The notes beneath the pieces are model-generated. The model was not told the DNA's origin and made no database searches. It worked only from the letters and a program-made list of their open reading frames with translations. Below, piece by piece: positions 1-51,108 of a DNA stretch of 51,108 bases. Origin of the DNA: an uncultured Thermoplasmatales archaeon (lineage in GTDB: Archaea > Thermoplasmatota > E2 > UBA202 > JdFR-43). The stretch is taken from positions 1 through 51,108 of the forward strand of contig CBEXJS010000003.1 in the NCBI GenBank assembly GCA_965563795.1. The letters run 5' to 3'. A program made the translations under genes and the position numbers. Every line of letters begins with the position of its first letter. The stretch's first letter is position 1.

Positions 1-57
1 ACAATACAAAGCTTTGTTTTACTTGGTGACCCAACCCTAAAAATAGGAGGTTACTAA
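1..57 (+). CDS. 3' end of a probable peptidase C25 (gingipain-like) family protein, partial
   Basis: Frame 1 reads TIQSFVLLGDPTLKIGGY-stop; LLGDP is the typical C25 C-terminal motif. Confidence 0.6.
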   Translation, partial: TIQSFVLLGDPTLKIGGY

Positions 58-59
58 GT

Positions 60-569
60 TTGAGCATTTACGAAAGGGAGCTTAGGGAGATACTGGCTGG
101 CAATGAAAAAATCATTGAGAAAGTTGTTAAAAGCTTGAGTGAAGAAGAAAAGGGAAAATATAAAAAAATTTTGAAAAAGCCGTTTATAACGGTAAGAGCT
201 GCTGGCTCATTAGGCATAGCAGATATTGTGGCATTGAGAGGCGATATATCCTTTATTGTTGAGATAAAAGTAAGAAAAGGAAGCGAAATACTCTTTAGCC
301 ATGAAGGAGGAAGAATGCAAAAAAAGGCAGAGGAGATGAAAAGAAAATGCACCATGGCAAGCATTCTTCCAATTTTTGCTTTCAGGAGAAAAGGAATAAG
401 AGGAGATGCATGGAGAATATTTACAATGGAAATTGATGGAATGAAAGGAAAGGGAAGGGAAATATATGATGTATTGCCAAAGCTTGAAATAACAAAAGAT
501 GGAAATTTTAGAATGAAATGGGAAAATGGAATGAAATTAGCAGATTTTATAGATATGATATGTGATTAA
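60..569 (+). CDS. hjc: Archaeal Holliday junction resolvase
   Basis: YERELR...VRAAGS..DIVA...VEIK, a PD-(D/E)xK pattern typical of Hjc; TTG start. Confidence 0.85.
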   Translation: MSIYERELREILAGNEKIIEKVVKSLSEEEKGKYKKILKKPFITVRAAGSLGIADIVALRGDISFIVEIKVRKGSEILFSHEGGRMQKKAEEMKRKCTMASILPIFAFRRKGIRGDAWRIFTMEIDGMKGKGREIYDVLPKLEITKDGNFRMKWENGMKLADFIDMICD

Positions 570-662
570 AATAGGTTGAAAAATTAATGAATAAATTAAT
601 GAATAAAATGTTGCCACAATTATTCCATGCAAACATTGCAATGACAACCTATTCTTTTATTT

Positions 663-762
663 GGGGATTATCGAAATACAATGAAAATGAAAGTCGTCTT
701 AGTTATTTTCTTCCATATAACAATAGCCAATGGCAACCATTTCTTTCATTTTTTGACGAACC
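663..762. repeat. MITE-like dispersed repeat copy
   Basis: Shares the family core (..TTCCAT..AATAGCCAATGGCAA..TTTCATTT) and the right end TTTTGACGAACC. Confidence 0.65.
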
Positions 763-807
763 GTTTTATTTGATATCTTCATTAAGATAAAAATTTTAAA
801 ATTAATT

Positions 808-1920
808 TTGTTTTTAAATATGCAACCAAAAATTGGATGTTTTATAATACCTTTTCTTTTAATTTTACCGGTTAGTCCTATTGAATGGAGTGTAAATATT
901 TCAATGCCTTTCAGTATTGATTATGGAATAGTTATGAAAAAAGTTTATGATGGATATATTGCTCTGGTAAGTAGTTTTAACTTACTGGAAAATAAATCAT
1001 ATGGTAGAATAATAAAAATAGACAGGGGAGGAAATATAGAATGGGAAAATAAATTTTTAACAGATGGCAATGGAAATATGGGAATTTGTACTCAAAATAA
1101 TAGCTATATCATTCTTTTTAGTTGTAATGGCAAAGCGTGTTTAACAAAACTAAATAAAAATGGAAAAATAGAATGGAATAAAAGTTATGAATTTTTATTC
1201 TCCATTAAAGCTTCAAGATATATAATAAATGTTAATGGAAATCTCATTTTCTCTCTTCACAATCTTGATATAGATGAAGAATCAATAATTGTAAAAACAG
1301 ATGGCAATGGAAATATTTTATGGAAGAAATATTTCAATTATTCTACAGGTATTGTTGGATTAGAAGACGGATACGTTGTTATTGAACAACCAATAACATT
1401 TTGTAGGAATTATAGTCTGTTATTCAAGTACGATTTTAATGATATACTCTTATGGAAGAAAAGGATAGATGGAATAGGATATTCTATATATCCAGCTATA
1501 AATGGCTTTATCCTGTATCATAATCATACATGTATTAAATTTGATAAGAGAGGAAATAAGGAATGGGAAAAAGAGTTTGAGAAAGGAATAGAAATTTCAT
1601 CATGTAGTATTGCTAAAAATGGCTATTTATTAGCTGGAACAAAAACATTTCCAAAGATTGAGGGCATTTTAATAAAATTAGATGAAAATGGAAATGAAAT
1701 ATGGAGAAAAACTTATTTCACGCGTTGTAATATTGGCATATTTATATTGAGAAATGTTGGATTTTTATATGCAGAGGAAGTGAATGATAGCATTATAGGC
1801 ATGTTGTATATAGATGCAGAGCCAAATGCAATTTTTGTCTATTTTCCTCCATTCTTTATTCTTCTAACATGGCTTTCCTTTATAGAAACAGATGTTGTTG
1901 TGGTAAAGATACATGTGTAA
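808..1920 (+). CDS. Exported beta-propeller-like repeat protein
   Basis: Hydrophobic N-terminus and repeated K.D.NGN..W.K blades. Confidence 0.6.
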   Translation: MFLNMQPKIGCFIIPFLLILPVSPIEWSVNISMPFSIDYGIVMKKVYDGYIALVSSFNLLENKSYGRIIKIDRGGNIEWENKFLTDGNGNMGICTQNNSYIILFSCNGKACLTKLNKNGKIEWNKSYEFLFSIKASRYIINVNGNLIFSLHNLDIDEESIIVKTDGNGNILWKKYFNYSTGIVGLEDGYVVIEQPITFCRNYSLLFKYDFNDILLWKKRIDGIGYSIYPAINGFILYHNHTCIKFDKRGNKEWEKEFEKGIEISSCSIAKNGYLLAGTKTFPKIEGILIKLDENGNEIWRKTYFTRCNIGIFILRNVGFLYAEEVNDSIIGMLYIDAEPNAIFVYFPPFFILLTWLSFIETDVVVVKIHV

Positions 1921-3210
1921 TTATTTCCTTTTATCTATGACGCGCTTTGCTTTTCCTTCATGTCTGGGTAGTGTATCAGGGTCTAAAACTTCTACCTTAG
2001 CATTCAAAGTAGTTATAATCCTTATTTCTTTTTTTAATTCCTCTGCTATTTTTTTCTTTTCTTCCTCGCTATATTTTTCTTTAGATTCAACTTGCACGAT
2101 TAATTCATCCATATCTCCTTTTTTATCGATGATCATGAGCCATTCACTTCCAACTTTGCTATTTTTCATTATCGCTTCTTCAATCTGGCTAGGAAATACA
2201 TTAGTTCCTTTTACAATAACCATGTCATCGCTCCTCCCCTTTATAGGAGCATGTTTTATATGGGTGCGTCCACAATTGCACAAGCCATCATAAATGAAAG
2301 TAATATCTCTTGTTCTATACCTAATTACAGGCATTCCTTCTTTAGTTAAAGTAGTCAAAACAAGCTCTCCTTCCTCCTCTTTTTCCAGCCTTTCTCCTGT
2401 CTTTGGATCTATAATCTCAGCCAGAAAATGATCCTCCCATAAATGTAAGCCATCATGTTCATCACAATCTGCTGAAACGCCAGGGCCACACATTTCAGTT
2501 AGTCCATATATATCATGAACATCCATATCCCAGGTTTCCATAATTCTTTTTTTCATTTCTTTGGTAAACATTTCTGCCCCAAAAATTCCATTTCTAACAC
2601 TAAGCTCAGAAGGCTCTATTCCCATTTTTTTGGCAACACTTGCCAAATGCATTGCATAAGAGGCTATTCCAGCTATGAAAGTAACGTTATAATATTTCAT
2701 TAACCTTATCTGCCTTTCAGAATCTCCCTTTCCAGTTGGAACAATTAAAGCTCCTATTTTCTGCCCGCCATAATGAAATCCAAATGCTCCAGTAAATGTT
2801 CCATATGGGATAGGAATCTGAAAAATATCTTTTTTAGTTAATCCAGCCATAGCTAAGCAACGAGCCATAACTTCCGCCCACACTTCTAAATCATGTCTTG
2901 TATAGCAAACTGTAACTGGCTCACCTGTTGTGCCAGAAGAAGCATGTAATTCAACATATTCTTCCATTGGCAACGCAAGCAATCCAAAAGGAGCATTTTT
3001 ACGCAGATCATCTTTTGTTGTAAAAGGAATCTTCTCTATATCTTCTAACTTTTTTATATCCTCAGGCTTTACTCCTGCTGAATCGAATTTCTCCCTATAA
3101 AAAGGAACATTATCATAGGCATATCTTATGATTTTTTTAAGCCTCTTTAACTGCAATTCTTCAAGCTTTTTCCTTGGCATTTTTTCCATTTTTGGATTAA
3201 ACATATGCAT
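1921..3210 (-). CDS. paaK: Phenylacetate--CoA ligase family protein (copy 1)
   Basis: HASSGTTG P-loop, YGLTE, RYRTRD, GRSDDM, GKAKRV. Confidence 0.9.
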   Translation of the reverse strand: MHMFNPKMEKMPRKKLEELQLKRLKKIIRYAYDNVPFYREKFDSAGVKPEDIKKLEDIEKIPFTTKDDLRKNAPFGLLALPMEEYVELHASSGTTGEPVTVCYTRHDLEVWAEVMARCLAMAGLTKKDIFQIPIPYGTFTGAFGFHYGGQKIGALIVPTGKGDSERQIRLMKYYNVTFIAGIASYAMHLASVAKKMGIEPSELSVRNGIFGAEMFTKEMKKRIMETWDMDVHDIYGLTEMCGPGVSADCDEHDGLHLWEDHFLAEIIDPKTGERLEKEEEGELVLTTLTKEGMPVIRYRTRDITFIYDGLCNCGRTHIKHAPIKGRSDDMVIVKGTNVFPSQIEEAIMKNSKVGSEWLMIIDKKGDMDELIVQVESKEKYSEEEKKKIAEELKKEIRIITTLNAKVEVLDPDTLPRHEGKAKRVIDKRK

Positions 3211-3284
3211 TTATCATTGCCAAATATAAATTATTTACGAGTAAAAATGAAGAAAAATTTAATGAAAAAGGTTTCTACTGCCTA

Positions 3285-3455
3285 GGGTGCATCGAATAAA
3301 TGAAAGAGTAGTATCAATACTATTATTGCGTGTAAGAGAATGTAACACCCCCCTCAGAATTTGATGAAAAAATAAAATGAAATGGAATGTTGTTATGGTA
3401 TATCTCCCCATGTGATTAATAGTCAATAGCAATATTTTTACTTATTCAACGACTC
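3285..3455. repeat. Two adjacent degenerate MITE-like copies
   Basis: 3358-3455 closely matches 47773-47874 (AAAATGAAATGGAATGTTGTTATG..CCCCATGTGAT..TTCAACGA); 3285-3352 is a shorter opposite-orientation copy. Confidence 0.6.
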
Positions 3456-3673
3456 TTCTTTTTCATTATTTATTTTTAATAGACTTTATAAAAATGAAAG
3501 AAAAAATTAACTATTTATTGCAGAGGAATTCATATAACAATACTTTTTCATCATAGAATTTATAATTAAATGAAAAAAAGCATGCCATTTGCATAAAAGA
3601 AATTGTAACAAAGCTTTTTATTCATTTATTCCAAATTCCGAAATTATTTCATTCTCATTAAAGATAACAATTT

Positions 3674-4125
3674 ATGAAATGGAAAGAAAAAATGGAGAAG
3701 AAAGATTTGCCTAAAATTGTTGAAGTGCCAGAGAAATGGAAGAAAAGATATGTGAAGGAAAAATGGTTATTCCAGCTCCAAAAGAAGTCATGAAAATAAT
3801 GGAAAAAATCCCAAAAGGAAAAGTTATAACTGTTAAGGAAATAAGAGAAGTTTTAGCTAAAAAACATGGTGTAGATATAGCATGTCCTTTAACAACTGGA
3901 ATTTTTATATGGATTGTTGCCAATATGGCAGAGGAAGAAAAGAAAAATATTCCTTACTGGAGAACTTTAAAATCAAATGGGCAATTAAATGAAAAATATC
4001 TTGGAGGGGTAGAAAAACAAAGAGAAAAGCTTGAAGAAGAGGGACATAAAATAATTAAGAAAGGAAAGAAATATGTTGTTGTAGATTATGAAAAGAAGTT
4101 ATTTATTCCAACTCCATTTCCATGA
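3674..4125 (+). pseudogene. MGMT/alkyltransferase-like (ATL) DNA-binding protein, frameshifted near 3752
   Basis: MKWKEKMEKKDLPKIVEVPEKWKKRY (ATG 3674) joins the 3736 ORF (GEGKMVIPAP..IPKGKVIT..PYWR) if one G is restored in TATGTGAA. PYWR replaces the catalytic PCHR. Confidence 0.7.
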
Positions 4126-4513
4126 GATTGTCTTTCTTTACTCTTTTTATTTGTAGTTTTTCCAAAACATAAAGAACAATTTCATTTACTACCTTAACTT
4201 TTCCTTCCAACAAATGTCCTCCTTTTATAACATGATTTTTACAAGCCAAAGCTACGTGAGCATGAATTACTGGCTCATTTTCATGTATGCCTATATTCCC
4301 CTGTAACGAAACGAGTTCAGCTGGCTCTTCTATTTTCTTTTTTAGATATTCCTTGCCGTTAAAATAGCCAATGACAGCATCTTCAAGCATTCCTATTCCA
4401 TTTATGATTATAGCAGATTTTATGCTATGTTCTTTGGCTAAATTCCTCAAATTTTGAATAATCTCTCCCTCTATAAACTTCGCTACAATAAAATTTCCTT
4501 CCTTTCCAATCAT
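4103..4513 (-). CDS. PPC domain (DUF296) protein
   Basis: GIGML, ELVSLQGNI, HAH, GGHL motifs. Confidence 0.9.
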   Translation of the reverse strand: MIGKEGNFIVAKFIEGEIIQNLRNLAKEHSIKSAIIINGIGMLEDAVIGYFNGKEYLKKKIEEPAELVSLQGNIGIHENEPVIHAHVALACKNHVIKGGHLLEGKVKVVNEIVLYVLEKLQIKRVKKDNLMEMELE

Positions 4514-4688
4514 GAAAATGAATTGTTTAAAGAAAGAAAAAGTTTTAGAAAAAATTAATGAAGAAATGTTTTGTAAGCAACTTTTCTAACAATATCAACA
4601 ATGATAACAAACTTTACTTGTTTGGCATCAATATTATTTCTAATTTTTAGCAAAATCAACAAGCTTTTTAATCAATTTTCTTTCTCAT

Positions 4689-5735
4689 TTGGGGGATAAC
4701 ATTTTAGGAATAATTGATAAGATAATGCCATATATAACAGGTTTATGGACATTACCATGGATAGTTGTTGGTTTTGTAGCAAATATTATTTTAACAAGAA
4801 TTTATGGAGAGGAAAAGATAAGCAAAGCGCTTAAAAAAGCTGGGCTCATTCTTTTATTCATCTTTATTCCAATTTTGCTTTTTAAACTCTTCCTAAATGT
4901 CCATTTTGGCGAAGAAGAGATAGATTTTGTAATTGTTTCTTCTGCTGTAATGGCTTTCCTTTATGTTATTGCCTATTTTTTTGCTATTTCAAAAGTCAAA
5001 AAAGTTTGTAAAGAGGATGAGCAAACAGAATTTTTGAAAACAGTAATAGTCAATCAGGGAAGAAGCGCCGCCTTTGTTGGAGGGGCGATGCTTGCTTTTA
5101 AAAAAATAGCAATACCTGCTGCCATTTATATAAGTCTGCTTGGCATTTATTTATTTGCTGCCATCCCATATATACTCTCATATTTGCATAAAAGAGAAGT
5201 TCATAAAAAGGAAAAGAGCCCTTTGCCACTTTATTTGAGAGTGTATCCATGGTATCTAATAATATTTCCAATAACTGCGACTTTACTCCATAAATATTAT
5301 GGAATTACTACGTCATCCTTAGAGTTTGGAAAATTACTTGAGTTTTTTGCAGCAATAACAATTCCAGCAGCCCTATACTATGTTGGAGCTAGCATAAAAT
5401 ATAAGGATCTTCATATTAATGAACTCAAAAAGTTAATATATGCTCATAAAGGAGAAATGGCATGGGTTAGAGAAATCTTAATAATGACCATTATAATCAC
5501 TCCAGTTATAATTGCAATTATTTTTGGAACACTATTTATTTTAAATTTAATTCCTGCAGAATGGTTCATCGTTTTATTTTTAAATTCGATTTTGCCAATA
5601 ACAAGTACAAATATGTTTCTCATTCCTTATGGCATAAATAGAAGAGTAACTGCATTAGCTGTTACATGGTCAACAGTAATTTCAATACCACTCTTTATCT
5701 TATTTATGAATATCTTTTCTTATTTCTTAATGTAA
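4689..5735 (+). CDS. Multi-pass membrane permease, AEC (auxin efflux carrier)-like
   Basis: About 10 hydrophobic segments; IPAALYYVG and LP.TS patterns. Confidence 0.6.
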   Translation: MGDNILGIIDKIMPYITGLWTLPWIVVGFVANIILTRIYGEEKISKALKKAGLILLFIFIPILLFKLFLNVHFGEEEIDFVIVSSAVMAFLYVIAYFFAISKVKKVCKEDEQTEFLKTVIVNQGRSAAFVGGAMLAFKKIAIPAAIYISLLGIYLFAAIPYILSYLHKREVHKKEKSPLPLYLRVYPWYLIIFPITATLLHKYYGITTSSLEFGKLLEFFAAITIPAALYYVGASIKYKDLHINELKKLIYAHKGEMAWVREILIMTIIITPVIIAIIFGTLFILNLIPAEWFIVLFLNSILPITSTNMFLIPYGINRRVTALAVTWSTVISIPLFILFMNIFSYFLM

Positions 5736-7022
5736 TTATTCCTCTACAATTCTTTTTGCTTTCCCCTCACTTCTTGGCAATGTATTTGGCTTAACTATTT
5801 CAACAGGAATGCGCAAATTCAATATTGCATAAATTTCCTCCTCAATTTTCCTTGCCAAATCATCTAAGTTTCCTTCCCTATATCTTTCCTCTGTTGGCTC
5901 CACTCTAACAATCAATGTAGTCATTTCCTTTTCCTTTTTCTTCACAAGCTGATAGTTCCCGCTAACTCCTTCAACTTTCATCATTGCTTCTTCAATCTGG
6001 CTAGGAAAAACAATAACACCCTTTACTTTCATCATGTCATCGCTTCTTCCTTTTATGCGAGTTTGTATAGGCAATGTTCGCCCGCAATCACAAGGCTCTT
6101 CCATATATCCAGCAATATCTCTCGTTCTAAAGCGAATTGCTGGAAATGCCTCTTTTGTTAAAGTTGTGAAAACTAACTCTCCCTCTTCTCCAGGCTCCAG
6201 CCTTTCTCCTGTCTTTGGATCTATAATCTCAGCCAGAAAATGATCCGCATTTATATGAAGCTTCTTTTCCTCACATTCTGTAACTACTCCCGGCCCTATT
6301 ATTTCTGTTAGCCCATAATGTTCATGAGCAACAATTCCCCATGTTTCCTCTATTTTTTTCCTCATTTCATCGCTCCATGCTTCAGCTCCAAATAAGCCCA
6401 AACGAAGCTTGAAATCTTTATTTGGCTCATATCCCATTTGCTTTGCTACCTCTGCCATATATAAAGCATAAGAAGGAGTGCATGCTAAGGCTGTTGTTCC
6501 AAAATCTTTCATTATATTGATTTGCCTCTTTGTATTTCCAGAGCTTGTTGGAACAACTAAAGCCCCTATTTTCTGAGCACCTTTTTCAAATCCATGAGCT
6601 CCAGTAAATAAACCATATCCATATGCATTCTGCAAAACATCTCCCCTTCTTAGTCCATTAGCCCATAAAGAACGAGCCATAACATCAGCCCACACTTCCA
6701 AATCATTTTTTGTGTACACCGCCACAACTGGCTTTCCTGTTGTGCCTGAGGAAGCATGCACTTCTACGCAATCTTCCAGTTCAACGCATACCAAACCAAA
6801 AGGATAATAATGGCGGAGTTCATCTTTTGTTAAGAATGGAATCTTTTCCAAATCATCTAAACTCTTTATATCATCTGGCTTAATTCCAGCAGAATCAAAT
6901 TTTTTATGGTATATCTCATTATTTTCATAAGCATGCTTTATTACTTTTTTAAGTCTCTTTAACTGCAATTCCTTTAAATCCTTTAAAGACATTGTTTCTA
7001 TTTTTTCATCCCAGAATTTCAT
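5736..7022 (-). CDS. paaK: Phenylacetate--CoA ligase family protein (copy 2)
   Basis: HASSGTTGKP, YGYGLFTG, CTPSYA, YGLTE, RFRTRD, GRSDDM. Confidence 0.9.
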   Translation of the reverse strand: MKFWDEKIETMSLKDLKELQLKRLKKVIKHAYENNEIYHKKFDSAGIKPDDIKSLDDLEKIPFLTKDELRHYYPFGLVCVELEDCVEVHASSGTTGKPVVAVYTKNDLEVWADVMARSLWANGLRRGDVLQNAYGYGLFTGAHGFEKGAQKIGALVVPTSSGNTKRQINIMKDFGTTALACTPSYALYMAEVAKQMGYEPNKDFKLRLGLFGAEAWSDEMRKKIEETWGIVAHEHYGLTEIIGPGVVTECEEKKLHINADHFLAEIIDPKTGERLEPGEEGELVFTTLTKEAFPAIRFRTRDIAGYMEEPCDCGRTLPIQTRIKGRSDDMMKVKGVIVFPSQIEEAMMKVEGVSGNYQLVKKKEKEMTTLIVRVEPTEERYREGNLDDLARKIEEEIYAILNLRIPVEIVKPNTLPRSEGKAKRIVEE

Positions 7023-7255
7023 GCTGATAAATGAAAATGCAATATAAAAAATTTAAAGGAAAAATGAATGAATTTGATGCCATTTCTTGCTAGTCTCAAA
7101 AATGAGAATTCATTGTAGCAAAATTACCAATGAAAATTGTTAGCAAATTTTCCCCTGCCAATGAGACAAACCGCAACGCAACAATTTCTTCTTTCTCTAT
7201 TTTATTTATACATAGTTTATCCACAACATTTTAAAAATAAGAAAATATTCAAAAC

Positions 7256-8374
7256 ATGCCAAAGCTAAAATATGCTAAGCCATATTACCTCAACTTGACA
7301 CAACAGCCATTAGGGGGAACTTCATTCAAAAATTGGCTTCGATTGCTAGTAGAGAATAAATTTAGAATAGACTGGCAATTTATACCAAGAGCAATATATG
7401 TTACTTTGCTTATCCTTTCTTTAACCCCCTTTAGAATAAAAGAAAAAAGAAAAATTGAAGAGAAATTAAAGGATGTAAAAATCGTTCCGCCTCTTTTTAT
7501 TGTAGGGCATTTTAGAAGCGGAACAACTTTCCTGCATTATTTAATGGGACAGGATAAAAGTTTGGCATATGTTTCAACTTTTGAAACAATGGCGCCTTGG
7601 GTACTTTTAAATGAAAAGCTTAGGAAGCTTGTTGAGGAAAGATTGCCAGAAAAGCGCCCAATGGACGATTTAGAAATGGAAGCTGGTCTGCCCTATGAGG
7701 AAGAATATGCAATAGCAAATTTGTGCCCATACTCTTTTTATCATGGATGGTATTTTCCCAAAAGAATTTTTGATTATTTTAGGAAGTACGTTCTTTTTGA
7801 AGGAGTAAGTAATGAAATAAAAGAGGAATGGAAATACTGGTATGAATACTTACTTAAAAAAATTACATTGAAACACGATGGAAAGAGGATTTTGCTAAAG
7901 AGTCCAGTTAATACAGGAAGAATAAAATTATTGTTAGAAATATTTCCAGACGCAAAATTCATTCATATTTATAGGAATCCATATAAAGTTTATCTTTCAA
8001 CTTGGCGACTTTATGAAAAAATATTACCAATATTTTCCTTTCAGCATGTTGAGAAAGAAAAAATCGATAGGCTTATAATAGAATTTTACAAGGAAGTTTA
8101 TAAAAGATATTTTAAGGAGAGGGAGCTTATACCAGAAGGAAATTTAGTAGAAATAAGTTATGAAGAATTTGTTAAAGAGCCTTTAAAAAAATTGAGATGG
8201 ATTTATGAAGAATTAGGATTGGATGGATTTGAAAAAGCAAAACCATATTTTGAAAAGTATATTGAAAAACACAAAAATTACAAGCCTCATGGTTGTCTGA
8301 TAACAGATAAAATTAAAGAAAAGATATACAAAGAATGGAAATTTGCTTTTGAAAAACTGGGTTATGAAAAATAA
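7256..8374 (+). CDS. Sulfotransferase family protein
   Basis: FIVGHFRSGTT 5'-PSB loop, LLKSP, FIHIYRNP 3'-PB motif, YEEFV..P. Confidence 0.85.
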   Translation: MPKLKYAKPYYLNLTQQPLGGTSFKNWLRLLVENKFRIDWQFIPRAIYVTLLILSLTPFRIKEKRKIEEKLKDVKIVPPLFIVGHFRSGTTFLHYLMGQDKSLAYVSTFETMAPWVLLNEKLRKLVEERLPEKRPMDDLEMEAGLPYEEEYAIANLCPYSFYHGWYFPKRIFDYFRKYVLFEGVSNEIKEEWKYWYEYLLKKITLKHDGKRILLKSPVNTGRIKLLLEIFPDAKFIHIYRNPYKVYLSTWRLYEKILPIFSFQHVEKEKIDRLIIEFYKEVYKRYFKERELIPEGNLVEISYEEFVKEPLKKLRWIYEELGLDGFEKAKPYFEKYIEKHKNYKPHGCLITDKIKEKIYKEWKFAFEKLGYEK

Positions 8375-8390
8375 AATTTAAGATTAAAAT

Positions 8391-8492
8391 GGGTTTGTTG
8401 AACAAATAGAAGAATTGGCTATCATTGGTTATTATTGCATGGAAGAGAATTTACTATGACACATCCTATTTCATTTAATTTTCGACAGACCC
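8391..8492. mobile_element. MITE with imperfect terminal inverted repeats and a 9-bp target-site duplication
   Basis: Starts GGGTTTGTTGAA, ends TTCGACAGACCC; GATTAAAAT on both flanks (8382-8390, 8493-8501). Confidence 0.8.
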
Positions 8493-8556
8493 GATTAAAA
8501 TGCAACAAAATCATTTCCATTATAAAATTTTTATATCATTTGAAATTTTTTTGCAT

Positions 8557-10821
8557 ATGAAAAAAATCTACATTATAATGATAAGCATTTTATTAATTTC
8601 AATGTCAGCGGAGCATATAGAATTTAAGTTTTCTTCAATTGAAGAAAAGAGCTATTTAACAGAAAAAGAAGATTTAACAAAATATGTTAATCCTTTCATT
8701 GGTACTGACATTTATTCAAAGCTAGGTGCAATGGGAAGAGCAAATTGTTATCCTGGTGCTGTGGTTCCTTTTGGAATGGTTCAACTTAGCCCTGATACAG
8801 ATATGGATAATTTTGCTGGATATGGCTATGAAGATAAATATATTTTAGGCTTTAGCCATACCCATTTGAGCGGTTGTGGTTGCCCCGGAATGGGAAACAT
8901 TCTTGTTATGCCAATTATTGGCGAAATAAAAATTAAGGAAGAAGATTATAAGTCAGTATTTAGTCATGATGAGGAAGAAGCGACGCCTGGCTATTATATG
9001 GTTATGCTTAAAAGCTATGGAATAAAAGCAGAATTAACAACATCAACGAGAGTTGGTTTCCATAAATATACTTTTCCCGCCAGTTCAAATGCTCATGTTA
9101 TAGTAGATGTTACTCATACTTTAGAGGATGATGAACCAATAGATGCTTTTGTTAAGATTATTGATAATGAAACTATAGTTGGCTATGTAACTATTCCAAA
9201 TCCATTTTGTGGTGGTAAAACACCATATACAACCTATTTTGCAATGAAATTTAGTAAGCCATTTGACGCCTTCGGAACTTGGAATGGAAATACCATTTAT
9301 TATGAAAATTCTTCACAAAAAGGAGTTGATATTGGTGCTTTTGTGAATTACACAACATATGAAGGAGAGATAATAAAAATAAAAGTGGCTATATCTTATG
9401 TAGGCATAGAGCAAGCATTACTTAATTTAAAGGAGATTCCACATTGGGACTTTGAAAAAGTAAAGGAGGAAGCAAAAGAAGCATGGAACAAACTTTTACA
9501 TTTAATAGAAGTGGAAGGAGGGACAGAAAGGCAGAAAACCATATTTTATACAGCTTTGTATCATTGCTTCCTAATGCCCCATATTTTCAATGATATTAAT
9601 GGCTTGTATATTGGTATGGATGATAAAATATACAATGCATCAGACCATATTCAATATGCAACCTTTTCATTGTGGGATACTTTTAGGAGTGAGCATCCCT
9701 TACTCACTCTTTTACTTCCATCTGTGCAAAGAGATATGGTAATATCATTAATAGAATATTACAAACAAGGGGGATGGTTCCCAAAGTGGCCTTTCCTAAA
9801 TAGATATACAAATTGTATGATTGGAGACCACGCTGTTGCGGTTATTGCTGATACATATTTAAAAGGAATAAGAGATTTTGATATAATTACAGCTTATGAA
9901 GGATTACGAAAAAGCGCCTTGACTACACCTCCATCAACACATGATTATGAAGGGAGAGTAGCTCTTCCGTATTATTTGAAATATGGATATGTCCCATATG
10001 ATAAAATATCTCAATCAGTTTCAAGGACTCTAGAATATGCATATGATGATTGGTGTTTAGCCCAATTAGCAAAAGAATTGGGCAAAGAAGATGATTATGA
10101 AATGTTTATGAAGAGGGCAATGTATTATAGGAATGTTTTTGATAACTTTACTAAATTTATGCGTCCTCGCTATTCTTCCGGCTCATGGAAACTCCTTTTC
10201 TTACCATCAAGTTGGAAAGGATTTACAGAAGGAAATGCTTGGACATATACTTGGTTTGTTCCTCATGATATAGATGGGTTGATCAAGCTAATGGGAAAAG
10301 AAATCTTTATAAAAAGATTGGACCATTTCTTTAAAAGATTTTCATACCCTGCTTGGTATATGCCTTTTTCTCATTATTGGCATGGTAATGAGCCAGACCA
10401 ACATGTTCCATATCTTTATAATTATGCTGGTGAGCCATGGAAGACACAATATATAGTTAGGAAAATAATGGCAGAGTTATATGATGATGCGCCTAGCGGA
10501 ATCCCAGGAAATGATGATTGCGGGCAACTTTCTTCATGGTATGTTTTTAGTGCTATGGGCTTTTATCCTGTTTGTCCAGGAAATACAAGCTATCAAATAG
10601 GAAGTCCAATCTTTAGCAAAATAACAATTCATTTAGATGAAAAATATTATGGAGGAAAGGAATTTGTGATAATAGCAAAAAATGTTTCTGAAGAAAACAT
10701 ATATGTAAGATCTATTACTTTAAATGGGGAAGAATTAAATAGAACATGGATTAAACATCTAGAAATTGTAAATGGAGGCACTCTTATTTTAGAAATGAGC
10801 AATATTCCAAGAAGAAATTAA
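8557..10821 (+). CDS. GH92 alpha-1,2-mannosidase family glycoside hydrolase, secreted
   Basis: YVNPFIGT, PFGMVQLSPDT, GFSHTHLSG, WDTFR, SRTLEYAYDD, HGNEP, PGNDDCG; signal-like MKKIYII start. Confidence 0.93.
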   Translation: MKKIYIIMISILLISMSAEHIEFKFSSIEEKSYLTEKEDLTKYVNPFIGTDIYSKLGAMGRANCYPGAVVPFGMVQLSPDTDMDNFAGYGYEDKYILGFSHTHLSGCGCPGMGNILVMPIIGEIKIKEEDYKSVFSHDEEEATPGYYMVMLKSYGIKAELTTSTRVGFHKYTFPASSNAHVIVDVTHTLEDDEPIDAFVKIIDNETIVGYVTIPNPFCGGKTPYTTYFAMKFSKPFDAFGTWNGNTIYYENSSQKGVDIGAFVNYTTYEGEIIKIKVAISYVGIEQALLNLKEIPHWDFEKVKEEAKEAWNKLLHLIEVEGGTERQKTIFYTALYHCFLMPHIFNDINGLYIGMDDKIYNASDHIQYATFSLWDTFRSEHPLLTLLLPSVQRDMVISLIEYYKQGGWFPKWPFLNRYTNCMIGDHAVAVIADTYLKGIRDFDIITAYEGLRKSALTTPPSTHDYEGRVALPYYLKYGYVPYDKISQSVSRTLEYAYDDWCLAQLAKELGKEDDYEMFMKRAMYYRNVFDNFTKFMRPRYSSGSWKLLFLPSSWKGFTEGNAWTYTWFVPHDIDGLIKLMGKEIFIKRLDHFFKRFSYPAWYMPFSHYWHGNEPDQHVPYLYNYAGEPWKTQYIVRKIMAELYDDAPSGIPGNDDCGQLSSWYVFSAMGFYPVCPGNTSYQIGSPIFSKITIHLDEKYYGGKEFVIIAKNVSEENIYVRSITLNGEELNRTWIKHLEIVNGGTLILEMSNIPRRN

Positions 10822-10868
10822 AGATAAGTCTATTTGCATATGGAGAAGGTTATCCTTCATCTGTTTTT

Positions 10869-10966
10869 GGACTCGTTAAAAATTAAATTCGTGATTTCCC
10901 ATGATGGCAAATTTTCTTATGCAATAATAACCAATGGCGCCATTTCTTCTATTGTTCAACAAACCC
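10869..10966. repeat. MITE-like dispersed repeat copy
   Basis: ATGCAATAATAACCAATG..TTCTTCTATT.GTTCAACAAACCC matches the reverse complement of 8391-8492. Confidence 0.7.
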
Positions 10967-11012
10967 CACCTGTTTTCATAAATATTAAAAATATGCTATA
11001 TTTCTCCATAAC

Positions 11013-12452
11013 ATGGAAAAAATAAAATTTCCAGAGCCAGATGATATTTTAAAAGAAAAACCATCGATTAAAAAATATTTTAAGTATTTCCTTTTTTTTG
11101 GTCCTGGTGCAGTCATTGCTTCTGTTACTATTGGGCAAGGACAGTTGATTCTTGGTCCACAAATAGGAGCATTTGCTGGCTATAAATTACTTTGGCTAAT
11201 TACAGTAAGTGCTGGTTCATATTTCCTAGCTTACTTATCTGCTCGCTTTATTTTGCTTTCTGGTATAAGCATGGTTGATTTATTTGCTGTAAAAACTAAA
11301 AAGGGTTTTCTAAATTGGATTTTTATAGCCATAATTCTTATTTTTATCCCTTTATTTGCAGCAACAATTACAACAACATTGGGGAGGTCATTACAATGGA
11401 TTTTTGGTGTAGGTCATTATCTTTTTTGGGGCATTTCATTTAGTATTTTAGCAGCTTTGTTGGTTGTATTGGGAAGATATAGGATTGTTGAATATACCCA
11501 AGCAATTTTTGTTGCTGTTCTTGCTATAGGAGCAATAATCTCTGTAATAATGATAAAGCCAGATTTGCTGGATATAATTCCAAATTTCTTTAAAATTGGC
11601 TATACCCCAAAACAATATCCTCAATGGGTTTTGGATTATTTTGAAAGTGTTGGCGAGAAAGCAAAGCCAATTCCATTAATCATGCTAGGATATGTAGGCA
11701 CATTAACTGTTACAATAATAACTCTCGTTGGCTACACTGGATGGGTAAAAATAAAAAAATGGGGAATTTTTAAAGATAAGGACAATCCTGAAGAATTTTC
11801 AAGAAATCTATTTAACATTTTTAAGAAAGAAGGAAAAATAAGTTATTTGCCAAAAGAAAAGGAGGAAGTAAAGAAAGCAGGTTTACTTCTTAAGCCAATT
11901 GCAATTGATATAACCCTTGCATTCATAATTGTTGCTGTTGTTTCCTCCGCCTATATGATAGCGGGGGCAAATTTATTGCCTCAAATAAAAAAATTGCCAA
12001 CAGATTACCATCTGATAGAAGAGCAGGCAATCATATTTTCGAATATAGCTCCTTGGCTTAAGCCTTTGTATCAGATTAGCGTTTTCTTTGCCTTATTTGG
12101 TACAATATATGCTGGATTTGAAGCGGTTTCAAGGATGCTTTATGAAACAATGTCTGCAGTTAGCAAAAAAATTGAGAGAATACCATACAATAAATTTACT
12201 ATGTATCTCCTCATCTATGTTTTATCTACCGGCATACCTCTTACCATATTAGGAGCAATGGGCCTTTCTATTATTTTAATACTTAGCATTACTTTATTGT
12301 TTATAGGAGTAATTGGAGTAATTATTTATGGGATAGGAGCATTGTATTTGAGCCAGAAAGTATTGCCAAGAGAATATAGGTTAAGTAAGGCTGGCTTGAT
12401 AGCTGGAATAATTTCAATTATCTTGCTCATAATTCCTCTATTGATGCTATGA
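11013..12452 (+). CDS. Nramp-like / APC-superfamily transporter
   Basis: FGPG.V.A...IG.G.LI..P..GA..GY.LLW N-terminal motif; about 11 TM segments. Confidence 0.7.
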   Translation: MEKIKFPEPDDILKEKPSIKKYFKYFLFFGPGAVIASVTIGQGQLILGPQIGAFAGYKLLWLITVSAGSYFLAYLSARFILLSGISMVDLFAVKTKKGFLNWIFIAIILIFIPLFAATITTTLGRSLQWIFGVGHYLFWGISFSILAALLVVLGRYRIVEYTQAIFVAVLAIGAIISVIMIKPDLLDIIPNFFKIGYTPKQYPQWVLDYFESVGEKAKPIPLIMLGYVGTLTVTIITLVGYTGWVKIKKWGIFKDKDNPEEFSRNLFNIFKKEGKISYLPKEKEEVKKAGLLLKPIAIDITLAFIIVAVVSSAYMIAGANLLPQIKKLPTDYHLIEEQAIIFSNIAPWLKPLYQISVFFALFGTIYAGFEAVSRMLYETMSAVSKKIERIPYNKFTMYLLIYVLSTGIPLTILGAMGLSIILILSITLLFIGVIGVIIYGIGALYLSQKVLPREYRLSKAGLIAGIISIILLIIPLLML

Positions 12453-13105
12453 AATGCTTTGCTTTTGACTTCGATGGTGTACTTGTGGATAGCTACTCGT
12501 GTTTGCCATCTGTTTATAAAAAGTTGGCAGAATATTTTGGCATAGAAAATGATGAGTTTGTAAAAGAAGCAATTATGCTAGAAGACAAATACGATGCAAT
12601 GGAAATTTTTGACAAGAGAATATGGTGGAAAGATTTCTTCAAAAAATACGGAATTATGAATGTAAATGAAGCAATGCAAATTTACTGGGATGAAAGAATA
12701 AAAGAAAGCAAGATAATGGAAAATTGTGTGGAAACGTTGAGATGGCTTAAGGGGAAAAGTATTTTAGCTATAGTAGCTGGAGATGATGGTATAAAAAGTA
12801 TGAAAAGGAAAAGAATAGAAAAAAGCAGGTTAGCAGAATTTTTTGAAGAAATTCTGATTGTTAATGAAGATATAAATAGCAAATTAGATGGAATTCTTTA
12901 CTTAATGAAAAAATATGGGCTTAAGGAGAAAGAAATAATTTTTATTGATGATAAACCAATGCCTATAAATCAAGTGAAGAATAAGCTAAAAGATGTTATT
13001 ACAATAAAAATGGAATTTCAGAGTATATTGAAGGAAGCGTGGAAAGGAAAATGTAATGCTGATCTTAAGATAAAGAGTTTGATAGAGCTAAAAAATCTAT
13101 TTTAA
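12449..13105 (+). CDS. HAD-family hydrolase
   Basis: FDFDGVLVD motif I, K motif III, FIDD motif IV. Confidence 0.85.
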   Translation: MKCFAFDFDGVLVDSYSCLPSVYKKLAEYFGIENDEFVKEAIMLEDKYDAMEIFDKRIWWKDFFKKYGIMNVNEAMQIYWDERIKESKIMENCVETLRWLKGKSILAIVAGDDGIKSMKRKRIEKSRLAEFFEEILIVNEDINSKLDGILYLMKKYGLKEKEIIFIDDKPMPINQVKNKLKDVITIKMEFQSILKEAWKGKCNADLKIKSLIELKNLF

Positions 13106-13591
13106 AAATCTTCCATCATCTTTTGATGCTGGGAGCCTATGTATATTTTTTTCGAGCCATCCTATTTTGCAATCCTTTCTTATATCAAATTGAGGAACAT
13201 ATGGTTTGATATCAAGAAGAGGAGTTCCATCTACAATATCAACATCTTTAATGTGAAGTATGTTGTTTTCTCTTCTAATGAGGCGAACTACTGATATACC
13301 TATTGGATTTGGTCTGGCAGGAGCTCTTGTTGCAAAGACACCATGTACATTCTCATCCATATACGGTTTTACTAGCAAGCTATAATGTTTAGATAAGTGG
13401 AAGTGATAAATCAAAATAATATGAGAAAATCCTTCTAAATCCTTTAGTCCCTCTACGTATTCTGAAAAAACCTCAACCATTCCTTTGACGTTTTTAGCGG
13501 CTGTAGGCTGTATAGGCACTCCTTTTGCTTCTTTAAATGGAGAATGAATAGTTCCTATTGGTTTATATTTAATTTCAATCATATTGCTCAT
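13097..13591 (-). CDS. tsaA: tRNA t6A37 N6-methyltransferase TrmO/TsaA family
   Basis: GVFATRAPARPNPIG and DGTPLLDIKPY. Confidence 0.92.
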   Translation of the reverse strand: MSNMIEIKYKPIGTIHSPFKEAKGVPIQPTAAKNVKGMVEVFSEYVEGLKDLEGFSHIILIYHFHLSKHYSLLVKPYMDENVHGVFATRAPARPNPIGISVVRLIRRENNILHIKDVDIVDGTPLLDIKPYVPQFDIRKDCKIGWLEKNIHRLPASKDDGRFLK

Positions 13592-13634
13592 ATGCTTTTC
13601 TACTTAAAGGATTTGTGGAAAGGAAGGACATTAA

Positions 13635-13711
13635 AAAATAAAATGGAATGTGTTATGGCATATCTCCATTAATAGCCAACGCCAATAATTCATTTATTTA
13701 TTCAACACACC
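13635..13711. repeat. Degenerate MITE-like copy
   Basis: AAAATGGAATGTGTTATGGCATATCTCC..AATAGCCAA..TTCAACACACC. Confidence 0.55.
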
Positions 13712-13817
13712 TGCTCCGCCTATAGATGGAGAAATAAAAATTGCTGAAAAAGTGTCTAAAGAAGAGATAAAAGAATTTAAAAAAATTAGTATTATTGCTA
13801 TTGGCATAAAAACTACT

Positions 13818-13889
13818 GCGGGCGTGGTCTAGGGGTTATGACGCGAGCTTCCCAAGCTCGTTGCCCGGGTTCGAATCCCGGCGCCCGCA
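13818..13889 (+). tRNA. tRNA-Gly(CCC); integration target
   Basis: GCGGGCG/CGCCCGC acceptor stem, CGAGC-TTCCCAA-GCTCG anticodon arm, CCGGG-TTCGAAT-CCCGG T arm. Confidence 0.96.
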
Positions 13890-13893
13890 TAAA
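13873..13893 (+). repeat. att site overlapping the tRNA 3' end
   Basis: GAATCCCGGCGCCCGCATAAA, identical to 35861-35881. Confidence 0.93.
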
Positions 13894-13935
13894 TTTACCA
13901 GTAAATTTTATATTCTTCTTTTCTTATTTTAAATC

Positions 13936-14475
13936 ATGGCAAGAAAGAAAGGCAGGGATAAAACCGAGACAATAAAACAGCGTGCCATTTATGTTTATCT
14001 TCCTTCCATTGAAATGGCAGAGGAATGGAAGAAAAGAGCTGAAAAAGCTGGCATATCCATCTCAAAGTTTGTTATAGAACATGTTGAAAATTCTTTGAGG
14101 CAAGAAGAAGGAGAGGATTTTGTTTCTAGAGCTGACTTAATAAAAAGAATAAGGGAACTTGAAAATGAAAATAAGGAACTGCAGAAGAAATACGAGATTT
14201 TATCGAAAGCATATGAAAAGCTGGAGGAAGAGCTGAAGTCATACAGAAGAATGCCATTTTATGAAAAAGAGTATATTGGAGCAAGAGGATATGAGAGGGA
14301 ACTAATAAAATTGTTCAAGAAAAAGAAAACTATAAGGAGTGAGGAACTGCTGGATGAACTCGGAGTATCTCCCCATGACACAGCTGCCATAAAGGCAATA
14401 AACAGGCAGCTGGAAAATCTAGAATTATATGGCTTAATCGAGCCCGTTATGGGGGGATGGAAATGGAAAGGATGA
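13936..14475 (+). CDS. Putative DNA-binding protein (RHH-like N-terminus, coiled coil, wHTH-like C-terminus), coupled to the integrase
   Basis: AIYVYLP..W...A...GISISKFV..VE RHH-like pattern; heptad region; LE.LE.YGLIE..GW end; ATGA overlap with the integrase. Confidence 0.6.
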   Translation: MARKKGRDKTETIKQRAIYVYLPSIEMAEEWKKRAEKAGISISKFVIEHVENSLRQEEGEDFVSRADLIKRIRELENENKELQKKYEILSKAYEKLEEELKSYRRMPFYEKEYIGARGYERELIKLFKKKKTIRSEELLDELGVSPHDTAAIKAINRQLENLELYGLIEPVMGGWKWKG

Positions 14476-15404
14476 TTTTACTTGATGTAAATGAAATATT
14501 AAAGGAATACAGGCAAGATTTAGAAATAATGAACCTAACAGATGAAACTGTAAGAAACTACTACTCAATGGTGAAAATTTTCATTGAATTTATGAGAAGA
14601 AATGGTTATGACATACTCAATGCAGAAAGATTCGCATTCATTCAGTTCCTCCAGTATTTAAAAAATGAAAGAAAAATTTCATTCAAAAGAATAAAGTACT
14701 ATTTCACAGCTTTAGCATCATTCTATGATTTCCTTGTCTATGCTGGTTACATAAACTCAAATCCTATTCCAGCAATAAGAAAAAGGTATCTGAAAAGCTA
14801 TAAAAGAAATGATTCTCCAGCAAAAAGAAAATTGATAAGCGTTGAGGAAATGGCCGCCTTTATTAATTCAATTATGGATCCAAGAGACAAAGCAATAGCA
14901 ATCCTTCTTGCTAAAACAGGAATAAGAAAAGGAGAGCTTATAAGAATAGATGTGGATGATATAAACTGGGAGGAAATGAGCATAACTTTAAAGCCAACAC
15001 CAAAGAGAAGCAACAGAATAGTTTTCTTCGATGCAGAATGTGCAAAAATTCTAAAGAGATGGCTCAGAATAAGAGAAAAGCTGAATGTGAAAACAAAAGC
15101 ATTATTTGTAAATCAATATGGAGGAAGATTGGAAAGAAATGGAGTTTATGAAGCAATTGTGAAATGGGCAAAGAAATTTGGCATATATGATGTAAATTCA
15201 GATAAACTGGAGGATCATTTCAATCCTCACTGCTTCCGCCACTGGTTCACAACAATGTTGCTGAGAAATGGCATGCCAAGAGAATATGTACAGGAACTCA
15301 GAGGAGACGCGAGAAACGAGGCAATAGATATTTATCATCATATTGACAAGGAAGAATTAAGAAAGGCTTATCTAGCTACAATACCAAAGCTGGGTGTGGA
15401 GTGA
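14472..15404 (+). CDS. Tyrosine recombinase / integrase
   Basis: TGIRKGEL (R), HCFRH (HxxR), LRGD variant, DIY (Y); SAM-like N-domain; start taken at the ATGA overlap. Confidence 0.93.
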   Translation: MILLDVNEILKEYRQDLEIMNLTDETVRNYYSMVKIFIEFMRRNGYDILNAERFAFIQFLQYLKNERKISFKRIKYYFTALASFYDFLVYAGYINSNPIPAIRKRYLKSYKRNDSPAKRKLISVEEMAAFINSIMDPRDKAIAILLAKTGIRKGELIRIDVDDINWEEMSITLKPTPKRSNRIVFFDAECAKILKRWLRIREKLNVKTKALFVNQYGGRLERNGVYEAIVKWAKKFGIYDVNSDKLEDHFNPHCFRHWFTTMLLRNGMPREYVQELRGDARNEAIDIYHHIDKEELRKAYLATIPKLGVE

Positions 15405-15466
15405 AAGATCCCTCAGTAAATTAAGAAAGTAGAAACTAATAAAAACCATTTATTAATTTGTCATAA

Positions 15467-17050
15467 ATGGAAGGGGGAAAACATTATCGTGATGTTTTAG
15501 GAGTATATTGGTGTAGAGAATGTAATGTCCCCCTTCTCTCTAAAAACTGCGGTAATTGTGATTCGCAAGGAGAATATGTAGCAATAGATATGAAGCCAGT
15601 TTTTTCAAAAGAAAAGGAAATGTATGAAGAATATTTCAAGTTGAAGCTTCCAGATAATTTGTTTATTTCGAGAAATAGATTAATCTTGGATGGTGCAACT
15701 CTTTGCTCATTCAAAATGGATTTTCATAAAATGAAATTAATACTTATTACTGACAGAAAAAAAGTTTTAAAAAGAATTAAAGAAGCGGAAAATCGAAACA
15801 AAGATGAATTTTGGAAGGATGTTAAAAAAGCAAATGAAACATCATTAAATGAAAAGATTAATGAAGCAATGGAATTTATTGAAAGAGTTTCTCATAAATA
15901 TTCAGATCGATTCAAGGTAATTTCATTTAGTGGAGGAAAAGATAGCGAAGTTACTGCAGATCTTGTTAAAAAAGTACTGGGTAAAGTGCCTTTATTTTTT
16001 GCAGATACCACGCTCGAATATGAAGAGACCATCGAATTCATAAAACGATTTGCTAAGAAATATGGTTTTGAGTTACTCACAGATGAAAATAACGATTTCT
16101 ATCGTAATGAAAATTGCATTTGGGACATGATCAAAGAATTAGGTCCTCCATCAATCCCTTATAGATGGTGTTGTTCAGTATTCAAAGCCTATCCGGTAAA
16201 CTTATTTCATAAAAAAATAAATGAGAAAACACTAGCTTTCGATGGTATAAGAAAATATGAATCCTTTAGAAGAAGGAAATACGAGCAAGTTTCTAGAATT
16301 AAAAAGATCGCAAACCAATTAGCTGCATACCCAATTTTTTACTGGAAAGAATTAGATGTATGGTTTTACATCTTCTTTAACAAAATGATTTATAACCCTT
16401 TGTACGAATATGGTCATAGGAGAGTCGGATGTTGGTTATGTCCAAATGCAAGTCCTTTTAACTGTTTTATTAGGAAAAAAACACATCCAGAAAAATGGGG
16501 ACAATTCGAAAAAGTTTTGTTAAAATATGCTTATGAACATGACAGAGATAAAAATTGGGTTATTGAAAACTACTGGAGATTGCGAAGACCAAAAAAGGAT
16601 AAAGTTCCAAAGGTAAAAAGAGAAGCGAAAGCTAATAACGTATTTTTATACAGGTTTACCTCACCAATTGACGAGCGCGTGTTTGAATTCTTTAAACCTC
16701 TAGGGGAATATCAAGAGAGAATAATCCAGTCTAAAAGCATAGAAGAAAAAGTGATAAAAATTGGGTCGGGCAATCCTATTTGCATTAAAGGTTTCATCGG
16801 GAAAAAAGAAATTATTGTAGAGATAAAGGAAAAAGACGAAATGAAAAATTTCGAAAGGCAATTACTCAAAGCAATAAACTGTGTTGGATGTGGGGGATGC
16901 ATAGGATATTGTCCCAACGGTGCACTGTACATAAAAAATAAGACGTTAATGATCGATGATTCGCGATGCACCAAGTGTAAGAAATGCGTAACAGCACCTT
17001 GTATCTCATTAAATTATAGGATTGAAAAAGCCATAATATTGGGGGGTTAA
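15467..17050 (+). CDS. PAPS-reductase-family (DndC/BrxP-like) protein with N-terminal zinc ribbon and C-terminal 4Fe-4S dicluster domain
   Basis: SFSGGKDS PP-loop, FADT, RWCC, GIRKYES, RVGCWLCP; CRECN..CGNC; CVGCGGCIGYCP..CTKCKKC. Confidence 0.88.
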   Translation: MEGGKHYRDVLGVYWCRECNVPLLSKNCGNCDSQGEYVAIDMKPVFSKEKEMYEEYFKLKLPDNLFISRNRLILDGATLCSFKMDFHKMKLILITDRKKVLKRIKEAENRNKDEFWKDVKKANETSLNEKINEAMEFIERVSHKYSDRFKVISFSGGKDSEVTADLVKKVLGKVPLFFADTTLEYEETIEFIKRFAKKYGFELLTDENNDFYRNENCIWDMIKELGPPSIPYRWCCSVFKAYPVNLFHKKINEKTLAFDGIRKYESFRRRKYEQVSRIKKIANQLAAYPIFYWKELDVWFYIFFNKMIYNPLYEYGHRRVGCWLCPNASPFNCFIRKKTHPEKWGQFEKVLLKYAYEHDRDKNWVIENYWRLRRPKKDKVPKVKREAKANNVFLYRFTSPIDERVFEFFKPLGEYQERIIQSKSIEEKVIKIGSGNPICIKGFIGKKEIIVEIKEKDEMKNFERQLLKAINCVGCGGCIGYCPNGALYIKNKTLMIDDSRCTKCKKCVTAPCISLNYRIEKAIILGG

Positions 17051-17051
17051 G

Positions 17052-20000
17052 ATGAAGTTGGAGGAAAAAATCGTAGAGGAAATTTATGAAAGAATAAAAA
17101 ACAGACTTTTAGGAAAAACAAATGAATATGATAGGATATTGGATAACAATCCAGATTCCATAATATTTGTGGGTAAGTTGCAATCAAAGGAGACCAGCGA
17201 AAAATATACTCAATATAAGACAATAATAAGCCCTAATTCAATTGGAATGGTTTTTAATCTTGTTGTAAAAAATCCCGACCCAACCATAGATGTAATTGTA
17301 AATTTTTCCATTTACTATAGAGTATATCCTTCATTTGAAGAGCAGAAAAATGCTACAATAAGAGAAGATATAAGAAAAGTTTGGAAAAAAGAAACAATAA
17401 AAACTACTTTTTCTTGTAAAGTAAAGGAAGGATCATATAATTTTAAGGAAGAATTAAAAAATAAAATTAAAGAAGCAATAGAGGGTAAATCTGGAAAACC
17501 ATATTATGAAACAGTTTATAGAGCAAAAGGAAATGCTAATTTTATTCCAGAAAAGCACCTAAAATCTGAAGAAGATTTTATAAAATATTTAAAAAGCAGA
17601 AATGGCAAGATATATGATATACCATACAACATAGATTTAAAGGTAGATATTACAGAATGTAATAACCATGAATTTAACATCAATATTACACTAGTTAATA
17701 ATACATCGAGTAAATCCCATGTCTTTTGTACAACGCTTTTTGATCCAGAAATAAAAATAGAATTAAAAGATAATAAGCTTGAAAGACAAAAACTGGAATT
17801 CATGCACGATGATGAAGGTAAAATATTTGATATTCCTGGAAAAGGTATTAACTGTTCTGTTGAATATGATGAGGAAAGTAACATTATAAAAACAACGGTA
17901 ATACCTACGTACAAACAAAAAAGATTAAAACCGCGTTCATCCGTAGGGAAATGGACTCCTTACTTCAAGGATTTGTCAACCGATCCTCTTCCTATTTTGG
18001 ATGGGATATATTCAGAAATGGAAAACTACTTGAATACACTATCAAAAGAAAAAGTTGCAGATAATGAGTTAGTAAAAGTAATGATGGAGCAATTTGAGGA
18101 TGAAATTAAACGTTTTAGGAAAGGAATAGAATTTTTGCGACGAGATGAGAAGGCATTAATGGCTTTTAAGTTAATGAATAGAGTAATGTTCGAAGCTACG
18201 CGTTCATCTGATGGCCGATGGTATATATTCCAAATAATATTCATTGTATCCAATTTAGATTGTTGTTTATCTCAAGAAGTGGATAAGGTGGAGGTTTTGC
18301 ATGTACCTACAGGAGGAGGAAAAACATGGAGTTATCTAGGGTTAGTTATTTTCTCTATTTTCTATGAGAGATTAAATAAAAAAGACTTTGGTGTAACGGC
18401 ATGGATAAAGTTTCCTCTAAGGATGCTGTCACTACAACAACTTGAGATTATTACAACCTTTATTTCCTATGCAAATAAAATTAAAGAAGAAACAGAATCT
18501 ATTAGAGATAGTGATCCTATCTCCGTCGGTTATCTAGTAGGAGGAAAAAATACCCCAAACACTTACAAACAAGCTAAGGAGTGGAAAGAGGATTTTAAGG
18601 TAGTAACAGACTGTCCATTTTGCAAGGGGAAAATAGAGATAGAATTTGATGATGATAAAGAGAGAGTGTACCATAAATGTACAAAGTGTGGAAAAATATT
18701 ACCCGTAATGGTTATAGATTATGAAATTTATAGATATTTACCCTCTGTCATCGTTTCGACTTTGGATAAAGCTGCTGTCTTAAATTACAATTATCGAGCA
18801 AAAAGTTTATTTGGTGGCCCAATAATAAAATGTGAAAAAAATTATGGTTATTTACCATATGGCCCCAACTGGTGTCTAAAAAGTAGATCAAATCAAAATT
18901 TCTCAGGATGTAAATACTATAAAAATGGAAAATGTACAAAAAATAAAATAAATGGGAAACCTCCTATTTTGTTGATTCAAGATGAACTCCATATGGTAAG
19001 AGAATTTGATGGTTGTCTTGATAGTTACTTAGAAGGCATCATAGAAGAAGTAATAAAGGGTTATGGTGGAGCTGGTCTAAAGGTAATTGCTCCCAGCGCC
19101 ACTGCTGCCGGTGTAGAAAGACAGGTGAAGCACCTATATTATAAGAAAGAGGCCAGAAAATTTCCGTTATTTAAGGAATTTTATTTTGAGGAAAAAGAAG
19201 AAATTCATAGGATTTCAGTAGGTATTTTACCAGTAGGTAGAGCGATAAATTGGGCTACATGGCATATTATAAAGGAAATAGAAAAAACATTGCAACAGAT
19301 GACTAAAGAGGCCAAAGATTTGAAGGATAAAGACAGATACCAAGTTTTGGAAAAATACTATAACATAATACTTGCTTATCATAGGTCCAAAAGAGATGCA
19401 AATGAACTCCAAAGTGGTTTGATGGGAATAATTAATGAAGAATTAAGAAGAGAGGGATTCGAGCCCATCAATATTAGTAAAACAGAAATAATAACAGGTG
19501 AGAAAAGCTTGGGGGAATTGAGAAAATTAATGGAAAGAATCGTCACTAACGATAGGAGTAAAAGGATAAAATTAATCGGATCAACTCTTATAATTTCACA
19601 CGGCATCGATTTTGATGAGTTAAACTTAATGGTATTTAGAAGCATGCCTAAAAGCGTATCAGAATACGAACAAGCAAGGAGTAGAGTTGGTAGAAAATTC
19701 CCTTCTCTTATATTCATAATATATCATGGCAATTTAGCAAGAGATCAAAGTTTTTACAAGTACTTCATCCCCTTCCATGGAAATGTCAATAAATATGTTG
19801 AGAATATCCCCTTAAATAGATGGGCATCTAAATCAGTGGATTTGATGGCTCCTTCCGCAATTTTATCCGTTATTCATTCTTATTTCATTGATAACAAAAA
19901 TTTAAACATGAGTTTCATGGAATGTAGAGAATTAGTGAGGGCGATAAAATCCAAAAAATTAACTAAGAATGAAATAATAGAGAAAGCTAGCGAATATTTG

Positions 20001-20324
20001 TATTTAAATTCAGCACCCCGTGCTTACCAAGAAAAGTTTAAAGAGGATGTTGAGCATTGGCTACAACTCCTGTTAGACTCGTGTCATTCCAAATCCCCAC
20101 GAAATCAATTAGCCGAGATATATAAAAAAGAGGATAGGCCTGTTTACAGCCTTAGAACCATTGAAAAGGAAGTCTCATTCTATCCTACCCCTGAAACCCA
20201 TAGTATAGAGCCCGAAATTACCAAATCTGTAAATGTTGAACCTTCTCCTGAATATAGATACACGTCAACTGATGAAGAGCTAGAGGGTATTTACGTGGAT
20301 ACTGAAGAGGAGGTGAATGCATGA
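17052..20324 (+). CDS. drmA: DISARM DrmA-like SF2 helicase
   Basis: PTGGGKT, PLRMLSLQQ, IQDELH, SAT, ISHGID, EYEQARSRVGR; CxxC..CxxC insertions. Confidence 0.85.
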   Translation: MKLEEKIVEEIYERIKNRLLGKTNEYDRILDNNPDSIIFVGKLQSKETSEKYTQYKTIISPNSIGMVFNLVVKNPDPTIDVIVNFSIYYRVYPSFEEQKNATIREDIRKVWKKETIKTTFSCKVKEGSYNFKEELKNKIKEAIEGKSGKPYYETVYRAKGNANFIPEKHLKSEEDFIKYLKSRNGKIYDIPYNIDLKVDITECNNHEFNINITLVNNTSSKSHVFCTTLFDPEIKIELKDNKLERQKLEFMHDDEGKIFDIPGKGINCSVEYDEESNIIKTTVIPTYKQKRLKPRSSVGKWTPYFKDLSTDPLPILDGIYSEMENYLNTLSKEKVADNELVKVMMEQFEDEIKRFRKGIEFLRRDEKALMAFKLMNRVMFEATRSSDGRWYIFQIIFIVSNLDCCLSQEVDKVEVLHVPTGGGKTWSYLGLVIFSIFYERLNKKDFGVTAWIKFPLRMLSLQQLEIITTFISYANKIKEETESIRDSDPISVGYLVGGKNTPNTYKQAKEWKEDFKVVTDCPFCKGKIEIEFDDDKERVYHKCTKCGKILPVMVIDYEIYRYLPSVIVSTLDKAAVLNYNYRAKSLFGGPIIKCEKNYGYLPYGPNWCLKSRSNQNFSGCKYYKNGKCTKNKINGKPPILLIQDELHMVREFDGCLDSYLEGIIEEVIKGYGGAGLKVIAPSATAAGVERQVKHLYYKKEARKFPLFKEFYFEEKEEIHRISVGILPVGRAINWATWHIIKEIEKTLQQMTKEAKDLKDKDRYQVLEKYYNIILAYHRSKRDANELQSGLMGIINEELRREGFEPINISKTEIITGEKSLGELRKLMERIVTNDRSKRIKLIGSTLIISHGIDFDELNLMVFRSMPKSVSEYEQARSRVGRKFPSLIFIIYHGNLARDQSFYKYFIPFHGNVNKYVENIPLNRWASKSVDLMAPSAILSVIHSYFIDNKNLNMSFMECRELVRAIKSKKLTKNEIIEKASEYLYLNSAPRAYQEKFKEDVEHWLQLLLDSCHSKSPRNQLAEIYKKEDRPVYSLRTIEKEVSFYPTPETHSIEPEITKSVNVEPSPEYRYTSTDEELEGIYVDTEEEVNA

Positions 20325-21880
20325 AAAGAAGCATAACTGGTGCTATGTTTTACTATCATGAGGGTGCTTATTTCACTACAGCAAAAAATTATCGGGCTAG
20401 GGTTAAAAAGTGGGAAGAACGCCCATTGAGAATAGAAAACGAGGAGTCTGTAAAGAAAAAATTTCTTAGAGAAATAGAAAGAGTGACTAAGACAAAAATA
20501 AAAATGGATGGTTTAGTGTTTATAGAGCCGTACAAAATAGAATATGAAATTAGTCCTTTGTTTTTTTATTGTTCAAATAATGATTGTGGGTGGAATATAA
20601 AATTTGATAATGTTGAACAATTAACAAAATATATTGAAAAGGAAAAGAATTTTAGATGCAAGAGGTGCGGTAGTTCATTAATCCAGTCTGGACATGTTTT
20701 TGCATGTACCTGTGGAAATATTCAAGACATGGATGAGAAATACTGTAGTGGAAAAAATAAGACCCATACAAAACAGAAAATGGATTTTATACGTCCCTCG
20801 ATATATGAAGTATATACTTGGAAGTATAAATGTCGTATATGTGGTAGAGAAATATGGCCTATAATAAAGAAATGTGAAAATTGTGGAGAAAAAATGGACT
20901 TGAAACCCACCGAGGCTAGTGGATTAACAACTCCTTTAAGTTTTACTACACCTGCTTTTGAGACGCCTAATTATAAGTGGATTGCTAAATATTTAGAAAT
21001 TAAATTATCCGATGAGGAAAAACAATTTTTAATTAAACATAAAGACAAGGTAGATGAAAATAAATATTTCAAAAACAAGATCGAAGAATTTTTAAGGAAC
21101 GATTTTAAAGAGTATGAATATATTTTAGAACGATTATCAGACTATGCCGCCATTAATGAGGGTATAAAATATCCTCCAAAAACTTATCCAGATTTAGGTA
21201 TCAAATTCTATAAAACGGATAGAATAAATTTAGTTAAAGGAGTGTATGCGTATATTGTGAATGCCATTAAACCTTCTTCTAAGACAAGTTTTAACTTTTT
21301 TATTCATAGTGGAAAATACAATGTGTTGGCTAATAAAATAGAAAACACTGAAGGGATATTATTAGAATTTGATAGAAGCAAAATAATAGAATGGATGGAA
21401 GAAAATAATTTCCTTCAATTTTTACCCAGTAAAAAAGATTTGAAAAAATGGTTTATTGAAATGGGGATGGAGGGAAGCATCAATAAAAAACTGCCAAATG
21501 ATATCACAAATAAAATAATAACGCTTATCCATACAATTTCACATGGTTTCATCGTGAGTATGCCCACTATAAGTGGCGTGAGTATAGACTCTGTTAGTGA
21601 ACTATTGTTTCCAGAGATACCTGCTGTATTGCTTTATACTACATATACAACCTCAATTGGTCATTTGGAGAGTTTATTTGATAACATGATGGACGAATGG
21701 ATAGCAAAAACAAAAGACGATACTCTAAAAAATTGTGTACATGATCCCATATGTCTAAAGGAGGACCATGCATGTGCAGGATGTATAATGATAAGTGAGG
21801 TAGTTTGTAGTAAATTTAACGAATTTCTAGACAGGAGATACGTAATAGGCGATGAGGATATAAAGGGGTTTTGGGAATGA
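20321..21880 (+). CDS. drmB: DISARM DrmB-like DUF1998 protein
   Basis: HTISH, C-terminal CVHDPIC..ACAGC..EVVC..FNEFLDR; ATGA-coupled to the helicase. Confidence 0.85.
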   Translation: MKRSITGAMFYYHEGAYFTTAKNYRARVKKWEERPLRIENEESVKKKFLREIERVTKTKIKMDGLVFIEPYKIEYEISPLFFYCSNNDCGWNIKFDNVEQLTKYIEKEKNFRCKRCGSSLIQSGHVFACTCGNIQDMDEKYCSGKNKTHTKQKMDFIRPSIYEVYTWKYKCRICGREIWPIIKKCENCGEKMDLKPTEASGLTTPLSFTTPAFETPNYKWIAKYLEIKLSDEEKQFLIKHKDKVDENKYFKNKIEEFLRNDFKEYEYILERLSDYAAINEGIKYPPKTYPDLGIKFYKTDRINLVKGVYAYIVNAIKPSSKTSFNFFIHSGKYNVLANKIENTEGILLEFDRSKIIEWMEENNFLQFLPSKKDLKKWFIEMGMEGSINKKLPNDITNKIITLIHTISHGFIVSMPTISGVSIDSVSELLFPEIPAVLLYTTYTTSIGHLESLFDNMMDEWIAKTKDDTLKNCVHDPICLKEDHACAGCIMISEVVCSKFNEFLDRRYVIGDEDIKGFWE

Positions 21881-22722
21881 AAGAGTTAACTCCAGAACTA
21901 ATTAACAAAGAGATAGTGCCTGCGATAAAGGAGTTATTTCAAACCAGAAAATATCTCAACGGATCCTCTATTATACAAGTATTTATCAAAAAACTCAATC
22001 TCCCTCATGATATAGCTGAAGAAGCTCTAAGATTATTGATCGGAGAGAAAGTTTTATTAAATGTGAAACAACCAAAGGATTTATACAGTGATTATTTTAA
22101 ATTAAATTACGAAATAATTGATAGTTATATTTATACTCCAAGTCCTGAGGAAGAACAAGAATCCGAAATAATTAAAAGCGGAATAAAAAGTCTTTCTACC
22201 TATAAGGAAGAGGTTTATCCAGTCTTTGAGTTACCTCCTCATATAATTAGACAGTTAAATGTTGATTTTATCAGGCAGAAAGAATTATTTAGAAATTTGA
22301 TATCAGGAGCGAAAAAAGAAATAAAAATAACATCTCCGTTTATGGATGAAACTGGATTAGCAAACTACATTTATGAATTAATTGAAAAATGCAAAAATGG
22401 AGTGAAAATTAAGATATTGACTCGCAATGACGAGAGTAGAAAAAGAGTTATAAACCTGTTAAAATCAACGTTATCAAAAATAAACCCAGATTTAGTTGAA
22501 ATAAGATCTTACCACGAAACAGATGAGTTCGGTGTAACAGAATCTATTCATTCAAAAATGATAATTGTTGATGACATTGAGGTATATATTGGAAGCGGAG
22601 AGATAAGAAAGAACAGTATTTTTGGGGTATTGTGCGAAGCAGGTATTTATATTAAAGGCCCTATTGCAAAAATATACTCAAAGTTTTTTGATGTCATATG
22701 GGGTGAGAGCCATCCAGTCTAG
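21871..22722 (+). CDS. drmC: DISARM DrmC-like phospholipase D family nuclease
   Basis: ITSPF, single HKD motif HSKMIIVDD, YIGS..., EAGI. Confidence 0.82.
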   Translation: MGMKELTPELINKEIVPAIKELFQTRKYLNGSSIIQVFIKKLNLPHDIAEEALRLLIGEKVLLNVKQPKDLYSDYFKLNYEIIDSYIYTPSPEEEQESEIIKSGIKSLSTYKEEVYPVFELPPHIIRQLNVDFIRQKELFRNLISGAKKEIKITSPFMDETGLANYIYELIEKCKNGVKIKILTRNDESRKRVINLLKSTLSKINPDLVEIRSYHETDEFGVTESIHSKMIIVDDIEVYIGSGEIRKNSIFGVLCEAGIYIKGPIAKIYSKFFDVIWGESHPV

Positions 22723-24925
22723 ACAACTTAGATGTTATCTTCCAAAAGACATTGCGATACGTTATAAAGATGGTGGGGGAAAAGAAAGAGAACTTAAACC
22801 CGGAAAAATATTTGAGATTTATTGCAGAGTGATTAATTACTATGCTTCAAAACGAAGAAATCTGCTTATTTTCTTTCCCATCGAAAATTTTTACTATATA
22901 CCTTTATTTGCTCTATCATTGTACTATTTTTATTTAGAGAGGAAAAATGTGGGACAATCGCAAATCTTGGTAATTTCGGGCAAATATAAACATCTGGAAA
23001 AATTATACCAAAACATATTCCACACATCAAGTAAACATTATGTCAAGTATTTTGCAAATATTAAATTTACCTGTCGGTTACCCATTGTAAATGGAAACTA
23101 TAATGCTATAGTCATAGATACGGCAAATTTTTCATCGTTACAACTTAGAAAGATTCTTGAATATTGCCAAGATATAGACAAATTTTTATTGTTTGTATCT
23201 TCATTTTTTGATATAAATTTATACCAGTTTGTAAGGGAAAAATTAGATATTGGTTTCTTTGCTATTAATCCGAATGTGATAAGAGAGTATATCAAGGAAA
23301 ACGAGAGAGAATTGTTGATCATAGATAATAATATACTAGATGTCCCAATTGATGTTTTCATAAAAAATTTTTATGAGAAGATAAAAATAGAGTTTGTAAA
23401 TGATGAATCTATAAATAATTTATTGACAAGATGTTGGAAAAACTATTACTACATTCTGGATAAATATAAGGGTGATAAAAGAATTTATAAGTTTATAATG
23501 TTTTATCGGTTTACCTTGCGATATCTTTCCCAAGTTTATTTGCCCTCGAGTTTACTAGAAAAATATTCATCGTTTTACTCTAACATAAAATCACCGGACA
23601 AACTAATTGAACAGTTATTAAGGATATCTAGCGAATTGGATGAAAATATTCTCGAGTCTTCTGCACTCGATATAAAAAGATTGGCTGAATTGATTGAAGC
23701 TGGAAAAAAGAGAGTTTTTGAAAAAATAATTAAACAACTTGCTAAAACTGGAAGAAAGGTTCTTATAGTGGTTCATTCACTAAATGAAGGAAAAGCAGTT
23801 AAAGAATTGTTATGTACTCTTTTTGGTTGCGACGAAAAAGAAATCAAAAAATATGGTATAGAAGTTCATATAATGAGAGCGATTTTCAATATCAACAACA
23901 TCTACGATTGGGTTATATTCCCTACCCCAACATATCATTATAAATCTTTTTCATTAATATCATCGCCTCTTATAAAAAATGTTATTTTCTTGGCTTACCC
24001 TATAGAATATAAGTATTACCTAAAATTTATTGAATCTTTAGATAAAGAATGGAAAAAATACACCATAGAGGAATCACTCAGACCTTTTATCGATAATAAG
24101 CATCTAGAAAAGCTGAAGAAACATCACATAACAATAAAAACCTTCAGCAGAAATGAAGATATTAAAAAAATATATGAAACATGGGATGATATAATAAAAG
24201 AAATTTTATCTGAGGATGAGGAACCACTAATTAACTTAGAAAACGATTACAGAAAAGTTGTTGTTCCGCTTGGTATTAAACAGTATTTAGTAAAGTTTGA
24301 GAATGGTGTAGAGTTAGTTTATGATGAGAATGAGCGAATCGATGTAATTGATGAAAACTACAAGATTAAAACAAAACATGCATCAGAGATAAAACCCGGT
24401 GATTTGGTCATTATTTATGATCAAGAGTTCCGTAAAAATCGTTATGAATCACTCATAGAAAAATTGAAAGAGGAACCAAAATATAAGAGACATTTAATAA
24501 ACATAGATATCTGGAAAAGAAGAGTTGCGGAGCTTTTGGAAGATAAAAATCTTGCAGAAGTTTTGACTAAAATGAAAAAGAAAGGTAGTAGACTACAACA
24601 TCCCTCAACTTTATATGCATGGAAAATGGGATATGTAATAGGGCCAAGAGATCCAAAAGACATCCAAAGAATTGCTGAACTGTTTAATGATGAAGTATTA
24701 AAAACATTATGGAAAGACATCGCTATCTCTATTAAAAGAATACGTGGATTTAATATAGAGGCTGGAAAAATCTTATCTCGTACAATAAAAGAAATATCGG
24801 AGGGAATTTTTATGACCCAACCTCAAATACAAAAAGAGGATGTATTAGGTATTACGGTAGCCGAAATAGCCCAAAATATTGATATTTTGAGAGTAATAAG
24901 TAAGGAAATAATAAAAGAAGAATAG
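22691..24925 (+). CDS. DrmE-like large accessory protein (start uncertain: 22622/22691/22703)
   Basis: About 750 aa, overlaps drmC, no intact Walker motifs; C-terminal IKPGD..W..W..IGP.D..I.RIA pattern recalled from DrmE-family proteins. Confidence 0.6.
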   Translation: MSYGVRAIQSRQLRCYLPKDIAIRYKDGGGKERELKPGKIFEIYCRVINYYASKRRNLLIFFPIENFYYIPLFALSLYYFYLERKNVGQSQILVISGKYKHLEKLYQNIFHTSSKHYVKYFANIKFTCRLPIVNGNYNAIVIDTANFSSLQLRKILEYCQDIDKFLLFVSSFFDINLYQFVREKLDIGFFAINPNVIREYIKENERELLIIDNNILDVPIDVFIKNFYEKIKIEFVNDESINNLLTRCWKNYYYILDKYKGDKRIYKFIMFYRFTLRYLSQVYLPSSLLEKYSSFYSNIKSPDKLIEQLLRISSELDENILESSALDIKRLAELIEAGKKRVFEKIIKQLAKTGRKVLIVVHSLNEGKAVKELLCTLFGCDEKEIKKYGIEVHIMRAIFNINNIYDWVIFPTPTYHYKSFSLISSPLIKNVIFLAYPIEYKYYLKFIESLDKEWKKYTIEESLRPFIDNKHLEKLKKHHITIKTFSRNEDIKKIYETWDDIIKEILSEDEEPLINLENDYRKVVVPLGIKQYLVKFENGVELVYDENERIDVIDENYKIKTKHASEIKPGDLVIIYDQEFRKNRYESLIEKLKEEPKYKRHLINIDIWKRRVAELLEDKNLAEVLTKMKKKGSRLQHPSTLYAWKMGYVIGPRDPKDIQRIAELFNDEVLKTLWKDIAISIKRIRGFNIEAGKILSRTIKEISEGIFMTQPQIQKEDVLGITVAEIAQNIDILRVISKEIIKEE

Positions 24926-25002
24926 AGATTTTTAATAATAAATTTTAAAAATTAAATCTTGTAAATAATGCCTAATGATGCCTATAAGTTAAGTATGGAG
25001 AT

Positions 25003-25540
25003 TCATTGATTATTAAAATAATACCACATATATATCAATAAGATTAATATTATTATATCAAATATAGCAAAAAAGCCGTAAATTAGGGCAACTCTTTTTA
25101 ATATTGTATTATGTTTGCCACAAAATACTTTTAAATAGTCCTTAACAAAATCTTCACTTGACTCGTACTTAGAGCCTTCCGAATACCACTCTGGATAAAG
25201 TATACTCTCATCTTTTTTTAAACACGTTTTTATTTACTCTTTTTAAATCTAATTCATCAATTTTTATTTTACATGTAAGATTTCTTACCAAAAATCTAAA
25301 ACTATATCTTGCTATTATAAATCCAATAATGCAAAGCGCTAAAATACATATTGGGATTATAAAGATTGGGATATAATTACCAGATTCTTTGCTTATCCAT
25401 GTTATTAGCCCTGATTGAACAGTTAATAAACCAATAATCAGCGAGACGATAAATTTTACATTACTCCAGATGAAATCGTGAGCTTTTGTAATTTGATCTT
25501 GAAACTGTTGTCTTAATATTAATAAATTATCAGTGTCCAT
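25003..25540 (-). pseudogene. Three-TM membrane protein, frameshifted at an A7 run (25213-25219)
   Basis: Removing one A extends the 110-aa ORF through DESILYPEW..EDFVKDYL..IYGFFAIFDIIILILLIYMWYYFNNQ to TGA at 25003. Confidence 0.6.
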
Positions 25541-26072
25541 AATAAAAAATTATTTTTGGTATAAATTGTTATCGTCATTCCCGAGTACAGATATTTTACT
25601 CTTTTTCTTTCTATTTATTTCCACTACTCAATATTCTTTTTGCAGTTTCTCCATTCTTTATAGCAGCATAAAGAAATGCCTTCATTATTGGAATTATTCA
25701 AAAGCCTATTTATAGGTTCTCAATAAATTATCGAATTCATGGAAAGTACCCCAAAAGCAATAACATTGAGAGGGATGGGGGTAACATAACAGTCATCCTC
25801 ACATAATTACTCACATGATTATTATTTATTATTATATTTATTATTAGACAAATGTTAGACAAAAAATAAAAAAAATAGTAGATAGTTAAGGTAGGTGAAG
25901 AAGTTGTAAATAAACGTAATTAAAAAATGAAGAGAAAGTGCAACAAGAAATAGAAAGGCAGAAAGTCTTTGCTGGAAATGTGTTGAGAAAGCAATGAGTA
26001 TGAAAAACAGGAGAAAAATTGTTTCCGGAATTTAAAGAAAAGAGGAGGATCAGAAATTAATTCTATTACCAC

Positions 26073-26321
26073 TCATATCTTTCCGAGCATTTCTATAAGT
26101 TTTTCCTTGGAAATGTTATTCCATATAGAAACCTTGGATAAAATATCATTTAATGTTCCTTTTGCCATTTCGGGATGTTTTGGAACGGTAATATTATGTT
26201 CTCCAGCTTCTGTAATTTTTCTCAATCTAACATGGCTTCCTTTCTGCCTTATTATTTCATAACCCAGCTTTCTCAATAATTTTATTACCTGCTCCCCACT
26301 CACCACAGGAAGCTTAGGCAA
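26073..26321 (-). CDS. hicA: HicA-family mRNA interferase toxin
   Basis: LRKLGY..RQKGSH..ITVPKH..GTL..IL. Confidence 0.92.
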   Translation of the reverse strand: MPKLPVVSGEQVIKLLRKLGYEIIRQKGSHVRLRKITEAGEHNITVPKHPEMAKGTLNDILSKVSIWNNISKEKLIEMLGKI

Positions 26322-26523
26322 CAGAATGCACCTCTGTTTCTGAAATAGATAAAATCTTTACCTCCTCCCCCTTCTTCAACAATTCCTCAAAATGAACTTC
26401 AACAGCTTCCTTTATGTTATCCATAAGTTCATCAAGTGTTTTGCCTTGCGTAAAAATATCCACACCTATACCCCGAGCACACCAGTATTTGCCATCGTTG
26501 TATATTTCAAATTTTACCAACAT
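26314..26523 (-). CDS. hicB: HicB-family antitoxin (short, no DNA-binding domain)
   Basis: TQGKTLDEL..NIKEA; overlaps the hicA start. Confidence 0.9.
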   Translation of the reverse strand: MLVKFEIYNDGKYWCARGIGVDIFTQGKTLDELMDNIKEAVEVHFEELLKKGEEVKILSISETEVHSVA

Positions 26524-26740
26524 GTGATTTTAAGCATCAATGCTTATTTAAGCTTTCTTCTCTTTTTGTGTAATGATGGTAAGCTAAAACCAAAATTCAA
26601 AAAGTTTTAAAAGTAAAATTATGCAATTTTTCGTTAAATTATGCATTATATAGAATGTGGGGGGATGGGGGGAGCTATAGCAAGAGGAAGCTATAGCAAT
26701 AAATAATATTATTATAATAGGCTAAAATTTTCCGATTTTC

Positions 26741-26866
26741 TTTACCATTTACCGCTAAAAATTTACCGAATTTACCGTTAAATTTACTCTAATTCACCTA
26801 CTGAATTTTTTTAATGAAAAAAATTTTACTAAAAATTACAATAATTTCCACAAAAATTTACCGCTA
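26741..26866 (+). repeat. Cluster of short TTTAC(C) direct repeats
   Basis: TTTACC at 26741, 26748, 26762, 26771 and 26857, with variants at 26783, 26793 and 26826. Confidence 0.7.
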
Positions 26867-26867
26867 C

Positions 26868-26900
26868 AAAAGAAAAATAGACTAGTCTATTTTTTCTTTT
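26868..26900. other. Long palindrome (terminator or protein-binding/origin hairpin)
   Basis: AAAAATAGACTAGTCTATTTTT is a perfect 22-bp palindrome (26873-26894) that extends to 33 bp with one bulge; lies just past the 26910 stop. Confidence 0.65.
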
Positions 26901-26909
26901 CCAGTATAA

Positions 26910-27599
26910 TTAATTATACTTTCTTTCAATTTTTGCTGAAATTTTTACTTTTATTGCTTCCTTGATATTAATTTTTCTCCCCATGCCAAGCTCTTTCTCC
27001 ACAAGTTTCTTTATTCTATTCATCGGAGAAAATTCATCTATTTTTCTCTTAACTATCCCTTCCAAAACCATTTCTTTAAACCTTTTTTCATACTCATCAG
27101 ATGCTGTAAATGGATGCAAAATATTTCCTATTTTCCTTATTGTTTTTCCGGCAATCTCATAAAATGCACTTTCATCTTCTGGATATTCTTCAGCAAGCAT
27201 AATTGTTCTCATCAGAACATAGCTTACTGCATTCCATGCCTCTATTATATATCTAACTGCCTCCTTTTCATCTATTTCCCCTCTCTTCAATTTTTCTTCC
27301 ATCATTTTTAGGTACTTTTTTAGGTCTTCCATCAGGCTCTGAAAATCATCTACAAGTTCCTTCAATGGGTTCTTCTTCAGAACATAAACCGCCTCGTTTC
27401 TCTTGGCTACTCTCTTTTCAACGTATTTCTTCATGAGATGGTTCAGCTTTCTGTAAAATACACCTCTACTCAATCCAAGTCCTTCCTTCTCCAGCCTTTT
27501 TCTAGCTTCTTTCCACCAGTCCATTGCTCTCATTCCAGCTGGATGTTCTGAGATAACATCGAGCATAACAACGCTTCTTCTATCCAGTCCGGTGTTCAT
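26910..27599 (-). CDS. Hypothetical protein with probable N-terminal wHTH
   Basis: LSRGVFYRKLNHLMKKYVEKR..AVYVL wHTH-like pattern followed by a helical region; start uncertain. Confidence 0.55.
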   Translation of the reverse strand: MNTGLDRRSVVMLDVISEHPAGMRAMDWWKEARKRLEKEGLGLSRGVFYRKLNHLMKKYVEKRVAKRNEAVYVLKKNPLKELVDDFQSLMEDLKKYLKMMEEKLKRGEIDEKEAVRYIIEAWNAVSYVLMRTIMLAEEYPEDESAFYEIAGKTIRKIGNILHPFTASDEYEKRFKEMVLEGIVKRKIDEFSPMNRIKKLVEKELGMGRKINIKEAIKVKISAKIERKYN

Positions 27600-27622
27600 T
27601 CGGTGTCTATAAAATGAACACC
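27591..27622. promoter_or_regulatory. Putative operator between divergent genes
   Basis: GGTGTTCATT-N12-AATGAACACC perfect inverted repeat next to CTATATAA. Confidence 0.55.
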
Positions 27623-27634
27623 TATATAACAATT

Positions 27635-27853
27635 ATGAAACTGAAGCCATGGGAAGAAATTGTAGGCTGGTTAGAAGAAATAAAAGATCTGAATGGAAAT
27701 ATAATTGCAAAGATATCTGGATATAGTGTGTTGCTTCCTAAATATATGAAAAAGAAACTGGAGAAATGCAAGGGAAAGAAGATAGGAATATTAAGGACAG
27801 ACATTAAAGGAAAGGAATATTTGTTAAGAGTAGAGAATGGAAAAAATAATTAA
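27635..27853 (+). CDS. Small basic beta-rich hypothetical protein
   Basis: MKLKPWEEIVG..KIGILRTD..YLLRV; overlaps the next gene. Confidence 0.6.
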   Translation: MKLKPWEEIVGWLEEIKDLNGNIIAKISGYSVLLPKYMKKKLEKCKGKKIGILRTDIKGKEYLLRVENGKNN

Positions 27854-28562
27854 AGGAAAATCAAAGAATACGATAAAGAACTATAAGTCAACTCTCAGAA
27901 AATTTATCAGAATCACAGGAAAGAAAATTGAAAAAGCAAGCATTGAAGATGTGAATAAATTTCTAGAAAAATTGAAGGAAGAAATGGAACCATCATCTGT
28001 TGCAAGACATGCCTATGCAATAAAATATTTTCTGAAAATGATGGGAAAATATGATGTTGCGAGTAAAATAGAAGTCGACCATATACAAAAGTTGCCACCA
28101 ACACTTACTGAAAAAGAAATTGAAAAACTGATAAAAGCCATAGAGAGTATTGATGAATACATCGTATTTACTCTAGGTTATTTCCTTGGGTTGAAAGCAT
28201 CCGAAGTAGCAGGCATAAAAATAGAGGATATTGACTTTACTGAACGTAAAATAAAGATAAGAGAAAGAGTATTACACATTCCTTCGCATGTTATTGAACC
28301 GTTGAAAAGATGGATACAGAGCAACAATTTAACTACTTATTTGTTTGAGGAAAATGGAAGAAAAGTTTCACCGGAACGTATTTCTTCAATTTTCAGAAAA
28401 TTGGCTGAAAGAGCAGGCATAAATGCTGCCTTCCATTCGCTGCGTAACACAAGAATATACGAAATGATCGACGAAAAGAATGCCGAAGAAATAATGAAAT
28501 TTGCTGGCTTTAAAAGCATTGTATCAGTGGCAAGATTTTATGTTTTGAAAGAAAAACGATAA
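27837..28562 (+). CDS. XerD-like tyrosine recombinase homologue with degenerate catalytic motifs
   Basis: S.NTI.NY SAM-like N-domain, KLP..LT..E, GLKASEV, HSLR, AGFKS, RFY. Confidence 0.8.
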   Translation: MEKIIKGKSKNTIKNYKSTLRKFIRITGKKIEKASIEDVNKFLEKLKEEMEPSSVARHAYAIKYFLKMMGKYDVASKIEVDHIQKLPPTLTEKEIEKLIKAIESIDEYIVFTLGYFLGLKASEVAGIKIEDIDFTERKIKIRERVLHIPSHVIEPLKRWIQSNNLTTYLFEENGRKVSPERISSIFRKLAERAGINAAFHSLRNTRIYEMIDEKNAEEIMKFAGFKSIVSVARFYVLKEKR

Positions 28563-28840
28563 TTAAGCTTTTCAGAACTTAATTATTGTTATTACTTAAG
28601 ATCTTGGTGACAAATTATTGTTATCTGGTTTATACTCGATATTTTATTTCTTCAGATAGTATAGTAGTAAACAGAGATTGCATTCTTATATATTCGTACG
28701 GTTAAAAAGTGCCATAAATACGAGTTATGCGATTTAAATGCATCATTAATGCATTTTAAAACAAAAAATAGTTTACCTATCTCGCCAAAAATGAAAAATA
28801 TAAGAATAACTTATTATTTAAAACTTGAAGCGGGAATAAC

Positions 28841-30079
28841 ATGATAAAAGCAGAAACTGAATTCACGTTTCATAATGTAGGAGAAGGACTATTTTATTCC
28901 GCTAATATTAAATTATCTACTTCCTCCTTTCGGTTCATTTATGATTGTGGTTCTCGGCAGATAAAACTAATTGAGTCCGCAATTATTCGCTTTCTACACG
29001 ATATCAAAAACAAAGAAATAAGTTTATTAATTTTATCTCACTTACACGAAGATCATGTAAGCGGGATAAATGAATTATTTTCTCATTTTAATATTCATGA
29101 TGTCATATTACCGTATTTTTCTCCTATTGAAAGGTTATTAATTGCTTTAAGAAGATTAAATTTGCCTAATTGGTATTATCAATTTCTATCAGACCCTGTT
29201 GATTTTCTCATTAAAAAAGGAGCTAAAAGAGTAATTATTATAGGTGGGAAAAAGGGAGGGGAAGGTGCAATACCACCATATGAAATTCCGCCTTCGACTG
29301 AAAACAAATCTCCATCAAAAATAAATATAGAGAGACTCCCAGATGATAAAAATCTCGAAAAATTGGTTAGATCTAATGAAGAAAACTGGGAAAAGTACAT
29401 GAGTTTGGGGAAATTATTGATAAAGAGTCATAATGGATTTGTGATTGCGAACGGATTATGGTTATTCAGGTTTTTTAATTATAAAGTCGGAGTACAGACA
29501 CTCCAAACTTTCGAACGATGTTTACATGGATATAGGATTGATGAAAAAGATTTAAGAGAGGTGATTAGAAACAAAAAAAGTTTGAAGAGTTTAAAGGAGT
29601 GTTATAATCAAATTGCTACGAGTTTAAATAAAGACTTTAATAACACTTCATTAGTAGTTTATCACGGCCCTGTGGGTAAAGTAAATGCTGAACATGATAT
29701 ATATTGTTTCCCACTAGGTTGTTTAAACTTTACATATCCATATTTTGATAGATTTCATGAAAATAAGTTTGGACAAATTTTCACAGGAGACATCAGTTTA
29801 AAATTTAGATATAATGAGTTAATAAATCATTTCCAAAATTATTTAAGAGAAGTTTTAATCGTCCAAGTTCCTCATCATGGCGCACGTAAAAATTGGAATG
29901 GTAACATCCTAAATGATTTTCCAAATAGTAAAGTTTGGGTAGTTTCTGCAGGCTGTAGAAATATTTATGGACATCCATCTTTACATGTAATTAGAGACAT
30001 TTTATTTATGAGAAAACGGCCCTTGTGGGTAAATGAGTTAAGTTATGTACAGATAAGGGGCTTTATAAAATGGCAGTAA
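28841..30079 (+). CDS. ComEC/Rec2-like MBL-fold metallo-hydrolase (probable nuclease), soluble
   Basis: NVGEG, YDCG, SHLHEDH, NNTS, TGD, VPHHGA, YGHP. Confidence 0.85.
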   Translation: MIKAETEFTFHNVGEGLFYSANIKLSTSSFRFIYDCGSRQIKLIESAIIRFLHDIKNKEISLLILSHLHEDHVSGINELFSHFNIHDVILPYFSPIERLLIALRRLNLPNWYYQFLSDPVDFLIKKGAKRVIIIGGKKGGEGAIPPYEIPPSTENKSPSKINIERLPDDKNLEKLVRSNEENWEKYMSLGKLLIKSHNGFVIANGLWLFRFFNYKVGVQTLQTFERCLHGYRIDEKDLREVIRNKKSLKSLKECYNQIATSLNKDFNNTSLVVYHGPVGKVNAEHDIYCFPLGCLNFTYPYFDRFHENKFGQIFTGDISLKFRYNELINHFQNYLREVLIVQVPHHGARKNWNGNILNDFPNSKVWVVSAGCRNIYGHPSLHVIRDILFMRKRPLWVNELSYVQIRGFIKWQ

Positions 30080-30278
30080 TGTTATAAGTAAACAGAAGCT
30101 TGCTCGTAGTAAAATTTTTAGTATCTTAATTTATAAAAATTTATGGTGAGTAAGTTTATAGATATTCACTTTAACTCATATTTAGAAAGTTATGTGAATA
30201 AAACTATATTTTGCGTTAGTAGAAATTCCACATGTCGCCTTGGAAAATGTCACAGTTTCAAGAGGGTAGAAGGTGAAT

Positions 30279-30962
30279 ATGGTGATACCACAGGTTAGTT
30301 GTAAAATATATAAGTCAGAGATGATGAAAATAAACTTCTTACAAGAGCGATTAGAAAATTATCGGAAGGAATATCGCGAAGAGGGAGTATCTAAACCTAT
30401 TGTCGAGAACATAGAGAATTTTTCTTTAGCGAATAATGGAGTGGAATTTGTGTTTTTATTTGATTATATAGTGTCAATACCTTATAGAGAAGAAACACAA
30501 AAAGTGTTGAAAACAGCTAAAGCAGAAGTAAAAATACTAGACCTACAGAATTATAATTTATATTTAATATATTCATCATCAAAAATTGCAGATGGTATCA
30601 GGATTCGTTTAAGTAGAGCTTTATCTAATGTAGATGATTTTATCGAGAAAATTACAATACCTACAAGTGTATTAAAAGATATAGAAAATAACGATGCCAT
30701 CGAAATAAAATATGGTTGGTGGAATGACATTGAAACGTATGCAAAAAAGGGTGCACTTAAAGGTAATCTTTCTAGAAGTAGATTTTATAGTGAGTTTGAA
30801 AATTCCGGAGAACCTACACTAATAACTTTTGAATCCAGAGGAACAGGAAGAACTATCAGAATAACATCTCAAGGGGTGATTACTTTTTATGGACAAAATA
30901 TTACAAAACAAGAAATTGAAAATTATGTAAGGCAATGGTTGATCCCGAGGTTGAGATTATGA
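30279..30962 (+). CDS. Hypothetical protein
   Basis: Open frame with a GGTGA RBS before ATG 30279; no family recognised. Confidence 0.7.
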   Translation: MVIPQVSCKIYKSEMMKINFLQERLENYRKEYREEGVSKPIVENIENFSLANNGVEFVFLFDYIVSIPYREETQKVLKTAKAEVKILDLQNYNLYLIYSSSKIADGIRIRLSRALSNVDDFIEKITIPTSVLKDIENNDAIEIKYGWWNDIETYAKKGALKGNLSRSRFYSEFENSGEPTLITFESRGTGRTIRITSQGVITFYGQNITKQEIENYVRQWLIPRLRL

Positions 30963-31660
30963 ATGAAATAAATAACCTTTTTTGGATCATTGTAAGTGCA
31001 ATAATTTCTTTTTTTGTTGGGTTATTCTTAGATGCGTTCTTACCAGATAAATGGAGGACAAAATTCCAGCTTCAGAAGAAAAAATTTTCTAAATGGAGGA
31101 AAAATCCATCATATATTGTTGGAATTTCTTCAAGGATCGATTTGAAACAAAACATAGATTTAGAAGAATTTAAAATTTCTTTAAAAAAGTTATTCTCTTC
31201 CAAAAATCCAACAATAAGAGGATCCGAAATTCTTTTTAAAAATTCCCAATCTGAGTATGATATCGATATTATATTACAGCCAGCTTACGAAGAAAGTGGG
31301 GACGAAGAACATGGTGGTGTATTACAAGTTTATAGTCTAAACATAACTACTGAGTCAAAAGTTAAGTATAGGGATTTAAGAAATCAAATAGATGATTTGA
31401 GGGCAACTCTCGATGGAATTGAAAAGATAATAATAAGAGAATTCAACGCATATCCAGCAAGAAGAACTCTATATGTTGAAATAGAATATTTGGAAGAATT
31501 TTCAGAAATTTTAGAAAATCTAAAAGCAAAACAAATTATGGGGATTGTCAAAGATACCAATGCCCAATTCACATATTACAAGAATAGACTTACAATTGAA
31601 GGTGCTATTAATTCAAAAACAATCCAATGGTTTAAGGATATAGTAGCATATGTGGGATGA
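30959..31660 (+). CDS. Hypothetical protein with N-terminal TM helix
   Basis: LFWIIVSAIISFFVGLFL; ATGA overlap with the preceding gene. Confidence 0.7.
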   Translation: MNEINNLFWIIVSAIISFFVGLFLDAFLPDKWRTKFQLQKKKFSKWRKNPSYIVGISSRIDLKQNIDLEEFKISLKKLFSSKNPTIRGSEILFKNSQSEYDIDIILQPAYEESGDEEHGGVLQVYSLNITTESKVKYRDLRNQIDDLRATLDGIEKIIIREFNAYPARRTLYVEIEYLEEFSEILENLKAKQIMGIVKDTNAQFTYYKNRLTIEGAINSKTIQWFKDIVAYVG

Positions 31661-31706
31661 TGGTATGAAACCATTGCGTCCCAGTGTGTGAGACTCGCCT
31701 TTCAGA

Positions 31707-31836
31707 TCTGCTAACAGCGGATAGGTTTGCATCTTCATTGCTTACCAAAATGTCACCGCCAAACTTATATTTTAACTAATAATTATCTATCCTTGATGAG
31801 GGCAGTAGCTTCACGTATCTGTCAGACATTATATGC
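31707..31836 (+). other. Degenerate attC-like site
   Basis: TGCTAAC-AGCGGATA ... TATCTGTCAGAC-ATTATATGC; each end complements a motif at the far side of the adjacent gene unit. Confidence 0.4.
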
Positions 31837-31860
31837 CATATTCAAGAGAGGTGAAAATAG

Positions 31861-32481
31861 ATGGAGATATTGGTAGTTCGAGATAATGACATAGATATTG
31901 ATATAAAAAAATGCACTAATATTCTAAATCAAATCTGTAAAAATGTAAAATTCAAAGGTTATAACACCCCTATTAATCTTGGTAATCCAGATACTTATGT
32001 AGATATGGAAAAAGAAACCACCATTTTAAATCAAAAACTCTCTCATAGAAAGAGAGATTATACTCTATATGTTACTTATAGGAAACACCCGGATAATTAC
32101 TTTGCCCATTCGATCAGAAACACCATGATTTGGTCATTTTGGGGATGGGAATATTATACCAATCTGCCTCTGGAAAATGGTCTATTTTATATTATAGCAG
32201 ATATCCTTGCGTTACGAATCGATAGAAGTTTTAGGCACAATGAATTAACTGGTTGTATTTACGATTTTCTATGGGAGAAAACAGGTATAGATATTGGTAT
32301 GAAAATGGCTCATATATGTGAAGGATGCCTTGAGAGGATCAAAAATAAAGTAGAAGGGTGCAAGACCTTGGAAGGTATTTTAATGGATTTGGTTGAAATA
32401 TTGAATGTATTATCCAATGCATCGAGATGGGGGAAAAGTGTTTTTGATATATATATATGGATGAGGATGCATTGGGTTTAG
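31861..32481 (+). CDS. Zincin/archaemetzincin-like domain lacking HExxH; probably the 5' part of a split gene
   Basis: H....GCIYDF...ICEGC Cys pattern; GAGGTGA RBS; ends just after (AT)6. Confidence 0.55.
   Translation: MEILVVRDNDIDIDIKKCTNILNQICKNVKFKGYNTPINLGNPDTYVDMEKETTILNQKLSHRKRDYTLYVTYRKHPDNYFAHSIRNTMIWSFWGWEYYTNLPLENGLFYIIADILALRIDRSFRHNELTGCIYDFLWEKTGIDIGMKMAHICEGCLERIKNKVEGCKTLEGILMDLVEILNVLSNASRWGKSVFDIYIWMRMHWV
32447..32458. repeat. (AT)6 microsatellite at an ORF junction
   Basis: TTTTTG-ATATATATATAT-GG; loss of one unit fuses the two ORFs in frame. Confidence 0.75.
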
Positions 32482-33299
32482 ATTGGTCTACATTTGAAGA
32501 CGAAGTTGCGCAAATTTATAGAGAACTTGGAGCGAAAGTAAAACAAAATGTTAAGTTAGCGGGTTTTCAAATTGATTTATATTTAGAAGAAGAAACCCCA
32601 TCCAAACAGAAAGTTCGTACTGCTGTTGAGTGTAAATTTTATCGTAGACAGAAAGTCGGAAATAAGATAGTTAATGACTTTTATAGAGTTATAAAAACCT
32701 TAAAGGAAAAAGGATTAGTTGATAAGGGGATCATTGTTTCGTATTCAGGGTTTTCTCAAGATGCATATTTAGTCTCTAAAGAAACTGGTATCGAATTATT
32801 ATGTTTTAACGATCTAAAACAACTGACAAAAAAAATTCCTAAGAAACACACAGAAAAAGTTGAAACTCTAATTAAACAAAGAGCGGAACTGTCAGAAAAA
32901 AAGAAAGAAAAATCTCCAGATATTTTTGTTATCATGCCGTTTTCTCCAGAATTAGACGATGTTTATCATTTAGGAATTCGAGAGGTTGCTGAATCCTTAA
33001 AGTGTTCTTGTAAGCGCGTGGACGAAATGGAATTTACGGGAGATATATTAGATGAGATTTACAACTCAATAGTTAATTCTAAAATCATTATAGCCGAGGT
33101 GAGTAGTCCCAATCCAAATGTTTATTATGAGCTCGGATATGCACATGCCTTAAGAAAACCGGTTATTCTTATTACAAAAGATATATCCGCATCACCATTC
33201 GACTTGAGGATGTATAATCACATAATATACGAAAACATAGTTGATTTACGAAAAAAACTAAAACGACGATTGGAGGTGCTACTTAGTGGCACTGTATAA
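32457..33299 (+). CDS. Mrr-like restriction endonuclease domain fused to a TIR-like/nucleoside 2-deoxyribosyltransferase domain
   Basis: FEDEVA..QIDL..VECK..GIIVS.SGFS; FVIMPF..RVDE..IIAEVS..NPNVYYELGYAHA..PFDL. Confidence 0.82.
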   Translation: MDEDALGLDWSTFEDEVAQIYRELGAKVKQNVKLAGFQIDLYLEEETPSKQKVRTAVECKFYRRQKVGNKIVNDFYRVIKTLKEKGLVDKGIIVSYSGFSQDAYLVSKETGIELLCFNDLKQLTKKIPKKHTEKVETLIKQRAELSEKKKEKSPDIFVIMPFSPELDDVYHLGIREVAESLKCSCKRVDEMEFTGDILDEIYNSIVNSKIIIAEVSSPNPNVYYELGYAHALRKPVILITKDISASPFDLRMYNHIIYENIVDLRKKLKRRLEVLLSGTV

Positions 33300-33678
33300 T
33301 TATTAGCTTTGGCTACCCAAGTCAAAATATCAAAAATATATTGGAGGTAAGAGGATGGAGGAAAGTACTTGACAGTATAATATACGGGTTTATTTTTAAG
33401 CATTTCATGATACCTTCTGAATGTTTCAGTTTGAAATAATATGAGAAAATTAAAATTTAGCAATTTTCTCATCTATATTTATTATATTTGGTAAAAGAGC
33501 AAGAGATATGATAATTATGATTTGGCAAAATATCTTATATACGTCTATCCTGCATATAACTTTTAGGGTTTGCTTTATCTTATGCGGAAGCGGGCTTAAT
33601 GTATTATCACTAACTAAACATTGCATGTCGGTCATTATTTTTATCGGAAATTATTTCAATTCTATAATTTTTGAGAAT

Positions 33679-34869
33679 ATGGATAAAATTAGTGATGAAG
33701 TACTTAGAGGAATTGCTCGGTTGATTGGAAATGTAAAGACTGGTGAGGAAATCACTCAACTCTTTCATGATGCAGGATATCCTGAAATTATACACGATGG
33801 AAGTACAAAATGGCGTTTCGTATATAAAGTGTTTCAATCCTTTAAGGAAAAGAGAAAATTCGATGACATTAAGAGGGTTATTGAAAAATTTGCTGATCCT
33901 AAACAATATATTGGGAGAGAAATTTTGCATAGCAAAGTTATAGATGAATTGAATAAGATCCTTTCCTATGATGGTTTTAAAATCGATGAAAAAAATTATA
34001 AAGTTACACCAATAACTGCACAAGAGAGCAACCAATTTATGAGAGAAAAAGAAAAGGCGATAGGTTTAATATCAGCAATCCTAGGTGCTGTTATGGGGAG
34101 AAAATCTATGGAGAAATTATTTCCAGCATTTTTTAGTAAAAGAAAGGATTTGGAATTTGCAGATAAACCTCGTAAAATAGAAGCAATACTATCTGAAGCT
34201 AAAAGTAAAGAAGAATTTAAAATTACACTCCAAGCCATAATCAATGTTCATGAAAATTATTTTACAAACAAGAAAAGGATAGAACAATTTAACGTTATTC
34301 TCGAACCGTTAGGACTTCGGTTAAATGACGATTTAACAATATATGAGTTATCATCGGATTTGGTTGCTGAATTAGAAAATATTTCTAGAGAAATTTCCGA
34401 ATCAATTCTCTCAGAAATACTACCTGCAGATATTATCGAAAAAGGGAAGAAAATGGCAGAAGCATATACTTTTCTTTACTGTATCGAAAATTCACTAAGA
34501 ATACTTATAGAAAAAAAACTTACTCAAGATTATGGGCCCGATTTTCTTAAAAGAATTAATATTCCTAGAGAGACAATCGAAAAAGTTAAAAAAAGAAAGA
34601 TAGAAGAAGAAAAGAATAAATGGATTCCTACTCGTGGTAGTAGTGATATTTTTTATATGGACTTTCGCGATTTGGGAAAAATAATACAAACAAATTGGTC
34701 TTCCTTTAAGGATGTATTTCCTGATCAGCAATGGATCCTAAGTAAAATAAACGAAATAGCACAAATTCGAAACCTAATTGCTCATAATAGTTATATAAAA
34801 GAAGATGAAAGGGGGTTATTAAAACTTTATTACAGACAGATCCTCAAACAGGTAGAAAATAAGTTGTAA
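33679..34869 (+). CDS. Swt1-like HEPN RNase domain protein with AbiJ-NTD-like N-terminus
   Basis: LYCIENSLR, YMDFRDL..II..NW..F, RNLIAH (RxxxxH); N-terminal TGEEI..LF..STKWR; start MDKIS preferred. Confidence 0.75.
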   Translation: MDKISDEVLRGIARLIGNVKTGEEITQLFHDAGYPEIIHDGSTKWRFVYKVFQSFKEKRKFDDIKRVIEKFADPKQYIGREILHSKVIDELNKILSYDGFKIDEKNYKVTPITAQESNQFMREKEKAIGLISAILGAVMGRKSMEKLFPAFFSKRKDLEFADKPRKIEAILSEAKSKEEFKITLQAIINVHENYFTNKKRIEQFNVILEPLGLRLNDDLTIYELSSDLVAELENISREISESILSEILPADIIEKGKKMAEAYTFLYCIENSLRILIEKKLTQDYGPDFLKRINIPRETIEKVKKRKIEEEKNKWIPTRGSSDIFYMDFRDLGKIIQTNWSSFKDVFPDQQWILSKINEIAQIRNLIAHNSYIKEDERGLLKLYYRQILKQVENKL

Positions 34870-34948
34870 ATTTTTTACTAACAAATCTGTATCAAAATCT
34901 TGGCACCATTATCTGCTATAAAATTTAAAAAGCCAGTTAATTTAGTAT

Positions 34949-35678
34949 ATGGAAATGCACCAAAAGAAAATCCCTACATTTTTAGATATATGTTGGGCTG
35001 TAATTATTTGGAAAATTTTGGGTTGGAATAAAGATTATGACGAACTAATGGGGGAAAAAGAATTTTTAGAAAAATTAAGAAAAAAATCTGAAAGACTGTC
35101 TATAGAAGAAATAGAAGAACATCTATTGAAATTTCTTAATAAATGGGGGTGCAGAATAACAAAGGAAAAATACGATATTGTAGCTCAAAAACTTAAAAAA
35201 TTTTTTAATGAATATAAAGATGAGTTTTTCTTCAGAGAAGAAGATGATATTTTAACGTTTGATTTTGGCAAATATAAGGAAAAACTTGCTAAAATAATAG
35301 AAAAACTCAATGCTATAGACGAAATTGGCCCAACTGCTATATCGAAGATTTTACACATTAAATCCACACCTATTTGTGATGTGGGATATGAAAATTGCAA
35401 AAGGATTAGGTTTTGAACATTCTAAAGAGGGCTATATAAAATTTTTACAAGAAATGCAAAAATATGCAAAAAACGTTGATAAAACATATAGAATGAAAAC
35501 ACAGTGCTCGGAAAAGAATATAGAAACATTTCTCAACAAAAAATTAGGGTTAAAAATAAAATATACTTTAACTAAGTTTATCGATGAATACAATTGGATA
35601 AGATATACAAAAGAAGGAAAATTGCCTACTGAATGGAATAAAGCTGAAGAACTATTGAAAGAGTTATACTGTGAGTAA
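34949..35678 (+). pseudogene. HhH-GPD-like (DNA glycosylase-fold) protein, frameshifted near 35358
   Basis: The continuous family motif IGPTAISKILH(x)LNPHLFVMWD is split between two frames. Confidence 0.65.
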
Positions 35679-35860
35679 TTATTAAATCATACTAACCCAG
35701 AAAATAAAGAAATTTTTATAAAATTTCTTTTTGTGTGCATTTCCTAATGTTTCTCTATTTTGCATGATCATATAACTATAAATCCCATCGCATCTGCAGC
35801 AGACCAATTTTATTTCTATTAAGTAAAAGTAAATGAGATTTTACCAGTAAATCTGTGTCA

Positions 35861-35881
35861 GAATCCCGGCGCCCGCATAAA
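35861..35881 (+). repeat. Distal att site (duplicated tRNA-Gly 3' end)
   Basis: GAATCCCGGCGCCCGCATAAA. Confidence 0.93.
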
Positions 35882-35889
35882 ATGTTAAA

Positions 35890-36507
35890 TTATACATACA
35901 TGCCAGAGTCTTCTTTTTCTTCTTTGAGAATTTCACTTACTATTTCCTCTGCAATGTCCTTGCTTAATTTGTAAGTTTTCGCAATAAAGCTAACAATTTC
36001 TTCTTTACTTTTACCACTCTTAGCTTTCTGTAAAATCAAATCAGCTACATGAATAAGCTGTGCCTCTTCATAGATATCTTCCAAATTCAATTTTTTAACT
36101 AAATCATTCATTGCAAATAGTGTTACAGTTAATGCATCGCTAAATTCATCTCTGCTTAACGAAACTAAATCTAAATCAGTTATAATTACAATTTCTTCAT
36201 CTTCTCCAACTAATGCATATTTTACCATTCTCCATTTGTTATTCAAGAGTAGAAGAGACCTATATATTTTGAGCCTTTCATGCGAATCAAGAATAGCTGT
36301 TTCTACACCAGTTTTAATTTTTAGAGTTGCGAATCTTTTGCCAACTTCAACTAAAACGCTATAAGGGCGATATGGACTACTAGCTCTTATTAACTTTCTT
36401 CCATTTTCCTCCCCTATTTCTACTTCCCAATGCTCATCTAATGGCTTATCAGAATCAGCAATCTCTTCTTCAAACCATTTAACAAATTTATCAGTCCAAT
36501 TTTGCAT
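35890..36507 (-). CDS. Hypothetical protein, YbjN/type III chaperone-like fold possible
   Basis: LLLLNN..RMVKYAL..EEIVI..DL pattern; host-like composition. Confidence 0.5.
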   Translation of the reverse strand: MQNWTDKFVKWFEEEIADSDKPLDEHWEVEIGEENGRKLIRASSPYRPYSVLVEVGKRFATLKIKTGVETAILDSHERLKIYRSLLLLNNKWRMVKYALVGEDEEIVIITDLDLVSLSRDEFSDALTVTLFAMNDLVKKLNLEDIYEEAQLIHVADLILQKAKSGKSKEEIVSFIAKTYKLSKDIAEEIVSEILKEEKEDSGMYV

Positions 36508-36737
36508 AATAGAAATTCATAAGGTAGTATAAAATTCATTCTTATTTTTAATTAAAATGAACAATCGTTCTTACATCTGCTATTTGCACAGAGAAATTGC
36601 AATGAAAATGATGGGGTTTTATTCTTATTTTCCAAATGTTACTGCTTTTTGAGTCCAACAAATGAAGGAAATTTTGTCTATGAGTCTATCATCGTATTAG
36701 GAAAATTACCATAGCAACATCCTTCTCATTTTTTTTC

Positions 36738-36795
36738 GGTTCGTCGAAAAAATGAACTAAGACAACTTTCCTTTTCATTGTATTTTCGACGAACC
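36738..36795. mobile_element. Short internally deleted MITE copy with perfect 13-bp TIRs
   Basis: GGTTCGTCGAAAA ... TTTTCGACGAACC; interior matches the reverse complement of 671-704. Confidence 0.7.
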
Positions 36796-36838
36796 CCCAT
36801 TTTTCACAATTTCTTTATAAGACGGCATATTTCATTTC

Positions 36839-38140
36839 ATGCTTAGAATACATGGTGTAGGGGGATATGAAGAAGTTGGAAGGAACATGACTTGCATTGA
36901 AATAGATGATGAAGCACTCATTTTGGATATGGGATTGTATATGGACAGATTTGTTGCTTTACAGGAAAAGAAAATTAAAATGAATAGAGAAATTTTGTTG
37001 AATGAAGACGCAATTCCAAATGATAATGTTATAAAAAGTATAAAGAAAAAAATAAGGGCTATTGTAATAAGTCATGCTCATTTGGATCATGTAGGAGCAG
37101 TTAAATGGATGGCACCTAACTATGAATGTCCTATTGTTACAACACCTTATACTGCAGAATATATAAAAAGAACAGCAAGAATAAAAAATAAGATAATAAG
37201 AGTGAATGTTAATTCGAGCTATAAAATTTCTAAAAAATTGGAAATTGAATTTATAAATGTAACACATTCTATTCCTCAGTCTACAATGGTTAGAATTTCA
37301 ACACCATACGGAGATATTTTGTATGGATTAGATTATAAAAATGATAATCATCCAATGCTTGGAAGAAAAACAAATATTAAAAGGCTAAGAGAACTTGATA
37401 ATGTTATTCTTTTAATTGCAGATTCAACAAATGCAGATGTTGAAGGAAAAACATTTTCAGAAGCAATAGCAAGAGAAATGCTCAAAGATATATTGTTTAG
37501 CTTGGAAATGGAAGAAAATGGACTTTTTCTAACAACCTTTTCATCTCATATTGCAAGGCAGAAAACAATGCTCAAGCTAATTAAAGATATTGGGAGAGAA
37601 GCAGTTTTTATTGGAAGGTCTTTATATGACTATATAGAATCTGCAGAAAAGCTAAAGCTCATTGATTTTTCAAGTCATGCGAAGCTTATAAAAAATGCAA
37701 GAGATGCTGAAAAATTACTTAATGAAATGAACAAGAAAAAGAATGAATATGCATTTATTGTAACAGGAGGAATGGGAGAAAAAGATGCTATTCTTTCCCA
37801 GATTGCAAATGATGAGTTAGCATTAAAAATCTCTCCGCAAGATATTGTTATATTCTCTAGTGCTGTTATTCCTACGCCAACTATACAGGCAAACAGAAAA
37901 ATTTTGGAGCAAAAGTTACACAGGAAAAAAGCCAGGATATTCAAAGATGTACATGTCTCTGGACACGGTTCAAGGGAAGATTTGAGAGATTTAATAAAAA
38001 TTGTTTCTCCCCAGCACATTTTGGCTGCGCATGGCGACATGAATAAATGTGCTTCATTGGCAACTTTGGCAAATGAAATGGGATATATTTTGGGAAAAAA
38101 TGTGCATTTAATGCAAAATGGACAGACTTTGAAGATTTAA
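36839..38140 (+). CDS. rnj: Ribonuclease J (beta-CASP)
   Basis: GGYEEVGRNM, SHAHLDH, HSIP, FSSHIAR, HVSGH, AHG. Confidence 0.92.
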   Translation: MLRIHGVGGYEEVGRNMTCIEIDDEALILDMGLYMDRFVALQEKKIKMNREILLNEDAIPNDNVIKSIKKKIRAIVISHAHLDHVGAVKWMAPNYECPIVTTPYTAEYIKRTARIKNKIIRVNVNSSYKISKKLEIEFINVTHSIPQSTMVRISTPYGDILYGLDYKNDNHPMLGRKTNIKRLRELDNVILLIADSTNADVEGKTFSEAIAREMLKDILFSLEMEENGLFLTTFSSHIARQKTMLKLIKDIGREAVFIGRSLYDYIESAEKLKLIDFSSHAKLIKNARDAEKLLNEMNKKKNEYAFIVTGGMGEKDAILSQIANDELALKISPQDIVIFSSAVIPTPTIQANRKILEQKLHRKKARIFKDVHVSGHGSREDLRDLIKIVSPQHILAAHGDMNKCASLATLANEMGYILGKNVHLMQNGQTLKI

Positions 38141-38988
38141 TGTTTTTGCAAAATTATGCCAGTTATTATTAAAATCAAGCCAGCCAATGTTGAGATGTAA
38201 ATTTCTTCACCAACTATAAAATGAATCATTATTAGGGATAGAAAAGGGGAAAGATAAACTAAATTTCCTACTTGGGCAGTTGTATTTGCATATTGCAAGG
38301 CTTTGAGCCATATGAAAAATGTGACGCCCATTTCAAATGTTCCTATATAAATGCAACCTAAGATTCCTTCAAAATTATATTTTAAATGAGGGAATGAAAA
38401 AGCAAAAATAAATGCAAAGCCAAATAGGAAATTAGTGAGTAATTTTATTGCGTCATCTCTTCCATCCTTCATATTTAAAATCCAGAATGAAGCCCATAAA
38501 ATTGTTGTAGATAAAGCAATGAGTGAGCCAGTAATATTTGTTATTCTAAAGCCTAAAACATCACCTCTTGTAATTATAATTACAACACCAAAAAAGCTTA
38601 ACAAGATAGCAAATAAATTTATTGCTTTAATTTTCTGCTTTAAAATAAAAATGGACATGATAACAAGAACAATTGGCCATGTATAATTTAAAACCAAAGC
38701 TTCTTGAGCAGGAAGTATAGAATATGCTTTAAAAAGAGCTATGTAATAAAGGAAAGGATTAAGGAGACCCATTATAGCAGATTTTGCAAAATCATTTTTT
38801 CCTTGTTTTAATATCATATGAAATTTTTTTGTTGCTATTGCAATACATGTTAATACCAATATAGAAAAAAATGTTGAAAAAAATAGCATAGAAATGTAAT
38901 CAATATGCCTTAAAGTAAGCTTAAATGCAGATGCAACAGTAGCCCACATAAAAACAGCCAGCAAACCATATACATATGCCTTCTCCAC
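38137..38988 (-). CDS. EamA/DMT family transporter
   Basis: Ten TM segments, two EamA repeats, LNYTWP, YLSP. Confidence 0.9.
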   Translation of the reverse strand: MEKAYVYGLLAVFMWATVASAFKLTLRHIDYISMLFFSTFFSILVLTCIAIATKKFHMILKQGKNDFAKSAIMGLLNPFLYYIALFKAYSILPAQEALVLNYTWPIVLVIMSIFILKQKIKAINLFAILLSFFGVVIIITRGDVLGFRITNITGSLIALSTTILWASFWILNMKDGRDDAIKLLTNFLFGFAFIFAFSFPHLKYNFEGILGCIYIGTFEMGVTFFIWLKALQYANTTAQVGNLVYLSPFLSLIMIHFIVGEEIYISTLAGLILIITGIILQKH

Positions 38989-39161
38989 AGTTGCAATTGT
39001 TGCTTATTATTAAATTTTAATGAAAAATTAGGCAATAAAAGATCGAAAATTACAGAGCAGTTTGGAGTGGCTATGAAAAACTATTTTTATACCCTAAATT
39101 TGGCTTAAAATCGCCCCTGATATTATAAATATTAAGGAAATATAGAAATGTTTTAAATGTT

Positions 39162-39358
39162 TTATAAGTAAATAGCCCACCCAAAACCGAGAGAGAATAA
39201 GATTATGATAAACAAGCCAGCCAACCAGTCTCCACCTGCTATTGCGATTATTTTTGCTAGAACCTTGATAAGCTCCATTTCTGGATCAATTCCTATATAT
39301 GTGTGAGTATTCCGCATGCAAAACTGCTTAAAAATGATAAATTATCATAAGAACTCAT
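39162..39358 (-). pseudogene. Remnant of a small membrane protein gene, split at a short AT repeat
   Basis: MSSYDNLSFLSSFACGILTHI joins GIDPEMELIKVLAKII..LFIIILFSLGFGWAIYL if 2 nt are removed near 39295. Confidence 0.35.
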
Positions 39359-39460
39359 TTTCTCATTATGATATGTATAAAAAGGGAGTAAATAAAAGAT
39401 TAACCCATAATTATTCTCAAAGCATTTAAATACCCTCTGCAACCCTTGCCATATAATAAA

Positions 39461-39533
39461 TGGGCCCGCCGAGATTTGAACTCGGGTTACCAGCACCCCA
39501 AGCTGGAAGGATACCAAGCTACCCCACGGGCCC
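39461..39533 (-). tRNA. tRNA-Pro(GGG)
   Basis: GGGCCCG acceptor stem, CCAGC-TTGGGGT-GCTGG anticodon arm, GTTCAAATC T loop. Confidence 0.95.
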
Positions 39534-39635
39534 TCAATTGCAATAGATTGGCATAGAATAAAAATTTTACTGCTTCAATAAAAGAAAATTAATGAAAACG
39601 ATGATTTGGGATATTGAAATAGTCTTTTTTTAAAT

Positions 39636-40583
39636 TTAGCTTTTTCTCCTTACAATTTTATTATTCTCCAGAAAATCAAGCAAAGTTTCCTTTGTTGAAT
39701 ATTCAGGTTTAAAACCAGCTTTTTTAGCTTTTTCTCCGCTTGCCACCCACCTATATTTTATGAAATCCAGTATTTGAGGAGGAAATTGCATAAGGCGGAG
39801 ATGCCAAGAAAGGGAAAGAAGTGGATAAAGGAGCTTGCCAGGCAATTTAACCGCTCTTTTTCCAGCTGTTTCTATAACTTCCTTCCATTTCATAGTTCCT
39901 TCTCCAACTATGTTGAATATGCCTTCTATATCATTCATAATGAATAACTCATATGCTCTTGCCAAATCATCTTCATGCAAAAATTGCATATCTGGATTTT
40001 CTCCATCCACCAATGGCAAAACAGGCCAATTTAGCAAGCGGGCATAAAAATGATCTACAGTTGGACCAAGAACAAGGCAAGGGCGGAGAATAGCCATTTT
40101 TATTTCAGGATTTTCTTCCATAAATTGTTTGCACAATTTTTCCACTTTAACCTTATCTTGATTATAGTAATATGTGGGATGCCCCCTTAATGGGCTTTCT
40201 TCTGTAAGAAATTTTGGATTATCTGGCCATGCTCCATATACCATTGTACTGCTTGTCATAATTATTTTTTCTATTCCTATTTCCTTACAAGCATTTAGAA
40301 CATTCTTTGCACCATTTACGTTTATATCTCTCATTTCTTCTCTATCATGAGTTGGGTTTAGAACAAAAGCTAAATGAACAACAATATCAACATCATATTT
40401 CTGGAACAGATCCTTTAGTTTTTTATCTCTAACATCCATTTGGTGATATTGGAGCTTTTTAAAAGGATGTTTAAAATTCCTCCTAGAAATTCCCACAATA
40501 AGCTCACATTCATTATTTTCCTCTAGTCTTTCTATAATTTTCCTTCCGAAATATCCTGCTGCTCCTGTTATTGCTATTTTCAT
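39636..40583 (-). CDS. NAD-dependent epimerase/dehydratase (extended SDR)
   Basis: TGAAGYFG, HLAF, SS..VYG, YxxxK. Confidence 0.9.
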   Translation of the reverse strand: MKIAITGAAGYFGRKIIERLEENNECELIVGISRRNFKHPFKKLQYHQMDVRDKKLKDLFQKYDVDIVVHLAFVLNPTHDREEMRDINVNGAKNVLNACKEIGIEKIIMTSSTMVYGAWPDNPKFLTEESPLRGHPTYYYNQDKVKVEKLCKQFMEENPEIKMAILRPCLVLGPTVDHFYARLLNWPVLPLVDGENPDMQFLHEDDLARAYELFIMNDIEGIFNIVGEGTMKWKEVIETAGKRAVKLPGKLLYPLLSLSWHLRLMQFPPQILDFIKYRWVASGEKAKKAGFKPEYSTKETLLDFLENNKIVRRKS

Positions 40584-40677
40584 GGAATGAAAAAGAGAAA
40601 ATTTAATAAAATCTTAGGTAAAGAAAAATTTAGTAATTTTGAATTGTAATTAAAATTGTTATTGTCCTCGCCCCACT

Positions 40678-40750
40678 AATGAAAAGAAATGCTTTCATTG
40701 GTTATTATTGCATGGAAGAGAATTTACATCGGCAAAATCTCTCTTCATTT
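40678..40750. repeat. MITE-like dispersed repeat copy
   Basis: 33 bp (40695-40727) identical to 8422-8454. Confidence 0.75.
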
Positions 40751-41176
40751 TTGTGACTTCAATTCATTTGCCAGTAATTTTTCAAGCTGAGTTAATGAAA
40801 CTTTTACAACATTTGTTTTTTCTTCCCCTCCCAATTTTTTATATATTTCCTTAGCAAGCTGGCATTCATTTATATTAACTAAAAATAATCCTTCGTTTAG
40901 CAAAAGAAAAGGATACATTCTGCATACTATTGGGCGAGCTGGATAAATTTTGCATTCATTTTTTTCCAAAAATGGACAGGGCGGTTCTATATAACCATTT
41001 GATAAAGTTTTTTGAATCTCATCTAAGGATATGCCCAAATAATTTGCTATTTTTTGCTTATCTTCTTGCAAAATAGGGATGCGATAATAGCAACACCTGC
41101 TACATCTACTACAAGCTCCAATCATGCTGTTTATTTTTTCACATATTTCAAGGACTTTGTCAACCAAAGCCCTCAT
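40745..41176 (-). CDS. YkgJ-family cysteine cluster protein
   Basis: CSRCSRCC, CPFL, CKIYPARPIVCRMYPF; start MRALV (the longer ORF overlaps the tRNA). Confidence 0.88.
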   Translation of the reverse strand: MRALVDKVLEICEKINSMIGACSRCSRCCYYRIPILQEDKQKIANYLGISLDEIQKTLSNGYIEPPCPFLEKNECKIYPARPIVCRMYPFLLLNEGLFLVNINECQLAKEIYKKLGGEEKTNVVKVSLTQLEKLLANELKSQK

Positions 41177-41220
41177 ATTAAAAATTCGAAATGAATATGA
41201 AATGAAAAATAAAAATTTTA

Positions 41221-41292
41221 TGGACCGGACGGGATTTGAACCCGTGACCTCCACCATGCCAAGGTGGCGATCTTCCGCTGATCTACCGGCCC
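41221..41292 (-). tRNA. tRNA-Ala(GGC)
   Basis: GGGCCGG/CCGGTCC acceptor stem, CCACC-TTGGCAT-GGTGG anticodon arm, GTTCAAATC T loop. Confidence 0.95.
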
Positions 41293-41489
41293 TATTATGT
41301 ATATCCATATATTCATAAAAGTTTTGTTAAAGACGGAATTATGATTAAATGAAAAATGCTATCAATGACTATCATTACATGGAGAAATTGCCATTACAAT
41401 ATCCATTTTTTTAATTTTTTAAACCTGAGGAATAATAACCAGTAACTAATTTTTCCAATTATTCGATGAGCTAGGCAAATTGGATAATT

Positions 41490-43388
41490 TTATTTTTCTT
41501 TTAGCTTTTCCATAGCTTCATTGATTAGAGATTGCTGGGAATAAAATTCCACTTTACCATCAATCAATTTACCTTCTGCTACAAGGGAATAAACTGCAAA
41601 AACTGGCTCAACTTTTGGCTTTGCATAAACCCGCAAATTATATTCATTTTCCTTAGCATTTTCTTTCACAAGCACTTTTATGTCTGCATCTGTATTTTTT
41701 ATGAAAACAAACTTTTTGAATTCATTTGCATATTTTTGAGTTAAATTTTCATCATATTTCCACCCCTTTGCTACCAATTCTGGATAATCTCTAACAGGCT
41801 TAAAATCTTCAAATGTCTCTATTGATGGGTCCTCATAAGCTGGCACATCAATCTGAAAAGTTGGCAAATAAATGTGCTCCCAATCATTCCAGTCATATGG
41901 CAAGCCGTTGCTTCCGTCAGAATAGTCAAAAAGGTAACTTCTGTTTTCTGAGTAAAACCATGGTTTATTATAGATATACTGATAATTCATCACACTATAG
42001 TATTTCTCTAAATAGGCGTTATATTCATCATCTGGCATGCTTGGATATCTATCATAAACTCTCCTGCTAACAATATCGATGCCTGGAAATAAGCCGGGCA
42101 TTAAGCCGAGAGAATGTCCAAGTTCATGCAAAATCGCTTTTGCAAGCATAACCCTTATCTCTCTTGGAGTAAAAGCAATTCTTGTTATCATTGAATTGAA
42201 ATCATTGCTGACATAAATTGCATCAAATCTGTTGTATTTGACAGGAGTTATGAATCCACCTCCATCCTGTCTTACGCCAACTACGACATATCTAAAAACA
42301 CCTTTCCTTTCATCTGGAAAATTATGTTTATAAAAAGCAAGTAGTTGTTTTCCAAGTATATCATCTAAATTTGATTGATATGGTAATAATTCCCCTCCTC
42401 CGTTTGGCACTGCATTCCATCCATCATCAATATAAACGTTTATTCCATGCCTTGCAAACCTTTCAATGATCATTTGCTGACTCTCTTTATAAAATATATG
42501 AGGTAAATCAAATATGCCTTTTCTCTCCATTCCATCAGTTTCAATATATATGTCTGGCTGGAAAGGATTTGCAAAATAATCTCTTAGCATATACTCTTCA
42601 ATATTTTCAATGCCATCTATATCTGGATCAAGCTTACTGTGTTCATTATAAGTAAATGGGTCATAGCCAAACCTCCATTCCCAATCTGTTGGAATTCCAT
42701 CATTATCTGGATCTAGCTTACTATCATCTACTGTTGGATCAGTTCCAAGAATGTTTACTTCTACCCAATAAGGAATTCCATCATGATCATAATCAGCTTG
42801 ATATAGGTTAAACCAAACTTCATAATTTTTGCCAAGATAATGTCCCATCCCATCTTTATCCATGAAATAGTCATCTCCGGTCCATCTACCAGTTCTATAA
42901 TCATATTTTAATTCAATCCTTTCCTTTTCTACTTCCTTTACATTTCTTCCGAATAATCCAGTTGGCACTAATTCAATAATTGAAATTACAACCTTAGAAT
43001 ATTCTTTTTCTTCTTCAACATCAAATACCATTGAACTTTCGTAGCCTATGGTATCCCAGGTAGTATATACTCCTGTTTCCCCAACATTTCCTTTTGAACT
43101 CCCCTTTTTGCCATCAACTTCAATCACATAATAAAAAGAAGGTGGATTTCTCCAATCTAAGCCATAACTAAGCATTTTATCCATTAAGCCTCTGTTCCTT
43201 ATTCTCAAAATTTCAACAAACAATGCCTGATTTTCTAAAGGGCTTATTCTATCATCAAAAACTTTTTCTTCCTTTTCTTCTACTGGTGCTTTTTGAAATT
43301 GTAAGAGTGTTGCGAGAATAAAAATAATAATTATTATTACTCCAATTGCTACCTTTTCCCTTTTAACCAACATTATATGAATAAACAT
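41490..43388 (-). CDS. Membrane-anchored extracellular zinc metallopeptidase-like protein with Ca-binding DxDxDG repeats
   Basis: N-terminal TM, DYDHDG/DPDNDG/DPDIDG, HELGHSLGL, SVMNY Met-turn. Confidence 0.75.
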   Translation of the reverse strand: MFIHIMLVKREKVAIGVIIIIIFILATLLQFQKAPVEEKEEKVFDDRISPLENQALFVEILRIRNRGLMDKMLSYGLDWRNPPSFYYVIEVDGKKGSSKGNVGETGVYTTWDTIGYESSMVFDVEEEKEYSKVVISIIELVPTGLFGRNVKEVEKERIELKYDYRTGRWTGDDYFMDKDGMGHYLGKNYEVWFNLYQADYDHDGIPYWVEVNILGTDPTVDDSKLDPDNDGIPTDWEWRFGYDPFTYNEHSKLDPDIDGIENIEEYMLRDYFANPFQPDIYIETDGMERKGIFDLPHIFYKESQQMIIERFARHGINVYIDDGWNAVPNGGGELLPYQSNLDDILGKQLLAFYKHNFPDERKGVFRYVVVGVRQDGGGFITPVKYNRFDAIYVSNDFNSMITRIAFTPREIRVMLAKAILHELGHSLGLMPGLFPGIDIVSRRVYDRYPSMPDDEYNAYLEKYYSVMNYQYIYNKPWFYSENRSYLFDYSDGSNGLPYDWNDWEHIYLPTFQIDVPAYEDPSIETFEDFKPVRDYPELVAKGWKYDENLTQKYANEFKKFVFIKNTDADIKVLVKENAKENEYNLRVYAKPKVEPVFAVYSLVAEGKLIDGKVEFYSQQSLINEAMEKLKEK

Positions 43389-43613
43389 CCCTATTTTTAT
43401 AGGTTATGATATAAGTTTGTGATACTGCTAAGAAATTCTTGAAAGCTAAATAAAAACGATACTATTGGATTGCATGAAAGAGAATTGCCATAGCAACAAT
43501 CAATTCATTTTGATTTCTTAATATTAAATTTGAAAAGAGGGCCGCCATAGATAAGTCTCTATATGCAATAATATAGCATTTTAACACCATTTCATTTGAA
43601 GCTAAAATAAAAA

Positions 43614-46121
43614 CTAACTCTCTTCCAACCCCTTTTTCACCATTTTCTTTACTTCTTTTTTTGCTTCTTCGATTTTGTTTATTTCTATACCAGCCTGCCC
43701 TATTGTTTTCCTTCCTCCCCCTCCTTTGCCAAATTTAGTTCCTATTTCTTTTGCAATTTTTGCGCAATCTAATGGCAAATCATCAGAGCAAGCTATTGTA
43801 AGCAAGGCATTTTTTCCTTTTTTGCTGGCAGATATTACAACTGTTTTTTTCTTAGTGAGTTCTCTTATTGCTTGCGTTGCTAGCTCATCTTCAACAATAA
43901 TTTTCACTCCTTTATATTCCTCAGCTTTTTCCTTTCCTAATTTTTCCTGTAATCTTTCTATTTCCTTCTTCAACCTTTTTCTCTCCTCAATCAGCTTTTT
44001 AACAGCTTCTGCAATTCTAGATGGCTCAGTAGCCAATAGACTGGAGGCTTCTTTAAGCAATTTTTCTTGCTTTTGTACATATTCTAAAGCTTTTTCTCCA
44101 GCACAAAATCTTATTCTCTCTACTCCATCCTGAACCCTTTCTACACCAATAATTTTAATAAATCCTATTTCAGCAGTGTTATTTACATGTGTCCCTCCAC
44201 ATGCCTCCGTTTCCAAATCAGCAATATTGACAACTCTAATTACTCCTCCCTTGGGAGCCCCTCCTTGATAGAGTCTGAATCCATATTTCTTTTCTGCCTC
44301 ATTTCTTTCCATAAATTTCTTTTCAACAGGCAGAGATTTCCTTACCATTTCATTTGCAATCTTTTCAATTTCCATAGCTTCTTCCTCGCTTATCCTTTTG
44401 TAATGAGTAACATCAAGCCTTGCCTCATTTTCATCCAGATAGCTACCAGCCTGCCATATATGGCTTCCTAAAACTTTTCGAGCAGAATAGTTTATGATAT
44501 GCGTTGCTGTATGATGACGCATCATAGCATATCTGCGATGCCAATCTATTACACCATGAACTTTTCCTTTCTCCAAGCCATTTTCTACATAATGAAGAAT
44601 TGCATTTCCAGCTTTTTCTACCTTTTTAACTCTAATTTTTCTTCCATTTTGAATGAAATAGCCAGTATCATATTTTTGTCCTCCTCCTTCTGGATAAAAT
44701 ATCGTTTTATCTAAGATAACAGCATTTCCTTCTTTATGAACAACTTCTGCATCAATTTCCTTTTTATATTCATCTTCATAATAAACTGGTTTTGTTTCAT
44801 AATCAAATTTTTTCTCTTCCTTCTTTTCTTCCTTCTTTGCCTTTAAATGTCTTTCTGCCACTTTTGATTCAAAATCAGGAGGAATTTCAATATCAACAAT
44901 TTCCTTTACAATTTCTGGATGGATACCATGTGAATCATAAAGCTCAATAAGCTTTTCTTCCGTTAATTCTCCCTTGCTAGCATATCTTTTTACCATTGCT
45001 CTCCCCTTTTCCAATGCATTGAAAAATTTCTCTGTTTCAATTTCAAGAATTTCTTTTATTCTTCTTGCTTCTTTTTTCAACTCAGGAAAATCTTTTGCCA
45101 AATATTCCAGATGCTTTTCAACTATTGAATATAAATCATCATCATACCCAATTTTTTTCATGAAGCGCAAAGCTCTCCTTATGATTAACCTAGCTAAATA
45201 ACCGGCTCCAGAATTAGAAGGAACTATTCCATCTCCAAGCATGAAAAGGAGACATCTTGCATGATCAGCGATGGCATAAATGCTCTCCATATCTTCTTTT
45301 TTTGCTTTGTTTCTTATCTCTTCAATTGCATATGGGAAGATAGCATCATAAACTGTTTTATTTCCATTGACAAGCCATACAAGCCTCTCTAATCCATATC
45401 CTGTATCAACAATTTTCAAAGGCATTTCTGAATATCTCTCTCCTTTAACAACATATTCCCCATTCTCGTTTAATTCCAAATTCATGAAAACAAGTGTAGC
45501 TATTTCCAATCCATGGCTAAGCACTTCCAAGCATGCTCCAGCATTTCCTCCGCCTGCCCATTCTGCCTCCTTGTATGTAACATTTTCTATGCCTATTTCA
45601 TTTAAAAATTCATGGCAGTATTTTGCTGTTTCCTCTGTCCAGTAAATGAATTGGCTATCGTTGAATGCATGATGCCCCATCATTTCAAAAAGAGTAAGGT
45701 GGCGACCACTTTTCCCAACTTCTTCTAAGTCATTGAGTCTTATGCTTGGCTGAGAAATTACGAGAGGATTTGCAGGTGGAGGAACCTCACCACTTGTAAC
45801 ATGAGGCTGAAAATCTGCTATGGAAGCGATGGTTAAATAAATATCATCTCTCCATCTTGCAACTACAGGATATCTTTTTAGGCGAGTGTGGTTATGGCGT
45901 TCAAAAAATGAAAGAAATGCCTCCCTCATTTCATGTAAATCCATTTTTTTGCCAACTGGATTTCCTATAAAGGAATAGTTAACACAAGGGGCATCTCCAC
46001 ATAACTCCTGCTTATCATCCTTAGTCCAGAAATAAGCTCCGCATTTCCTGCATTTTTTTCTTATGAATCCCTCCTCTTTGAAGAATCTAAGTTGTAATGT
46101 TTTTTCCAGTTTAGGATGCAT
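43614..46121 (-). CDS. alaS: Alanine--tRNA ligase, archaeal type
   Basis: ASIADFQP, GRHLTLFEM, DTGYGLERL, HHTATH and CGGTH editing motifs, GGGG C-Ala domain. Confidence 0.97.
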   Translation of the reverse strand: MHPKLEKTLQLRFFKEEGFIRKKCRKCGAYFWTKDDKQELCGDAPCVNYSFIGNPVGKKMDLHEMREAFLSFFERHNHTRLKRYPVVARWRDDIYLTIASIADFQPHVTSGEVPPPANPLVISQPSIRLNDLEEVGKSGRHLTLFEMMGHHAFNDSQFIYWTEETAKYCHEFLNEIGIENVTYKEAEWAGGGNAGACLEVLSHGLEIATLVFMNLELNENGEYVVKGERYSEMPLKIVDTGYGLERLVWLVNGNKTVYDAIFPYAIEEIRNKAKKEDMESIYAIADHARCLLFMLGDGIVPSNSGAGYLARLIIRRALRFMKKIGYDDDLYSIVEKHLEYLAKDFPELKKEARRIKEILEIETEKFFNALEKGRAMVKRYASKGELTEEKLIELYDSHGIHPEIVKEIVDIEIPPDFESKVAERHLKAKKEEKKEEKKFDYETKPVYYEDEYKKEIDAEVVHKEGNAVILDKTIFYPEGGGQKYDTGYFIQNGRKIRVKKVEKAGNAILHYVENGLEKGKVHGVIDWHRRYAMMRHHTATHIINYSARKVLGSHIWQAGSYLDENEARLDVTHYKRISEEEAMEIEKIANEMVRKSLPVEKKFMERNEAEKKYGFRLYQGGAPKGGVIRVVNIADLETEACGGTHVNNTAEIGFIKIIGVERVQDGVERIRFCAGEKALEYVQKQEKLLKEASSLLATEPSRIAEAVKKLIEERKRLKKEIERLQEKLGKEKAEEYKGVKIIVEDELATQAIRELTKKKTVVISASKKGKNALLTIACSDDLPLDCAKIAKEIGTKFGKGGGGRKTIGQAGIEINKIEEAKKEVKKMVKKGLEES

Positions 46122-46235
46122 TGTTGTATATAAAGGCATCTATATATTATCTTTTGTTTTGACGAATTGAGTAATGAAAGGAATGGTTGGCGTGGCTATT
46201 ATGCTTGGAAGAGAATTACCATAGCAACAATCATT

Positions 46236-47012
46236 TTATTCCTTTTCATGATTTGGACAATTTGGATTTATTGGCAATTCAAAGACATCTGCAAAATTTC
46301 TTGCTCCATCATAATAAAAAATGTTTTTTATATAATTACTCATTCCATGAGTTAATTTTAAGGCTTCTTGAACTTGTATAGCTGCTATTATGCTTGTTGT
46401 ATTAACATCTGCTGCAATTTTTGGCTCAAAAAATTTTGTGTCTTTACCAGTGCAGCTAAATCGCAACTGCAAAATTTTTGAATGCGTAACATTCATTCCA
46501 CATTCCAAACAACTTGTATGTGGGGGCAAAACAACTTGAACTTTTCCAACCTGACCATGAGTAGCACCATCTATATAAGGAATTTTATTATGATAGCAAT
46601 GAGCATTTATATGGAGGCGGGCTTTGACATTATCAACGCACCCTAAAACTATATCATGTTTTGTAATAATATCAAGCTTTTCTATTTCCTCTGTATAGTA
46701 ATTTATGTTTAGCTTTTTATCAAACATTTTCAATTTTTCTGCTATTACCTCTGCTTTATATCGCTTTCTCTCAGCATCTTCATCATTAAAGAAAATACAT
46801 CTATTCAAATTTGATTTTACTACTCTGTCCATATCAACAATAGTTATATTTTTATAGCCATTTAAAACCAAATTTTTACAAACTTCATTTCCTAAAGCGC
46901 CAGCCCCCACAACAAGGATCCTTGCTCTTAAAACTTTATTTAAATCAAACCATTCATATAGTCTAAGTCTGCTATATTTGTCTTCATCAATATCTCCAAC
47001 CTTTATTTCCAC
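46236..47012 (-). CDS. ThiF/E1-like ubiquitin-activating family adenylyltransferase
   Basis: GAGALG, D.D.V..SNLNR, CVDN..AR, CLEC, RFSC, CPNH. Confidence 0.88.
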   Translation of the reverse strand: MEIKVGDIDEDKYSRLRLYEWFDLNKVLRARILVVGAGALGNEVCKNLVLNGYKNITIVDMDRVVKSNLNRCIFFNDEDAERKRYKAEVIAEKLKMFDKKLNINYYTEEIEKLDIITKHDIVLGCVDNVKARLHINAHCYHNKIPYIDGATHGQVGKVQVVLPPHTSCLECGMNVTHSKILQLRFSCTGKDTKFFEPKIAADVNTTSIIAAIQVQEALKLTHGMSNYIKNIFYYDGARNFADVFELPINPNCPNHEKE

Positions 47013-47348
47013 AATGTTAAAACATATATGATAAGAAAAATTTTCTGTTTGAAGTATTGAAAAATAAATGAAATGAGATGCTGCTATAGCAATTTCTCAT
47101 GTAACAGCCAATGACAACTATTTCTTTCATTTTGAGAGAATCATTAAAAATAGTAGAAGGAGAATGTTATCATAACTCTTTTATATGTAAGAGCATTCTT
47201 CATTCATTTAAAATTTAGTCAAATTAAAAATGAAATGGAATGTTGTTATAGCAATTTTTTATGCAATAAGCCCAGTGGCAACTTTTTCATTCATCTAAAC
47301 CAAAATTTTTCCTAAAATTTTTTATTTATATTTGCATTCCCCTTTACA

Positions 47349-47510
47349 ATGAAAATGAAAAACATATTGTATGCAATAGTAGCATTTGTTCTGCCTTGGA
47401 TTCTGCTAATAGGAGGAGCAATAGCAGATATCTATAATGTATGGCTTTATGTAGGGAGTATAACATGGTTTATAATGGCTCTTCTCATTTTCCTTTCCCA
47501 TTATAAGTAG
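47349..47510 (+). CDS. 53-aa two-TM membrane protein (below the ORF-track cutoff)
   Basis: MKMKNILYAIVAFVLPWILLIGGAIADIYNVWLYVGSITWFIMALLIFLSHYK. Confidence 0.55.
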   Translation: MKMKNILYAIVAFVLPWILLIGGAIADIYNVWLYVGSITWFIMALLIFLSHYK

Positions 47511-47772
47511 ATTAAATACTATTTTTGTGAATATGAGATTGTGTTGTGGTTTTTCAACTTCGATATTTTGAGATAAAGATAAATGAAAAAGAGAATGTGG
47601 CTATTCCTAATCAAAACGCAATAAATTGACCATTCCATATGCTGAAATAATCCGCCGTAGCAACACATTTTGGAGTTCGCCAATAAATGAAAAAGGTTGT
47701 AGCTTTGTTGCATGGAATTATTATGAAACACCCCCCATTTCATTAATTTTTGACAATTTCCGATATTTGATA

Positions 47773-47874
47773 TTGACGAAAAATAAAATGAAATGGAATG
47801 TTGTTATGACATATTTTCCCCATGTGATAATAGCCAATGGCAATAATTTCATTCTAATTTTTTCAACGAACCCC
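47773..47874. repeat. MITE-like copy (last of several in 47060-47874)
   Basis: TTGACGAAAA..family core..TTTTCAACGAACCCC. Confidence 0.7.
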
Positions 47875-47914
47875 AATATTTTGAAAAGTTTTTATAAATA
47901 AAAAGTATTTCAAA

Positions 47915-48259
47915 TTGATTAAGATGATATTTGGAAAAAAGAGCGAGGGTTATATAGATTTGGAAGAATATGAGGTGGGAGAGGAGGGGCAAGAAGAGGC
48001 AAAAATGTATGTAAAGGTGGCGGAGGTGCAAAAATTCGATGATTTAAAAGATTTTGCAAAGTATATCTATGAAGGCAACCTTTTGATTTTAGATGTTTCA
48101 CCAATTTCAGTAGATGATATTGAACTGGAGAGAGTGACAAATGAGCTGAAAAAAATAGTTAGAGATATAAATGGAGATATTGCAGGATTAGATAGAAATC
48201 ATTTTATAGTTACACCAACAGGAGTAAAAATAGATAGAAGAAAGCTTAGGAAATTCTAA
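47915..48259 (+). CDS. sepF: Cell division protein SepF (DUF552)
   Basis: YIDL N-terminus, GN..ILD, GDIAG, IVTP.GVKIDR. Confidence 0.85.
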   Translation: MIKMIFGKKSEGYIDLEEYEVGEEGQEEAKMYVKVAEVQKFDDLKDFAKYIYEGNLLILDVSPISVDDIELERVTNELKKIVRDINGDIAGLDRNHFIVTPTGVKIDRRKLRKF

Positions 48260-49233
48260 CCTTTAAAAAATTCTTCTATTTCAAGTAAATCCTTCCATTC
48301 CTCTTGGCATGCACATTTTAAATTATCAAATTCTTTTACATTTTGAGTAAAATTAAAGTTTTTTATAGCTTTTAACACGTCCTTATCACATTTTCCACAA
48401 TTATGACTTCCTCTTTCTTTTCCTCCTGCAATAACATCGCATTTTATATATCCATCATAAATTTTTCTTGTTTCTTTTAATACTTCAACAACGCTCCAGA
48501 GCCATGGAGGAGAATATAAACCCTTTTTCCAAAGGTATTCTACTAAAGTTTTTCCGTGGATAGAAACTGGATTAAATGAAATTGTTGTTGCTATGCCTTT
48601 TACTTTTTCAGCACTTCTTATAGCATCTTTTATAGCATCCTTTTCTGTTAAAAAAGGTGGCTTAATAAGTATATATACTTTTAATTCTCTTCCATAAGAA
48701 ATAACTTTCTCCGCCGATTTCCTCCATTCTTCGAAAGTAAATCCTTTATTTATTGAATACTCCAAAACTTTATTATTGGCTGATTCAAGCCCCATTGCTA
48801 CTTCAAGCCTTATTTCACTGCTTATTTCTTCCAATGCATCAACAAATTCTGGGCGAGTTTCAACTATTATTTTTTTAGCTTTTGAAAATTTTTTAAAAAT
48901 GTAATCTCTTAGCTCCTTAGGCACTTCCCTTTCATCAAGAAAACTTCCAGAAGTAAATATTTTTACTATCTCTTCTCCCTCATATTGCATATATGCTTCA
49001 TCAATTTGCTTTTTTATTTCTTCATAGCCAGCATCATATGTTTCCCTATAATAGCCACACATTGAACAGCCAGATTCCTTTGCCCAAAAGCAACCCTTTG
49101 TTCTTAAAATCAAAACAAATGCATTTACTACCTTTCCATCTAAAACATCCTTTTCCTTCCATATTCTGGGCTTCTTTACTTTCTTAACTATTTCCTTTTT
49201 AAAATTTTTAACTACTTCTTCAAATTCTTTCAT
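48256..49233 (-). CDS. Archaeosine biosynthesis radical SAM protein RaSEA
   Basis: ILRTKGCxW..GCSMCGY, KIFTSGSFLD, VETRPEF, GLES, KPPFLTE, PPWLWS, RGSHNCGKCD. Confidence 0.9.
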   Translation of the reverse strand: MKEFEEVVKNFKKEIVKKVKKPRIWKEKDVLDGKVVNAFVLILRTKGCFWAKESGCSMCGYYRETYDAGYEEIKKQIDEAYMQYEGEEIVKIFTSGSFLDEREVPKELRDYIFKKFSKAKKIIVETRPEFVDALEEISSEIRLEVAMGLESANNKVLEYSINKGFTFEEWRKSAEKVISYGRELKVYILIKPPFLTEKDAIKDAIRSAEKVKGIATTISFNPVSIHGKTLVEYLWKKGLYSPPWLWSVVEVLKETRKIYDGYIKCDVIAGGKERGSHNCGKCDKDVLKAIKNFNFTQNVKEFDNLKCACQEEWKDLLEIEEFFKG

Positions 49234-49913
49234 TTTGCAATCATTGCTCTGAGCCAATCAGCAACATTTTCTGCATGGTCAGCAATATCATCAATCCAAT
49301 CCACAATCTTAAGCAAATGATACTCATCCATTGGACTCAACTTGTCTTCAATTTCATAAATTTTCTTAGTTATTTGATAGCGAAGCTGGTCAGCTTCCCA
49401 TTCTTTTCTATGCACTCTATGAATAAATTCTTTTGTTTCCTCTCTTTCCTTCCCAACAAATCCTGTTTCCAACAATTTTTTAACATTTCCTACAGCTTTT
49501 TCCATTTCTTCAACTGTCTCTGCTACCAATTCCATATGCTTTTTAAAATCATCCTTTAGCTCATCTGGTATTTTAGTATGTCTCAAATCTAAAAGCTGAG
49601 CTAAGTTTTCTGCATGATCTAAAATCGCATCTTGCTCTCTTAACAACCACAAAAAATATTTTTTATCTACTGGCATAAATACAGAGCGAGGTAAATGCGC
49701 CCTAATATTTCCTTTTATTAAATCTGCTTCATGCTCAAGCTTAGAAACTTTCTCTGCAACTTCATGAAAATTCTCATACTCTCCATCTATATATCTGAGC
49801 ACCCCTTCCTTCAATAAAGCCACACACTCTTTTACTTTACTCATATGCTGAAGTAGCCCTTCAAATGGAGATTTCTTTCTATAAATTCCGTCTACTGCAA
49901 CTCTATAAGGCAT
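49230..49913 (-). CDS. DUF47 / PhoU-like phosphate transport regulator
   Basis: SPF..L..H, EHEAD, EWEAD, IADHAENVAD; adjacent to pit. Confidence 0.9.
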   Translation of the reverse strand: MPYRVAVDGIYRKKSPFEGLLQHMSKVKECVALLKEGVLRYIDGEYENFHEVAEKVSKLEHEADLIKGNIRAHLPRSVFMPVDKKYFLWLLREQDAILDHAENLAQLLDLRHTKIPDELKDDFKKHMELVAETVEEMEKAVGNVKKLLETGFVGKEREETKEFIHRVHRKEWEADQLRYQITKKIYEIEDKLSPMDEYHLLKIVDWIDDIADHAENVADWLRAMIAK

Positions 49914-51108
49914 TAGAATAATATTGTTAATCCACTATAAATTAATATCGATAAAATGGCTGTGGAAGGCAAAGTAAGAAGCCATGAATAAATTATTTTC
50001 TTTATAATAGATAAATCTATAGCTTCCAGCCCTCTTGCTAATCCAACGCCTATAACAGCCCCTACTACAGCATGACTTGTTGAAATGGGCAACCCTAATT
50101 TTGAAGCTACTAGCACAACAGTAGCTGCTGCGAAATCAACGCTGAAACCCCTTGTATTAGTTAATGCTGTTATTCTTCCTCCAACTGTTTTTATAACCTT
50201 GTATCCCCATGTTAATATGCCCAGTGCAATTCCTATTCCTCCAAAAGCAAGCAAATATATTGCATCTACTTCTTTCCATGCTATAGAGATTACAACAGCA
50301 ACAGGGGCAACAGCATTTGCAACATCATTTGCACCATGAGAAAAAGCAACATAGCAGGAAGTCATTATTTGAAGGCGTCTAAACAAATTTTCTACAATTT
50401 CATATCCCTTGCCAATGAAACGCTTTGCGAAAAAAATCCCAATTAAGCCAGCAATAAATGCAAAGAAAAGAGAGATTATAATATATTCTTTTGTTTCATA
50501 TCCTAAAATAACACCAACTCTCGTTTTCATAAAGATGGACAGCAAAATGATAAAAATAGTTAAAGCAACAAAAAATGGGCTAACATATCTTGCCCATTTA
50601 ACAGGATCTTTCCTTGCAAAAATAAAGAGCCTTATTATTCCAAACATTAAAAAAGCCAAAGCAGCTCCAGCAATGGGCGAGATAACCCATGAAGCTGCTA
50701 CTTGCCCTAAGGTTTTCCATCTTACAGCTTCCAGCCCTCCTTGAATTAAGCCAAAGCCAGTGATGCCCCCAATTATTGCATGTGTTGTAGATACTGGCAA
50801 TTCCTTCCATGTTGCCAATGTAACGAATATTGAAGCTGATAATAAAGAAGCTAAAAATCCTAATGCAACTAATGTAGGCTCTATAGAGGCAGTATCAATT
50901 ATTTTTCCTTTAACTGTATCTGTAACATGTTTCCCAACCAAAACAGCTCCTAAAAAATCCAGAACAGCAGCTATAATTAAAGCCTGTTTCATTGTAATTG
51001 CCTTTGCTCCAACAGCAGTTGACATTGAATTTGCAACATCATTAGCTCCAATGTTCCAAGCCATATATAAACCAGAAAAAACAGCAATAATGACTATAGC
51101 AAGAAGCA
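49913..51108 (-). CDS. pit: PiT-family inorganic phosphate transporter (5' end beyond the window)
   Basis: Two GANDVAN motifs, PVSTTH and PISTSH; frame stays open to the window edge. Confidence 0.93.
   Translation of the reverse strand, partial: LLAIVIIAVFSGLYMAWNIGANDVANSMSTAVGAKAITMKQALIIAAVLDFLGAVLVGKHVTDTVKGKIIDTASIEPTLVALGFLASLLSASIFVTLATWKELPVSTTHAIIGGITGFGLIQGGLEAVRWKTLGQVAASWVISPIAGAALAFLMFGIIRLFIFARKDPVKWARYVSPFFVALTIFIILLSIFMKTRVGVILGYETKEYIIISLFFAFIAGLIGIFFAKRFIGKGYEIVENLFRRLQIMTSCYVAFSHGANDVANAVAPVAVVISIAWKEVDAIYLLAFGGIGIALGILTWGYKVIKTVGGRITALTNTRGFSVDFAAATVVLVASKLGLPISTSHAVVGAVIGVGLARGLEAIDLSIIKKIIYSWLLTLPSTAILSILIYSGLTILF

What the first reader, a model, noticed from the sequence alone, without database searches (positions are those of the whole stretch)
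15467..24925. DISARM-like operon with a PAPS-reductase (DndC/BrxP-like) gene in place of the DNA methyltransferase
Seen: five co-oriented, tightly packed genes (1-bp gap, then overlaps): Fe-S PAPS-reductase-family protein, DrmA-like helicase, DrmB-like DUF1998, DrmC-like PLD, DrmE-like protein. I found no methyltransferase motif set anywhere in the element. Known: DISARM classes I and II pair drmABC with an adenine (DrmMI) or cytosine (DrmMII) methylase for self-marking. PAPS-reductase-fold enzymes (DndC, SspD) act in DNA phosphorothioation, and type 4 BREX carries such a gene in place of the PglX methylase. Inference: an archaeal DISARM variant in which self is marked by sulfur (phosphorothioate or another adenylation-dependent mark). 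I do not know of a description of this combination. Best candidate novel system in the window.
Basis: partly seen in the sequence, partly recalled or inferred. Interest (0 to 1): 0.92.

Follow-up and report, generated by a model that had tools for sequence, protein, structure and literature searches.

The report
DISARM operon with BrxP-type sulfur enzyme
An archaeal mobile island carries a DISARM-type antiviral operon in which the usual DNA methylase is replaced by an iron-sulfur enzyme of the family that writes sulfur into the DNA backbone, a pairing I found in no paper.

Summary
Window 15467-24925 encodes five co-oriented, tightly packed genes. They are a BrxP-core PAPS-reductase/4Fe-4S protein, DrmA, DrmB, DrmC and DrmE.

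The operon is cargo of a 22-kb element integrated at tRNA-Gly. The element has 20-nt direct repeats, and a same-genus genome has the empty site. No DNA methylase was found in the element.

The enzyme is not the host's housekeeping paralog. That paralog carries a PUA domain and lies on another contig.

Relatives at 26-32% identity sit in SspA/B/C/D-type phosphorothioation modules. A 40% relative is a full BrxP.

The pairing with DrmA recurs. A diverged metagenome contig shows the same junction directly. Two more pairs are inferred from shared contig lengths.

Sister DISARM cores carry a B12-type radical SAM gene or a C5 methylase in the same role.

Weak point: the partners that phosphorothioation is known to need (SspB/DUF4007, SspC/BrxC) were not found, so the chemistry is inferred.

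Verdict: a new variant of a known kind.

The parts
13817..13890 (+). tRNA-Gly(CCC), integration target. Its 3' end plus three bases (13874-13893) is the left copy of the 20-nt direct repeat.
   Evidence: ARAGORN; sequence; repeat search gave 2 matches against 0 expected in shuffles.
13936..14475 (+). 179-aa ORF of unknown function, overlapping the integrase start.
   Evidence: only weak coiled-coil-type hits.
14457..15404 (+). Tyrosine integrase (XerA-like) of the island.
   Evidence: PF00589 1.7e-28. NCBIfam recomb_XerA_Arch 186 bits, below its cut-off of 220.
15467..17050 (+). BrxP-core enzyme. Domains: N-terminal Zn-ribbon (C16, C19, C28, C31), PP-loop PAPS-reductase (SGGKDS 155, RWCC 233, CxxC 322), an alpha/beta domain, and a 2x[4Fe-4S] ferredoxin domain (472-512). 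It has no DUF4007/SspB domain and no PUA domain.
   Evidence: AF2 model with pLDDT 90.7. Foldseek matched only the PP-loop domain, to CysH, APS reductase, CysD and TtuA.
17052..20324 (+). DrmA-like SF2 helicase (Walker A GGGKT at 421). It starts 1 nt after the stop of the BrxP-core gene, behind a G-rich ribosome-binding stretch.
   Evidence: PADLOC DrmA 1.9e-105. NCBIfam DISARM_DrmAS 310 bits, below its cut-off of 950. PDB 7s9v_A DrmA 6e-36..
20321..21880 (+). DrmB-like DUF1998/MZB protein, overlapping drmA by 4 nt.
   Evidence: PADLOC DrmB 3e-44. PF09369 24.8 bits against 24.2. NCBIfam DrmB_fam 66 bits, below its cut-off of 240.
21871..22722 (+). DrmC-like PLD nuclease with one HKD motif (HSKMIIVD at 227). 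The likely start is the ATG at 21877.
   Evidence: PLDc_2 1.9e-12; PADLOC DrmC 9.5e-14.
22622..24925 (+). DrmE family protein. The ORF opens at a TTG at 22622; an ATG at 22691 is an alternative start.
   Evidence: PF24957 DrmE_C 6.9e-30. NCBIfam DrmE_fam 155 bits, above its cut-off of 80. PADLOC DrmE 3.8e-17.
27837..28562 (+). Second, shorter tyrosine integrase inside the island.
   Evidence: PF00589 1.3e-19.
28841..34869 (+). Further island cargo: a metallo-beta-lactamase-fold protein (28841-30079), three ORFs without family, an Mrr_cat nuclease with a TIR/Nuc_deoxyrib_tr-like C-terminus (32457-33299), and a HEPN (Swt1 / PDC-M34B) protein (33508-34869).
35862..35881 (+). Right copy of the 20-nt direct repeat (aatcccggcgcccgcataaa), marking the island's right end.
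   Evidence: In same-genus genome G358 the tRNA-Gly is joined directly to window 35861 onward.

Best explanation
This is a defence operon of the DISARM class-2 type (DrmA helicase, DrmB DUF1998 partner, DrmC PLD nuclease, DrmE). It is carried by a 22-kb integrative element at tRNA-Gly of an archaeon.

The place of the self-marking cytosine methylase DrmMII is taken by a BrxP-core enzyme. That enzyme combines a PP-loop ATP-pyrophosphatase of the PAPS-reductase fold with a 2x[4Fe-4S] domain.

Shown: the gene set, its packing, its mobility, the absence of a detectable methylase, the enzyme's kinship with BrxP/SspD, and the recurrence of the BrxP-core/DrmA junction.

Inferred: the enzyme adenylates a site on host DNA and inserts sulfur. 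The likeliest product is a backbone phosphorothioate; a thiolated base or another adenylation-dependent mark is less likely. Also inferred: DrmAB loads on incoming DNA, as in solved DISARM, and is damped on marked DNA.

The enzyme has no SspB/DUF4007 or SspC/BrxC partner. Site choice would therefore have to come from its own Zn-ribbon N-domain or from the DISARM core (DrmA/B/E). Sulfur would come from a host desulfurase or from sulfide through the Fe-S domain.

My odds:
- A functional unit of BrxP-core with DrmABCE: about 0.85.
- Self-marking of DNA: about 0.55.
- The mark is a phosphorothioate: about 0.35.
For: (1) Operon anatomy and family hits.

(2) Canonical archaeal relatives carry an annotated DNA cytosine methylase beside DrmE-DrmA-DrmB-DrmC. 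Examples are H. volcanii pHV1 and Halobacterium pGSL19_284. Two further Halobacteriota loci do so by probe (L218, L219). No methylase was found in the island here.

(3) The enzyme belongs to the BrxP/SspD kind.
- PADLOC BrxP scores 228 bits over model positions 102-500 of 779.
- The PAPS + alpha/beta + Cys-rich ferredoxin layout is the one described for BrxP in PMC12839542 (passage).
- Relative P0044 (40% identity) is a full BrxP with a C-terminal SspB/DUF4007 domain.
- Twelve fetched loci, plus the Treponema plasmid used as probe, place 26-32% relatives next to SspB- and SspC-like genes. Nine of the 12 also have a cysteine desulfurase.

(4) It is not the housekeeping paralog.
- The host keeps a 574-aa copy on contig C28 beside secY. 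That copy has a PUA domain and passes NCBIfam NF010368/NF010367 (594 and 572 bits).
- The island copy lacks PUA and scores 269 and 252 bits.
- In a 177-row FastTree the two lie in separate clades, of 47 and 35 rows, each with SH-like support 100.

(5) Recurrence.
- Metagenome contig L086 has a 70%-identical BrxP-core gene. Three nt later comes the first 68 codons of a DrmA: 51-54% identical to the window's and 91% to the N-terminus of full-length P0122.
P0015 and P0125 share 5989 and the same sources.
- A simulation expects 0.20 chance matches; P(2 or more) = 0.017.
- In the DrmA tree these DrmAs form one 5-row clade with the window's (support 99).

(6) The slot is swappable. The sister DrmA clade (L220, L221) and G190 (L119) carry a homologous B12-domain radical SAM gene next to DrmA-B-(C)-E.

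(7) Precedent. BREX type 4 uses BrxP in place of the methylase and makes phosphorothioates (passages). Pbe restriction modules pair with either DndCD or methylases (PMC6459918, passages).

(8) Mobility. A same-genus genome has the empty site. DrmE_C was found in 2 of 401 genomes sampled from the host's phylum.
Against: - No SspB/DUF4007, SspC/BrxC, DndD/E, PglZ or BrxL was found among the island's ORFs.
- No DUF4007 was found in the genome, but that search's control rang nowhere.
- tblastn of the whole genome with SspB-, SspC- and SspA-like probes found only a 24%-identical class-V aminotransferase on contig C7.
- The PAPS + ferredoxin layout is shared with the PUA-bearing paralog, which probably acts on RNA. 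The layout alone therefore does not say DNA or phosphorothioate.
- NCBIfam cut-offs are not reached by DrmA, DrmB or DrmC.
- No BrxP-core gene lay near DrmE in any of 12 loci examined from 802 genomes plus one plasmid.
- Members of the island copy's clade were not found in 301 Thermoproteota genomes (threshold 1e-70) or 400 Thermoplasmatota genomes (threshold 1e-60). Both answers note that no positive control rang.
- Two of the three recurrence cases rest on contig lengths. One other such coincidence (35096) proved false.
- DISARM can discriminate by DNA structure without methylation sites (PMC9142583, passages), so a marker may not be needed.
- Nothing here is experimental.
Confidence: 0.55

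Rival explanations
1. The BrxP-core enzyme works with DrmABCE but is not a self-marker. It would act on the invader or on nucleotides, as an effector or sensor that adenylates or thiolates foreign nucleic acid. Alternatively it supports the core in another way. Self/non-self would then rest on DNA structure alone.
For: DrmAB is reported to be activated by 5'-overhang ssDNA and to restrict phages lacking methylation sites (PMC9142583, passages). The known phosphorothioation partner genes were not found. A preprint lists a PAPS reductase paired with a sensor protein in a defence operon (10.64898/2026.04.06.716658, passage).
Against: In relatives the same slot holds methylases. All characterised BrxP/SspD/DndC enzymes that I read about are writers on host DNA.
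Confidence: 0.25
2. The PAPS-reductase gene is a passenger. It would be a diverged copy of the archaeal PUA-type RNA-modifying enzyme, or part of another system, that merely lies next to a methylase-less and perhaps decaying DISARM.
For: The host lineage has a conserved paralog: 13 of 13 genomes of its own family and 12 of 12 of the other family of its order. The BrxP model also rings in 13 of 14 control genomes at E <= 0.001.
Against: - A 1-nt gap to drmA with a ribosome-binding stretch.
- The same junction in L086 at 72% DNA identity.
- Separate clades in the tree.
- No PUA domain, and scores below the paralog family's cut-offs.
- All five ORFs are intact.
- Pieces of the operon, 99-100% alike, stand in contigs of three other studies.
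Confidence: 0.08
3. The system uses a methylase after all. Either one encoded elsewhere in the genome (type I-like methylase on C11, another on C73) or an undetected one among the island's unassigned ORFs marks self. The BrxP-core enzyme would add a second, optional mark.
For: The genome holds N6_Mtase hits on C11 (6.8e-63) and C73. Four island ORFs have no family.
Against: The island is mobile and absent from a congener, so a marker left behind in the chromosome would not travel with it. None of the unassigned ORFs gave any methylase hit at E <= 0.05.
Confidence: 0.1

Closest known systems
DISARM class 2 (DrmE-DrmA-DrmB-DrmC with cytosine methylase DrmMII)
   Same: DrmA, DrmB (DUF1998/MZB), DrmC (PLD) and DrmE are all present, intact and in one operon on a mobile island.
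   Different: No methylase; a BrxP-core Fe-S PP-loop enzyme sits in its place. The gene order is BrxP-core, A, B, C, E, whereas the haloarchaeal plasmids read E, A, B, C plus methylase. DrmA, DrmB and DrmC fall below NCBIfam's cut-offs.
BREX type 4 (BrxP, BrxC, PglZ, BrxL)
   Same: A methylase-type slot is filled by a BrxP-family enzyme. The PAPS + alpha/beta + Cys-rich ferredoxin layout is shared. BREX type 4 was reported to make phosphorothioates.
   Different: The window protein lacks BrxP's C-terminal DUF4007/SspB domain: the match stops at model position 500 of 779. No BrxC, PglZ or BrxL hit appeared among the scanned ORFs. The partner genes are DISARM genes.
SspABCD-type phosphorothioation modules with a BrxP-core SspD
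   Same: Same protein family at 26-32% identity. The N-terminal Zn-ribbon, PP-loop and ferredoxin cysteines are invariant across alignment A1.
   Different: Those loci encode SspB (1.9e-45), SspC (5.9e-128) and SspA (2e-38) directly downstream. The Treponema plasmid and L007 also carry a PbeA-like helicase, an ATPase and a PLD gene. The window has none of SspA, SspB or SspC.
DndCDEA-PbeABCD, the archaeal phosphorothioate-based defence (PMC6459918)
   Same: It pairs a PAPS-reductase-family writer with a helicase/PLD-containing module in archaea. That paper reports Pbe modules beside either DndCD or methylases, so writers can be swapped (passages).
   Different: That writer is DndC with DndD, DndE and DndA. 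PbeA/B/C/D are a different gene set with no DUF1998 protein. No Pbe model matched the window's proteins.
Archaeal PUA-PAPS-reductase-ferredoxin protein (NCBIfam PRK13795 group)
   Same: About 36% identity, with the same Zn-ribbon, PP-loop and ferredoxin parts.
   Different: It has a PUA domain, lies in a conserved core setting beside secY, and is present in all 25 genomes of the two nearest families. The island copy has none of these features and lies in another clade.

Membership tests
DISARM class 2 | DrmA SF2 helicase | tested here: met
   PADLOC DrmA 1.9e-105. PDB DrmA 7s9v_A 6e-36. NCBIfam 310 bits is below its equivalog cut-off of 950, so this is a divergent member.
DISARM class 2 | DrmB with DUF1998/MZB domain, encoded separately right after DrmA | tested here: met
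   PADLOC DrmB 3e-44. PF09369 24.8 bits against 24.2. 4-nt overlap with drmA.
DISARM class 2 | DrmC PLD-family nuclease | tested here: met
   PLDc_2 1.9e-12; PADLOC DrmC 9.5e-14; HKD motif at 227.
DISARM class 2 | DrmE | tested here: met
   PF24957 104.5 bits against a cut-off of 27. NCBIfam DrmE_fam 155 bits against 80.
DISARM class 2 | Cytosine-5 DNA methylase DrmMII in the locus | tested here: not met
   No PF00145, PF01555 or PF02384 hit on contig C3. No methylase among the scanned island ORFs.
DISARM class 2 | Protection against viruses and plasmids | not testable with these tools
   Needs expression and challenge assays.
BREX type 4 | BrxP (PAPS reductase + ferredoxin-like region + DUF4007) | tested here: inconclusive
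   The core matches (228 bits, model positions 102-500 of 779), but the DUF4007 part is absent.
BREX type 4 | BrxC, PglZ and BrxL | tested here: not met
   No such PADLOC hit among the 18 ORFs scanned. An SspC/BrxC-like probe found nothing in the genome.
Ssp/Dnd phosphorothioate modification module | PP-loop PAPS-reductase-fold sulfurtransferase (SspD/DndC) | tested here: met
   SspD 2e-11 and DndC 2.6e-9; SGGKDS and RWCC motifs; fold.
Ssp/Dnd phosphorothioate modification module | DNA-recognising or nicking partner (SspB/DUF4007 or DndE) and an ATPase (SspC or DndD) | tested here: not met
   The PF13182 search had no positive control.
Ssp/Dnd phosphorothioate modification module | Cysteine desulfurase (linked or host-supplied) | tested here: inconclusive
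   None in the island. A 24%-identical class-V aminotransferase lies on contig C7.
Ssp/Dnd phosphorothioate modification module | Phosphorothioate present in DNA | not testable with these tools
   Needs LC-MS or iodine cleavage.
Archaeal PUA-PAPS-reductase-ferredoxin housekeeping family (PRK13795) | PUA domain, and a score above NF010367/NF010368 cut-offs | tested here: not met
   No PUA hit. Scores are 252 and 269 bits against cut-offs of 456 and 588; the C28 paralog scores 572 and 594.

The most novel reading that the evidence does not exclude
A stand-alone BrxP-core enzyme, with no SspB/DUF4007, SspC/BrxC or DndD/E, writes a sulfur mark on DNA by using the DISARM machine itself (DrmA/B/E) as its DNA-scanning and targeting partner. 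That would be a minimal writer of phosphorothioate or of a new thio-modification.

More broadly, one archaeal lineage of DISARM cores has exchanged its writer among a C5 methylase, a B12-type radical SAM enzyme and a PAPS-reductase-type enzyme. DISARM would then read several chemically different self-marks.
Probability: 0.3. Interest if true: 0.85.

Novelty: new variant of a known kind. Interest (0 to 1): 0.7.

Why it matters
DISARM is described as methylation-based. How it tells self from foreign DNA is still debated. A natural variant whose only candidate writer is a sulfur-inserting Fe-S enzyme gives a direct test of whether the DrmAB core reads the chemistry of a mark or only DNA structure.

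It also tests whether a BrxP-type enzyme can modify DNA without the SspB/SspC-type partners thought to be required.

Together with the radical SAM sister variant, it shows that the writer slot of one defence core is modular. That affects how defence-system finders call incomplete DISARM loci. It may also point to DNA modifications not yet catalogued in archaea.

Tried and rejected
- Housekeeping PAPS/APS reductase or FAD synthetase. Rejected: the best NCBIfam hits are the archaeal PRK13795 group, not CysH (75 bits against a cut-off of 154). The host keeps its own PUA-bearing copy.

- Searches for DNA of related loci.
  - Genome contigs with alignment A1 gave 80 loci, all at 32% identity or less. 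None of the 80 held a DrmA/B/C/E match at 1e-5.
  - Metagenome contigs with the single protein gave one 2.2-kb contig, L086. It later proved informative.
  - Viral contigs with A1 gave 80 loci, none with Drm genes.
  - A degenerate YRWCCxVFK pattern in viral contigs gave one chance match.
  - Plasmids held no close relative.

- G190, the only other DrmE genome in the host's phylum sample, has its locus cut at drmB by a contig end. No DrmA was found with the window's protein.

- The DrmB word search returned only 4 proteins and no contig-length match.

- Contig-length coincidences judged unsafe or false.
  - 10677 (P0034/P0163): the DrmA-like partner lies in a far clade.
  - 12695 against 12696: not equal.
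  - 35096 (P0175 against the Treponema contig of L010): P0175 is not in that genome.

- In the tree, 15 rows were labelled 'PT module'. Only 13 have SspB/SspC-like neighbours on record. L009 and L122 end at the contig edge and were labelled by their place in the tree.
  - Rows left out of that tree: listed proteins shorter than 480 aa, and loci L087, L002, L032, L124, L016, L108, L114, L022 and L023 (duplicates or fragments).
  - Both trees are FastTree with local support only.

- Complex prediction of the BrxP-core protein with DrmE residues 24-490 gave 'no answer'. I draw nothing from it.

- Laid runs. Short contigs 99-100% alike cover parts of the operon in X2, X3 and X4, and in an RNA-library run X7 of the same sample as X1. 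No listed piece bridges the BrxP-core/drmA junction. DNA carry-over in the RNA library cannot be excluded, so transcription is not shown. Parts without cover mean nothing.

- The ESM Atlas gave only PAPS_reduct/Fer4 clusters.

- Papers.
  - Ofir et al. 2018 (the original DISARM paper) is not held. What I say of classes 1 and 2 beyond searches is recalled.
  - Supplementary tables of Bell et al. 2025 (the YprA survey, which mentions 'many uncharacterized DISARM-like classes'), of the BREX type 4 preprint and of PMC6459918 could not be seen. They may list this combination.
  - Of the 42 papers, only 20 were listed.

Full report
**1. What is there**

Window 15467-24925 holds five + strand ORFs with a 1-nt gap and then overlaps. 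G-rich ribosome-binding stretches precede drmA, drmB and drmC.

- Gene 1 (527 aa) has PF01507 at residues 151-327 (1.8e-41) and a 4Fe-4S dicluster domain at 471-510. In PADLOC it matches BrxP (4.3e-68, model positions 102-500 of 779), SspD and DndC.
- Genes 2 to 5 match DrmA (1.9e-105), DrmB (3e-44), DrmC (9.5e-14) and DrmE (3.8e-17). In Pfam, DrmB also matches MZB/DUF1998, DrmC matches PLDc_2, and DrmE matches DrmE_C at 6.9e-30.
- By NCBIfam's strict cut-offs only DrmE_fam passes (155 against 80). DrmA (310 against 950), DrmB (66 against 240) and DrmC are divergent.
- DrmA matches the solved Serratia DrmA, 7s9v_A (6e-36).
- Motifs: SGGKDS 155, RWCC 233, CxxC 322, two CxxCxxCxxxC groups, Walker A GGGKT 421 in DrmA, and one HKD motif in DrmC.

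**2. Setting**

The host is an archaeon. Archaeal alanine-tRNA ligase and the archaeosine enzyme RaSEA in the window both pass their cut-offs. The genome is 1.46 Mb and 95% complete.

A tRNA-Gly(CCC) at 13817-13890 is followed by a small ORF, a tyrosine integrase and the operon. The last 17 bases of the tRNA plus three more recur at 35862-35881. The 22-base pattern searched, which contains them, found 2 places and none in 100 shuffles.

In a genome of the same genus (G358) the tRNA-Gly is joined directly to window 35861 onward. The 22 kb between are therefore an insertion. A second congener (G147) has the island's last 0.8 kb, 96% alike, near its tRNA-Gly.

The island also carries:
- a second integrase;
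- a metallo-beta-lactamase-fold protein;
- an Mrr-type nuclease with a TIR-like end;
- a HEPN protein.

DrmE_C was found in 2 of 401 genomes sampled from the host's phylum.

**3. No methylase**

Every island ORF of 100 aa or more was scanned with Pfam and PADLOC. None is a methylase.

Six-frame searches of the genome with PF00145, PF01555 and PF02384 hit contigs C11, C73, C48, C12 and C1. None hit C3, which is the window.

By contrast, H. volcanii pHV1 and a Halobacterium plasmid carry an annotated DNA cytosine methylase beside DrmE-DrmA-DrmB-DrmC. Two chromosomal Halobacteriota loci, L218 and L219, also match the methylase probe.

**4. What kind of PAPS-reductase protein**

A word-based search found 546 relatives, mostly from metagenomes. 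The closest is 82% identical.

Across 30 diverse members these features are invariant: the Zn-ribbon cysteines C16, C19 and C28 (C31 is kept in at least 90%), GGKDS, WCC, C322/C325 and eight ferredoxin cysteines.

The host's phylum has a conserved paralog, found in 150 of 401 genomes. It is in all 13 genomes of the host's family and all 12 of the other family of its order.
- The host's own copy is at C28:10188-11912. It is intact, lies near secY, and has a PUA domain.
- It passes NF010368 and NF010367 (594 and 572 bits).
- The island copy has no PUA domain and scores 269 and 252 bits.

A FastTree of 177 rows puts the island copy in a 47-row clade (support 100). It is separate from:
- the PUA clade (35 rows, support 100);
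- a 25-row clade of bacterial and Methanobrevibacter proteins;
- Bacteroidales BrxP.

In the 25-row clade, 13 rows have SspB- and SspC-like genes directly downstream, and most also have a cysteine desulfurase. PADLOC confirms SspB 1.9e-45, SspC 5.9e-128 and SspA 2e-38 on the Treponema plasmid.

P0044, at 40% identity, is a full-length BrxP with the SspB/DUF4007 domain.

The layout matches the published description of BrxP (PMC12839542, passage).

An AlphaFold model is confident (pLDDT 90.7). Solved structures match only its PP-loop domain. No DndC, SspD or BrxP structure turned up by sequence either.

**5. Is the linkage recurrent?**

Direct evidence: contig L086 is 72% identical in DNA over 1.7 kb. 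It has a 70%-identical BrxP-core gene followed after 3 nt by the start of a DrmA. That start is 51-54% identical to the window's and 91% to the N-terminus of full-length DrmA P0122.

Indirect evidence: BrxP-core P0022 and DrmA P0124 both list a longest contig of 50038 from the same sources. P0015 and P0125 both list 5989.
- A jitter simulation expects 0.20 exact matches between the two lists; P(2 or more) = 0.017.
- These DrmAs are the 4th and 5th closest of 71 to the window's.
- They form one 5-row clade with the window's DrmA, P0122 and P0123 (support 99).
- I treat a third match (10677) as chance. A further coincidence (35096) was shown to be false, so this kind of evidence is weak on its own.

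Against wide recurrence:
- None of 80 genome loci, all at 32% identity or less, had Drm genes.
- None of 12 DrmE loci had a BrxP-core gene.
- The clade was not found in 301 and 400 genomes of two other archaeal phyla, though neither search had a positive control.

The variant is real but rare in the genomes I could reach.

**6. A parallel variant**

Three loci share the window's gene order: L220 and L119 read A-B-C-E, and L221 reads A-B-E with no DrmC match. These loci come from G834, G1037 and G190.

Each has a homologous protein with radical SAM hits next to the operon; the copy in L220 also has a B12-binding domain. The three are 31-53% identical to each other. None of the three loci matched the methylase probe.

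Their DrmAs are the sister clade of the BrxP-linked ones. So the writer slot of this DISARM lineage has been refilled more than once.

**7. How it most likely works**

Shown: the parts and their linkage.

Inferred from the BrxP/SspD/DndC families: the enzyme uses ATP at its PP-loop to activate a site on DNA and delivers sulfur with help from its Fe-S domain. The resulting mark spares host DNA from DrmAB, whose ATPase is reported to be lower on modified DNA (PMC9142583, passages).

The difficulty is that the ATPase and DNA-recognition partners described as core to phosphorothioation were not found. The sources are the EcoSal review passage and the BREX type 4 preprint.

So one of three things holds:
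- the DISARM core supplies those roles;
- the mark is something else;
- the enzyme is not a self-marker.

I rank these as given in the explanation sections.

**8. Comparison and novelty**

It works like DISARM class 2 and like BREX type 4's writer swap. It fails one defining feature of each: no DrmMII, and no BrxC/PglZ/BrxL or DUF4007.

The archaeal DndCDEA-PbeABCD system uses different genes on both sides.

Full-text searches found no paper that links the two:
- DISARM, PAPS reductase, DrmA;
- BrxP and DISARM;
- PAPS reductase, DUF1998, phospholipase D, defense;
- DrmE and phosphoadenosine, 0 papers;
- DISARM, radical SAM, DrmA.

The YprA-helicase survey has no mention of PAPS, BrxP, DndC or phosphorothioate in its main text. 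The Dnd reappraisal has no mention of DISARM, DUF1998 or YprA.

Supplements were closed and the original DISARM paper is not held, so an earlier listing in a table cannot be excluded.

**9. Verdict**

Observation confirmed. Interpretation partly supported. This is a new variant of a known kind. Interest 0.7.

Noticed in passing
L220:832-2001 (+), L221:8823-10079 (+), L119:5737-6909 (-): Three archaeal DISARM-like loci carry a homologous protein with radical SAM hits next to the operon. L220 and L119 read DrmA-B-C-E; L221 reads A-B-E with no DrmC match. The proteins are 389-418 aa and 31-53% identical to each other; the L220 copy also has a B12-binding domain. None of the three loci matched the C5-methylase probe. 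Their DrmAs are sister to the BrxP-linked clade. I found no paper linking DISARM cores with such an enzyme.
   Followed up: partly
G000 contig C28:10188-11912 (-), = L120: A 574-aa protein with Zn-ribbon, PUA, PAPS-reductase and 2x[4Fe-4S] parts lies near secY. It is conserved in all 25 genomes of the two nearest families and in 150 of 401 genomes of the phylum sample. NCBIfam calls it only 'hypothetical protein' (PRK13795). It is probably an RNA-directed sulfur or adenylation enzyme of unknown target.
   Followed up: partly
L202 (Treponema saccharophilum pTS1, 146231-167826) and L007: Here BrxP-core, SspB, SspC and SspA genes are followed by a PbeA-like helicase, an ATPase and a PLD gene. This is a phosphorothioation module of BrxP-core type joined to a Pbe-like restriction part. 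The BrxP-core gene itself has no annotated CDS in the plasmid table.
   Followed up: partly
window 32457-33299 and 33508-34869: Two further defence-like genes lie in the same island. One is an Mrr_cat nuclease fused to a TIR / nucleoside-deoxyribosyltransferase-like domain. The other is a 453-aa HEPN (Swt1; PADLOC PDC-M34B, 5e-38) protein.
   Followed up: no
window 8374-10973: The GH92 glycosyl hydrolase gene (8500-10821) is missing from the otherwise colinear contig of same-genus genome G358. This is a second strain-specific insertion or deletion in the window.
   Followed up: no
L233 (G147:C6) 5202-6143, against window 34883-35901: Another congener has only the island's right-end module (two small ORFs, 96% alike) about 1 kb from its tRNA-Gly. 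It could be a remnant or a related element with other cargo.
   Followed up: no
window 27837-28562: A second, shorter tyrosine integrase lies in the middle of the island. The 22 kb may be two elements in tandem, but no internal copy of the repeat was found at up to 3 mismatches.
   Followed up: partly
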